NCBI RefSeq assembly: GCF_006345805.1
Contig: NC_042998.1
Span: forward strand, 16,988,001-17,052,000
Source of the DNA: Octopus sinensis
Lineage: Eukaryota
Reading direction: 5' to 3'
Length of the DNA: 64,000 nt
The notes beneath the pieces are model-generated. The model saw only the letters and a program-made list of their open reading frames with translations. It searched no databases and was not told the origin of the DNA. Numbering within the stretch: position 1 is the first letter of the stretch; each line of letters starts with the position of its first letter. This document shows positions 1 through 64,000 of this stretch, piece by piece. The position numbers and the translations under genes were made by a program.

Positions 1-515
1 TATATGTGTGTGTGCGTGCGCGCGCAGTATGTTTATGTGAGGGGTGGTGGCTTAAATCTTTGATTAGGGAACAGAAGTTATCTCTTTCTTACGTTCCCTT
101 GTCATTACTCCCTGGCGCACATTTCTTCGCCTAACGTTTTATTCTAATGCATATATGTACTTACTTCTAAGAGGTGATAAGTATCGGTATTCTTCTGCTA
201 TATATATGTGTGTGTGTATACATGTAAAGAGAAATAGAGAGAGAGAGGGAGAAAAGTGAGAAGGAGAGAGAAGGCGAGAGAGGGAGATAAGTGAACTTTA
301 AGTCAGTTAAAATATGATTGTAACCTATTTTAACTGCAGTCATCACAGAGAAAATTTCTCTCGTATGGTATAAATGTGTTGGAACAACTTAAGTCACCAG
401 TGCTATACGCTGTCGGATTTATAAATGGAAAATACTGAAGAGAGGCAACTCTGGACAGACTTAATTACAGATAGAGAGTTACATGCATACATACATACAT
501 ATATACATACATACA

Positions 516-780
516 TCTTTATATATAAAAGTCAAGTTGAGTGTCTGTCTCTTACGATTTTGCGGTGCAGTTTAACCAAAAGCGGGTATCTTATAGTCGT
601 GATTCATATCGAGCCCTTCTGAGCGCATCTACGATGATTCTACGATTGAAAAAAAAATTACCATAATTTTTCCCATTTTTAATGCATTTTTTGGCTATTA
701 TATAAGGGAAGTAACTCTCTAAAAATGCTTATATAGTTATTTCCCTTACAAACCCGAGCAACGCCGGGAGATACTGCTAG
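516..780 (+). mobile_element. Non-autonomous Helitron-like element
   Basis: Starts A|TCTTTATATATAAAAG and ends with a subterminal hairpin CCCGAGCAACGCCGGG followed by CTAG. A longer relative with the same ends lies at 34344-34737. The base after CTAG is A here rather than the canonical T. Confidence 0.65.
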
Positions 781-1759
781 ATTATATATAAAATTAAAGT
801 CGTGGCACATGAAATTGAAGAACGCCACAAGTGAGAATTAGAAATTGTGTCACAAATCAACATGATTTGTGCCATACTTTACAAGGAAGCATGGTTGAAG
901 GGAACTTCACTGGCGTTTTGTAATCTACAAATCGAATGGTTGCGAAATTGGCGTTATATCAAAATAAATACAAAATTATGGATTATATGGTGTTGAAGCA
1001 AGGTTTGATTAAGTGATTTTTATTTATAACATCATACACGCAGTTACGTAAGATGCGTGACGTCTATGAGAGTATGTAATGCATTGCATTTCGGTTCTCA
1101 CATCCTAAAATGACACCATAACGCAAGCCAATTGTCGATACGCCGTTAGAGTTACAAGTCCAAAAACATATGAATATCCAAAGCAATGAATACAAATGGT
1201 AAAATATGGAAGTGAGCAAGAGTATAATTGTTCAATCAGAATTTTAGGTAATTCAATTAGTGTGTCAGTGAAATTGGCAACAAAAATTGTGAGTGAGACG
1301 TTAGACAAGTTGTGAGTGACCAAATGTAATTGAGTAGAGCAAAGATCATATGAACAGATGAAAGTCCAATGGCATATCTTAACAGTGTTTTTCAACCTAA
1401 CGACTTCACATGAAACGAGAGACTAATAAGGAGAATCCATTTTCAACAAATATTGGCGCCACATAACTAACCTGATTCCGTCAATGCTTTGAATTAAGCA
1501 TTTGCATATCTACATGAAAGGATATGTGCTACATATTTTCTATTCTTCAAGCTATTTGTGCGTATTTCTCACCTATTGCAATCGTGGCTTTCAATACATA
1601 AACATATCGTTTTCATCCGTACCAACCAGTTATCAAGTTCACAAAGAATAAATATTATATACTAGCAAATAATAAATTAAGGAAGACAATAAGCCAACAC
1701 GTAAGCTGTAGCACACACACACACACACACGTATATGTATATATATATATATATATATA

Positions 1760-2023
1760 TACTTTATAATTAGAGTTCAGCAACGATGTGCTTCACCACA
1801 TACCGAAGTTTAGAAATAGCAGTCAAAAAATCTTACCTATTCCTTCTACTTTAAAAGGGGCTCCCAGAAAACCAAAGTACTTGTAAACAATCCTTTTGTC
1901 TGCGTGAATTGTTTTCAAGTACTTTGGTTTTTCTGGGAGCCCCTTTTGAAGTAGAAGGAATAGCTGAGATTTTTTGACTGCTATGTGGTAAGCAAATCTT
2001 TGCTGAACCCTAATTATAAAGTA
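1760..2023. repeat. Long inverted repeat (fold-back) next to a (TA)n tract
   Basis: 1760-1801 pairs with 1983-2023 and 1817-1891 pairs with 1908-1984, leaving a loop of about 16 nt and one bulge of about 15 nt. Confidence 0.9.
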
Positions 2024-2333
2024 TTATTTAAGCTTACCATGAAATGGTCTTTTTCATGCCGAATTCTACTTGGTGAAATTACCGATTAATTCTTAATTAA
2101 TTAATTTTACCCTTTGTTATTATATATATATATATATTGAAGAAGTAAACGATAACTATTGCAATTTTCTAAAGGGAAAATAATCACAAAATAATTTCAT
2201 TTAGTATTTTACAACAATCTATAGATGAGGATTGTAAATGCAATTTTTTTTTACCTTTTTCTGTATTTCAATTAATAAGAGCCTCTCCACTAGCACGTTA
2301 ACATTTCTCCCTCTCTATCCCTCTTTCTCTCTC

Positions 2334-2377
<44 letters not shown>

Positions 2378-3174
2378 ACTTGGTTTTGGGGGTTTCGGGA
2401 CGGTCATTTTATTTTTTTTCCAATTAAACATACGCACTATATATTCGTTCTTCACTCGTTTATTACTGTTATTATTTTAACCCATGTCCATCATCCGGAA
2501 ATCGTTCCCAATACATCTGTGGCCCTCGTGCGTGCTCTTGTTCCGCTTACTCCATTCTTTCAATACAAACATATATGTATATATATACAGCTAGAGAAAG
2601 AGATACATATGTATGTGTGTATTTATGTATGAATGAATGCATGTATGTGTGCGTTTATGCATTGTTGCGTCAGCAGTGCTCCTACATTATTTTGCTCAGG
2701 TTATTTCTACAGATAAACTATATAACTCATAACTAGCACTGATTTTTGCTACAACGTTCCGTCTCGAAACGCTAAATGTAAATAATGTGATCGGAGACAA
2801 AAATGGGTAATGAGTGTATATGCTATAAGGGGTTGTTGCCCCTTCTTCAGCACTCATCTTACCCACCATTGCCTCCGAACACATTGCTTATATAGACACT
2901 GCATAAAGTGGAGTTAGGTTATTGGATGCATTAACAACGCTGTATTCGGTGTTGGCTATATAGTGTATAGCAAAAGTGTATTGACAATATGGGTGCATAG
3001 TTTGAATAATAAAACTATTGTATTTATAAAACATTACCAAACTTCTTTCTCTTCTACAAATTTCATACTTGACGACCTAATAAGAGGTTAAAACAAAATT
3101 ATAGGTACTCTTGTTTCTGTAATTCATTAAAATAAAAGCAGGGCAAGACAAATTACATAATTTTTCGACTTAGT

Positions 3175-3470
3175 CTTCTTGCTTTTCAATGCACTTCTTG
3201 AAGTTGTCCACAAGCTTGCATATTCCATCAAAGAAGAAGACTTCGACTTGTCGGGAGGGATTTATGCACTGTTTCCTGCGTTTCTTCGTCTGTATGATGT
3301 TTCAGTGGTCCACATACGTGACTGTTCGGAAGGTTCAAGATCTGTGAGCAGGGTGATCTAGCAGCCCGAAGCCCAATTTTGCAATGCTTTCAACGGTGTG
3401 GATGGCCATATCTAGACATTGTTGTGCAGCAATAACACTTATTTCCACAATAGGCCTCAGCGTTCACTGC
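3175..3470 (-). pseudogene. Mariner (DD34D-type) transposase relic, C-terminal part
   Basis: Minus-strand translation across frameshifts gives VLLLHNN..., LLDHPAH..DLEPS, GPLK, TDEETQETVHK and FFFDGICKLVDNFKKCIEKQ. These match the mariner motifs LHDNARPH, HPPYSPDLAPSD and GIxKLVxRWxKCIE. Confidence 0.75.
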
Positions 3471-4894
3471 AAATTTCTGGTTCCACTTCGTTGGCCAGCA
3501 TTTCGCGGTGGGGAAAACTGTACTTCTTTATATAGGTTCATTCATAACCTAAAACAAAGCTCACCTGTATGCAATCTGAAATGGTCCATCGTTACCCATG
3601 CCAAATCGTATAACGGTTACAACAACAAAGCCGATCTCTGCATCGCAGAGATCTGTTGCGCAGTACAGCGATTCCCCTAACGAAATAAGCGATCTTATTC
3701 TTAATTGCAAACACAAATTGTATAATAATTTCTCGAAGTACAAATAATAGTGCCCTCTCCGATTAATTCCTAAATAATCTAGCTGCAGTCTCGACACACA
3801 CACTTGAAGCTCTTCTGTATATTTATAGCACGTACTTCCTTTTTTTAGCTAGCTTTATATGTTCTTAACTCTCTGATTTCCTTCCTTCTTCCTTTCTGCA
3901 CTTGAGGAAATGTTCACACCGATGGGGATACTATAGAGGCACAATGAACGTACGTGGATATGCGCGGGCACACAATTGTTAAGTAGTAAGCTACCAATTT
4001 AACTTTGACTACTACGTTCCCCTAATGCTTACAACTCCCATCTCCCTTAAGTTCTTACATATTCTGTCTTCTCTCCGACTAAATCTACCTTACCCCAACT
4101 CCTAAATAATTTTTCCTTTCCTTTTCTTCTCATTCTTCTCATTTTCTTCTCATTCTTAACCATTTCACTTCGAAAACAAATTTATTTTCCACATGGTACA
4201 AATCAAGTATCGCTCCACCTTTTCTTCAGCCTACCCGGTCAGTTTTAATGGCAGTGAAGTCACTGTGTTTTAGTTCATCCTCTAAATGACGGTTGCTTAG
4301 GTGGGTCTCAGTTAGGATAAAGAAAGAGATTGGATGTGAGTGTAATTATAAATCTGTTACTTGTAATTTCTACATAAGGGAAATCTATACTAATCTCTTA
4401 TAGTATCTTATAGTATCCATCAATGTTATTTGGAGCAATCTTATATAAAGCTGTGCCGTTTATATTTGGAATAATGACTATATTAAACGAAATTAAAATT
4501 ACGACCTAATGTTATCCCTAGCTTTCGTTTGCATCATCTATTTTATTAATTTCAAGTTTCATATGAATATGACAATTGAATCAAATTATGGTATGACTTT
4601 GTAATATATCATTATTAACTGCCTAGGATGATGCACATACAATATTGAACAGCCAATAGTTCTTCCTAGTGAAGCTTCAAAATGCTCAAATATATTCATT
4701 TTAAAGAATCATTGAGAAAATTTAAGTACATTATTAAAATAAGTGTGTATATGTATTTCAGTTTATTTCTTACAGAAACTTATTATTGCTTTCGTTGCTT
4801 TCTACTGTTAATAAATTACAGAGAAACATAATTCTACTTCGTATATGTTGTTCTTATTGAATATATTCGTTTTTAGTACACTGATCTCTCTCTC

Positions 4895-4916
4895 TAAATA
4901 TATATATATATGTATG

Positions 4917-4965
<49 letters not shown>

Positions 4966-4978
4966 TATACATATGTAT

Positions 4979-5056
<78 letters not shown>

Positions 5057-5075
5057 AATATATATACACACATAC
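4895..5075. repeat. (TA)n microsatellite
   Basis: Direct inspection. One of many such tracts (others at about 5565-5621, 10040-10103, 13900-14000, 19890-19998, 35225-35300, 37965-38040). Confidence 0.95.
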
Positions 5076-5557
5076 ACATAATCACATTTACGTATATATA
5101 CAAAGATTTGTATATATATGTATGTGTGCGTGTGTGTGTATGCGTGCGTGTGTGTGTACGTATAACTGCGTTGATATTACATCCACCTTGCAATGTCTTA
5201 TAGTAATTATTATTGGCGCATAATGTTTGTTGTAACAAATAATTTTCAATCAGGTATTTCACATTATTAAAAATGTGTAAATAACGGTCGTCAACCATGC
5301 TTCATGAATAAGAAATGAAATTACTCTGCTGTATCTCCGGGATCCCAGAATCGGCTGTTTGGCTTATAACACTTTTTATAACATCCCCCACCCACATAAT
5401 TTTCTCTATCGTTTATACTCTGTGCAAGTTTGATCTGCTAATGTAAATATCTATGTACGTTTACATAGATATGCATTGTCTGAAAATTTTCGGTCTTTGC
5501 TTTTTGTCTGTTTGTATTTATACATGTGGATATGAGTGTGTTTGCGTGTGTGTATGT

Positions 5558-5621
<64 letters not shown>

Positions 5622-5628
<7 letters not shown>

Positions 5629-5916
5629 ACCGACCAGACCATCAGATGTTGTTACACATCCCTAGTCACAATGCGTTCGCATTGTTTTAGCCTTCGAATG
5701 ACGCCACCCCGCTGGCTAAGCGAGCAGGCCAACAGAAGAAAGATTGGGAGAAAGAGTGGTGAAGGAGTACAGCAGGGATCACCACCCCCTGCCGGAGCCT
5801 CGTGGAGCTTTTCGGTGTATTCGCCTTATAAACACACACAACGCCCGGTCTGGGAATTGAAACCGCGATCCTACGACCGCAAGTCCGCTGCCCTAACCAC
5901 TAGGCCATTGCGCCTC
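5622..5916 (-). mobile_element. tRNA-derived SINE (second family)
   Basis: Minus strand begins GAGGCGCAATGGCCTAGTGGTTAGGGCAGCGGAC...GGTTTCAATTCCC, i.e. box A and box B-like motifs, followed by a non-tRNA body that ends in (TA)n. Confidence 0.8.
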
Positions 5917-5920
5917 GACA

Positions 5921-5996
<76 letters not shown>

Positions 5997-6029
5997 ATAT
6001 ATATACATGCTTAACTTTAAAGCGTCTCT

Positions 6030-6243
6030 TCAGACTCCAATGAGTGATGGCCTATAATATCTCATCAAAATGAAGGTAGAAAAGACCGCTGGGCAACTTG
6101 TTGAACACACAGACAAGAGGGAGGGTTTAAGCACTAGGCATTGTCTTACTGTAGTTGGGAAACCTGCCCCTCCTATCAATCCGGGAATCGAACTCAGTAT
6201 TTCGTGATTGTGAACCTGGCGCTTTAACCATTGAGACATGCTT
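6030..6243 (-). mobile_element. Degenerate tRNA-headed SINE
   Basis: Minus strand GCATGTCTCAATGGTTAAAGCGCCAGGTTCACAATC...GAGTTCGATTCCCGG is a tRNA-like head with box A and box B. The extent of the body is uncertain. Confidence 0.5.
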
Positions 6244-6793
6244 TTTATAAGTATGTTTGTGTGTGCGTGTGTGTGTATATATATATATACTTATATACAT
6301 ATATATATATGTATACATACATGCATACATAAATACATTCATATATATATTAAATTTACAGAAAACAAAAGATGAAGACAGATGAGGGGACAAAAAGCCG
6401 ATCTATTAGTTTCTGGCTTGAGAAGAATTGAAATGCGCATTAACAATTTTTGCCTACGCTCTTCGACAGAAAAGATTAAGAGGAAGATTTAGAGAGAGAA
6501 CGGAAATAACGGGGTGAGAATAAAATGTATAGGGATGAACGGTTTAACATGACGAAATGACCGTAGCCACTACACATTCTTTATTTTCTCTCCTTGTTAC
6601 TTTCTATGTTTCCTTCTATAGAAGAGCGTAGGCTCGAAATTTTAAAGACTTTTTCACTTCCCGATCGTTAAACTAATACATCTGTTTGTTGTCTACACCA
6701 CCTGTCTTCGTCTTCTTTTTTTGTTGTGAATTCTCCCTATATATATATATATGTATGTGTGTGCGTGTGTGTGTGTGTGTGTGTGTGCGTGTG

Positions 6794-6841
<48 letters not shown>

Positions 6842-9769
6842 CACACGGTCATTTGTTTCATTGAGTATGTTTACGTGCGCAATCTAAATTCACTCATTTT
6901 ACTTTCACAGTTAAGTATTATAAGCTAAGCTAAAATAAAACGGAAGACGCTATAAATCTCAGAAGGATGAGAAATTTGTGAAATCTCATAATTTTGAGCC
7001 AAAAATTTCGAAACGTTTTTAAAATTATATCTCTGATTTACACATGTCTTTTACAGCATTTGTAAAATACAATATATGTTTAGATTCTATTTTTGCGTGT
7101 ATCGAAGCACTCAGTCTCTGCACATGAACCATTATTTGAATTAGAAGGGTAAATTAAAAAGATCACAGGGAAATAGCTGTTACACTAATAATTATTCAAC
7201 CAATGCATGAAAGCAAAGCCTAAAACATCAAAGACTCATCCCATTTTGCAATAGTTTCTTCAAACTGGATTCATTTTATAAAATACATAAGAAAAGCAAG
7301 CAACAAAACAAAATTACCATATGAATATGATAAAATTCCATTATTATTATTATTATTATTTCTTTATTTTAATTTTTTCCCAATGTGTTTCAGCACATTT
7401 TTTTGTTCAGTAAAAATGTTAATGCAAATCAACACATTTATGTCACCCTTTCAATTTGCTTAAACTAATGTGATTAAATTGCTTAATAAAGTTATTGCAG
7501 AAAACATGATTTTATAACAGGATTATGAAGCGTTCTTGTACGACTTGACAGTGATTCATATGTCAATATTCTCAATCTGATAATTCTGCTCAAATTGATT
7601 ATATAATGTAAAAGGATACCATCACATCACTTTCTAGAAAACTCGTTTTTTTTTTCATATTAGTTCTCACGTAAAGATACAGATTATCATCAAAATATAG
7701 ATTTCATTTAGGAACGCCGAACACAGCACACCACCGATGATAAATCCTGACAGAAATTTAGAAATAATTTTGGATAACTTCAAAATACTAACTTTTCGTT
7801 TCACTTGAGACTTTTGTTGGGATTCATGATTTAAAATTAGACTTTAAGTATTAAGAACAAAAAGTTATAACATGAAACATGTAAGGTGATGAAATTTTAA
7901 TCCATGACATATGATACATCATGCATTCGTCCAACGAAAATGTGCAAATGTCCTATGAATGTAACTCAACAAGACAGACCCTAATTTCAACTAAAAACTA
8001 TGGAATACGATAAGATTATGTTTAAGATGTATAAATTCATAGATGCGAACACGTTTAAAAGGTGGTTTTAGTACTCAAATTGTAAAATTATCAGAGTTTG
8101 CCAATCCTAAAATGCCAATAGTTTCACAATAAATTTGAACATTACTAGAGTATTCCTGTGCATACATTTAAAAGACCAATCAAATCTTTTCCCTCCGAGC
8201 TTATGTTACTGGAATTATTTTCTGTGCCTGTTGTATTGTAAGGCAAATTTACGTCTGTGTGTGTACTCGTAAATGTGTGTATATGTGTATGTGCCTGTGT
8301 GTAATTAAATAGAAGTCAACATATTCTCGATCAAATGAGTGATCTTAGAAGTATATAAGTAATACTTTTACATGTTGATGAAATTTAATTATATATTCTT
8401 GCCTTGCAATGAAATTAGACATGGTGTCTCGCTAATATCAGCATGTTAGTGAAATATTTATAACGTGCAAGTGTATTTATCTTGGAATTTTAAATGTTTA
8501 TGTGCAAATACACATACGTGGGCTTTTCTGGATTATGAAGAATGTAACACATATCAAACACTCTGAAATCAACGTAAAAGGTAGTATTATGTAACATTTT
8601 CTTTCGTTAATATTTTTGTGTTTACCTGCCATAACACGATGGTATGATGTGGACATTTTTGGATTGGAGTCATCAATATTACAGCACAAGCGGTCTGTTA
8701 ACCATCAAATCATACTCCATCATTATGAAAATAGAGAGATGTGTTTTATATTGCAGTCTGGAAATCAAAGCACAGGTTAGATCTGGAATACTTTGACGTT
8801 AGATTTATACGTTTATTTGTGCAGTCGGTGACTACCTATATAAGGAAAAAGAAAGAATATGCTTCCTGAAAGCTGTATTATAATTTTTTTTCTTCTGCAT
8901 AAATTGGGAGAAATATTAACATCAGGAATGCATTTGGCCACATCATTCATTTTATAAACTATATTTTTTTACATATCACATTAATTTAGACCATACTACA
9001 TACAACTACGACAATATGAAACAGATCGCAATCAAATAAGCTTATAAAACTAACTTTCCCAAAGCTATAAGGAGTAATATACCACAGTGACTTATGCCAC
9101 CTTTACAACTAAATCTATCATTCCATCACAGGATTTTCATGTAACCTTTCACGAAGATTCTATGTCAGTCTCCAAATATGGACGTATATTTCAGAGAATA
9201 GATGTTCCAAAGACCGACAGATAACCTTCTAAAATGCGTCAAAATCTCCCGGGAATACAAGTTCACTATTCTTGTGTATATTATATAACCATAAAAATGC
9301 TTCAAAGCGCTATTTCCATTCCTTACATTTCTCTAAATATGAGATTCAGAACTCAAAATCTTCATGCACACTCCGGTTTACTCGCGTTTTTTCGTGAATT
9401 CCAGTTAGATATCTTTCGCGGCATCCGATATACATACCAACTTACCAGTGCAAAATTCATACTATGATGTTTGCAGCAGGTTAGTAGTTACATCCTAAAA
9501 GTTCTACATACATTTTTCCATAACACGCAAATTGATACAAACCAACAACATTATTTCAAATTTAAAATATTTTTTTTCAAATTAAAACATTGCAAGTTAG
9601 AATATTCACATCATTCAGGTTGTCTAATTGCATTCAAATACTAAAATTTAATTTATATAATAATCTATGCACAGAAATTTATTTAATATGACAGAAAGGA
9701 CAGCGATAATAAACTGAATGGTTTAAATACTATAATATACTTATACACATATAATATTTTATCTCTCTT

Positions 9770-10039
9770 TGCTTTATCTCTTCCTTGCTTCAGTCATTTG
9801 ACTGCGGCCATATTACAGTACCTTATCAAATAATTTTAGTCGAATGAATTGATAACAGTCTATTTTTTTAACAAACCTACTACTTATTGCATCGGTTTCT
9901 TTTACGGAACTGCTAAGTAAAAGAAACGTAAACATATCATTACCGCTTGTCAAGTGGTTGCAGGGATCACCCACAAAGAGAAAGACCAGCGCACACGCAT
10001 ACACGCAAGCACGCACAAACAAAAACACACACGCATATA

Positions 10040-10107
<68 letters not shown>

Positions 10108-10207
10108 CAGGATTTGATTGGTCCGAGGCTATAGAAGAAGACGCTTGCCCAAGATGTCATGCAGCGAGTCTGGACACAAAGCATCTTACCGCATAGCCAC
10201 GCCTGTT
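9770..10207 (-). mobile_element. Diverged copy of the main tRNA-derived SINE (family 1)
   Basis: 3' tail CAGTCATTTGACTGCGGCCAT at about 9790-9812, decayed body at 9880-9960, and partly deleted head at 10110-10207. Confidence 0.65.
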
Positions 10208-10254
10208 CCAATAAATAATTAAATATGCACATAGGTATTATGTAGGTATACAAT

Positions 10255-10317
10255 GTATTTATATCTATCTAACTATATATCTCTTTGTTTATCTCTCTCT
10301 CTCTCTCTCTCTGTCTC

Positions 10318-10353
<36 letters not shown>

Positions 10354-10509
10354 CATGCATGCATGTATGTATGTATGTATGTATGTATGTATGTATGTAT
10401 GTATGTATGTATGTATAACTCTGTATATGCATTTGTTTGTCTATCTCTCTATCAATATATGTGTATATATTCATACATACATACATACATACATACATAC
10501 ATACATACA

Positions 10510-10540
<31 letters not shown>
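10255..10540. repeat. Compound (CT)n/(TATC)n/(TATG)n/(TACA)n microsatellite
   Basis: Direct inspection. Confidence 0.95.
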
Positions 10541-10541
<1 letters not shown>

Positions 10542-10682
10542 CATGTATATATAAGCATATCTCTGTCTGCGCGCGTATGTGATTGTGTGTTTGTGTGTGA
10601 ACATGTACATATCCACACACAAACATACACTCACACACTCATACACACACATACACACACACGTACGTGTATATATATATGC

Positions 10683-10720
<38 letters not shown>

Positions 10721-11460
10721 TTACATATATATATTGACAGAGAGAAAGACAAACAAATACAGATATAGATTTATTCTATTTAAACTGTATAAACTCTTTA
10801 TATGATCTTTTCTTCAAACTCAATAACATTCTTGGCATATATATTTCTTTTATATATTTATAGGATAAATGGAGATATATTTCAAAATATTGTAACTTAT
10901 TTAATCTTTTTTTCTTGAGCGTTCTATTATCTGTAGATATAAATTCAACAGAAAATATATATCCAAATCATATTTCATTTATAATCCGATCAATATATGT
11001 TTATGCTTAGTATAAGTTTCCTTTTTAACCTTTAATCATCTTCTATCACTTCTTTGAAGATTATTTTAATGCAGTTTTAAGTTGACGCAATGAAATGCAT
11101 TTTTAAGTAAGCAATAATTGCTTCTTTCTGAATACGTTCCATACTCGATAGTAAATATTTACCTAATATATATTTTTAACAATTGTATAAAGGTTGACCC
11201 TTTTCTTTCTGAAATGAGCCTTAGATAATGTGAGAAAGTCTTCTGCAAGACTCCTGAGGTAGGATATAGATGAATGGAACGTCAAACTTTTAGAAATCAT
11301 TTTGATGCAACGATAAAATATAAACGTCAAAATGGAATAAGAAGGAAAATACATCTTGTATAATTTCAAAGAAATTTTGTTCCAGCTAATATATGTATGT
11401 GTAGTAATATGAGCGCGCGTGCGTGTGCATAAGCATAAGCATATATATATATATATGTAT

Positions 11461-11995
11461 AGAAAATTTCCTCAGACTGTCATGGTTTAGGGGTTGTCAG
11501 CAATTAAGGACATGTGATGCCTCCTTACTGCTTTCCACAAGGCTTTAGAGTTAACTCTGCTGGCTACATTGAGGTCCTGGAAGTAATTGTTATGCCGTGG
11601 ATAGACAGTGTACGCAATGAAAGGTCACATGGGATTCAGTAGGGGTCTGCACTATAACACATGCCTCTAGTAACACAGGAATAAATGACTGAACATTTTT
11701 ATAATCACGTAACCCCTAGCATTTGGCCACCTATGTACCCAGGTCTCAATCCCTTACATGTGGAGTGTTGTTGAGAGATAAATTAATGAATACACCAATA
11801 ACACCAAAGATTTTTTGAAAACTGCCATAGTCAGAATAATGTCAAAAATGAACCAGGACCACTTGATTGGGAACATGTATATTATTTAGATTTCATATAG
11901 AAGCAGTTGTTGAAGCTGAAGGTGGCTTTATTGAATAACATTATAGAAAAGAAGGTTTATGTTTATACTCATAGCATTTTTTGATAAATAAAGTT
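11461..11995 (+). pseudogene. Tc1/mariner (DD37D/maT-like) transposase relic
   Basis: Reads KFPQTVMV*GVVSN*GHVMPPYCFPQGFRVNSAGYIEVLEVIVMPWIDSVRN...HVTPSIWPP..PGLNP with stops and frameshifts. Confidence 0.8.
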
Positions 11996-12059
11996 ACTTG
12001 TTATTATATATATGATTTTTAATAACCTTATATCTGTCCTCAAATAGCTTACGCAGCCT

Positions 12060-12585
<526 letters not shown>

Positions 12586-13465
12586 CAGAGGGGGCGAATA
12601 ATAATCTGTCGTCTAAATTACGCAAAAACCAGAATCTCCCCAGACACAAGAGAATAACGCTGACATCTCATTTTAAGAGATATAACGAAATAACGTTAAA
12701 GTATCTTGAAATATGAAAGATTATATTTATTTGATAAAATCGCCATTGGTTTCAACCACAGCCTCAAGACGCCTTTGGAAACTCCTGCAACTCTTCTGGA
12801 CTGTCTCGTTTTAGAAGTTGGTGAATGGTGCTTCTGTTCATATTTGGTGTTGCAAGGAGTTTTGTTGGTCTTTCGCTCTAATGTGCCCCACACATAATAA
12901 TCAAGAGAATTGCAGTCTGGGGAGTTAGGTGACCAGATTTTAGGGGGTGATGTTGTCGCAGTAAGTGTCTGACAGTCATGACTCGGTTCTCTAGCTTATG
13001 TGGCATGGTGCAGAGTCTGGTTGCCAAACATAGGGTCTTCCAGCAGTCACTCTGCTGACCCAGGACAGAACTAACTCTTCCAGGGACTTGATGTAGGTCT
13101 CCATGTTGGGTCTGAGGCCTTGTGGGACGATGAATGGAGCCACAGCGTTGCCATCCCTAGTGTTCACTCCAAACACATGATTTCAACTAGAAGTTTGAAA
13201 TTTATAACACCCGGTACAGGTCTTCAGGCTGCACTGTCCTCAGATTAGCATCCAAACACTGAAGTTTTAGTATTGGAGCTTTCGGCGCGAATTCGAAGCT
13301 GTACAGCATGTCGTTTCTAAATGTCTGCTTCATGGTGCTGTTTTTCTCACAGACCCTCCCCAACTGACCCTACTATAACGTGTAGTCGACAAAATCAAAA
13401 ATAAACAATGCACGTGCGCAAAATAAAAAGATATAAAATGGCGACAAATTATCCATCGCACCCTG
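12586..13465 (-). mobile_element. Internally deleted Tc1/mariner (DD37D-like) element with degenerate TIRs
   Basis: ORF 12991-13176 (FGVNTRDGNAVAPFIVPQGLRPN...GRPYVWQPDSAPCH) continues into WSPNSPDCNSLDYYVWGTLERKTNKTP. The ends CAGAGGGGGCGAATAATAATCTGTCG and CGACAAATTATCCATCGCACCCTG|TA are imperfect inverted repeats. Confidence 0.8.
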
Positions 13466-13920
13466 TACACGCGTACACACACCCATACATAAATGAGTAA
13501 CACAGATGTAGAGTTTCAATCCATCACGGCCGTTTCAAGCGACTCATTTTAATTCATTAATGAAGACATTACATAATTTCAAAGAAACTGTTCTCGTCTA
13601 ACATAAAAGATACAACCATTTCCTTAACATATTCCCATGAATAATGGAACTCAAAGTATTTATATTGTTTCTTCTGACGTATCTGTGACAGAATGAGTTT
13701 AGAAAATAATGCTTTCCTTCTGAACTCTACTATAATTGAGAGAGCAACAGAGGAAACAGGTGGGTTATGTTGTGTGTACGTGGCAGAAATATTAGGTATA
13801 AGCACTGCTTCACGGAGTCTTAGTAGTAAAAATTCAATTAATATTGATATGGTATGCGGATTATACCGACCTAGCAACGGAATCCTAATTATATTTATAT
13901 ATATAAATATATATATATAC

Positions 13921-13998
<78 letters not shown>

Positions 13999-14329
13999 TA
14001 TGTATGCATGTATGTATGTATGTATGTATGTATGTATGTATGTGAGAGATGAATGAAATATTTTATTATTCCCTATAATAAAGGATCTCGTGAATTTCAT
14101 TTTCTTTCACTCACATTTTCATAAACACTCCAGCATGAAGGAATTTCTGGAGTAAATCCATTTATATACCTCCATACTGTTATGCCATCAGGTAGCCGAA
14201 TACTGTGAGCGGGCTTTAAACGGCAGATTGAAAGGTGTATACCCAAATATAAAATTATTACTTACATGCATTCACACTTCTATACGTACACACACATACA
14301 TATATACATATATACATACACACATATAT

Positions 14330-14376
<47 letters not shown>

Positions 14377-15282
14377 AGTATGTACGTACGTATGTATGCA
14401 TGTGTATGCACACGCACTCACATGCACACAGACACGCATACACACGAATGTATATTTGGATGGACAACAGCTATAATTGTGAAAAGCATTATTACCGTAC
14501 TACCCTGCCTTTGGTGTTGAATACACTGTGGTATATTTTACAACGTTCAACATAAAGCAATTTTATGGTTTTGATGGAAACATTAATTCTTACCTTCAGG
14601 ATTTACGTCAATTTTATATAGCTTCCCATAAGTAATTCTTCTACCTTCCTAGCAGAAATTAATGTCATTACAAGATGTCAGCTGAATAAAATATAAAGTT
14701 TCTTAGAAACTTATAAATCCATGAGAGATGCATTACTCTAGCTACTTCTAATCTATTATCATGATGATTTATATCTTCCGATTATACCATGATAAATTTG
14801 TTCCAATATAAAGAACCTGTTACAAATTACTCATAAATATCTTTTCGTTGTCTTTCTAACGTTGATTACAGTAAGATATTCTTAATTTGGGTTTAGCATA
14901 TAAAGTCAAGGACATTGCAATTTGCTCACATGTTAAGATAAGAGTCGATGCGGGATATAGAAGCGGATTTTTGTATTTTTTTTATCGAAATGTCAAAGGA
15001 TTATAAAAAGAATATTCACTATACTTCCTAAGCAGACAGAGATGCAATTTTCTTTACTCATGTTGATTGTTATCGATTCTATGATTTTGTATTGGTGTAA
15101 TAAAATGTATTTCTGCATGCAAACAACTGAAAGGGACGAGAATTTGCAAAAACCAATAATTTTTATTATGAGAAAGAAACGAATTCCAGAAAACATCATT
15201 TTAAATGTTCAAGGGCGTGCTTGTTTGTATCAGTGAGTTTCTTTGTCTCATGAAGTTTCGTGTTGTTATATATAGAAGGAAA

Positions 15283-15520
15283 GGCGGCGAGCTGGCAGAA
15301 ACGTTAGCACGCCGGGCGAAATGCGTAGCCGTATTTCGTCAGACGCTACGTTCTGATTTCAAATTCCGACGAGGTCGACTTTGCCTTTCATCATTTCGGG
15401 GTCGATAAATTAAGTACCAGTTACGCACTGGGATCGATGTAATCGACTTAACCCGTTTGTCTGTCCTTGTTTGTTGTTTGTCCCCTCTGTGTTTAGCCCC
15501 TTGTGGGTAGTAAAGAAATA
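15283..15520 (+). mobile_element. tRNA-derived SINE (GGCGGCGAGCTGGCAGAA family) with TSD
   Basis: Head GGCGGCGAGCTGGCAGAAACGTTAG, central GCCTTTCATC.TTTCGGGGTCGATAAA motif, tail GTAAAGAAATA. TSD TATATATAGAAGGAAAGG at 15267-15284 and 15521-15538. Confidence 0.9.
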
Positions 15521-15904
15521 TATATATAGAAGGAAAGGAATTTTAATGACAACATTATACGTCATAATGAGATGAGGACATTTCCATACTACTACTACTG
15601 CTACCACTGCTACTGCTGTTGCTGTTACTGCTGCTATTGCTGCTACTTTGTCGATGAAAATGACCCGATGTCGGCGAACTTATACATATTTATTTGTCTC
15701 ACAATATTATAAAATGCTAGTTCTAAAATGCTGCTCAAGAATGGGAATGTGAATATCACAAATACAATATATTAAACACAAGATAAATTTATGCGCCTGT
15801 ATTAAAGTAGCATCCTTTAGATGAAAATTTGTAAAGGTTTTTCAAATATATCGGAAAGATTAAACTATCCGACTTATATATAAGTCACTGGTTTGCAAAG
15901 CTTT

Positions 15905-16136
15905 AAGGCGGCGAGCTGGCAGAAACGTTAGCATGACGGGCGAAATGCTTAGCGGTATTTCGTCTGCGTTACGTTGTGAGTTCAAATTCCGCCGAGGTCG
16001 ATTTTGCCTTTCATCCTTTCGGGGTCGATAAATTAAGTATCAGTTACGCACTGGGGTCGATGTAATTGACTTAATACCTATGGTTGTCCTTGTGTGTCCC
16101 CTCTGTGTTTAGCCCCTTGTGGGTCATAAAGAAATA
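15905..16136 (+). mobile_element. Same SINE family, with a 15-bp TSD
   Basis: TSD GGTTTGCAAAGCTTT at 15890-15904 and 16137-16151. Confidence 0.9.
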
Positions 16137-16155
16137 GGTTTGCAAAGCTTTCTTA

Positions 16156-17775
16156 TCTATTATATAAAATCCGTTCTGTCAGTGTGTGTGTCTTCTAGGA
16201 TCTCGGGCATCCTCCATCAGATTGCGCTGAAATTTGATATGTAGATACCGACGGTATCTGAGCGTGTATGAGTCTTGAAAAAATTATAAAAATCGATTCC
16301 AGGTGAGAATTCGATAGATAAAGCCGTGAGAACGTGCATTTGTACGCGCAAGTACACCAGTCGAAATCCGTCTTTTGCTGGTGTCTCGAATTTCGGTTAA
16401 ATCATTTTTTTCTCAAAGAAGAGGCCCATGGGACGGTCGGACAAGTTATTTTGAGAAACTTTGGTTTAAATTTCTGACAACTCAGCACCGTCCATTGGAA
16501 GGGGGACGTTTTACTTGTATTTTGGTATTTTGCTGGGAGAAAAAAAGCAATGTGTTCGATTAGAAAATCAACAGACGTAAGGGCAGAAAGAGAAAGGTGT
16601 ATAGGGAAAGCAGTTCTATGGTAAATGGGTAACTAGTTTTTCCATAAAGTGGATGGAATCAGGCCATAGAGTGTTTTGATGATTTGGTAGTGGTTTGAAG
16701 TCATTATCAGCTCTCGAAAATTTAATTATCCTGGAATCGCACTGCCCAGATATCGACGAACTCTTAATTACCATAATGAAAACACCTTGCAAAGACTCCA
16801 TTTACAAGAAAACCCAAAAATCTTCTTGCGGGTGAAGAAACAAAAATAAAAGAAAAAATTAATAGAAGTGATGACAACATAAAACCAGAAGCAGCCAGAT
16901 TACATCGGTTCCTTATTTCTATTTGATTTAAACACCAATATCATACAGAAAGGAACCGTCTCTACTATGTATTAAAAGAAAGCGGAAAGCGTGGACATGA
17001 CAGCGTAAGTTACAATTCAACCGTATGCATCAGGATCAACGCAGTTTATGTAAGAAATGTGATCCACAAATATACAGTAAAAGCCGGAAGGCAGTGGACA
17101 GAAACAAGAGCTCTATGCAATTCTTATCTGTCTTTAAGGAGATTGACTATACAGATTCTTTCGCCAAACATCAGTACATTATGAGACCAGCTAAGAAAGT
17201 CTACACACTCATAGATAACATTTTTATTCTTTATTTCTATTTTCCTAAATTATCTATTAATTTTTTTTATTGAAATTATAACCCTTTAATGAGAAACAAC
17301 TGCTGTAATATAATAAGAGATATATCGGAAAGGAATAACATTTACAGCTGACACACTCCATGCCTGCCACAGTAGGTTATTACTTAATAGTAGAACATCA
17401 CAATTAAAATTAATAATGCCATCATTATATTGTTGTTTTTTTTTAATTCTTAAAGTATATACTGTCCTATTTTCCCTAGCACCAGTTTTCACTTCTATAA
17501 GGTAAGCTAAAGCAAACAGCATGAATTAAAAGTTACATTTTTTGCTAATTCCGTGAATTTAATCAAATCTTTCGGAGGGAAACTAACTGAGCCATAATGT
17601 GTGTTTCGTAAGACTTCCGCAGCAAAAATACCAAAGTGGATACTACAGGAGAATATTGATACGCTTCATGTATGCTTTTGATGTATAAATGGATATGTTT
17701 TAATATGTTTGATGTCTTTAAGTGCTAGAGAAGCAGAGTCGCATCATACAGATTTTCGGTTATCACATACATCTA
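16156..17775 (+). mobile_element. Possible decayed Helitron-like element
   Basis: 5' end A|TCTATTATATAAAATCCGTTCTGTC resembles Helitron 5' termini, and a candidate CTAG|T end lies at about 17772-17776. The interior could not be assigned. Confidence 0.3.
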
Positions 17776-17884
17776 GTACTATTTTTTTGTTCATGTCAAT
17801 GTATGTGCTTATTTATATAGGGATCCACACACAGATACAGATATACATACACATGGACATTCGCACACACACATAAATATATTA

Positions 17885-18035
17885 TGTATGTATGTATGTA
17901 GGTAGGTAGGTAGGTAGGTATGAATGTATGTAGGTAGGTAATAGGTAGGTAGGCAGGTAGGTAGGTAGGTAGGTAGGTAGGTAGGTAGGTAGGTAGGTAG
18001 GTAGGTAGGTAAGTAGGTAGGTAGGTAGGTAGGTT
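17885..18035. repeat. (TAGG)n/(TATG)n microsatellite
   Basis: Direct inspection. Confidence 0.95.
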
Positions 18036-18194
18036 CGCATGTATGTGAGTATGTATAAGTATATATTCATATATATACATACTGAGTGATCGGGCTAAAT
18101 TTGACTGCCTGCGCAAAAGTAAAAGCAAGCACAATATATCACGCAAACTAAAATTAGTTTTAAATAGTTAAAACATTTCAATATAAGTGTTACT

Positions 18195-18490
18195 GAGAGA
18201 TAAAATAATTATTCAAAGCAGCTGCCCTCACAGAATACGGCTGTGAAACCTGGGTTATGCGTTACTTGCAGTGTCCCTGGACCTTCAAAGACCTCATTGA
18301 TGTTGGCCACCAGCTCTACTTGCTGTGGTAGGTAGTGCGGATAGTTTCTTTCTCAACTGCACCCCACACATTGTAATCTATGCGACTGGGATTACAAACG
18401 GGGGAATAGTGTGATAGAAAGTAGGAGACCAGAAATTGGGGCTGCCAAAGTCCTACAAATTCTTGAGTAAATACTTCTGATGCATAGAAA
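18195..18490 (-). pseudogene. Tc1/mariner transposase C-terminal relic
   Basis: Minus-strand ORF segment SHYSPVCNPSRIDYNVWGAVEKETIRTTYHSK matches the SPDLNPxDYxVWG motif. Confidence 0.65.
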
Positions 18491-18536
18491 AATCGAAAGT
18501 ATACATTCATCCATAAATGCTTAGTTACACATGCGC

Positions 18537-18618
<82 letters not shown>

Positions 18619-19904
18619 GCAGGCATGCGCGCGTGCGAATGTATATGTGTATGTTAGTTCAATTGTATATAAACGTGCGCGTGTGTCTACATGAGTGTGT
18701 GCGTGTGTGTGCGTGCGCATGTGTGTATGAGTGTTTTGTGTGTAGTTAACCCTCTCTATACGCTTTCTTTCTAACATAGTGTTTGTTTTGGCATATCAGA
18801 GAAAACAAGAGTTTATCAGGAATCAAATTTAAAATAAGCAGAAAATGGAGAATACTTTTGATCAACAAACAAAATGAGTGCAATCGGTTATTATGTTTTA
18901 CTTCAAAACTTTCACATTGCTTACAGCCGTTTCTGCTACCAATGTCAGTCGGTGCCAGGAAAGAAAATTATGAGAATAATATTCATCATCTTTTATAGCG
19001 CATACGATCTAGTACATGGAGCTTCATCTGAGTGAATACAAATACCTAAAATAAAAGAAGAGAAAGGGGAAGAGGTAAGAACAGGTCCTCCAGATGAGGA
19101 AAGAAGTCTTAATAATTTAGAATCATACCATTTTGCAATGTAAAGCTTGAAGTCGATGAGCAAATGAATAAACTAGCAAATAAACTGGAAAATAATTGGT
19201 GGGTTCATCTTTCTTTAGGGATACCAGGGTGTATGAATAATAAGAAAATAAAACCAATACGTAAGTATAACACGATTCACCCAAAAGTCTATAAATGAAT
19301 AGCACTTATGATTTCGTAAATAGAGATGACTAATATTTATCCAAAAACAAGTACTTACTAATATATTCTAAAGACTAACCACCTGTTGTCCGTAATGGAA
19401 TTGACCAAAGTCCAGCCAAGACTGTGGTGATGGGTCTGTTAAATTTAAAACCACGGTCCATCTCAGACCGTTATGAAGAAGTAAATAAAACAGTAAATAA
19501 AACAGTAAAATGTGGGGGAGTAGTCGATGACGTAAGTGGCACCTGGCTGCTTGTGTCATTATTCAGCATTCCAACATAAATACTAGCAACCGCATGACAG
19601 TAAATAACTAACAGTTAAGGGGAGACCACCGTTAGGGAAGGTGGTTGCTAGTGCATTTACCTTCAAATTATAATGCTAAATATAACATCTTAAATAGCCA
19701 GCATAGTTCAAAGTGGTGGTTATACTAGACGAACAAGTAAATGTTTAAATGTTCCTGAGTACATTCTGTCTATTAGACATATGAGAAGGCAGAAACACAA
19801 AAGCAGAAAATAGTTAAACGATTGCAAGTTACATCAATTGCTAATTATTAACACGGTTACAAATTCAGGGTCCTACTACAGTTTATTAAATCCTGCTTGA
19901 TATA

Positions 19905-20002
<98 letters not shown>

Positions 20003-20120
20003 ACAAGATAACGACAGAAGAAAAATTCTAATGCCAGATACGCCGAAACAAAAAAAATTGTCGATAACCATTAAATTTATGCATCTCGAAATAAACCGAT
20101 AGAAATCTCTAAAAAATTCG

Positions 20121-20190
20121 TTATTACCGTATTGGTGCAATTTCGGGGTTAATTCACAAGAAATTTTCCCCTCTTCAGCGGCACATACGC
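20121..20190 (-). ncRNA. Type I hammerhead ribozyme motif with a complete canonical core
   Basis: Minus strand: ugccg CUGAAGA GGGG[aaaauuucuugugaauuaa]CCCC GAA Auug-cac-caaU A|cggua. Stems I (5 bp), II (4 bp plus extension) and III (4 bp) all form. Predicted cleavage after AUA, between 20130 and 20129. Confidence 0.75.
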
Positions 20191-20395
20191 GAAATATAAA
20201 TGAAATACTTATTCATACCCAAGGAAGAAGCAAGCACCAAGTCCCGAGCAGACTTAAGTACCCCAAATATATTCAAATAGAAAAATCTTCGGCGCACCTC
20301 GAGGAAGGTGTGATTCGAACTAGAATCTTTCAGAGAGTGATAGAATCCGGAAGTGAAACACTAATCTATAAATTATAAATTATAATTATAAAACT

Positions 20396-20443
<48 letters not shown>

Positions 20444-21499
20444 ATGTGTGTGTGTGTGTGTATATATTATTTATATTATATTATTCATATTACTAAACTC
20501 GTCGATATATTAACCCTTAGTTGGGTGCAACCATATGGAGTCTACCAAAAAATTTCAGTTCCATTCATACACAATATGCCTAAGAGCAATAATAGCTTAT
20601 AGGAAAGCGTTTACTGTAAAAACAAATACAATCTACAGAGGTGTGCAGATGATATTGAGTCGTTAAATTTAACTTATGTTATACGGGTGGAGTCCTAAAT
20701 AGGTAGGTCTAGTGGTTTCCACAATAAATGGAGGTAGAGCAGTAGGCTGGCTGTAAAATAGGTAAAGATTGAAGATAATAAACACACGGTAAACCATGGT
20801 GTAAAAGGTTCAGTGAAGTAAGATTGGTTGCGAGTACAGTCTTAGCTGAGATTGCGGGTACAGGCTCTCAGAAGGGCTAGGGATTAGTCATTGGTGTTAA
20901 ATACTAACGCCCTCTGTACTCCAAATTAGATTCATAGAGGAAAGAACTGCTTTTATTAAAGGTGGTGAGGAGGCTCAATATATGATACCGTAAAATTTTG
21001 ATTGTGTATTTTTTTCTATTGAGATCATTAAGAATGTATTTCCCTTCTCGTACAACATTTCGATCTTCATATTAACAAATGCGATAAATCTACGGTTGTA
21101 AACAAATGTGCATCATGCAAATGCATGCCATGTTCACGCCGTTTTAGTTTCAGTACTTTTTACTTCGTCCACGGGAAATTATCTTGCGTTTAATCATTAG
21201 TTCCAATATATTCAATGATATTTCCTGCAATAAAATATCATCAGTGCAGAATTATAATACATGCATAACAGATTCAAAAGATATAAGAGATACAACCACA
21301 ATCATTTATGTGTTATATTCATGTAGATTCTCGGGTATTGGTTCATCTAATGTCTCGTATTTATAGTTTTAACCTTTCTCAGTTCCACGATATATATGAG
21401 TATGTGTCTTCCTGTAGAAGACGACGTATGAACATTCAGTTTTTCCCCAACGACCTTGACAGATAATATTTTTATTATGACAGAATGTTTACACCTAAC

Positions 21500-21665
21500 T
21501 TTAGTGAACTCACGAGGTTGTCTGACGGTGCACGGCGCGTCAGGTATCGAAGTGATCGCAGAGCAACGGGAGATGAAGTAATTTGCTCAGGAACACAACA
21601 CGTCACCCAAGCTAGGAAGTGAAATCACGATCTAGCGAAAGTAAATGCAACACCCAAACTAACTA
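21500..21665 (-). mobile_element. Decayed SINE fragment
   Basis: Minus strand ...GTTGTGTTCCTGAGCAAATTACTTCATCTCCCGTTGCTCTG resembles the central domains of tRNA-SINEs. Confidence 0.4.
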
Positions 21666-22797
21666 ATGTAGTGTCACATACATATCACCCGTTGTATATA
21701 TTAAATTCGTTCAAGGTGACGTTAGGAGTATGCAAATAAAGCTCCCAATTAATTTTACCGGCTACCGTCTAATGATATTGACTAGTAAGTCCGTTTTTCG
21801 AGGTTGCATCACCGTTATACCGATATAAAGTAGATTAGATATAATAATAACAATAATTCTAGAACGGAATTTAAAATATTTAATTCATCATTACGTAAGT
21901 TTCCACAAATCATATGGTTTAGACATCAGTGCCCGTCTCCTTAGGATTAGTACGATATATCCCGTATTATCCCTGGGCCATAGTAATACAGGCTATATTG
22001 TACTAACCCCAAGAATAAGTCTGGTTTTAAAATCACTTAATTTCTAGAAACATGAGTAGCGATGCATTCAATATTTATAAAATCCGTTTTAGAAGTGCGA
22101 AAGGAAACGATTTAAATATGCAAAGAATAAGAAAAAATTGTAAACAGGACAATTAACACAGAGGAGGAACCTTGATCAGTTGTTGTCTCTCTATCTTCTC
22201 TTTATTTCGAACATTCGATTACAATATGAGTCTTTGAAGACAGATGTTCCCATAACTTCGAAAGTAAAATTTTGTATTTTGTTGATGGTTTAATTTGGGG
22301 ACATATACACGACAGGAGAATCATACAAAGAAGCAGAACGGAAACAAACATGGAGCGTTGTTAGATCAGAACGAGGGGGAAATTGTACAGGCTTAGAGAA
22401 ATATTCTCTTTGAAAAGAGAAAATTTAGAAGAGAGAGATAGAAGACGTCTAGTCCTGAGAACGTTCATGCAGTAAAAGAAAGATCATCACGTGAGGAAAA
22501 GAAAGTTGGACGATGGTAACGTGTTACGACGGCGAGAGAGAAAAAGAGAAAGAGGAGGAGAGAGAGACATAGAAAACGGTGGAGAAAAAAGAATTAGAGA
22601 AGGATGGGGAGTCACATCAAATAGGTTGAGATAAACTTACTTGGAAATGGATGAGTGGCGTTCAATTAAATAATAAAATATATATATATATATGACGTCA
22701 CCAACTGTAAACAGCATGAAGTACGAAAGCAAACGAATTAAATAGTAAAATAAGAAAAAAATGGAACATCTGATAATACAAAGATCGCCCCTTCATC

Positions 22798-22799
<2 letters not shown>

Positions 22800-22828
<29 letters not shown>

Positions 22829-22866
22829 TGTATGTATGTATGTATGTATGTATGTATGTACGTACG

Positions 22867-22912
<46 letters not shown>
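22800..22912. repeat. (TATG)n/(TA)n tract at the 3' end of the RTE element
   Basis: Direct inspection. Confidence 0.95.
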
Positions 22913-22915
<3 letters not shown>

Positions 22916-23988
22916 TCTTTATCCCCGTCTGTCTTGATAGACAATGGGTTGCGCCAAGGGTGGGGCCTACATTGATGATGTGCAGCGTCTGCTGTGACTG
23001 AACAGTCCAATTCTAGAGTGGCAGTCCTTGGTACAGTTGCTGCACACGAACATCGATGGGTACGTGTGGGGTGTTGCTGCAGTTGCCCTCCTCCTGTCCC
23101 GCCTGTCCAACCACAGCTGTGCTCTCCTCTCCTCAGCCATGGAAACGCCTTTTCTCACCGTCCGACGCCAGGCAGAGCGGTCAGCAGCTGTTTCCTCCCA
23201 CGTGTCCACACAGATGTTGGCAGTCCTCAGGTCGTGCTTGCACACGTCCCTGTATCGTAGCTGTGGACGTCCCTTGGGTCGGGATCCCATGGTGAGTTCG
23301 CTGTACAGGATGTCTTTAGGCATGCGACCGTCCTGCATGCGGCAGACGTGTCCGAGCCAGCGCAGGCGTCTCCCCACGAGGAGGGCATACATGCTTGGCA
23401 TATTAGTCTGTTCCAGGATGACTCCGTTTGGTACTCGGTCCTTCCAGGAGATGCCAAGGATCCGTCGAAGACACCGCATGTGGAAGCCGATGAGGCGGCA
23501 TTCCTGCCGGGTGTATGTTGTCCAGCTCTCGCTGCCGTAGAGTAGGGTGCTCAGCACGCAGGCTCGGTACACTGCGATCTTGGTGGTTATTGTGAGCATG
23601 TTGTTTTCCCACACTCTCCTGGAGAGCTTAGCCATGGCAGCAGCAGCCTTCCCAATCCGTCTGTCCAGCTCCGGCTCGAGGGACAGGCTGCTGGAGACCG
23701 TCGATCCCAGGTAAGTGAACTCGTTCACCACCTGCAAGCTGTGGTCGCCGACACTGATGCTGGGGACCCCTCCGACGTCCTGGCCCATGATCTCTGTCTT
23801 TTTCAGGCTTATGGTAAGGCCGAACTCTTGGCAGGCATCCGCCAGGGAGCTGACGAGCCTCTGGAGACCCGGTTGGTTGTGTGATGTTAGGGCGGCATCG
23901 TCAGCAAAGAGGATCTCTCTGATCAGCACCTGACGGACTTTGGTCTTAGCTCTGAGGCGCGCAAGATTGAACAATCCACCATCAGCGC
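22913..23988 (-). mobile_element. 5'-truncated RTE-clade LINE
   Basis: Carries the RT C-terminal half and a terminal zinc finger, then a short 3' UTR with a CCATTGTCTATCAAGACAGACGG stem-loop running into (TA)n. It is truncated just upstream of DGGLFNL. Confidence 0.92.
22967..23974 (-). CDS. RTE reverse transcriptase C-terminal fragment (335 aa, uninterrupted, no true start)
   Basis: LFADDAAL catalytic motif, [44 protein letters not shown], and C-terminal CxxC..H..RC finger. Confidence 0.9.
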
Positions 23989-24009
23989 ATAAAATGAATA
24001 ATAGAGCAT

Positions 24010-24181
24010 CTAAAATAAAAGGGAGATAACTGAGAAAGAATTGAAGGTCAACGTTAGACCATAATCATGTAAAGTGGATAAATATAATAACTAATCCAGA
24101 ATCCTTGTCCGTTGCTGCATCGATTCCAAAACCTAATCAGTTCGTGCCAGTTGCATGGCCAAACTTCCCTGAAAATTTCAT
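24010..24181 (+). repeat. Dispersed repeat, copy 1
   Basis: Nearly identical to 27594-27765 (CTAAAATAAAAGGGAGATAACTGAG...GATTCCAAAACCTAATCAGTTCGTGCCAG). Confidence 0.85.
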
Positions 24182-24534
24182 ATATATATATACCATTATT
24201 ATTGTTATTTACAGGATTGTAAAACACGTCACCGTATAACAAAATCAGTTGCACCGAAACCATATACTAATTTTGTTTACATAAAACAAATACGAATTAA
24301 ATATAGATCTACGTTTGAAAGAAACAGGGTGGCTTATTCGCTGATGTGAAGGTAACACGCTTAGTCGCGTTAACAAATGAATGTGGGGGGCAATCCCACG
24401 CGGATAGGTAAGCTTTCTTTTTTGCGTTGAGGCCGTATATGTCCCGTTATTAGACTATTTTCTCTAATCATTGAACGGTGATCGCCATGAGGCTTATGCT
24501 TATATAAATATTAACAAAACCATTCACACCGAAA

Positions 24535-24615
<81 letters not shown>

Positions 24616-24937
24616 ACAAAGTGAGGTTGTAAGGAACCGCACGAGTTGAAATATATATGAAGGAAGGTTTGAAAATGCAAAGTTTAAGATGTTTATTCAG
24701 TTGACCGGTTTCACTTTTTTAGAAAAAGATTGTCAAAAGTAAAATGTAAAGTTTTGTATAAGCTTTTTGCGTTAAGTATTGGTTGTCACAGATTTATTAA
24801 AATACATATATACATTATTTGATAATAATAAGAAAAATGTTAAAACAGATGACAAGGAACTATCTTGAGAAATTATAGGATTTCATTAAAAATCATGTTA
24901 GTTTGGAAGCATCTATATACATATACATATACATATA

Positions 24938-24975
24938 AGCGCAGGAGTGGCTGTGTGGTAAGTAGCTTCTTACCA
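24938..24975 (+). mobile_element. 5' part of a family-1 SINE head (box A) ending in the left TSD
   Basis: AGCGCAGGAGTGGCTGTGTGGT then AAGTAGCTTCTTACCA (24960-24975). The SINE resumes at 27055. Confidence 0.9.
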
Positions 24976-25272
24976 GACAGACGTGCTGTTTTTTGCTCCG
25001 GCAAATGTCACGTGTTAACGTGAATTATTGAACATTTTACGGCAACAGGTAGGACATTTTGGATATTTTTGGAAGCATAGTGAGGTTTATTGCTTGCCGT
25101 TAATACATTTTGGCATTAATGTTAATTAGTGTTAACACTTTTCTACGCGTAATAAGCTTCACTTTGCTTCGGATGTATTTGTTCTGCCTGTTGGCGTATT
25201 TATTGTCTCACCTTTTAGTGAGAATTGTGTATTTTGAAGAGGCATAGCCCCTCCTCAAAAATTAATTTGTTC

Positions 25273-25359
25273 GCTTGGATTTACCACGGAGAACCAATTG
25301 TGCTTGTATTTATCACGGAGAACCAATTGTGCTTGGATTTACCACGGAGAACCAAGTGT
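25273..25359 (+). repeat. Three tandem 29-bp repeats in the 5' UTR
   Basis: GCTTGGATTTACCACGGAGAACCAATTGT three times with 1-2 changes and no spacers. Confidence 0.9.
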
Positions 25360-25527
25360 GCTGCAACTAGGAGTACCCTGTTTCGTGAGGATTACCAGTT
25401 GCAGAACTGTGTTGCCATTATTTGAACTGTCTTCCTTCGTCCTTTTCTCTGTTCTGTCTTTCTGTTCTGTCATTGTGTATTTTTCTTATTGGACTTTGAA
25501 CTTTTAGTTGAACTTTTTTTCAAAATC

Positions 25528-26730
25528 ATGGCAACAAAAGAAACCACTGCTTTGGAATGGGAGATTGTCCCACCCAAGCAGTGGATTGAAAGTCTTGAGA
25601 AGAGGACGGTGGTCCTACGAAGCTATTCTAGGTCGCGTGGAGCTATAGCCCTCTTCGACAGGAGCACCATAGAGAAAGAGCTGGGGGACCACCTACCAAC
25701 GATAAAGTTTATTTCTCGGGGGAGTAAATTTGCAACGGTGTGGTTGCTGTTTGGTACCCCCGAGGAAGGTAGCAGATTTGCTAGCGAGCCACTGGAGGGA
25801 GAGGAAATTTTGTTCCTCCCCTCGTATTGTGGCAGAAAAGTAAAAAGAGCCTGGGTTTGTGGGCTGCCCCCGGGCACGGAGGCGGAATGGATCGAGAAGA
25901 CCATCCGGCGAGGCCTGGGGGATAGCGGACCCAGGCTACTGAGTGTGAAAATGGCTCCCGCGGTCGCCTGGGAGGGGTCAAAGGCAACTTTGACCCTGTG
26001 GACACCGGTGGCCGTGGGAGAAATGAAATTCCCGGACTTCCTGAGAATGGCAGGGCACAGGTACCCGGTGCTACTCGAGGGACGCCCCCCCAAGTGTCAC
26101 CTGTGCCTGAAGCCCGGACATATCAAGAGGAATTGTCCCGGGGGCCGTAGTGGTGCCCCGGAGCATGAAGGGGAAAAGGCGCCCACCGCCCTCTCATTGG
26201 AGGGGGAGACGGTGGAAGTCGTGGAGGAGGTTGCCTCCACGAAAAGAAAGAGACAGGCGAGCAACAATGGCTGCTCGCCAAAGAACGCTCAGGTGGCGGA
26301 GGGGGATAGCGATCCCCCGAGTCTGGTGACGGAGTCCCCTGGGTCAGCAGTCTCCCCCAAAAGAAGGAGGAGAAAAAGAAAGAAAGGTCGGGCGGCTGAT
26401 ATCCATGAGCCGCAGACGTTGGCGGGAACTGTGCCGCCTTCGAAAGAACTGAACGTATTGGTCCTCTTCTATAGAGGAGGAGAAATTTTAAAAAAAATGA
26501 TGGACGAGTACCACAAGGGAGCTCCTTTAGCCTTCACACAGGACCCCGAATGGCCTCCGCAGATAGCTGTGGAGGCCGTGGCGTTCGACGTGATGCTTGG
26601 GCTAAAGGAGCTCAATGAAGATTATAGCTTGGTCCCGGGCGACGCGAACTCGGAACTTGATTACGTTCTGAGGGAGGCGTGTATGATGGTGGAGGGCGCC
26701 GGCACAAGCTATTTCGAGGACGATATGTAA
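25528..26730 (+). CDS. Gag/ORF1-like zinc-knuckle protein, 400 aa, intact
   Basis: ATG in context AAAATCATGG. Contains EGRPPKCHLCLKPGHIKRNCP (CX2CX4HX4C), an upstream region with RRM-like spacing (AWVCGLPPG), a basic NLS-like linker (KRRRRKRKKGR) and an acidic C-terminal domain. The architecture resembles L1/Tx1 ORF1 (inference). Confidence 0.8.
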   Translation: MATKETTALEWEIVPPKQWIESLEKRTVVLRSYSRSRGAIALFDRSTIEKELGDHLPTIKFISRGSKFATVWLLFGTPEEGSRFASEPLEGEEILFLPSYCGRKVKRAWVCGLPPGTEAEWIEKTIRRGLGDSGPRLLSVKMAPAVAWEGSKATLTLWTPVAVGEMKFPDFLRMAGHRYPVLLEGRPPKCHLCLKPGHIKRNCPGGRSGAPEHEGEKAPTALSLEGETVEVVEEVASTKRKRQASNNGCSPKNAQVAEGDSDPPSLVTESPGSAVSPKRRRRKRKKGRAADIHEPQTLAGTVPPSKELNVLVLFYRGGEILKKMMDEYHKGAPLAFTQDPEWPPQIAVEAVAFDVMLGLKELNEDYSLVPGDANSELDYVLREACMMVEGAGTSYFEDDM

Positions 26731-26747
26731 TTATTGAACTGTTAGTA

Positions 26748-26887
26748 TTAATAATGGACTGCTAAGTCCAAAAATTGGAAAATTGAAAGAGGTTTAATAC
26801 CTCGTCTTGCATTTTTATTAATAATGGACTGCTAAGTCCAAAAATTGGAAAAATTGTAAGAGGTTTAATACCTCGTTTTGTGTTTAT
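26748..26887 (+). repeat. Tandem 70-bp duplication in the 3' UTR of copy 1
   Basis: TTAATAATGGACTGCTAAGTCCAAAAATTGG... starts at 26748 and at 26818. It is single in copy 2. Confidence 0.9.
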
Positions 26888-27054
26888 CTTTAAAAAGAAC
26901 AATGTTTTAGAGAAGCGAAAGTCGGCGGGCGCTTTTTGTCTTCTCCCATCCTTATCATCTGTCTTTCATTATCATTCACTTCATTAACGTCCTCGTCCAG
27001 CCCGCAAAGCTAACTTAATCTGTGTACTGCCTTTATGGCAAATGTTTTGAAATA

Positions 27055-27440
27055 AAGTAGCTTGCTAACCAACCACATGGTCCCGGGTTCAGTCCCACTG
27101 CGTGGCATCTTGGGCAAGTGTCTTCTGCTATAGCCTCGGGCCGACCAATGCCTTGTGAGTGGATTTGGTAGACGGAAACTGAAAGAAACCAGTCGTATAT
27201 ATGTATATATATGTGTGGGTTTGTGTGTATGTGTTTGTGTGTCTGTGTTTGTCCCCCTAGCATTGCTTGACAACCGATGCTGGTGTGTTTACGTCCCCGT
27301 CACTTAGCGGTTCGGCAAAAGAGACCGATAGAATAAGTACTGGGCTTACAAAGAATAAGTACTGGGGGTATTTGCTCGACTAAAGGTGGTGCTCCATCAT
27401 GGCCGCAGTCAAGTGACTGAAACAAGTAAAAGAGAAAAGA
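27055..27440 (+). mobile_element. Remainder of the host family-1 SINE (right TSD, box B, body, tail)
   Basis: AAGTAGCTTGCTAACCAACCACATGGTCCCGGGTTCAGTCCC...GCCGCAGTCAAGTGACTGAAACAAGTAAAAGAG. Confidence 0.9.
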
Positions 27441-27593
27441 GAGAGACAGAGATACTCAGAAAAGTATTAGGAGTTCAAAAAAGTCATGTTTGTTAGTATA
27501 TATATACACAGAAGGAGATACATTTAGGAGTTTACAAAGAATTATTTGTAAACTTCCCAGATAGAAACGCGCGTAAAATTAATAGTAGAGAAA

Positions 27594-27860
27594 CTAAAAT
27601 AAAAGGGAGATAACTGAGAAAGAATTGAAAGTCAACGTTAGACCATAATCATGTAAAGCGGATAAATATAATAAATAATCCAGAATCCTTGTCCGTTGCT
27701 GGATCGATTCCAAAACCTAATCAGTTCGTGCCAGTTGCGAGGCCAAACTTCCTTGAAAGTTTCATCCGAATGCATCCATCATTTCTTGAGATATCTTGTC
27801 CACGGTCAAACAAACAAATATGATGAAACAATACAACCACCTTCGCTACGGTGTGGGCAA
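27594..27860 (+). repeat. Dispersed repeat, copy 2 (longer)
   Basis: Matches 24010-24181 and extends further to about 27860. Confidence 0.8.
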
Positions 27861-28509
27861 TAATGATAATGATAATAATGATAATAATAAAATGATGAAA
27901 TAAAAAATAATAGAATAAGATAAAAGTAATAAGAGAAAAATAATGAAAAATCTCAAAATTGTGTTTCTTAGAGATAATACTTACCCGAGAATCTCTCTAA
28001 GCACTTGGACATTTCAAAACGAGTTGACTTAGCTGCTGAGTTGATGTTGCGGTGCCCTCTTCCACCATGCATCAGGCAGAAAAAGTGGTTTAGGTGTGAC
28101 AGAAGTCTGCCCGCCTCAAATAATGCCAATGGCATGCCTGATGATAAAATATTTTGTCCTATTTGTTATAACATAACCATCACCACTCTATATGGAATAT
28201 ATCACGACACAATGGGATTTACAAAGAAAATTCTGTACGCAGATCAAGTCAAATGAGTATTTTATAGAGGAAAAAGCTACACATAAGAGTATGGAATGTT
28301 ATTGATAAGAACACAGTGTTAAATCTCAATGAATTAATTCGATTTTCTCAAGTCCTCTAAATCAGGATATTCCTGGTCTATACATGAACCCACTGATTCT
28401 CCTTGTAGGTAATACTATAAAACTATCATATACAGAAATTAAATAACTGTCTTCCTGTTATATATATGCGTGTGTGTATATAAATATATATAAATACATA
28501 CACACACAC

Positions 28510-28575
<66 letters not shown>

Positions 28576-29669
28576 ACGTATACCCATATAGCATACACAC
28601 ACGTGTGTGTGTGTGTGTGAACGTCTTCAAATGTTCCTGAAAGGTTTGTTTGCATCACTGCAGTTCTTGACCCTGTATGAAATAAATAATTCATTACTTT
28701 TGCCAAACTTATAAGTGTCTGAAAATTTGATATATATTTTATTTAATCACACACATGATAATTTAAGTAAACTGTACCATATTTTAAATAGGTGAACGGA
28801 AAAAAAAAATTGAATAAATTGGAAAACAGTATATCCTTATACACTGGAACTCCAAAATCATATAATAAAATACAGTCTGTCTGAATATTTATTGAACGTT
28901 TCTCTTTCTCAATATAAAGCAGATCAAATTTCCGTTTCATTATTTTCTTTTTTTTTAATATACTGTCTGATGGCTGCGGTGGGGAGTTATTTATCTTTAA
29001 AATCAATAAACGGTATAATTCCACAAACAAACGGTATGCAGTGAAAAATAAAGAAACAAACGAACGTACATTCAGCCTGATTATTGAGTTAGTGATAGTC
29101 TGAATAGCGAAAACGGTTCAATATAGGTATATAAAGAAGAGATAAAGAATTGATCGTCAAGAATTCAGTAAATAAAAGATTAAAAGGAAAAGAAAATTGC
29201 GATGAAATAGCAGACAGATATGTGCAAGTAGATTAACTTCAAATATAATGGATGATAGGGAAATCGAAAACTTCTAATTGAAACACTGGAAAAAATTACT
29301 TTTTTTGTTTTTCTTTATTCTATGGATTGGCATTATGTTAAAAGTATTCTCTTATTTAAAGCGTTCGCATTGTTCATTAGTTGTTTACGAAACCGATAAA
29401 GAGTAAAATCCATAATGAGATTTTTCTTTTCTTAAGTATTAAATTCGTATAGTCTGTGTGCGGCTGGTGATGTGCTAACGTTCATTCATGTGACAAGAGT
29501 GGATGACATTTTTTTCAATTTACTCTCATTCTAGTTTTAAATACTTATCTCTAACTTTGCTACTTTATATGTAAGGTCTACAGAATTTGGTTGATTCAGG
29601 TTATATCGAATGTGTTATTAAATCAACAGTTCAGCATGATTTGGTTAATATTCAGTTTACATATATATA

Positions 29670-30070
29670 CAGAAGTGACTGTGTGGTAAGTAGCTTGCTT
29701 CCAAACCTCATGGTTCCGGGTTTAGTCCCACTGCGTGGCACCTTGGCCAAGTGTCTTCTACTATAGCCTCGGGCCGACCAATGCCTTCTGGTTGGATTTG
29801 GTAGATGGAAACTGAAAGAAGCCCGTCGTAAATACGTATACATTTTTATATGTATGTGTGCTTCTGTGTCAGTGTTTGTCCCCACCATCGCTTGACAACC
29901 AATGATAGTGTGTTTACGTCCCCGTAACTTAGCGGTTCGGCAAACGTGTCCGATAGAATAAGTACTAGGGTTACAAAGAATAAGTTCTGGGGTCGATTTT
30001 TTCAACTAAAGAGGCGGTACCCCAGCATGGCCGCAGTCAAATAACTGAAACAAGGAAAAGTATAAAAGAA
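29670..30070 (+). mobile_element. Family-1 tRNA-derived SINE, uninterrupted (empty target site)
   Basis: GTGACTGTGTGGTAAGTAGCTTGCTTCCAAACCTCATGGTTCCGGG; the target sequence is present once (29688-29702). Confidence 0.9.
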
Positions 30071-30227
30071 TATATATATATATAAGTTCAGCAAAAATTT
30101 AGATTCAGATGAATATGGTACCAAAGTTAAAGGCACCAGAATTTGCTATGGTATTATCCGTATAATTCAAATGGGGTGATTATAATCAAAATAAGCAACA
30201 AGGATATCCTTGTTGCTTATTTTGATT

Positions 30228-30315
<88 letters not shown>

Positions 30316-30649
30316 ACAAACATTTTTAAAGGAACGTCTACGTTTATTCCACCGACTTCAGTGCCCTTTACAGCTTTAGGCTTTTCTTGTAGTAATAGCA
30401 CTTAAGATAATAATGTATTTTATATTTAAAGGAACAAAATTATATAGGTTATATTAATTTTATCCTTAATTAGTTTTCCATTCTAGCTACTTGCTAAATC
30501 TTACATTTTAAAATTAAACTGGATTTAATTCAGTGCTGAATTGTTCCGATTATATACGTGCGGTCGAGATGAACATGAGAAGCCCCCTTTCATGGATATA
30601 TGTGAACATTTGTATATGCTCTTGTGGATTTGTTGCTGTTCGCTTGGTA

Positions 30650-31017
30650 TACTCTTTTACTCTTTTACTTGTTTCAGTCATTTGACTGCGGCCATGCTGG
30701 AGCACCGCATTTAGTCGAGCAAATCGACCCCGGGACTTATTCTTTGTAAGCCCAGTACTTATTCTATCGGTCTCTTTTGCCGAACCGCTAAGTGACGGGG
30801 ACATAAACGCACCAGCATCGGTTGTCAGGCAATGCTTGGGGGACAAACACACACACACATACACATACATACGACAGGTTTCTTTCAGTTTCCGTCTACC
30901 AAATCCACTCACAAGGCATTGGTCGGCCCGGGGCTATAGCCCAAGATGCCACGCAGTGGGACTGAACCCGGAACCGTGTGGTTGGTTAGCAAGCTACTTA
31001 CCACACATCCACTCCTG
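30650..31017 (-). mobile_element. Family-1 SINE, uninterrupted (empty target site)
   Basis: Reverse complement of head, body and tail; site at 30985-30999. Confidence 0.9.
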
Positions 31018-31491
31018 TTGATATTATATTTATATTCTCTCTTCCTGTTATACCGATGATTTTAGAGGTTATTATACATGCTGACCATGGAATCATTAAT
31101 GATATACGGCTAAACCATTTTTATAGGTACTTCCTCCATAATCATTCCACCGATTTCGGTGCCCGTGAAAGGTTACTGAAGTACTTTGTCTTTAGAGACC
31201 CTTTAAAGTGTGAGGCCTTAGTTATAGTAATAGTCCTTGATGTAATAATATGTATATACATAACATAGGGTAAAATTAATTAATAATATTACCAATTAGA
31301 CCGTACGTTTAAAAAACCTTTTTAGGTAAATTATACAAAATATTCTATAATTATATACATTATTATAATCAGGAGTCAGTTACACGCCTCACCACGTACT
31401 GAATTAGAAATAGACGCTAATGCCTTTTCAGCAACCATAAAAATCTTCGAGACAATAACACACTTTTGGTATGTCGGTAACTTCTGTTAAT

Positions 31492-31542
31492 TACAGACGC
31501 GTTTCGAACTTAAGTAAATTATTATTTGTCATCCTCAGTGTA
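31492..31542 (-). ncRNA. Minimal type I hammerhead motif of Penelope-like type
   Basis: Minus strand: uaca CUGAGGA u gac[...]guuc GAAACGCGUC|ugua. Palindromic stem III (ACGCGU), GUC triplet, weak stem II. Confidence 0.6.
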
Positions 31543-32202
31543 GTAATCCTAGTTAAAACTTTGCGAGTATTAGGATTAAATATGCACGCGATCAATGTAA
31601 TTATGGCATAATTCGAAACGCATCTGTGATTAACTGAAGTTGTGTGAACTCATCATTTTTGCTTTCTACTTACATAAAAAAGTGTGTTCTTAATTAGAAG
31701 CGAAAAACAAAGCTGTTTTTATTTTAGAGCTAAGTTTTCTAACTTACAAAAATAATATTACTGCAATTATTTTTGGGAGTACCTGTAAATGCTTTGGTTA
31801 ATTAAACTTAGTAATTCGTAGTAGTCACCTACAAAACAACAGCGTGCAATAATCTCATGTAAAATTTAAAGAATCCATCCATTTGCTTATGAAATACTTC
31901 GTGTACAAAATGCCATAGGTGACGACTGTTTATGAACATTTACATGGCATAATTAAATACAATAACATCTGACTAAATGAGCTCTCCTAACAGAGTTACT
32001 GATGTAGCTAATGAAACAATGTGGCGCAAATCCATATGAAGAGGGACGCAAAAATAATGGAATTATGACAACACCATCTCGCATAACGCAGTAATCGATC
32101 ATGTAAGAGAACAAGAGAATGGTCAGAGGCCAGTGGCATCAGCAAAATACACAGACACATACGCGTGTATGTATGCATGCATGTATGTATGCATGTGTGC
32201 AA

Positions 32203-32246
<44 letters not shown>

Positions 32247-32796
32247 ATAATAAAAGGGTAAAATCAATTATTTATTAATTAATTTCACCAAGTAGTGTTC
32301 AGTATGTAAAAGGACCATTCAAGGTGAGCCCTCATTATATAACGTTATATATATATATATTATATATATACAACTAATGTAGGATAATTTTTTTTTTTTT
32401 GAAAAAATTTTATCAATGGCCAGCATATAAAAAAAAATACCTTTAAGGTAATACGGTAATAACGGATTTTTTAGAAATTGCTATTGGCTTGTTTCGAGAC
32501 GCATTAATTATAATGGTTATTGGCAATTTTGTCTTTTTTTTCGGCATATTTGGCATTAGAATCTTTCTTTTGCCCTTATTTTATATATATATATAATATA
32601 TATATTATATATATATGACTATAAATTTAGAAGATATTGTGTGCAAAATTATGTATGTGATCAAAAAGAGCAACGTCACAAACTAGAACGAAGCCATTCA
32701 TTTTAGCATCTCGCATCTCTTCTCTCTGTATTACTATATCACAACCGTTACTCACATGTATACACATGTGCGTAAACATGTGACCGTGTGCTTGCG

Positions 32797-32831
<35 letters not shown>

Positions 32832-32869
32832 AGATATGTATTGATACATAGACAGACAGGTAGATAGAG

Positions 32870-32987
32870 ACATAGACAGATAGATAAACAGGCATAGAGA
32901 GACAGACATATAGATAAATAGATAGTTAGATATATAGATAGATAGGTCGATAGATAGATAGATAGATATATAGATAGACAGATAGAC

Positions 32988-33020
<33 letters not shown>

Positions 33021-33061
33021 TATATATATATATATAGATAGATAGATAGATAGATAGATAG

Positions 33062-33160
<99 letters not shown>

Positions 33161-33175
33161 CAGACAGATAGATAT
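32870..33175. repeat. (TAGA)n microsatellite
   Basis: Direct inspection. Confidence 0.95.
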
Positions 33176-34343
33176 GAACATTAGTGTATCCCTTTACATA
33201 TATTAACATGCATACATATATAAACACTAAGACAGTGTTAGCATGATTTCGTGCGTACTTGTATACGCTCATGATGTTTAATTCGATTTGGTTTTCAAAT
33301 GAACATAAGTGATATGAATGCGATGTCATTTACTGAACACACCGTCCAGTAATTGCATTACTCGTTTCTCTAGTCTAGTTTATGGAGAGACAATTTATTC
33401 AATGTCAAATATGTCTCAGATTAGGAAGCAATAATAACTCATATCTCTCGAAATATGTTTGTAAAGTAAATATTTAGGTGCCCCTTCATTATAATGTCTA
33501 CTAAATTTGATTTAATCTAGGTATTTTGCTACCGATGAAACAATTTAACCGAAACTCCAGTATGCTGTTTCTGCTCATATCCAGATTATTTGATATAGAA
33601 TTCCATAGGTTACGATTCAAAGCCAAGAGAAATAATTTCCCAATTTCCCATCTCGGTGGCGCAAATAATTTATCCAGGGAATTGTGTTACATAATCTATT
33701 ATCAGCTTATGATGTTTAAATTGAAGAGTATACTTACGTATTGGACATGATATGCTATATATTTTATGTTCATATTAGAGAAATAATTACGCATAAAATT
33801 ACACTTTCACGGGTATCTACCAAATTTTACAATGTCCACGAACAATGATATGAAATAAACGAGAGTCAACCACCTATGTGTCATAAAGTTTATGAACTAT
33901 AATACCTTGAATATTTCATAAAATACTTATTCTCCAAAAAATTGGGTGTGTATCTCATGTAATCAGAAATGCACTTGTACCACTAAACATTTAATGTGCT
34001 TTCAGTAAACTTATTTCGCCGTATATTTCATATGACAGAAATTGGTATGTGGATTTGAGTTATAAAAAATTATATGTCTTGCCTTCTGACCTCAACTGAA
34101 GATTAAATAAAACGCTTCTTAGGCAATTGAAAACCGGTGAAAAATCCATCCGAACGGTACTAATTACTAATTTCTTTCAGCGAAAACAAAAGACGTATTT
34201 AGCAGAAAGAAATACTCTTCATGAACACAAACTAATTATAACTTTTGAGACACCTGAACTCGCAGAGGAGATGGACGAAAAAAGTACACAAAAAGAATTA
34301 TTCTATCTGATGCCCTAAAAGCTGATCACAAATACGCTATATA

Positions 34344-34737
34344 TCTTTATATATAAAAGTCAAGTTGTGTGTCTCCCACGATTTATATTCCTAACTACTC
34401 CCACATTTTGCGGTGCAGTTTAAGCAAAACCGGGTATCTTATAGTCGTGATTCATATCGAGCCCTTCTGGGTATTAGCGCGCGTCTACGATGAGTCTACG
34501 ATTTTTTAAAGAAATTACCATCATTTTTTTCCATTTTAATGCATTTTGTCGCTATTATATAAGGGAAGTAACTCTCTACAAATGTCTACGATGAGTCAAC
34601 GATTTAAAAAAAAAAATTACCATCATTTTTTTTCCATTTTTAATGCATTTTTTCTATTTTTTTGGCTATAACTTTCTAAAAATGCTTATATAGTTATTTC
34701 CCTTACAAACCCGAGCGACGCCGGGCGATACCGCTAG
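34344..34737 (+). mobile_element. Non-autonomous Helitron-like element
   Basis: A|TCTTTATATATAAAAG ... CCCGAGCGACGCCGGG hairpin ... CTAG|T, inserted in an AT dinucleotide. Has an internal duplication of the TCTACGATGAGTC...TTAATGCATTTT block. Same family as 516-780. Confidence 0.8.
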
Positions 34738-35222
34738 TTTTAAATAGAAACATACATAGAAATTCATAGAGAGAATATCAGTCTTTTAATAGTTTAATAC
34801 TATTATATATATTAACACACAATTTATATCTTTTTAGTCTTGTTTGAAATAAACATTACTTCAAGAACAAGAAAGCACATTGCAACATGATTACGAATCC
34901 ATGTACTTCTAACGTCCTTTGTAGTGTTTATCCAAGCTACTAACGAGTACATTTTGGCAACTCTGATTTTCCATATCACTGTCCTTTTGTGCGAAACAAA
35001 TTGTATCGCAACATGAGTAATAAAAACTATAATCAATTTTAACATCTAGCCTCTTCTATTTACATATCTATGAATGAATTTATTGAACTGTGTTTAAGAA
35101 GTTAAATCATATACTGCGTATTTGTATATAGGTCTTCATATCTACGCTAATTTACACTAGTAAATTAAGAAGTAATGTATGAAGAAACAACGTTAGAAAT
35201 CTTTGGAAATTACTCTAATTTT

Positions 35223-35301
<79 letters not shown>

Positions 35302-35303
<2 letters not shown>

Positions 35304-35520
35304 TTTTTTTACTTGTTTCAGTCATTTGACTGTGGGCATGCTGAAGCACGCCTCTAGTTGAACAAATTGACCTCACGACTTATTCTATCGGTTTCTTTTG
35401 CCGAACGGCTAAGTTACGGGTACGTAAACACACCAGCATCGGTTGTCAAGCGATGTTGGGGACAGAAACACATACACACAAACGTATACACACATATATA
35501 TACATACACACACACGCACA
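35302..35520 (-). mobile_element. Family-1 SINE, 3' half only
   Basis: TTTTACTTGTTTCAGTCATTTGACTG...GCCGAACGGCTAAG...CGGTTGTCAAGCGATG; head missing. Confidence 0.75.
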
Positions 35521-35526
35521 TACATA

Positions 35527-35606
<80 letters not shown>

Positions 35607-36820
35607 TCGTTAGCAATCAGTCTTGAAGCTACTGGCTACTATATGAAATAATCTTTCTTCAATTCCTTCTTTACGTACGGAGAAATGTTGACATTAATAT
35701 TCCAATTGCTGATGTGTATGCAATTTATAAAATATATACATTTAGTATGTATCATTGAGTTAACAACTCAGTCGTCGTCGTAATGGATGTGTATTCAGTT
35801 ACAAAGTATTGTGTAACCTGTGGAAGATGTATTCGACATTGTTATCATCCTTCGTATCAAGTTTCTTTTCTTTTAGTGCAAGTGAATTGAAACCTGTTGA
35901 TCTGAGAATCTGATCCATATAAAATTAAAAGCAAATATTTTCCAGAATGCTTTTATTGGTCACACGTCTCGGCTATAAGAATCAGGAATATTACAATGCA
36001 TTTCATCTCTGTCTTCTTGGTTTCGCAAGGATCTTCCTCATTGCGACATTACTTGTTCAATGTTTTTTCATACAATAACAGTTTAGTTTTCCTAAGCTAA
36101 ACAATCTAAATAATAAAGGAAATGGAAGTTTCAGTATTTACGAAGAACGTGCTTTTATCGTAATATTACGATTCCGGACAATATGTAACTTTTACAAATA
36201 GCATTTTATGTTGAGTTTGCGTTTCCTGTCTCCTTATTCAAACAGCAGTGTAAAAAGCAACGAGGCATAGTTTGAATGCACGTAGTTGATATTTTAATGG
36301 AATGAGTCACATGGACTACACATTATTTTCACGCATCGTGTAAGTGGTAATGCTTGGAGACGTTCGAATTTAACATCTGACATGATTGCCGGAAATTCTG
36401 CCGATTATGGAATGCATATTCGGCAAAGCGCCTGGGATTGGTCTTATATTTCAAATGTAACAATGAAAGTCTGTTTATGAACTAAACCAGTAAGATTATT
36501 GATGCACCATGAAGGATTGTAGTGCTCTGATAACGTCTCTCTCACTAGTCTATTTGGTAATGCTCTTCATCAGTCCATAGATATGCTGCATTCTACACTC
36601 AAACATGCACACACTCACACAAATACATATATTAAAAAAAGAAGGAAATAGTCAGAATTTGAATAAATACTTCATACAGAGCACAGTCATCTCCTTCAGG
36701 GATTCGTCATAAATTGTGGGCTGTTGAGTTTGTTTACCTTTACTCTTTTACTCGTTTCAGCCATCTGGCTGTGGTCATGCTGGAGTACCACCATGATATA
36801 TATATGTATCTATTTATTAA

Positions 36821-37050
36821 GGCGGCGAGCTGCCAGAAACGTTAGTACGCCGGGCGAAATGCTTAGTGGTATTTCGTCTGCTGTTACGTTCTGAGTTCAA
36901 ATTCCGTCGAGGTCGTCTTTGCCTTTCATCCTTTCGGGGTCGATAAATAAAGTACCAGTTTTGCATTGGGGTCGATGTAATTGACTTAATCTGTTTGTCC
37001 CCTCCATGTTTGTCCCATCTATGTTTAGCCCCTTGTGGGCAGTAAAGAAA
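36821..37050 (+). mobile_element. GGCGGCGAGCTG-family SINE
   Basis: Full head-to-tail match to 15283-15520. ATATATATGTATCTA is repeated on both flanks. Confidence 0.88.
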
Positions 37051-37951
37051 TATATATGTATCTAAGTGAGATGGTTAAAAATGTCACCAGGTCAATTTTT
37101 CCTTGAGGTTTGGTAAAAGTATGCTTGGGCGGGTTATTTGGGATGTTTTTTCTCATTTTGAATATCTATATGCGTAGGCATAATTGTGAGGAAAAATGTT
37201 AACCACAGTATGCGTGAGATGTTTGAGGCTTGGTGTGAGAAGAAAGGAACAAATAAAGAGTTGTTTTCTGAGATGGATGTTTCCCTGACAGATCAAAAGA
37301 GGTCTCTTTATATTAACTGCAATAAAAATTTCCTTTTAGTTGTAAAATGGCTGACAGGGATTTCAGTCTGCTTTTGAGTGGCTGCTTATTAATGCATGGG
37401 AAAAGACAAACATATGTTTTTAGCTATAGATTTCGTCAAATTGTTTCTGAAGGCTTTTAAATGTTTGTGTGTGGATTGTTTAAGATTTGATTTTACAGTA
37501 ATTTTCGTGACAGTAATAATAACATCCTAATCGGGCCGAATTGCAAAGAGAATTATATCGGTGAAACTGGAAATCTCTTTTGTCAACATGCATGAAATAC
37601 TAGGCAGCATATAATGCATATAACATAAGATACAAACATCGAGAAATACGCGGAAAAAAAAAAGATTCAAGATCATTCTATAAATGTTAAACGAAAACTT
37701 CAAAATACTGACAAAGAACACATTAAATAACCTATTACCAGACTTCCTTTTCCGAAAACCTATCAACACTAAACATGTCTAGAGAGAAGGCTTTATCAAC
37801 CGCTAGTACTACATGGCGAATACTATAGGGAATGAAAGTGCTCAGTAAATATCATTTATCCAAATTCTCACAACTTACATTTTTCATTAGTTTATGAAAT
37901 GTAAACACCAATACAAACAATGTATACACGCATAGACAGACACAAACATAC

Positions 37952-38040
<89 letters not shown>

Positions 38041-38041
<1 letters not shown>

Positions 38042-38211
38042 GAGAAAGAAGCAACAAGAATGGATTAGTTTTTAGTACAATTGTTTCATACAAAGACAGA
38101 CTTTATTAAAAGTTGCAAATATTGCAGCAGATATTGCAACTTTTAATAAAGCCTGTCTTTGTATGAAACAATTGTACTAAAAACTAATCCATACTTGTTG
38201 CTTCTTTCTCG
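38041..38211. repeat. Near-perfect 171-bp palindrome next to a (TA)n tract
   Basis: Arms of about 81 bp differ by 2 mismatches and 1 indel; loop of about 8 nt. Confidence 0.95.
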
Positions 38212-38536
38212 TTTATAATCACCCCACATTACTGTATGGTTAAAACCATATAGTTTTCTGGTGCATCTAAGTTAAGTACCGCATTCAAGTAAATTCATTA
38301 GAATTGACTTGAATCTAAATTGCTTTTATTGTATATATATATATATATATATACATATAACGTTAATCCAAACAAGAAAGCACAAAAGAAACACAACAAC
38401 GCGAGGACGTGGAAAAAATATAGTATTATTGGACACTCAGGAAAGAAGGAAAGAAGGAAAGATCCAGAGAAGGGAAGACAGGAAAAACAATCGTCAACGG
38501 TACACACGCGGTCACTATATATATATATATATATAT

Positions 38537-38576
<40 letters not shown>

Positions 38577-38934
38577 AACAGTGAAAGTTTGTATGTCTCA
38601 TATGCATATATGCACGTAAACAAGACAATCGAAGATAGAAAAGTAGGCGATGGGTGTATATGCATATTTGAAGCTCATTACTCATTGTTCAGCCCCACAT
38701 TCAGCTTATTAACTATCCAATAGCACATTGATTAAATATCAACTACGTTTAGCGATGTAACACTGTCAGGTAGACGAATTTACATATTAAACTTGATGGC
38801 TGGTACCTATATATTAATTGCTGGTAGGGACATTGTATTTCATTTTGAAACCATAATATACTACGAGGAATACTATAGGCTTATAATTCAATACTGTACG
38901 CTGTTTGTTTTGACAGTACGATACATTCAGTCAT

Positions 38935-39339
38935 CTCTTTTACTCTTTTACTCTTTTACTTGTTTCAGTCATTTTGACTGCGGCCATGCTGGAGCACCGC
39001 CTTTAGTCGAGCAAATCGACCCCGGGACTTATTCTTTGTAAGCCCAGTACTTATTCTATTGGTCTCTTTTGCCGAACCGCTAAGTGACGGGGACGTAAAC
39101 ACACCAGCATCGGTTGTCAAGTAATGCTAGTGGGACAAACACAGCAGACACACAAACACATACATATATATATATACATATAAACGACAGGCTTCTTTCA
39201 GTTTCCGTCTACCAAATCCACTCACAAGGCATTGGTCGGCCCGGGGCTATAGCTTGCCCAAGGCGCCACGCAGTGGGACTGAACCCGGGACCATGTGGTT
39301 GGTTAGCAAGCTACTTACCACACAGCCACTCCTACGCCT
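38935..39339 (-). mobile_element. Family-1 SINE, uninterrupted (empty target site)
   Basis: Minus strand AGGCGTAGGAGTGGCTGTGTGGTAAGTAGCTTGCTAACCAACCACATGG; site at 39302-39316. Confidence 0.9.
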
Positions 39340-39950
39340 CTACAAATTTTCTCGAAATATTTAAATGTAGTAAATGAAATAGTTTCAAATATTTTAAACG
39401 AAAATGATTACAAAATTAATGAAGCAAAAACTGAAGATCCAAGTTAAGAATATAAACAGAAAACATTATTTGAATATAATTTTCCAATAATTAAACGAAA
39501 CTGAATTCGAGTAAATTTACCGGAAAGATGAACGTTCATTGTCAAAAGAAAAATAAACAAGGTTGCAGTTGTCGTCTGCTCGGGAAACCTAAGGAAATAA
39601 ACCGTTGCCAAGTGGTTGTAGTGTTAAGCTTACATACCTAAGCTAGTAAAAATAAAAAAAAAATAGCTCAGTTCTAGAACATTGGTGCCTGTCTATCTGT
39701 CGGTGTCATTCTTTCTCTTTCTCTTTCGCTCCCTTCCCCCTCTCTCTCTCATTTTCCTATGGTAGTGTGGAAGAAGTAGATTTACTCTGTTTTTTTAAAT
39801 ATATATTTAAAAGTGTTTAAATATGCAGAGTATCGTTGTTTAATATAAGTCTTGGTAGTGGGAATAAATCTTCGCCTAGTGGTTATTCTCACTCTCTTTT
39901 AAATATGAAAAACATAGCAACTCTGATCTCTCTTTCAAACCATATACACT

Positions 39951-39987
39951 AGCGCAGGAGTGGCTGTGTGGTAAGTAGCTTGGTTAC
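39951..39987 (+). mobile_element. 5' part of a family-1 SINE head ending in the left TSD
   Basis: AGCGCAGGAGTGGCTGTGTGGT then AAGTAGCTTGGTTAC (39973-39987). Confidence 0.9.
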
Positions 39988-40010
39988 AGGTTGCTTCTGC
40001 GCATGTGCGA

Positions 40011-40050
40011 GTCAGTGTTGTGTTTGGCACTGAAGCGGTGAAGACGTGCT
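40011..40050 (+). promoter_or_regulatory. Candidate internal Pol II promoter: Inr (TCAGT) plus DPE-like AGACGTG
   Basis: TCAGT at 40012-40016 and AGACGTGCT at 40042-40050 (about +29). The same AGACGTGCT lies 4 nt into copy 1 (24979-24987). Confidence 0.4.
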
Positions 40051-40606
40051 TTTGAAGCCGTCTTAAATTGAAAATTTTTGAAGCCCCATTGTAAGGTAAG
40101 ATTCTGTTTTCTGGGTCCAGTGGGAGTTTTTGTTGAAAATTGTTTTTTACAGGCAGGAAGTCCTACTGGATTCAGAATTCTGATTCTGCCGACATGGGGC
40201 AAATATATTTTTCTCGCTGAATTGTGAGAATTTTGGGGGGGCGTATTCGTCTTCGATAATTGAGTGAATATTTTTCTCACCTAATTATGAGAATTGTATT
40301 GTGCTGTGAAGAACTTTAAGAATTGTGAGAACTGTTATATAGGGGAGTGTTTTGCCTCCGAAGTTTGAACAATTTTTACCAATTTTACACCAATTTTTGT
40401 GGAAGTTGTGTTCCAGTTGCGGCGTTCCGGGTTCAATTTAGGCCGGGAGTACCGAATGGCCAGAAGGTTTTTGCTGTGTTATTGACTTTCTTTTTAACTT
40501 TATTTGACTTTCTCCTTTTTTGTTCATTGTGACTTTCTTCTGATTTCTTTTTCTTCTCGCTTTTTAAGTTTTATTTTGAATATATTTTAAAAAAGAAAAA
40601 AAAAAC

Positions 40607-41878
40607 ATGGCAATGAAAAATGACAAAGTTTTGGAATGGGAGATCATACCGCCTAAAAAGTGGTTAAAAGACCGTGAAGATAGGACGGTGGTGTTGAGAA
40701 CCTACTCCAAGTCACTCGACACCATCGCCCTGTTCGAAAAGACAGCAATTGAAAAGGAGTTGGCAGAGTATTTGCCAACAATTAAATTCATTTCCAGGGG
40801 TGTCAAATATGGAACGGTGTGGTTGCTATTTGACACCCCTGAAGAAGCTTGCAAATTTGCTAGTAAACCTCTGGAGGGTAAGGAAATTTTATTCCTGCCC
40901 ACGTACCAAAACAAAGAGACTGACGAAAGCTTGGATTTGCGGGCTGCCACCCGGGATAGAACCCGAGTGGATAGAGGAGACTATCCGCCGGGGTCTGGGT
41001 AGCAGCGAAACTAAGCTCCTTAATGTAAAAGTTCTTCCTGCGGCTGCTTGGGTTGGGTCAAAAGCAATTTTGACCCTTTGGACCCAATCAGCCAATCTGG
41101 TTCTTCCAGATTTTTTGAAAATGCCCGGGTGCAGGTACCCGGTGATGCTTGAGGGTCGCCCCCCTAAGTGTCATCGGTGCTTGGAGTCCGGCTATATAAA
41201 GAAGAACTGTCCCCGGAAACAAAATAGGATCCCGGAACAGTTAAGTGAAACCCCTGTAGAAGAGGGAATTATAACGGCTGAGGAAGCAGAGGACTCCTCA
41301 AACAGAGGCCGAAAGAGGAAGGTGAGCAACAATGGGTGCTCACCAAAGGATACTGGGGATGAGGAGGGAAAGGCGAATCTTCCGGCCACGGAGGAGACGC
41401 ACCCTCCCTCTGTTGAAAAGAAGAAAAAGAAAAAGAGGAAGAGAAACGGGACATTACCGGCTGTCGGTGACATACCACCGGAATGTCCCGGAACTACGTC
41501 GGTTGGGGTTGTGCCACCGACAGGAGAAGAAATACCGTTGGCGGGAACTGTGCTGCCAACGAAATAATTGAATATCCCGCACCCGAGCAAAACGAGGTAT
41601 TGATCCTCTTCCATAGAGGCGGAGAGATTGAAAAGGTGATGGAAAAGCACCACAAGGGAGCACCTTTAGCCTTCACACAGGACCCCGAATGGCCTCCGCA
41701 GGTAGCTGTGGAGGCCGTGGCGTTCGACGTGACGCTTGGACTGAAGGAGCTCAATGAGGATTATAGCTTGGAACTCGATTACGTTCTGAGGGAGGCGTTT
41801 TGGATGGTGGAGGATGCGGGAACAAGTTATTTCGAGGACGAGTCAAATTGTGATACAACTAGAGGGACCCCGACCTAG
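40607..41878 (+). pseudogene. Gag/ORF1-like zinc-knuckle ORF with two frameshifts
   Basis: Three overlapping ORF pieces (40607-, 40749-, 41483-) join into a homologue of 25528-26730. There is an apparent 1-nt insertion at about 40910 and a second shift near 41550-41570. Knuckle: EGRPPKCHRCLESGYIKKNCP (H replaced by Y). Confidence 0.85.
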
Positions 41879-42209
41879 AGCTGGCGCATTCCTAAGGGAG
41901 GTGTAAGCCAGGTCTGGGAGGAGGGGGATTTGTGTATTGTATTTATATATGTAATTATTGAACTATGTTGTTATTAGTAATGGACTGCTAAGTCCAAAAA
42001 TTGAAAAAATTGTAAGAGGCTTAATACCTCGTTTTGTGTTTGTTTTTAAAAGAACAATATTTTAGAGAAGCAGAAGTCGGCGGGCACTTTTTGTCTTCTC
42101 CCATCCCCATCATCTTTCTTTCATTATCATTCAGTTCATTAATGTCCTCGTCTAGCCCGCAAAGCTAACTTACTCTATGTACTGCCTTTATGGCAAATGT
42201 TATGAAATA

Positions 42210-42591
42210 AAGTAGCTTGTTTACCAACCACATGGTTCCGGGTTCAGTCCCACTGCGTGGCACCTTGGGAAAGTGTCTTCTACTATAGCCTCGGGCCGAC
42301 CAAAGCCTTGTCAGTGGATTTGGTAGACGGAAACTGAAAGAAGTCCGTCGTATATATGTATATATATATATATATGCGTGTGTGTGTTTGTGTGTCTGTG
42401 TTTCTCCGCCTAGCATTGCTTGACAACCGATGCTGATGTGTTTATATCCCCGTCACTTAGCGGTTCGGCAAAAGAGCCCGATAGAATAAGTACTGGGCTT
42501 ACAAACGAATAAGGCCCGGGGTCGAGTTGCTCGATTAAAGGCGGTGCTCCAGCATGGCCTCAGTCAAATGACTGAAACAAGTGAAAGAGTA
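42210..42591 (+). mobile_element. Remainder of the host family-1 SINE
   Basis: AAGTAGCTTGTTTACCAACCACATGGTTCCGGGTTCAGTCCC...GACTGAAACAAGTGAAAGAG. Confidence 0.9.
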
Positions 42592-45487
42592 CCTTAGGAG
42601 AATGAATATACCACAGCATAGCTTGGTTCATCATTGACTCAAATCCTCCACAGCAACGCCTGTATGCACTTGTTGGCTGTGTTTCATGGAATATTTACAA
42701 ATCCTGTTTATGTCCCTGCACAGTTATTAAACCAGAAACATGAAGTCCTCTCTGAGTGTGTCACCAAATTGTTTTCGTCATTCAACTTTTACCAGGGGTC
42801 TAATTGTAATTACGAACGAGAATTCACCTTCATTAGCTTTAATATAATGGGCATTTATTTCTAACATCACTATAACCACGTGAGCCCTAACTCTCCTCTC
42901 ACTTCAAGAAGTATCAAATTTTCTTTAGCTTTAGATCTTTATTATCTTTTACAACCGTTTATTACCATTACAGTCTTTTCCTCTTAATTTTGCCAACTAT
43001 GGGCAGCCTTGGTGGTCACCTAAAAGATGACACTATCTGACATTTTATACTCTTCATCCCTTTCTCTAGCCCAACCCATTCCGATATGCCACCCCCATTA
43101 TACTAACTAGTATATATCTACTTTACATCCACTTCTCAGTTTGTTCTCCACACTGTAGTATAATATTCCTAGTCAAACTTCATTCAATCTCGATTCAAAA
43201 GTGGAACTGGTAACTTCCTCTATTCCTTACCTTGGATTATCATTGAATATCATCAGCCGCTGCTGATGGGTATTACCTATGATTTTATTGTTCATTACGT
43301 CATGGGACTACGTAGGGGTTACCTATTTTAATATGACCCTTCCCCCATTTATAACAAGCTGGTGCGTACTAATATCCTCGACAGAGGATAGTCCCTCATT
43401 TTCACAGCTCTCTGATTTCTTCCGCTCTGTTGACAGTATACAGATCAGTAGACGTTGACTTAAATCGCGTATTTCGAGTATTTGCATGGAATACAGTATA
43501 AGGAATAAAGAAAAAACGTTATATGAAGCCTTTACATAACTTATTGTTTACTTTGTCCTGGAATCTCAACATTCCATTCCATGTAAGTACTTTAAGCGTA
43601 CTTGAGCTCATCTGCTTTTCTATATAATATTACGGCAAGTATCGTTCTTATGGCCAGCATTTCATGTCGGAGTGCTTGCCGTGGCTGAAGAGACTGGAGT
43701 TTAAGTTCTCATCCAATTGTGCATTACTTTATGATATCTATACCGAACTTACTTTTTCTGCATCTTGGCTGCGTTCATATATATATTTACATTGGATATT
43801 TCTAAAAGTATTTGTGTGTAATGTGCGAACGTTCGTGTGTGCCTGTATGTGGTTGTGTATGCGTGTGTGAGAGTGAAAGAGAAAGAGAGAGAGAGAGAGA
43901 AAGTGAGAGAGTATGTGTATGTATAATAATTAGGAGGAGTGAGAAATATGTCTACAGATGGACATATATTACCAATAAATGTTCGTAAGTTAAAAATATA
44001 AATGATAACGTTCTTGAGGTCGCTATCTTATTATTAGCGTCATCTCAAAAATACTTGATCAAATAGAGTAAAATATAAAGCAAAAGTGAAAATATAAAGA
44101 CCCTGTTAGGAAATGTTAATAGGGAAACTTAATTGATTGCCATCATTTCTTTATTGCAGTTCTTTTATTTGGTCTGACTCTTACTTCCTGAACAGTGTCG
44201 ACGTGTCTCCGATGAGACCGCTAATTATGTTGTATGTATTGGAGGGAAGTAAATACTGTTGAAGTTGGATTGCATAATATTCACATATCTCTATATGTGT
44301 CTGCTTGCAGTAAGTCCATAATAATGTCAGAACTGTCTCATGAATTACATTATGAATAATTTAAGCTTGTCGATAATCGCTTATGCAGCGCAGCACGAAA
44401 CTTTCTAACATAAGAGTATTTATATGACGCTGTAGGATACATAATAAGTTGATTTGTTCCCATTTGACATTTTCCAGATAAAACTTCTAAAGCATTTACA
44501 TAAAAATACACGCAGACATTTATATATGTTTAACAATAGCAATCGCCTCTTCCAATCTTATTTATTTAGAGATACATCTATTTAGATATTATACATCATT
44601 GAATATAACGATTTCATTCTACACATTACGTGCATATATAGTTGCTTCTATCCTCCAGAAAATATCATGATTAATGTTTTGGCTGTTATTTATAAGCACC
44701 GGTGTGTTTTCGTTACAAAAAGCAACAGAATGTGAATATTCAAAATGTATTAATTAAAAACGTGTTTGTTTTCTTTGGCATAATTCTGATAGTATTACGC
44801 TCCGGCATTAACCTTATTTATTCTGTAGTGTAATACCACCGCTCATGTAATTTCATACATTCAGTATAGACACTAAATTATATTTAGCTGTGGACTGAGA
44901 TTTATAAGCCTGAGGTTTATTTAATTAATAATATATTGCCTCAGCATTTCTTGACTATCTTTTATGTATTTTTTAAATTGCAATCTTTTCGTTCGTGTTG
45001 GTATCCTATATGACATAAATATACCAAATATAATGGAAGTATTTGGAAGTTGAGTAATTTAAGAAATGTATATATAGTCCGTCTCCTCTTCGGCCCTAAG
45101 GCTATATTTTGTAAATTTATTTCAGTTTGCTTCGTTTGATCACAGCCGTCTTCGTCTCCGTCCTCATCCGTCCACTAATTTGAATCATATTTATAGCACA
45201 TTTGTATGTAAACATTCTATATCGCATAGTTGTTTATTTCTCGTCTGTCGGTTCATTTTCTGACCTGATTTAAAAAAAATTGGCACGCTAATTTCCGTCG
45301 GTTGCAACTAGATAGGTATTCAATATTACCGTTAAGGCGCGAAATTGCGTTTGACACTCTGATTGATAATTGAGGAAAGGTTGGCTACCATCTGTGTCTG
45401 TTTTCAGTTTGTGCATTTATTATATGTTTGACTAATTATTTAATGCGAACGCTACGCTCTACCATATTTTTTTGTTATTTTTGATAA

Positions 45488-45582
<95 letters not shown>

Positions 45583-46649
45583 TCTGTGTGTGTGTTTATG
45601 TGTGATCAGTGATATTCTGATGTCTCTGTTAAATCGTTTGCGTTTCATTTAAAGCTTTTCAATTTCCATATTGAAAATGTTATAGGATATGTTATATGAA
45701 AATTTTCACTGGATGTGCAAGTACTTTGAGAGAGTTTTCGGCCGATCACAAGTGATTTTGTATGAAGATTTTGTATGAAGATTTTTTTTACAGATGGAAG
45801 GGAGATAAGCAGAGTATTTTATCAAACTGAAAAAGCAAAGTAAAGTTTCTTTAATGCTAATTCAAAAGATTTTGATCTAAACAATTTCTTCAGCTGCTCA
45901 CTAAGGTGAAAATGGGAGCAGGTTTGAAAATTTCTTGAGCGAAGCAGATTTTCCTTTATCCTGTCAGTATGACGAATCAACGATAAAATGAAATATTTGA
46001 CACGAAATGGAACTGTGAATCAATTGTATATTGAACATGTCTGTGAAATATACAAATTGTGAGGGAAACAATTATCAACTTGACGAGAACAGATAAGATC
46101 AAAGACCAGACGCAGTGACGACATCACTTGAAATATGAAACAAAGTACACAAAACGAAAGTAGATATACATATATATAAAGAACATCTATAAGAAATTAC
46201 TAGAAAATACGTTCAACAGCGGACATTGTTAGCTAATGAATACTAATATGGTTGTTGAACTTCATGTAATGAAAGGATTCTAGCTGAAATCGCATTTGCT
46301 ACAACCAAATGATACACATACCGTAAATATCAGATTTGAAATAGTGGCGCGAATATTTTGTAAAGTAAGGCCTATAATGTAAGGAAACAATGAGGAATGT
46401 GCAAGGGCGGAATGTTCCACATCATTATATTCAAAGCAAAATTGATAAAACAATATATGATCTCAAATTCCGCATAATTCGATAACTTTACTGTCAGTGA
46501 TATTAATATATTTTAAGTGATTTTGTATTGTTTCTCTTCCTTTAAAAAATGCTTTGACTGTCCATACAAAATATTTACCAACTTGTTTTTTTTTTGCTTC
46601 TTTTTCTGTTCAGCTTCGTGTCAGTTCATAAAAATGTAAATTATATTTT

Positions 46650-46875
46650 CGAGCTGGCGGACACGTTAGCGCGCCGGGCGAAATGCTTAGTGGTATTTCG
46701 TCTGTCGTTATATTCTGGGTTCAAATTCCACCGAGGTCGACTTTGCCTTTCATCCTTTCGGGGTCGATAAATTAAGTACCAGTTGCGCACTGGGGTCGAT
46801 GTAATCAACTTAATCCGTTTGTCTATCCTTGTTTGTCCCCTCCATGTTTAGGTCCTTGTGGGCAATAAAGAAATA
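46650..46875 (+). mobile_element. GGCGGCGAGCTG-family SINE (first bases missing)
   Basis: CGAGCTGGCGGACACGTTAGCG...GCCTTTCATCCTTTCGGGGTCGATAAA...GGCAATAAAGAAATA. Confidence 0.85.
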
Positions 46876-47431
46876 TATAATTTCATTGTATATTATTTAC
46901 ATCACCTTAGTAGGTAATGCGCTAGATATACTGTGAACACAAGTAAATCTTAGAAGAAACATACGATATAGAATAATATGTAATAATTAATAAATTTAAA
47001 TTATGTTTTACCCAAATTCACAATATATTGAATTTGTATATTTAACAAATAAATAATGAATAAACAATATAACCAGCCATATTTATATTGTCGACGAAAG
47101 AAATCATACTTTTAGATCAACAAACATCAGATATAAATGCTTAAACACACGTTACTGATTTTATATAAAAGTTATCTCAGTAAAAGATTTGTATATTGCT
47201 ATTTGTTCAAGACCAATATCCATCTACTAAACAGCAATGTTGAAATGTTTTATTTTGGCTGCAAGCATGATGTTTGTTACGCAGGTGAAACGTTTATGTT
47301 TGTGTAAATGAGATTTTGAGAAATCTTCCAATGATAACTTATCCACAAACGAGCTTAGCAATTTCACTGTCGTGGCGTTTCTTAGAGTCTAACGTAGAAG
47401 TTTCCTTAGCTAAATCTTAACTTTAAGAGGC

Positions 47432-47702
<271 letters not shown>

Positions 47703-47738
47703 AATAATAATAATAATAATAATAATTATAATAATAAT

Positions 47739-47791
<53 letters not shown>

Positions 47792-47872
47792 TAATTTCAG
47801 CGTGGAAGGTGTTTGTAAGCCATTTAAGAAACACACAAAAGCCGTTCGATTCACTTCAACATTTAAGTTTAA

Positions 47873-47922
47873 TTTGTCAAAATATTTTCGTCGCTAAAAT
47901 CCGCGACCTGTTCACTGACAAA
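47873..47922 (-). ncRNA. Minimal hammerhead-like motif with G3:C8 core swap (copy 1)
   Basis: Minus strand: uuuguca GUGAACA g gucgc-ggauuuua-gcgac GAAAAUAUUU|ugacaaa. Confidence 0.55.
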
Positions 47923-47955
47923 AATCAGTGATATGCGAGTACATCTCCGTAATAA

Positions 47956-48020
<65 letters not shown>

Positions 48021-48586
48021 CAATAAATAAATGCTCTGATGCAGTACCAAGCAATGGCTCACATCGTTTCTGATCTTAAGTGATTTGAAGTGTTATCATG
48101 TACATTGTTTTGTCTTGGTATAAAAGATGGGCTACAGCAAATATTCTGCTCAATACCACAGATTTGCTTGTCAGTTGTGTGACCTTAAACAGTTGACCAT
48201 CTCCCTTAGTGGCTGAAGATATGCGCATGTCTCATCACGAGCAGAAGTGGTGGGGGAGCATCATAGCTGTGTGTTGAAAGGAATTCTTGGAGGTTTGGAT
48301 AATTCACCTTTGGAGACATGGGTGATTCGTTCAACAACCTAAAACTATCCTTATTCAGGGACCTTTTGAGCGGAATGAGCTACTCGACTAGAAGAAAATT
48401 CTAACTGTGCCCCACCTGCAAGGTCATGCGCTGTTTATCTTGGTATATGATCACCTTGTCGCGCACATATGGTTGTGATGCATGTGCCTGGTGTACCCTT
48501 ATCAGACGGGTAGTCATGATGGGTATACTGGGCTTCGTATATTTTACCCCAGTGTCACTTTGATGGCATGCTCTGCTCGCTCACTC

Positions 48587-48622
<36 letters not shown>

Positions 48623-48623
48623 A

Positions 48624-48717
<94 letters not shown>

Positions 48718-48798
48718 TAATTTCAGCGTGGAAGGTGTTTGTAAGCCACTTAAGAAACACACAAAAGCCGTTCGATTCACTTCAACATTTAAGTTTAA

Positions 48799-48848
48799 TT
48801 TGTCAAAATATTTTCGTCGCTAAAATCCGCGACCTGTTCACTGACAAA
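48799..48848 (-). ncRNA. Minimal hammerhead-like motif with G3:C8 core swap (copy 2)
   Basis: Identical to 47873-47922. Confidence 0.55.
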
Positions 48849-48881
48849 AATCCGTGCTATGCGAGTACATCTCCGTAATAA

Positions 48882-48934
<53 letters not shown>

Positions 48935-49500
48935 CAATAAATAAATGCCCTGATGCAGTACCAAGCAATGGCTCACATCGTTTCTGATCTTAAGTGATTT
49001 GAAGTGTTATCATGTACATTGTTTTGTCTTGGTATAAAAGATGGGCTACAGCAAATATTCTGCTCAATACCACAGATTTGCTTGTCAGTTGTGTGACCTT
49101 AAACAGTTGACCATCTCCCTTAGTGGCTGAAGATATGCGCATGTCTCATCACGAGCAGAAGTGGTGGGGGAGCATCATAGCTGTGTGTTGAAAGGAATTC
49201 TTGGAGGTTTGGATAATTCACCTTTGGAGACATGGGTGATTCGTTCAACAACCTAAAACTATCCTTATTCAGGGACCTTTTGAGCGGAATGAGCTACTCG
49301 ACTAGAAGAAAATTCTAACTGTGCCCCACCTGCAAGTTCATGCGCTGTTTATCTTGGTATGTGATCACCTTGTCGCGCACATATGGTTGTGATGCATGTG
49401 CCTGGTGTACCCTTATCAGACGGGTAGTCATGATGGGTATACTGGGCTTCGTATATTTTACCCCAGTGTCACTTTGATGGCATGCTCTGCTCGCTCACTC

Positions 49501-49611
<111 letters not shown>

Positions 49612-49638
49612 AATAATAATAATAATAATAATAATAAT

Positions 49639-49685
<47 letters not shown>

Positions 49686-49766
49686 TAATTTCAGCGTGGA
49701 AGGTGTTTGTAAGCCACTTAAGAAACACACAAAAGCCGTTCGATTCACTTCAACATTTAAGTTTAA

Positions 49767-49816
49767 TTTGTCAAAATATTTTTGTCGCTAAAATCCGCGA
49801 CCTGTTCACTGACAAA
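49767..49816 (-). ncRNA. Hammerhead-like motif (copy 3) with G12 changed to A, predicted inactive
   Basis: C>T at 49783 on the plus strand turns GAAA into AAAA. Confidence 0.45.
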
Positions 49817-49849
49817 AATCCGTGCTATGCGAGTACATCTCCGTAATAA

Positions 49850-49880
<31 letters not shown>

Positions 49881-50474
49881 AATAATTATAATAATAATAA
49901 TAATAAATCAATAAATAAATGCCCTGATGCAGTACCAAGCAATGGCTCACTTCGTTTCTGATCTTAAGTGATTTGAAGTGTTATCATGTACATTGTTTTG
50001 TCTTGGTATAAAAGATGGGCTATAGCAAATATTCTGCTCAATACCACAGATTTGCTTGTCAGTTGTGTGACCTTAAACAGTTGACCATCTCCCTTAGTGG
50101 CTGAAGATATGCGCATGTCTCATCACGAGCAGAAGTGGCTGGGGAGCATCATAGCTGTGTGTTGAAAGGAATTCTTGGAGGTTTGGATAATTCACCTTTG
50201 GAGACATGGGTGATTCGTTCAACAACCTAAAACTATCCTTATTCAGGGACCTTTTGAGCGGAATGAGCTACTCGACTAGAAGAAAATTCTAACTGTGCCC
50301 CACCTGCAAGGTCATGCGCTGTTTATCTTGGTATATGATCACCTTGTCGCGCACATATGGTTGTGATGCATGTGCCTGATGTACTCTTATCACACGGGTA
50401 GTCATGATGGGTATACTGGGCTTCGTATATTTTACCCCAGTGTCACTTTGATGGCATGCACTGCTCTCTCACTC

Positions 50475-50511
<37 letters not shown>

Positions 50512-50529
50512 TTAATAATAATAATAATA

Positions 50530-52174
50530 TTACTTACAACTTAACTTAACAGAACAGAGTATGGATATAAAATTGGTGACAAGAAAATAAGTCAAGTATT
50601 TTATATGGCTGACTTAAAACTCTGTGGCAAAGATGATAATAAGTTTGAAGCACAACTACGTACTGTGAAAGCATTCAGTGAGGGCATTGGGATGGCATTT
50701 GGTCTTGATAAATGTGCCAAGGCTACTTTCCAGGAAAAGAAACTGATGACCTCACATTCAATGGAGTTAGGTGTCAGTCATAACTCGACCTAAAAAAACC
50801 TTACAAATACCTGAGAATAAATGAGGCCTCTGGCATTCAGCATGCAATTATGAAAGAGAATATCAGGAAAGAGTGTTACAGGAGATAAATTACTTAGCAC
50901 TTCCGGTTGTTATTTACAGTTTCAATGTGCTGTACTGGAATATGAGCGAAGTAAGTATGATTGACACAAAAGTCCGTAATTTGCTGTCTTGCAAATAAAA
51001 TGCACCACCCAAAGGCAGACACAGATCGTCTTTACCTACCCATGACTCAAGGAGGTCGAGGCTTGATCCAATTTGAAGTCTACACAACCATCACAATTTC
51101 ACTGGCAAAATATTCTGAAACATCTAACCGCTCGATGCTAAAGCTCGTTGAAAATCATGAAAGACGTAAGAAGCTGCATTCTGTTATGAAGGAAGGCAAA
51201 ATATTTTCAATACTCGGGTTGAACAGAATGATGGAAGTGCAGCAACTGTTATTGCAAAGAATTTGAAATAGCGAAGCAAAATGCGTTTGAATAATTGCCT
51301 GATATGTTGGAACAAAAACCTCAGTATGGCAAATATGTGGCCCATCGCAAATATGGTGATGTACACCAGAAGCATAGCTATAAGTAGATGCGATGAAATA
51401 CTCTGTAGACCCACAATGCCCACACAGTAACGATATTATATAAACAGTAGACCACCTAATCTCTGGATGTAAGTTTTTAGCACTTGTAGAGTACAATTCA
51501 AGACATGACAGAGTTGGTCAATATCTATACTGGATAATGTGTCGGCATTATAGAATCAAATCCGCTGACAAATTGTACAAACACCTCACTGAGGCTGTAA
51601 CTTAGGGAGAAATTGTGACAATCCTTTGGAAAGTCCCAGTATATACAGACCGGACCATAAAAGCAAACAAACCAGATATTGTTGTGAAAGACCAAAACAA
51701 AAACGTCTGTTTATTGATTGACATGAGCATACCCTGTGACTACAATATCTCGGCAAAAGAATTTGATGAGCTCAGAAAATATAAAGATTTGCTCATTGAA
51801 ATCGAAAAGATGTGACATGTCAAGACGGTTAAAATACCAGTGATTGTAGGAGCACTTGGAATGACCAAAAACGGAACTGAAAATTGTTTAAGAATTATTC
51901 CTGGTTTACCGTCCATACAAGAATTGCAAAAGATTGTCTTAAATGGTACGTCACACATACATGGTCGGAGTGAATTTTCTTTTCCTTCTTCCCCTTTATT
52001 TTCCGTTTACTTTTTATTTTCTCTCTGTCTTTCTTCCTCTTTTTGTCTCACACATGACTTTGTAAATGGACAATTTGCTGTATTTATTTCAATGGCCTAC
52101 AAATGTATACAGCGCGTTTCTCTGCTCTTGGTGTCAGGAAGACACTCGGCAAGAAATGGTATCAGAACTGAAAG
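50530..52174 (+). mobile_element. 5'-truncated, decayed R4/Dong-like element (relative of 52318-57203)
   Basis: FYMADLKLCG (decayed YMDD), MHHPKADTDRLYLP, KANKPDIVVKDQNKNVCLLIDMSIPCD. Many frameshifts. (AAT)n on both sides. Confidence 0.88.
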
Positions 52175-52219
52175 ATAATGATAATAATAATAAAAATGAT
52201 AAAAATAATAATAAAAATG

Positions 52220-52311
<92 letters not shown>

Positions 52312-52317
52312 TAATAA

Positions 52318-55300
52318 GGAAGAGCGCCAGCCTTGAGAGCGGCTGGACGTGTTCCTCACTGCTCTGACAGTTCGGTGGCTGAAAGCCATAGAAACACTAA
52401 TATGGGCCAGTTTAGCAACGGGGAAAAATAAGTCTCAAAGACTGGAACATCTACAATACCTCGTGAGTATTTAAAATTCTCTTCAAAGTGGGTTAAGAAA
52501 TTTACAAATTTACATATCTGCAGCTTTCAATCATACATTCGACCAGCTTTAAAAACTTTGATACCCACAATTGCCTCTGTAAACATCCTTTTTTTTTCTT
52601 TTTTCTTCTCTCTAAAAACATCACGCTTTTCCTTTTTTTTTCTTTTTGTGGACTTACAAAACCCTAAAACTTTCTATGAAAATCTGACTTTCCTTTGCTT
52701 CCTCTCTGAATATTCAAATATAAATGTAAACATATATTTTTTATTGTAAAAACACACCTGTTCTTCTAACTGGACATACAAACATATCTAGAAAAGTCAA
52801 CTTCAACCTCCACAATATTACCTTACAGGAAATATACAAACACTTTTTATTGCAATAACACAAACGCACATGAAAAAAAAAAAATGATGATGCTACGATT
52901 CTCTCTGGTCGAACACAACTTCTCTATTCACAAACAATACAGAACAGCCCTTCCTTAATTTTTTCTTAAGCCTAATAGTAGTAAACATCTGAACTTTTTT
53001 TGACCGATAGGACCGCACCTAAAAAAAAAAAAAAAAAAAAAAAGGCAGTCAGCCAGCCAACCACCAAGCCAGCCAACGAGACAGACAGACACTACTGTGA
53101 TGGTGATAATGATAAAAAAACAAAAATAACAATAATAAGATACTGCTGTGACTACACATAAAACAATATCATTGATGATGATGGTGGTGATGGTGATGGT
53201 GATGATGATAATGATGATGGTAATGGTGGTGATAATGATGACAGTGATGGTAATGGTGATGATAATAACAATAATAAGCCGACTACGGCTGCTATAATAG
53301 TACGATTATAATTGTAACGGCAATGATGGCCGTCTCCCCGCGAGCCAATCAAAGCTAAAAAATGATAACATTATCGTAGCACCAAAATGTTTTTGGAAAC
53401 TAAAAGGAAAATTAAATCAGTATACCAATCGCTTGTCCTATGGTTAATCTGGAAGCGCGTCCCCCAGGGAAGAGCCAGCCTGGGATCGAAAAGTCATCAA
53501 CTGGCACAAACTCTTCTCCGAATACGGACATGGATGGTCACTTGAACGGGAAATCCCCCAACTCGAGCCCTCCAAGTTCACCACCACAACCACCACAGAA
53601 AGAAAAATGTAAGCGGAACAAATGGACCCGAGAAGAGTATAAAGAAGTAATATACGCTTATTACTATGCATTAGGTAGGCCATCTCAAGAGAGACACACC
53701 GCAAACTCTTACAGTATATGGAGAACACGGAATCAAGACAGTAGGCCCTATTTGGACGAGAACAAATTAGCAAATGTGAGGAGGGATATCTTTAGAAATA
53801 AAAGACTCACAGACAGTGAAATAAGCGCGATCAAGCACGCAACGGAAAATGACATAAATATAAGACACAGAGGAAACGAAGAATCAGATGAACAGTATAG
53901 CCCGCCACGAGGCTTAATTGAAAGACTGCCATCTGACCAAAGTACGCAAAGGCCTGAAGATACAAGAAATTCTATTGTACCTGTTAAAGATAGCCAGGAA
54001 AACGAAAAAACAACAGTAACTGAAGATCTTGCATTTGCTGAAGAACACAGAGAGTCTATAGCAGAAATGAGGCAGAAAATCCTGAATACGCTTGAAGTTG
54101 TAAGACATACAAGTATGAATGATAGAGAACCGCTTCATAAACTCTCAAATACAAACCAAAATAAAAAACAAATCCAAATTGGCAACTATGTAACAAATGA
54201 AATAATACGAGAATTAAAACCTGATTTTACTGAGTTAAATGAAATTATTTACGCTTCTGCTAGGGCAATTGAAACCAGCTGTATGGAGAAGTAAAATTGA
54301 AAAAGAGATTGAATTTATGAGAGGGGAAATATCAATATTAAATGAACTAATATGTGGAAATGATGTAAGATCCAGAACAGGAAGAAAGATGAAGAGAAAA
54401 TTTGGATCCTCACCAAGAGAAGAACTGATATCAATAAAAGAAACGCTGAAACAAAAAGTCTAAGCAAAAGCCCAAAGAATACGAAGATTTGAGAAGAGAA
54501 ACAAGTTTTACAAGCAAAATAAGCTGTTCACATCCAATGCCAAAAAATTCTACAGAGAAATAGGGAAGGAGAAAGTAACCGTTAAAGAACCCCCTCCCAT
54601 GGAAGAAGTTCAAAACTTTTGGAAAAGGATTTGGAGTGACAAGAAGACGTACAACATAAATGGAGACTGGATTATACAAACCGAAGGATCCTACCAAAAT
54701 TTACAACAACAAGCATGGGAAGACATCACAATAGCAGACCTAAGAAAGGGACTCACGAAGGCCCATAATTGGAAATCCCACGGTAAAGATAGGGTGCCGA
54801 ATTTCTGGCTCGCATCGCTCCCGTGCGCACACGGTAAGCTAGTTCAGCTGCTCAATGGAATTATGAGAGACCCAAAGAAAACACCTGAATGGTTAGCAAG
54901 TGGCATTACTTACCTACTCCCAAAGAATAACGAAACCAACCTTCCTAAAAACTATCGGCCTATAACCTGTCTATCCACCACGTATAAAATCCTAACATCT
55001 ATCCTGGCGGAGAAAACATATGCATTCATGGAGAAGAACGATATTTTCCCCATTGAACAAAAAGGGTGCCGCCGAGGCTCTTACGGATGCAAAGATCAAC
55101 TGCTAATCAATCGTATGATCCTTGAGAACTGTCACAACAAGCGCAGAAATCTCAGCACCGCATGGATTGACTATAAAAAGGCCTTCGACACTATACCGCA
55201 TCCATGGATCTTGAGATCGCTGGACATCTTCAAAATTTCCCCTGTGATTTCAAACTTCCTGAAGCACAATATGTCGTTGTGGAATACGAATCTCCAATTA

Positions 55301-57203
55301 TACCACTCTAATGGAGTACTTGCCTCAGAAAATATAAACATCAACTGTGGAATTTTTCAAGGTGACTCACTTTCACGTTTAATATTCTGCATAGCCCTAA
55401 TACCCCTTACAAGTGAATTAAACAGAACAGGGTATGGGTATAAAATTGCCAATAAAAAAATAAGCCATATATTTTATATGGATGACTTAAAACTTTATGG
55501 TAAAGACAATAATGAACTTGAAGGCCTATTGTGCAACGTGAAATCATTCAGCGATGACATCGGGATGGAGTTTGGACTTGAGAAGTGTGCCAAGGCCACT
55601 TTCCAGAAAGGGAAAGTAAAGACCACAAATTCAGTCGTGTTAGATGTTGACACAGTCATAAGAGAGCTTGAGCAAGAACAAACATACAAATATTTAGGGA
55701 TAAATGAAGGCTCTGGTATTCAGCATGCAAGCATGAAAGAGAAAATCAGGAAGGAATGTTATAGGAGAGTTCGTGCAGTCCTGAAATCTGAACTAAATGC
55801 ACGTAAGAAGGTGTTAGCTATAAATTCCCTAGCAGTTCCAGTTGTTACTTATAGCTACAATGTGTTGAACTGGAATATGAGTGAAGTAAAGAATATAGAT
55901 AGAAAAACACGCAAGCTGCTGAGTTGTAATAGGATGCACCACCCAAAGGCAGACGTAGATCGCCTTTACCTTCCCAGAGCCCAAGGAGGTCGAGGCCTGA
56001 TCCAATTTGAACTAGCTTACAAAACAACCACAATTGGACTGGCCAAATATCTCGAATATCGAATGACTGGATGCTAAAGCTCGTGGAAAATCACGAGAGA
56101 CGAAAGAAGCTTCATTCTATCATCAAGGAAAGCAAAAAATTTGCTATTGATCTCGTGCAGGATACCCAAACTGAACAACCCGAGGGAAGTACGGCAACTA
56201 TTGTTGCAAAGAAGGTGAAAATGATGGCAATGAAAAAAGCGCACGAGCAATTGGCTGATAGGTGGGAGAAGAAACCTCTGCACGGCAAATATGTGACCCG
56301 CAGCAAACAAGCTGATGTTGACCAGAAGCAAACCCATCAGTGGCTGCGGAGCTCAGGGCTAAAAGCAGAGAGCGAAGGTTTCATCCTGGCTGCTCAAGAC
56401 CAAAGCCTATCAACCCGGAACTACCAGGCCAATGTGATGAAAAATGGAGCAGACCCAGAATGCCGATTCTGCAACGACATGATTGAAACAGTGGACCACC
56501 TAATCTCTGGATGTAAAGTCTTAGCACCAGTGGAGTATAAATTAAGACATGACAGAGTTGGCCAATATCTCCACTGGCTAATAAGTCGGCATTACAATAT
56601 CAAAACTGCCGACAAGTGGTATAATCACCACCCTGAGGCTGTAACTGAAGGAGAAAATGTAACCATTCTGTGGGACTATCCAGTACATACAGACCGAACA
56701 TCAAGGCCAATAAACCAGATATTGTTGTGAAAGACCAAAACAATAAAGTTTGCTTATTGATCGACATGAGCATCCCCTGTGATCATAATATCTCAGCGAA
56801 AGAGTTTGACAAGCTCAGAAAATATAAAGACCTACTCATTGAAATTGAGAAAATGTGGCATCTCAAGGCGGTTACAATACCAGTGATCGTAGGAGCACTA
56901 GGAATGATCAAGAAGGGAACCGAAAATTATATGAGAATGATCCCTGGCTTACCATCCCTGCAAGAAGTGCAAAAGATTGTCTTAACTGGTACATCACACG
57001 TATTGAGAAGAGCATTGTCGATGTGAGAACTGTTGCTGCTCATGTATTTTAATTTAACTTTAAAAAAAAAAAAAAAAAATGAACGAACTACTGAGTTTGG
57101 TTTAATGGCCAACCAATATACACTATGAGTTTCTTTGCCCTAGGAGTCGGGAAGACACTCGGCAAGAAATGGAAGAAAATTTGAAAGAAGAAAAAAAAAA
57201 GTA
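52318..57203 (+). mobile_element. Near full-length R4/Dong-clade non-LTR retrotransposon (RT plus restriction-like endonuclease) in (AAT)n
   Basis: About 1.1 kb 5' UTR, N-terminal NKWTREEYKEV motif, RT (AWIDYKKAFD, GIFQGDSLS, FYMDDLKLY), CCHC finger (CRFCNDMIETVDHLISGC) and PD..D endonuclease (KPDIVVKD...IDMSIP). Flanked by (AAT)n on both sides. Confidence 0.93.
53440..57026 (+). pseudogene. Single long ORF of the Dong-like element, broken by about four lesions
   Basis: Frameshift or deletion at about 54285, premature TAA at 54461-54463 (KQKV*AKAQR), and frameshifts at about 56055 and 56700. Confidence 0.88.
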
Positions 57204-57205
57204 AA

Positions 57206-57264
<59 letters not shown>

Positions 57265-59404
57265 GATATCGCAAAGGCTGAACAAGCACCTGGACGAAAA
57301 CAAACTGTTCCGAGACAGCAAAAGGATGCCACAAGGGCTCATATGGCTGTAAAGATCAACTAATGATTAATAAAGCCGTAACTGAAGACAGCCACAGAAA
57401 GAAGAAAGGCCTCAGTATGGCCTGGATTGACTACAAAAGGCGTTTGATAGCATCCCCCACACATGGATCCTCGAAACACTAGCCATTAACAAAAAGTACA
57501 CCAACAATCATAAAATTCATAGAGCACTCTATGAATAAATGGCAAACAGTCCTACACCTCCAAACAAAATAGGGACTCATGAAAACCAAAGACATCCCCA
57601 TTAGAAGAGGAATATTCCAGGGAGACACGCTCTCTCCACTCCTTTTCTGCTTGGCACTGTCACCTCTATCTGATATGCTAAATAGAACTGGATGCGGATA
57701 TAAATGTTACGGCAAAACGATCAGCCACCTTTTATATATGACCTAAAACTATACGCTGCAAATGACAAACAGCTGGAAACACTATTAAAGACAGTTCATG
57801 GATTTACCAAAGAAATAGATATGAAATTTGGATTAGAAAAATGCGCCAAAGTAACCCTGAAAAGAGGAAAACTATTTAAGAGTAACAACATCACACTAGA
57901 TAAAACCAATGAAATAAAAGCCAAACTTACAAATACTTAGGAATCCATGAACTAGATAAGACACAACACACACAAATGAAAGAGAAAATAAAAAAGAATA
58001 TTATAGACGAGTTAGATCAATACTAAAAACAGAGCTCAATGCTAAAACAAGATAATAGGTATCAACACTTTAGCTGTCCCAGTTATAAGTAGGTACAAAC
58101 TTTAGCTTCCCAGTTATAAGTTACAGCTACAATATCCTTAACTGGACACGAAATGAACTGACCAAAATAGATAGGAAACAAGAAGAAAAATACTGACAGG
58201 ATCTAGGATGCATCACCCAAAATCTTACATAGAAAGACTATATTACAACGTATAGAAGGTGGTAGAGGCCTTATACAGCTGGAAAACTACTATAAAATAA
58301 CCACCATAGGACTGCAAAAATATCTACTTCAGAAGGAAGGAAAACTGATCCAGATAGCAGCAAAACACGAGCAAAACAAAAAACTGTTCTCAGTATTTAA
58401 GGAAGCTGACAAATACAAACAAGAAATCATACCACCTAATAAACACAAAGAAGAAGAAGAAGATGATGAAGAAACAACAAAAGCTATAAAACAAATGAAA
58501 TCCAAACTAAAAATAGAACAGCAACGAGCCATGATAAAACGATGGCAAGAAAAGCCCATTCATGGTAAATACTGCACTAAACTAAACGCAAAAGAAATAG
58601 ACAAAGAAAAATCCCAGCAATGGTTGAGAAGCTCAGAAACTCAAAGCAGAAACAGAGGGATTTTTAATTGCAGCACAAGACCAAAGCTCCTCCCCACCAG
58701 AAATTACCAAAAACATGTATGAAAAGAAATATTACAAGTAACTGCAGAATATGTGGAGATGGACAAGAAACAATAAATCATATTATCTCTAGCTGCCCAG
58801 TCCTGGCTAAGAAGGAATATATTCACAGACATGACAGAGTTGGAACCTACATACATTGGAAGCTATGCCAACATTATGGAATAACAACAGAAAAAGATGG
58901 TATAGGCACACACCAGAAAAGGTCACAGAAAACGAGAAGCAACCATACTCTGGGATATGCCGATACACACAGATAGAGAAATTAAGGCCAACAGACCAGA
59001 TATAGTTGTCAGAGATCATGAAGAAAAAAAATGCTTTCTAATTGATGTATCAATACCGGCAGATGACAACGTGTCTCTAAAAGAAATGGAGAAACTCTCA
59101 AATACAAAGACTGGAAATAGAGATAACTAGAATGTGGAACCTGAAAACAGAAAACATTCCTATCATAGTAGGTGCATTAGGCATGATAAAAAAATATTCA
59201 GACAATACATAACAAAAACACCAGGACTTACAAACACATATAACATACAGAAAATTGCACTACTAGGCACTGCACACATCCTACGCAGAACACTTTCCAT
59301 ACAATAACCATCAGAGCATCACAACAAATCACAGCACATACCCAAGGCACACAGAGCTGCGCTCGGTAGTGAAGTGAAAGCACGCTATAAAAATAAAACT
59401 ACTG
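57265..59404 (+). mobile_element. 5'-truncated R4/Dong-like element of a second family (B)
   Basis: GCKDQLMINK, SMAWIDY, GIFQGDTLSPL, CRICGDGQETINHIISSCP, RPDIVVRD...FLIDVSIP. Many 1-nt deletions. (AAT)n on both sides. Confidence 0.9.
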
Positions 59405-59439
59405 AATAATAATAATAATAATAATAATGATGATAATAA

Positions 59440-59526
<87 letters not shown>

Positions 59527-59528
<2 letters not shown>

Positions 59529-59612
59529 AGTGCAGTAGTTCGGTATGATGCTGGAATACTGAAGAGGACAAAAGAAGAGCTAAAGGAGGAGGACAGGAAG
59601 TCAAGAAATCTC
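59527..59612 (+). mobile_element. Short internal fragment of a further Dong-like family
   Basis: Translates AVVRYDAGILKRTKEELKEEDRKSRNL, homologous to the VPVVTYSYNVLNWN...IDRKTRKLL region. Starts directly after (AAT)n. Confidence 0.55.
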
Positions 59613-61669
59613 CAAGCGAAATTTGAGAAAACTGTTTCAATATGATTGTCCCCATTCTGTCAATGACTTCGATATCAGAAGGCACCCCTCTCCATTTACA
59701 GGACTCTGTTGACAAATTTCTCAAACTTTTAGTAATCGTGTCTCTGCTTTTCTACAAAAGTAGTTGTTGTAGTTATTGAGCTGATTTTGCCTCATATTGT
59801 TGCTGTTGTTGAAAATGTTATAGTCCTATTTGCTGCTTCTCCTGCTTCTTTTCATGATGCTGTAGTTATTGCTGGTTGTGCTGTTTCAACTTTCTTTTCA
59901 TTTGTCTTTGTCAGCGTTGTGTCAGTTTCTGTGATTACTTTTACATTCCGCTTGTTCATTTTGCAACCATTGCATAAGATTTTGTTGTTGTTAATGAGGT
60001 GCTAGCGGAGATTTGTGTGGTCATTCATGTTTTCTTTCTTCGTGGTCTCAGATATTTGTGCTTGGGAGTTCATCCTTTCGTTAACGTCCTTCTACACTCC
60101 TTTTTATTTAGCGACCTTTCCACACTCTGCTAAATTCGGGACGCTATCTGGACTTCTCTTTCATCTTGCTTATTCGAATTATCGGAGGTTATGTAGGTTA
60201 GTCTATCTTCCTGGCGTTCGTTCATACTTTTGCTCGAGATAGTTTCGTTTCTATATGAGCTCTTTTGTATAAGCGCTACCTACAAGATGGTTATAGTTAA
60301 TGATTTCCGCTCTTGCTGTTTATGGCAGGTGCTACTTCTGCCACTTCTGTGGTTGCAGCAAATTGAATTCTGCAAGCCTTTTAGCTATCATACGCTCTCG
60401 TGTGGGAAACAAAGCTCTATGTGGTTTTTCAATTTTTTTTTTGTTCTTTTTCATCTTAAATATATGAATATTCTTCGCATTACGAGCATTCAAATTCCCA
60501 CATACACTTCGAACCAGAAATATTCCCAGATACCAAAAACCATCAAATGTATGATTGATAGTATCGTCATAGAGAGCAATTCTCATTGAGAAGTACAAGT
60601 TTGGTCACTCAAGGCAAATAACTATACCATTCTTCATTGTACGCTTTCGAAAATGACCCTACGGACCAAAATACGGACGTCTACATCCTTATGTATATAG
60701 AGGTCAACAATCGAAGCTATCTAGTCAAAAATCCGCTACGAAGATTTACTCTGACCATGTATTTAATATATCTCCCTGATGAATCTCTTCTGTACATTCC
60801 CTAGAAGACATCCAGGAATTTACCCTTACTGAATATGAATTAACACCGAATGATTAATATACAAAATACAATGACCAATCACATCAACACATATTTGTCT
60901 GATCACAAACTAAATTGTCAATCAATCCGATCGCAGACCACATTATAAGCCTGGGTATGAGTTGAATGCAAAGCTCAGATTCTGTTGATAACAGCTTCGA
61001 GAAAAGAAATCTGACCACCTATCATATTTAATGTGGTCTCTCTCGGGAACAATGGGGATGAACCCAGTGAATATCTATACAAACCACGGAGTGCGAAGCT
61101 AAAATATGTGAAAAGTCAACCGAGTATATGTGCATCGCTTGTGTTGTACTTACGACATTGAAGCACCCTAGAATCGATACATATATTGCACAGCTTCGTA
61201 CAAAATTATATCTCTAAATAAATTCCCAAGAGATTCAAATATTCATAGTGTCGAACTTATCTCAGTGGAACCGTGAGCAGATACGTATCAATATTTCTAG
61301 AGAGGACAGTAAGAGTAGTGAGGTCTCGAAGCCGTCGAAACAGGCAGCAAAACTACGTGATGACGCGGAAGGTGTATTGCAACAAAAATGGGCTCGGCAA
61401 AGTTATGACAGAAGGCAGAGACGAAGTGGGTGAGAAGATGTGAAGAGAAAAAAAATATAAGAGAACGAGAAAAATCCATTAGTACAGCTCTGCTTGGCGT
61501 ACGCGTCAGCATCTATTGCGGGGGTACTATTGATAACGTTTCTTCAAAAAGAATAGAAAATAGACATCTTTTGTTCTATCAAATCGCACTCAATTACAGG
61601 TGATGGGCTGGGCTAGAAAGAGGCAGACGATATATACACACCAACACAAACACACACATATATATAATA

Positions 61670-61701
<32 letters not shown>

Positions 61702-61914
61702 TAATATATATGTATGTATATATATATGTATATGATATATATCTATATATATATATATTCATTATAATATATATATATATAACATTTTTTTTATATATAC
61801 ATTATATATATTATACATTAGTTATACATATATATATATAGACACAAACACACACGAACGTACACCACACATATAAGTATATATGTATATATATACAACC
61901 AATATATAAATTTA

Positions 61915-62264
61915 GCAGAGACACCACCGCGCATGTTGCATGCAGGTATGTGTGTATATATGTGTTGTGTGTGTTCCCGATTAGAACGAAACACAAAACA
62001 CACACAAACACACACACCCAACAAAACACACACACACACACACAAATACATTAATAAACACTAAGCAAATTTCGTTATATATAAGATCGAGTAGACAGAC
62101 ACACACGCGCATGTGTGCATGCATGTATGTGTTTATATATGTGTTTGTGTGTGTACGATTTAGAACGCAAACACAAACACACAGAAACACACACACACAC
62201 ACAAAACACACACACACAAAATACATTAATAAACACTAGCAAATTTCGTTGTATAAAGATCGAG
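61915..62264. repeat. Indel-rich tandem duplication of about 175 bp of CA/TG-rich sequence
   Basis: CGCGCATG...TAGAACG.AAACACA...AATACATTAATAAACACTA.GCAAATTTCGTT.TATA.AAGATCGAGTA occurs twice. Confidence 0.8.
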
Positions 62265-62639
62265 TACTTCTTATCCGCAATGCTCAAAGGACAGATCAAG
62301 ACTGTAATGATGCAAAGCAAGCCATCGAAGACTATTGCCATGTAGATCAATCGATCTGTTGAAACAGGCAGACAGAACGAATTAGTTCCGACAGTCAATC
62401 ACAATAAATGATTATCAATCACAGAATCAGTGGACTGACTTATCTTTGCTTCTAGAATTATCAATGTTTGATAATTTATAGAAGAAAGGAAAATGGCATA
62501 AACATTGTTCAATATACTTCGATTCATCCCAGCGTCTATATATTGATTTTTATCTGTTCGCATTTCTTCGTATTCATTTACTTGAATGTTTGTTTAGATA
62601 TACAGATATAAGTATCTGCGTATATATATATATATGTGT

Positions 62640-62806
62640 GTGTGTATAAACATACTCACACATACACCACACATATAATATATATCATATTATTATATAA
62701 TCATATATATATATATATAATCATATATATATATATAATAATTCATATATATATATATATATAATCATATATATATATATATATATAATCATATATATAT
62801 ATATAT

Positions 62807-62877
<71 letters not shown>

Positions 62878-62905
62878 TAGATATAGGTATATATACATAC
62901 ATATA
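62640..62905. repeat. Compound (TA)n/(TAGA)n microsatellite
   Basis: Direct inspection. Confidence 0.95.
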
Positions 62906-64000
62906 CACATATACACACATGTAGCTTTGTGTGTGAAAGAATGTATTTATATACTTTATAGATAAATCAAAGAATATGTAACTCAAATATATATTTTCTC
63001 TTAACGGTTGTTTGGAATTTAGTATCTTTCGTTATCGTTTATGTGCGTTAGTTTAAGCACAACACACACGCGTACACCCGAGATACATGTACATAAGCAC
63101 AGACGCGCACACACACATATATAAGCAAGAGATGTAATGAATAAATCATTTTACATAATCTTTTGGTTATGTATATATATATGCGTATGTATATTAGTCG
63201 AAACTGTTTTAGCCTGCTTATATATGTGTGCGGACAATTAGCTATGTGCATTCATTATAGAAAATGATTAGTAGTATGTAAAACAGTAAAAGTGTTTAAT
63301 CTAAAGTATGTGCTTAAATGAATGTATAGAAACGGTAGAGAATATGATGAATATAATGTGCAATTCATAGAGAATAGCCTCCACTCTTTGTAGACGTTGA
63401 CTATGTGTTCGTCTCCAGCGCTTTCCTTGTGTTTTCTTTCAATATTCTTTTATAATATATTCGACAAAATTTACATTCAAAATCTTGTGTAATTTTTGCA
63501 ACCCGTACGTGTTAGAAATCACTAAGACCATATAAATGAGGATAAAATATTTCATTAAGTTAAGAATATTCAATAAACAATAAGTGATATATCGTTCGGA
63601 TTAACGTTATATTTTTCTTACTTTATAAAAATATTAAAAATATCTTAAATATCTGAACTATCTAAAACATATCTTTTTATATATATATATATATATACAT
63701 AAAGTTAAAATGGTGTTGAAACACTTTATATTAAGTAACAGTACATAGATATTTCAGAATCGTTGGATTTGTTTTTCTATCGATTAAGATGAACTTAAAC
63801 AAATATGATTATGTTGCAATAATTGAATTACACAATGGTGCCAATTTTCAGAACAAGCATGGTAGATTAGATTGTATTTCAACTTATATACCTCATAGGG
63901 TAATTGCACATAAAATATTCAATCTATATTTATTGTATATAGTCATAGTGACCTTTTGGATTATTGAACACAGCCATACCAGTTGGTTTGTATGTCAACA

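What the first reader, a model, noticed from the sequence alone, without database searches (positions are those of the whole stretch)
24938..27440. A protein-coding, RT-less retroelement that inserts site-specifically into a SINE's tRNA head
Seen: a family-1 SINE is split after its box A by a 2079-bp insert carrying one intact 400-aa zinc-knuckle ORF. The SINE segment AAGTAGCTTGCTTACCA is duplicated on both sides (24960-24975 and 27055-27071). The insert has no RT, LTRs or TIRs and ends in AATAA. A diverged homologue sits at the same nucleotide in another SINE copy (39988-42209), while SINE copies at 29670, 30650 and 38935 show the empty site. The implied bottom-strand nick is 5'-gctacTT/Acc-3'. 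Established: L1/Tx1 apurinic-type endonucleases nick at TT/A; Tx1-clade elements include families specific for multicopy RNA genes and other repeats; ORF1-only L1 derivatives (HAL1-type) exist. Inference: this is a non-autonomous Tx1/L1-like family, mobilised in trans, that uses an abundant SINE as a safe-harbour target. I do not know of this combination being described in cephalopods, but I cannot check the literature.
Basis: partly seen in the sequence, partly recalled or inferred. Interest (0 to 1): 0.92.

Follow-up and report, generated by a model that had tools for sequence, protein, structure and literature searches.

The report
ORF1-only retroelement targeting an octopus SINE
A 2.1-kb octopus retrotransposon keeps only the RNA-binding gene of a LINE and has no reverse transcriptase, and all three copies I could reach sit within the same 17 bases of an abundant SINE, so it looks like a parasite of a parasite that borrows another element's enzyme; each ingredient is a known kind, but I found no description of the combination.

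Summary
A 2079-bp insert (24976-27054) splits a SINE just after its box-A-like motif. It is flanked by a 16/17-bp duplication of SINE sequence and has no LTRs, TIRs or RT. It carries one intact 400-aa ORF.

A diverged, broken copy (39988-42209) has the identical 3' junction in another SINE at an unrelated locus. Three other SINE copies in the window show the empty site. A third copy, found only by protein homology in Octopus sinensis, also starts inside the same SINE-head segment.

The ORF is not LTR gag. A confident model shows RRM-RRM-CCHC, which is the Type I LINE ORF1p layout. Its homologues lie directly upstream of APE-RT ORF2s in Argonauta, O. vulgaris and an ENA contig (zf-RVT also detected in the first two). 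Those ORF2s match human L1 ORF2p best. The cephalopod relatives share a 3' tail motif with this element.

The RRM-CCHC region evolved at dN/dS about 0.13.

Best reading: an ORF2-less, L1/Tx1-like element mobilised in trans into one SINE site.

Not shown: the partner element, Tx1 clade membership, and genome-wide specificity (only three copies). I rate it a new variant of known kinds, of moderate interest.

The parts
24938..24975 (+). Host SINE, 5' part (box-A-like TGGCTGTGTGGTAA). The last 16 nt (24960-24975, AAGTAGCTTCTTACCA) are the left target-site duplication.
24976..25527 (+). 5' UTR of the insert (552 bp), with three 29-bp tandem repeats at 25273-25362. Barely alignable to copy 2. Its first bases resemble a stretch about 55 nt inside copy 2, so it may be slightly 5'-truncated.
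25528..26730 (+). Intact 400-aa ORF1-type gene. RRM1 is about aa 27-99 (25606-25824). RRM2 is about aa 105-183 (25840-26076). The CCHC knuckle is aa 189-204 (26092-26139). A basic, low-complexity linker follows, with KRRRRKRKKGR. An orphan C-terminal domain spans about aa 305-400 (26440-26727).
26731..27054 (+). 3' UTR (324 bp) with a 70-bp duplication (26746-26885). The terminal tail GCCTTTATGGCAAATGTTTTGAAATA(A) is at 27029-27054. The UTR is 92% identical to copy 2, and the tail motif is shared with autonomous cephalopod LINEs.
27055..27440 (+). Host SINE, remainder. The first 17 nt (27055-27071, AAGTAGCTTGCTAACCA) are the right target-site duplication. The box-B-like GGTTCAGTCCC follows.
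39951..39987 (+). Second host SINE, 5' part. The left TSD is AAGTAGCTTGGTTAC (39973-39987).
39988..42209 (+). Second, decayed copy of the element (2222 bp). ORF remnants span 40607-41878, with a +1 frameshift near 40915 and an in-frame stop at 41565-41567. There is an extra 106 bp before the shared TATGTAATTATTGAAC. It has the same 3' tail, ending GAAATA at 42209.
42210..42600 (+). Second host SINE, remainder. The right TSD AAGTAGCTTGTTTAC starts at 42210.
29670..30060 (+). Uninterrupted SINE copy (empty site).
30658..31017 (-). Uninterrupted SINE copy (empty site).
38949..39337 (-). Uninterrupted SINE copy (empty site).

Best explanation
This is a non-autonomous non-LTR retrotransposon. It descends from an L1-superfamily (probably Tx1-like) cephalopod LINE and keeps the 5' UTR, the ORF1 gene and the 3' UTR, but has no ORF2.

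Proposed mechanism, all inferred:
1. The element is transcribed and translated.
2. Its ORF1p (two RRMs, one CCHC knuckle, a basic linker and a private C-terminal domain) coats its own RNA.
3. The RNP borrows the APE endonuclease and reverse transcriptase of a related autonomous LINE, which recognises the conserved 3' tail (GCC-TTTAT-GGC hairpin, AAT...GAAATA).
4. The borrowed endonuclease nicks the bottom strand of the SINE head at about 5'-GCTACTT/ACC-3'.
5. The exposed ...TT-3' primes on the terminal A's of the RNA.
6. A top-strand cut 13-17 nt downstream gives the SINE-derived target-site duplication.

Shown: the anatomy; the ORF1 identity; absence of RT; the same site and orientation at three unrelated loci with different 5' junctions; empty sites; purifying selection on the RRM-CCHC part; the shared tail motif.

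Inferred: trans-mobilisation; which enzyme does the nicking; what sets the target choice (partner endonuclease and/or annealing of the RNA end to the target); transcription.
For: Anatomy and TSDs. No LTR or TIR.

ORF identity:
- The AF2 model of aa 7-206 has pLDDT 91.9.
- Its best structural matches are tandem-RRM proteins such as hnRNP A1 UP1 and IMP3 RRM12.
- A CCHC knuckle follows.
- This is the 'Type I ORF1p' layout which, in animals, is described as consistent with the Tx1 clade (PMC5203782).

Homology to LINE ORF1s:
- 34% identity, E = 3e-29, to O. vulgaris P0048.
- 25% identity, E = 2e-15, to Argonauta P0011.
- Both lie immediately upstream of ORF2s with Exo_endo_phos and/or RVT_1 plus zf-RVT.
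- A third case is on an ENA contig.
- The Argonauta ORF2 matches human L1 ORF2p over EN+RT at 4e-42, against R2 at 1e-19 over RT only.

The two cephalopod LINEs make 16-18-bp TSDs, lack poly(A) and end in CCCTTGTGG..AATAAAGAAAT. The window element ends in GCCTTTATGGCAAAT..GAAATA. Short non-autonomous Argonauta retroposons carry the same tail.

Independence of the copies:
- Flanks outside the SINEs are unrelated.
- The 5' junctions fall at SINE offsets 17, 15 and about 13 of the duplicated segment.
- The third copy (L001, O. sinensis) was retrieved by protein similarity only, so its flank was not pre-selected.

Selection: dN/dS is 0.12-0.14 in the RRM-CCHC region with dS of at least 1. It is about 0.5 in the linker and 0.24 in the C-terminal domain.

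Both informative copies have the same ORF1-to-3'UTR architecture despite about 30% divergence in the 5' half.
Against: - Only three copies could be examined, and the third has lost its 3' half and the rest of its host SINE.
- No autonomous partner was found. The closest autonomous relative whose insertion boundaries I mapped (34% ORF1 identity), and the Argonauta LINE, sit at unrelated, non-SINE targets. Site specificity is therefore not a general property of the group.
- The tail resemblance is about 18 of 26 positions, and the motif was defined after seeing the sequences.
- The TSD of copy 1 has two differences in 17 nt while its ORF is intact, which sits a little uneasily with a neutral old insertion.
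- The C-terminal domain has no detectable relatives, so the ORF is not simply a standard ORF1.
- No evidence of transcription or current activity was available.
Confidence: 0.6

Rival explanations
1. Sporadic deletion derivatives. An autonomous, SINE-specific L1/Tx1-like LINE exists, and the copies here are ordinary dead copies that lost ORF2. There is no self-propagating ORF1-only lineage.
For: Internal deletions are common in LINE copies. A 106-bp indel sits exactly where ORF2 would be expected. The 3' module is much younger than the 5' module (dS 0.30 vs at least 1.0). That would fit repeated derivation from, or recombination with, an active autonomous master.
Against: Two copies that differ by about 30% in the ORF 5' half share the same ORF-stop-to-3'UTR junction sequence on both sides of the indel. 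The ORF2-less architecture therefore predates their divergence, and both then inserted independently. No ORF2 remnant is detectable in either copy.
Confidence: 0.17
2. Composite amplification. One ancient insertion into one SINE created a SINE-head / element / SINE-body composite, which was then copied as a unit. The shared 'site' would then be inherited, not targeted.
For: The host SINE bodies of copies 1 and 2 are 89.8% identical, similar to the adjoining 3' UTRs at 91.8%.
Against: The three 5' junctions lie at different SINE nucleotides (...TTACCA|...GGTTAC|...GCTT|), with different element 5' ends. The O. sinensis host head is a different variant (GGCTGAGGCATGG vs AGCGCAGGAGTGG). An unrelated empty SINE (38949-39337) is just as similar (88.4%) to copy 1's host. 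The 2.4-kb composite contains T-runs that would stop Pol III, and box B is displaced by 2 kb (inference).
Confidence: 0.1
3. RNA-level chimera. Reverse transcriptase copying a SINE RNA switched template to the element RNA and back, giving a retro-copied SINE-element-SINE chimera. The apparent TSD is then an overlap of the two switch points.
For: Template-switch chimeras are known for L1-type RTs (established knowledge). The structure seen, with a duplicated 13-17-nt SINE segment, could in principle arise this way.
Against: It requires two switches per event, with the 3' switch at exactly the same nucleotide in independent events. A 13-18-nt duplication is exactly what the related autonomous LINEs produce at ordinary genomic targets.
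Confidence: 0.05
4. Host or domesticated gene. Copy 1 is a LINE-derived RRM-CCHC gene kept by the octopus for its own use and only incidentally embedded in a SINE.
For: The ORF is intact although its TSD carries 2 differences in 17 nt. There is strong purifying selection between family members. A relative is annotated as a gene model in O. sinensis (LOC115225585).
Against: The gene is intronless, flanked by TSDs inside a repeat, and has decayed paralogues at other loci with the same junction. dN/dS between transposing lineages reflects selection for transposition as readily as host function. Only one close protein relative was found among billions of predicted proteins.
Confidence: 0.04

Closest known systems
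Target-specific Tx1-clade LINEs: Tx1L in the piggyBac element Tx1D, Tx1-Mar in Mariner-N4_AMi, Keno in U2 snRNA genes, Mutsu in 5S rDNA, Dewa in the tRNA-Leu spacer (PMC4494074, PMC3706591)
   Same: APE-type, L1-superfamily elements that insert at one defined position of a multicopy sequence, often another transposon, in a fixed orientation, with TSDs and without a long poly(A). ORF1 is of the RRM + CCHC type. Non-autonomous passengers (SINEU) share the partner's target.
   Different: This element has no ORF2, so it cannot encode the endonuclease that sets specificity in Tx1 elements. The target is the head of a box-A/box-B SINE, which I did not find described. Clade membership could not be tested. 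The autonomous relatives I mapped are not in this target.
HAL1 ('half-L1') of mammals (Smit 1999; Bao & Jurka 2010, as cited in PMC5753468)
   Same: A non-autonomous LINE derivative that encodes only ORF1p, arose from an L1-superfamily element and is presumed to use ORF2p in trans.
   Different: HAL1 carries the mammalian Type II ORF1p (coiled coil-RRM-CTD), has a poly(A) tail and inserts without site specificity. This element has a Type I ORF1p with an extra orphan C-terminal domain, a specific non-poly(A) tail and one recurrent target.
Autonomous cephalopod L1-like LINEs found here: Argonauta hians BAAFZT010000045.1 (L002:~7817-13244) and O. vulgaris OX597832.1 (L003:8706-13849). 'L1-Tx1' families are reported active in O. 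vulgaris (PMC13282606).
   Same: Homologous ORF1 core (25-34% identity), similar TSD length (16-18 vs 13-17 nt), no poly(A), and a related 3' tail motif.
   Different: They carry a full or decayed APE-RT-zf-RVT ORF2, a different ORF1 C-terminus, and lie at unrelated targets.
Stringent-type SINE/LINE partnerships through a shared 3' tail (Kajikawa & Okada 2002, as cited in PMC4494074)
   Same: A non-autonomous element carrying the partner LINE's 3' tail for recognition by its RT.
   Different: This passenger is 2 kb long, protein-coding and presumably Pol II-transcribed, rather than a short Pol III SINE.

Membership tests
Non-LTR (LINE-type) retrotransposon derivative | Insertion flanked by a target-site duplication, with no LTRs or TIRs and a defined 3' end | tested here: met
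   16/17-nt and 15-nt TSDs of SINE sequence. No terminal repeats. Identical 3' end in copies 1 and 2.
Non-LTR (LINE-type) retrotransposon derivative | The encoded protein is homologous to ORF1 proteins that sit upstream of an APE-RT ORF2 | tested here: met
   E = 3e-29 to P0048 and 2e-15 to P0011. ORF2 with Exo_endo_phos, RVT_1 and zf-RVT lies directly downstream in L002 and L003. Exo_endo_phos and RVT_1 lie downstream in L007.
Type I ORF1p (Khazina & Weichenrieder classification) | At least one RRM followed by a CCHC zinc knuckle | tested here: met
   The AF2 model (pLDDT 91.9) shows two RRM folds. CCHC at aa 189-204. Definition taken from PMC5203782.
Autonomous LINE | Encodes a reverse transcriptase (and an endonuclease) | tested here: not met
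   The only ORF of at least 80 aa on the sense strand is the 400-aa ORF1. No RVT or Exo_endo_phos hit. The same holds for copy 2.
L1 superfamily | APE + RT + C-terminal CCHC (zf-RVT) ORF2 that groups with L1 rather than other clades | tested here: inconclusive
   Testable only on relatives. The Argonauta ORF2 hits human L1 ORF2p at 4e-42 over EN+RT, against R2 at 1e-19, and zf-RVT is present. No RT phylogeny with reference clades was possible.
Tx1 clade | RT-domain phylogeny places the element within Tx1 | not testable with these tools
   The element has no RT, and no Repbase or RTclass1 reference set was available. 'L1-Tx1' families are reported in octopus genomes (PMC13282606, PMC8967140), but no link to this family was shown.
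Tx1 clade | Target-sequence specificity across the copies of a family | tested here: inconclusive
   3 of 3 reachable copies lie in the same 17-nt SINE segment and orientation. The 3' junction was verified in 2. A genome-wide census was not possible.
HAL1 | ORF1-only derivative of an L1-superfamily LINE | tested here: met
HAL1 | Mammalian L1 Type II ORF1p (Transposase_22) and a poly(A) tail | tested here: not met
   No Transposase_22 hit. RRM-RRM-CCHC instead. The element ends in GAAATA(A), not poly(A). It is therefore an analogue of HAL1, not a member.
LTR-retrotransposon gag | Capsid/nucleocapsid gag adjacent to pol, with LTRs | tested here: not met
   No LTRs. Only the 18-aa knuckle resembles retroviral NC. 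The rest is tandem RRM. Homologues neighbour APE-RT, not protease or integrase.
SINE | Short, non-coding, with an internal Pol III promoter head | tested here: not met
   The insert is 2079 bp and protein-coding, with T-runs near its 5' end.
tRNA-derived SINE (the target) | The head is recognisable as a tRNA | tested here: inconclusive
   ARAGORN finds no tRNA in the window. Rfam gives no tRNA hit on an intact head. Box-A-like TGGCTGTGTGGTAA and box-B-like GGTTCAGTCCC motifs are present. tRNA-derived octopus SINEs are on record (Ohshima & Okada 1994, cited in PMC4758252).

The most novel reading that the evidence does not exclude
The ORF1-only element is a long-lived, self-sustaining lineage. 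Its own parts help choose the target: its ORF1p with the orphan C-terminal domain, and/or annealing of its RNA 3' end (or co-transcribed SINE sequence) to the nicked SINE. Site specificity would then be carried by a passenger that encodes no endonuclease, riding on a partner LINE that is not itself SINE-specific.
Probability: 0.12. Interest if true: 0.75.

Novelty: new variant of a known kind. Interest (0 to 1): 0.45.

Why it matters
If a genome-wide census confirms it, this would be a protein-coding, RT-less retroelement that has kept a functional ORF1 under purifying selection while inserting at one nucleotide of another retroposon.

It would extend the list of Tx1-type 'safe-harbour' targets to a SINE, the most abundant repeat class in octopus genomes.

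It would give a natural system for two open questions: why some non-autonomous LINE derivatives need their own ORF1p, and where target specificity resides when the endonuclease is supplied in trans.

It also matters practically. Such nested copies will be mis-annotated as genes (LOC115225585 and the chimeric XP_029639579.1 are examples) or as fragmented SINEs.

Tried and rejected
- Word-indexed protein searches found only one close relative. A search with a full-length alignment was swamped by low-complexity linkers. The trimmed core alignment worked better.
- Looking up the window ORF by exact sequence in assemblies found nothing on record.
- A scan of JGI metagenome contigs with the 22-nt 3' tail gave three hits. 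The one I inspected (L004) was a chance match with no flanking similarity. No route to further octopus copies remained.
- The C-terminal domain (aa ~300-400) has no hit in the exhaustive search. It shows no profile similarity to the conserved C-termini of other family members (hhalign probability 0.1). It has no tblastn hit to relatives' ORF2s or anywhere else in the window. The idea that it is a fused ORF2 C-terminus or the family's usual ORF1 C-terminal domain is therefore unsupported.
- The single-sequence AF2 model of the whole ORF was useless (pLDDT 36.8).
- I aligned the extra 106 bp of copy 2 to the start of the LINE 3' UTRs to look for an ORF2-deletion scar. The result was not convincing.
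- ARAGORN and Rfam did not recognise the SINE head as a tRNA.
- Segmental duplication of the two window copies is rejected, because the flanks are unrelated.
- LTR gag is rejected.
Full report
OBSERVATION

A SINE copy starts at 24938 and is interrupted after ...GGTAAGTAGCTTCTTACCA (24975). It resumes at 27055 with AAGTAGCTTGCTAACCAACCACATGG.... The 2079 bp in between (24976-27054) contain a 552-bp 5' UTR with three 29-bp tandem repeats. They also contain one intact ORF (25528-26730, 400 aa from the ATG) and a 324-bp 3' UTR with a 70-bp duplication.

There are no terminal direct or inverted repeats, and nothing resembles a reverse transcriptase or endonuclease. The duplicated SINE segment is 16 vs 17 nt with two differences. 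Because the element ends in A's and the duplication starts with AA, the element's last base and the implied nick are uncertain by 0-2 nt.

A second copy lies at 39988-42209 in another SINE. Its 3' junction is at the identical SINE nucleotide (...TGAAATA|AAGTAGCTTG). Its left duplication ends 2 nt earlier (AAGTAGCTTGGTTAC). Its ORF is broken by a frameshift near 40915 and a stop at 41565.

SINE copies at 29670-30060(+), 30658-31017(-) and 38949-39337(-) read GGTAAGTAGCTTGCT(T/A)ACCAACC without interruption, so they are empty sites. Sequence outside the two host SINEs is unrelated, so the two filled sites are not a segmental duplication.

WHAT THE ORF IS

Pfam sees only a sub-threshold CCHC knuckle at aa 189-204. 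An exhaustive HMMER search found 41 relatives. All match aa ~10-215, and all those I looked up that carry an organism name are from cephalopods (Octopus bimaculoides, O. vulgaris, O. sinensis, Argonauta hians).

I modelled aa 7-206 with an alignment of the conserved core. The model is confident (pLDDT 91.9) and consists of two consecutive beta-alpha-beta domains. Its best structural matches are tandem-RRM proteins (hnRNP A1 UP1, IMP3 RRM12, raver1). The zinc knuckle follows. RRM(s) plus CCHC is the 'Type I ORF1p' layout of non-LTR retrotransposons. In animals this layout is described as consistent with the Tx1 group of the L1 clade (PMC5203782).

Genomic context settles the matter:
- The Argonauta homologue P0011 (25% identity, E = 2e-15) ends 39 bp upstream of an ORF2 with Exo_endo_phos, RVT_1 and zf-RVT domains.
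- The O. vulgaris homologue P0048 (34% identity, E = 3e-29) is followed by a decayed RVT_1/zf-RVT ORF2.
- An ENA-contig homologue is followed by Exo_endo_phos and RVT_1 genes.
- The Argonauta ORF2 aligns with human L1 ORF2p across endonuclease and RT (E = 4e-42). It matches R2 proteins only in the RT (about 1e-19).

The ORF is therefore a LINE ORF1 of an L1-superfamily group, not LTR gag and not an ordinary host gene.

The last ~100 aa form a separate region, predicted helical only at low confidence, with no detectable relative.

RELATIVES AND THE 3' TAIL

I mapped the boundaries of the two autonomous cephalopod LINEs. The Argonauta element has the TSD TCTTCAACTTATGTTT. The O. vulgaris element has the TSD GTGTGTTTCTTAAATGGC. 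Both lack poly(A). They end in GCCCTTGTGGCGAATAAAGAAATG and CCCCTTGTGGGTAATAAAGAAATA respectively.

The window element ends in GCCTTTATGGCAAATGTTTTGAAATA(A). It has the same small GCC...GGC hairpin followed by AAT...GAAAT. Two short non-coding retroposon copies in the Argonauta locus end in GCCCTTGTGGC(A/T)AATAGAGAAATC. In this LINE group the tail is therefore demonstrably shared with non-autonomous passengers.

This is the evidence for trans-mobilisation. It is suggestive rather than strong, because the resemblance is about 18 of 26 positions and I defined the motif after seeing the sequences. Neither autonomous relative lies in a SINE head, so the recurrent SINE site is a property of this family or its unknown partner, not of the group as a whole.

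INDEPENDENT INSERTIONS AT ONE SITE

The only close protein relative in the databases, O. sinensis LOC115225585 (59% identity), was fetched with its flanks (L001). Although it was found by protein similarity alone, its 5' end abuts ...GGCATGGCTGTGTGGTAAGTAGCTTGCTT|CCTGTGCATGCG. That is the same SINE-head segment and the same orientation. Its 3' half and the rest of its host SINE are lost.

The three 5' junctions fall at different SINE nucleotides, giving duplications of 17, 15 and about 13 nt. The O. sinensis and copy-2 elements begin with CTG(C/T)GCATG. Copy 1 begins with a stretch resembling about position 55 of copy 2. The host heads are different variants.

A fixed 3' junction with variable TSD length and variable 5' ends is the signature of repeated target-primed reverse transcription at one bottom-strand nick. 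A single composite copied as a unit would share one 5' junction.

As a rough bound (my arithmetic, not a tool result), all SINEs together make up 11.6% of the O. vulgaris genome (PMC13282606). One defined nucleotide and orientation per ~400-bp copy therefore has a chance of at most 1.5e-4 per random insertion. Two further copies matching the first have a chance of at most about 2e-8.

Three copies is still a small sample. I could not obtain more.

SELECTION AND MOSAIC HISTORY

Codon-wise comparison of the three copies gives dN/dS of 0.12-0.14 for the RRM-CCHC region, with dS of 1.0-1.8 (saturated for one pair). The basic linker gives about 0.5. The C-terminal domain gives 0.24 with dS of only 0.30.

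The ORF1 core has thus been under purifying selection while the subfamilies diverged. From about 26417 (copy 1) / 41536 (copy 2) onward, identity jumps from 55-70% to 82-92%. The 3' module (C-terminal domain plus 3' UTR) is therefore much younger than the 5' module. That points to recombination or replacement, as expected if a passenger must keep up with its partner's tail.

Copies 1 and 2 share the sequence on both sides of the ORF-stop/3'UTR boundary, apart from a 106-bp indel. The ORF2-less architecture therefore predates their split, and both lineages inserted afterwards.

MECHANISM

Shown:
- the anatomy;
- LINE ORF1 identity;
- no RT or endonuclease;
- the same site and orientation at three loci, with empty sites nearby;
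- TSDs of the same length class as the autonomous relatives;
- selection on ORF1;
- the shared tail motif.

Inferred:
- the element is transcribed (probably by Pol II, since T-runs and the 2-kb displacement of box B argue against Pol III);
- its ORF1p packages its own RNA in cis;
- an ORF2p from a related autonomous LINE recognises the 3' tail, nicks the SINE head at about 5'-GCTACTT/ACC-3' on the bottom strand and primes on the terminal A's;
- a staggered top-strand cut 13-17 nt downstream yields the duplication.

Whether the partner's endonuclease, RNA-target annealing or ORF1p sets the target is open.

COMPARISON WITH KNOWN SYSTEMS

The element works like two known things at once.

First, it resembles Tx1-clade LINEs. 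These insert at fixed positions of multicopy sequences, including other transposons: Tx1L in Tx1D, Tx1-Mar in Mariner-N4_AMi, and others in LTR and Harbinger elements. Small-RNA loci are also hit: Keno, Mutsu, and Dewa in the tRNA-Leu spacer. Non-autonomous SINEU elements share the target of their Tx1-Mar partners (PMC4494074; PMC3706591).

Second, it resembles mammalian HAL1, an L1 derivative that encodes only ORF1p (PMC5753468).

Membership is a different matter:
- It is a LINE-derived element with a Type I ORF1p (tested, met).
- It is not autonomous (tested).
- It is not a HAL1 member, because it has a different ORF1 type and no poly(A).
- Tx1 membership cannot be tested without an RT.

My text searches found no description of an ORF1-only target-specific element or of a SINE head as a LINE target. 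The searchable library is incomplete, however, and Repbase reports are not covered.

VERDICT

The finding is best described as a new variant built from known kinds: a Tx1-like target-specific insertion combined with a HAL1-like ORF1-only architecture. Its supposed site specificity rests on three copies.

Interest is moderate (0.45). A TE specialist would find it a neat, publishable family rather than a surprise, unless specificity turns out to be carried by the passenger itself.

This is an octopus transposon, and nothing here touches the operators' restrictions.

Noticed in passing
window 53440-56730 (+): A separate LINE. A 284-aa upstream ORF is followed by an RT ORF (RVT_1, E = 2.8e-27) and then an ORF with a weak, sub-threshold zf-RVT-like CCHC match (E = 3.9e-4). 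A related fragment at L003:14099-14878 carries an RPDIV...D...K stretch that by eye recalls restriction-like-endonuclease (R4/Dong-type) LINEs. I did not classify it.
   Followed up: partly
window 22967-23974 (-): A 335-aa ORF that is the C-terminal part of another reverse transcriptase (RVT_1 positions 147-204) with a Cys/His-rich end. It is a 5'-truncated LINE copy about 1 kb upstream of the host SINE, and it accounts for the local GC rise to 0.46.
   Followed up: partly
window 26417-27054 vs 41536-42209: Identity between the two element copies switches sharply from 55-70% to 82-92% inside the ORF. The C-terminal domain plus 3' UTR form a much younger module than the 5' UTR plus RRM region (dS 0.30 vs at least 1.0). 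This suggests recombination or module replacement.
   Followed up: partly
window 41854-41959: Copy 2 has 106 extra bp between the end of the ORF and the shared TATGTAATTATTGAAC. This may be the scar of ORF2 loss. Alignment to the 3' UTRs of the autonomous relatives was inconclusive.
   Followed up: partly
L002:4513-4540 and L002:7109-7136 (Argonauta hians): Two short non-coding retroposon copies end in GCCCTTGTGGC(A/T)AATAGAGAAATC. This is the same tail as the Argonauta LINE at L002:13220, so there is a SINE/LINE tail partnership in this LINE group.
   Followed up: partly
window 27400-27440 and 42560-42600: The host SINE's own tail (...CATGGCCGCAGTCAAATGACTGAAACAAGTAAAAGAG) loosely resembles the element's tail (...TTATGGCAAATGTTTTGAAATAA). 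If the resemblance is real, SINE and passenger might depend on related LINEs. Not tested.
   Followed up: no
L003:7063-8232 (O. vulgaris): A host-type SINE is split in its microsatellite core by about 750 bp. The inserted stretch contains a perfect long palindrome (7255-7465) and a second, different SINE with clear box A/B motifs (GGCGCAATGGCCCAGTGGTTAGGG...GGTTTCGATTCCC). This shows heavy nesting of repeats in SINE microsatellite cores.
   Followed up: no
P0023 = XP_029639579.1 (O. sinensis), aa 83-128: This annotated 'K02A2.6-like' protein is a chimeric gene model. It fuses 46 aa nearly identical to the N-terminus of the copy-2-type element ORF to an integrase-like sequence. It is probably a fourth element copy disrupted by an LTR element.
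   Followed up: no
window 24960-24975 vs 27055-27071: The TSD of copy 1 differs at 2 of 17 positions, yet the 1.2-kb ORF is intact. This could be chance, an error-prone 5' junction, or selection on this copy. It remains unresolved.
   Followed up: no
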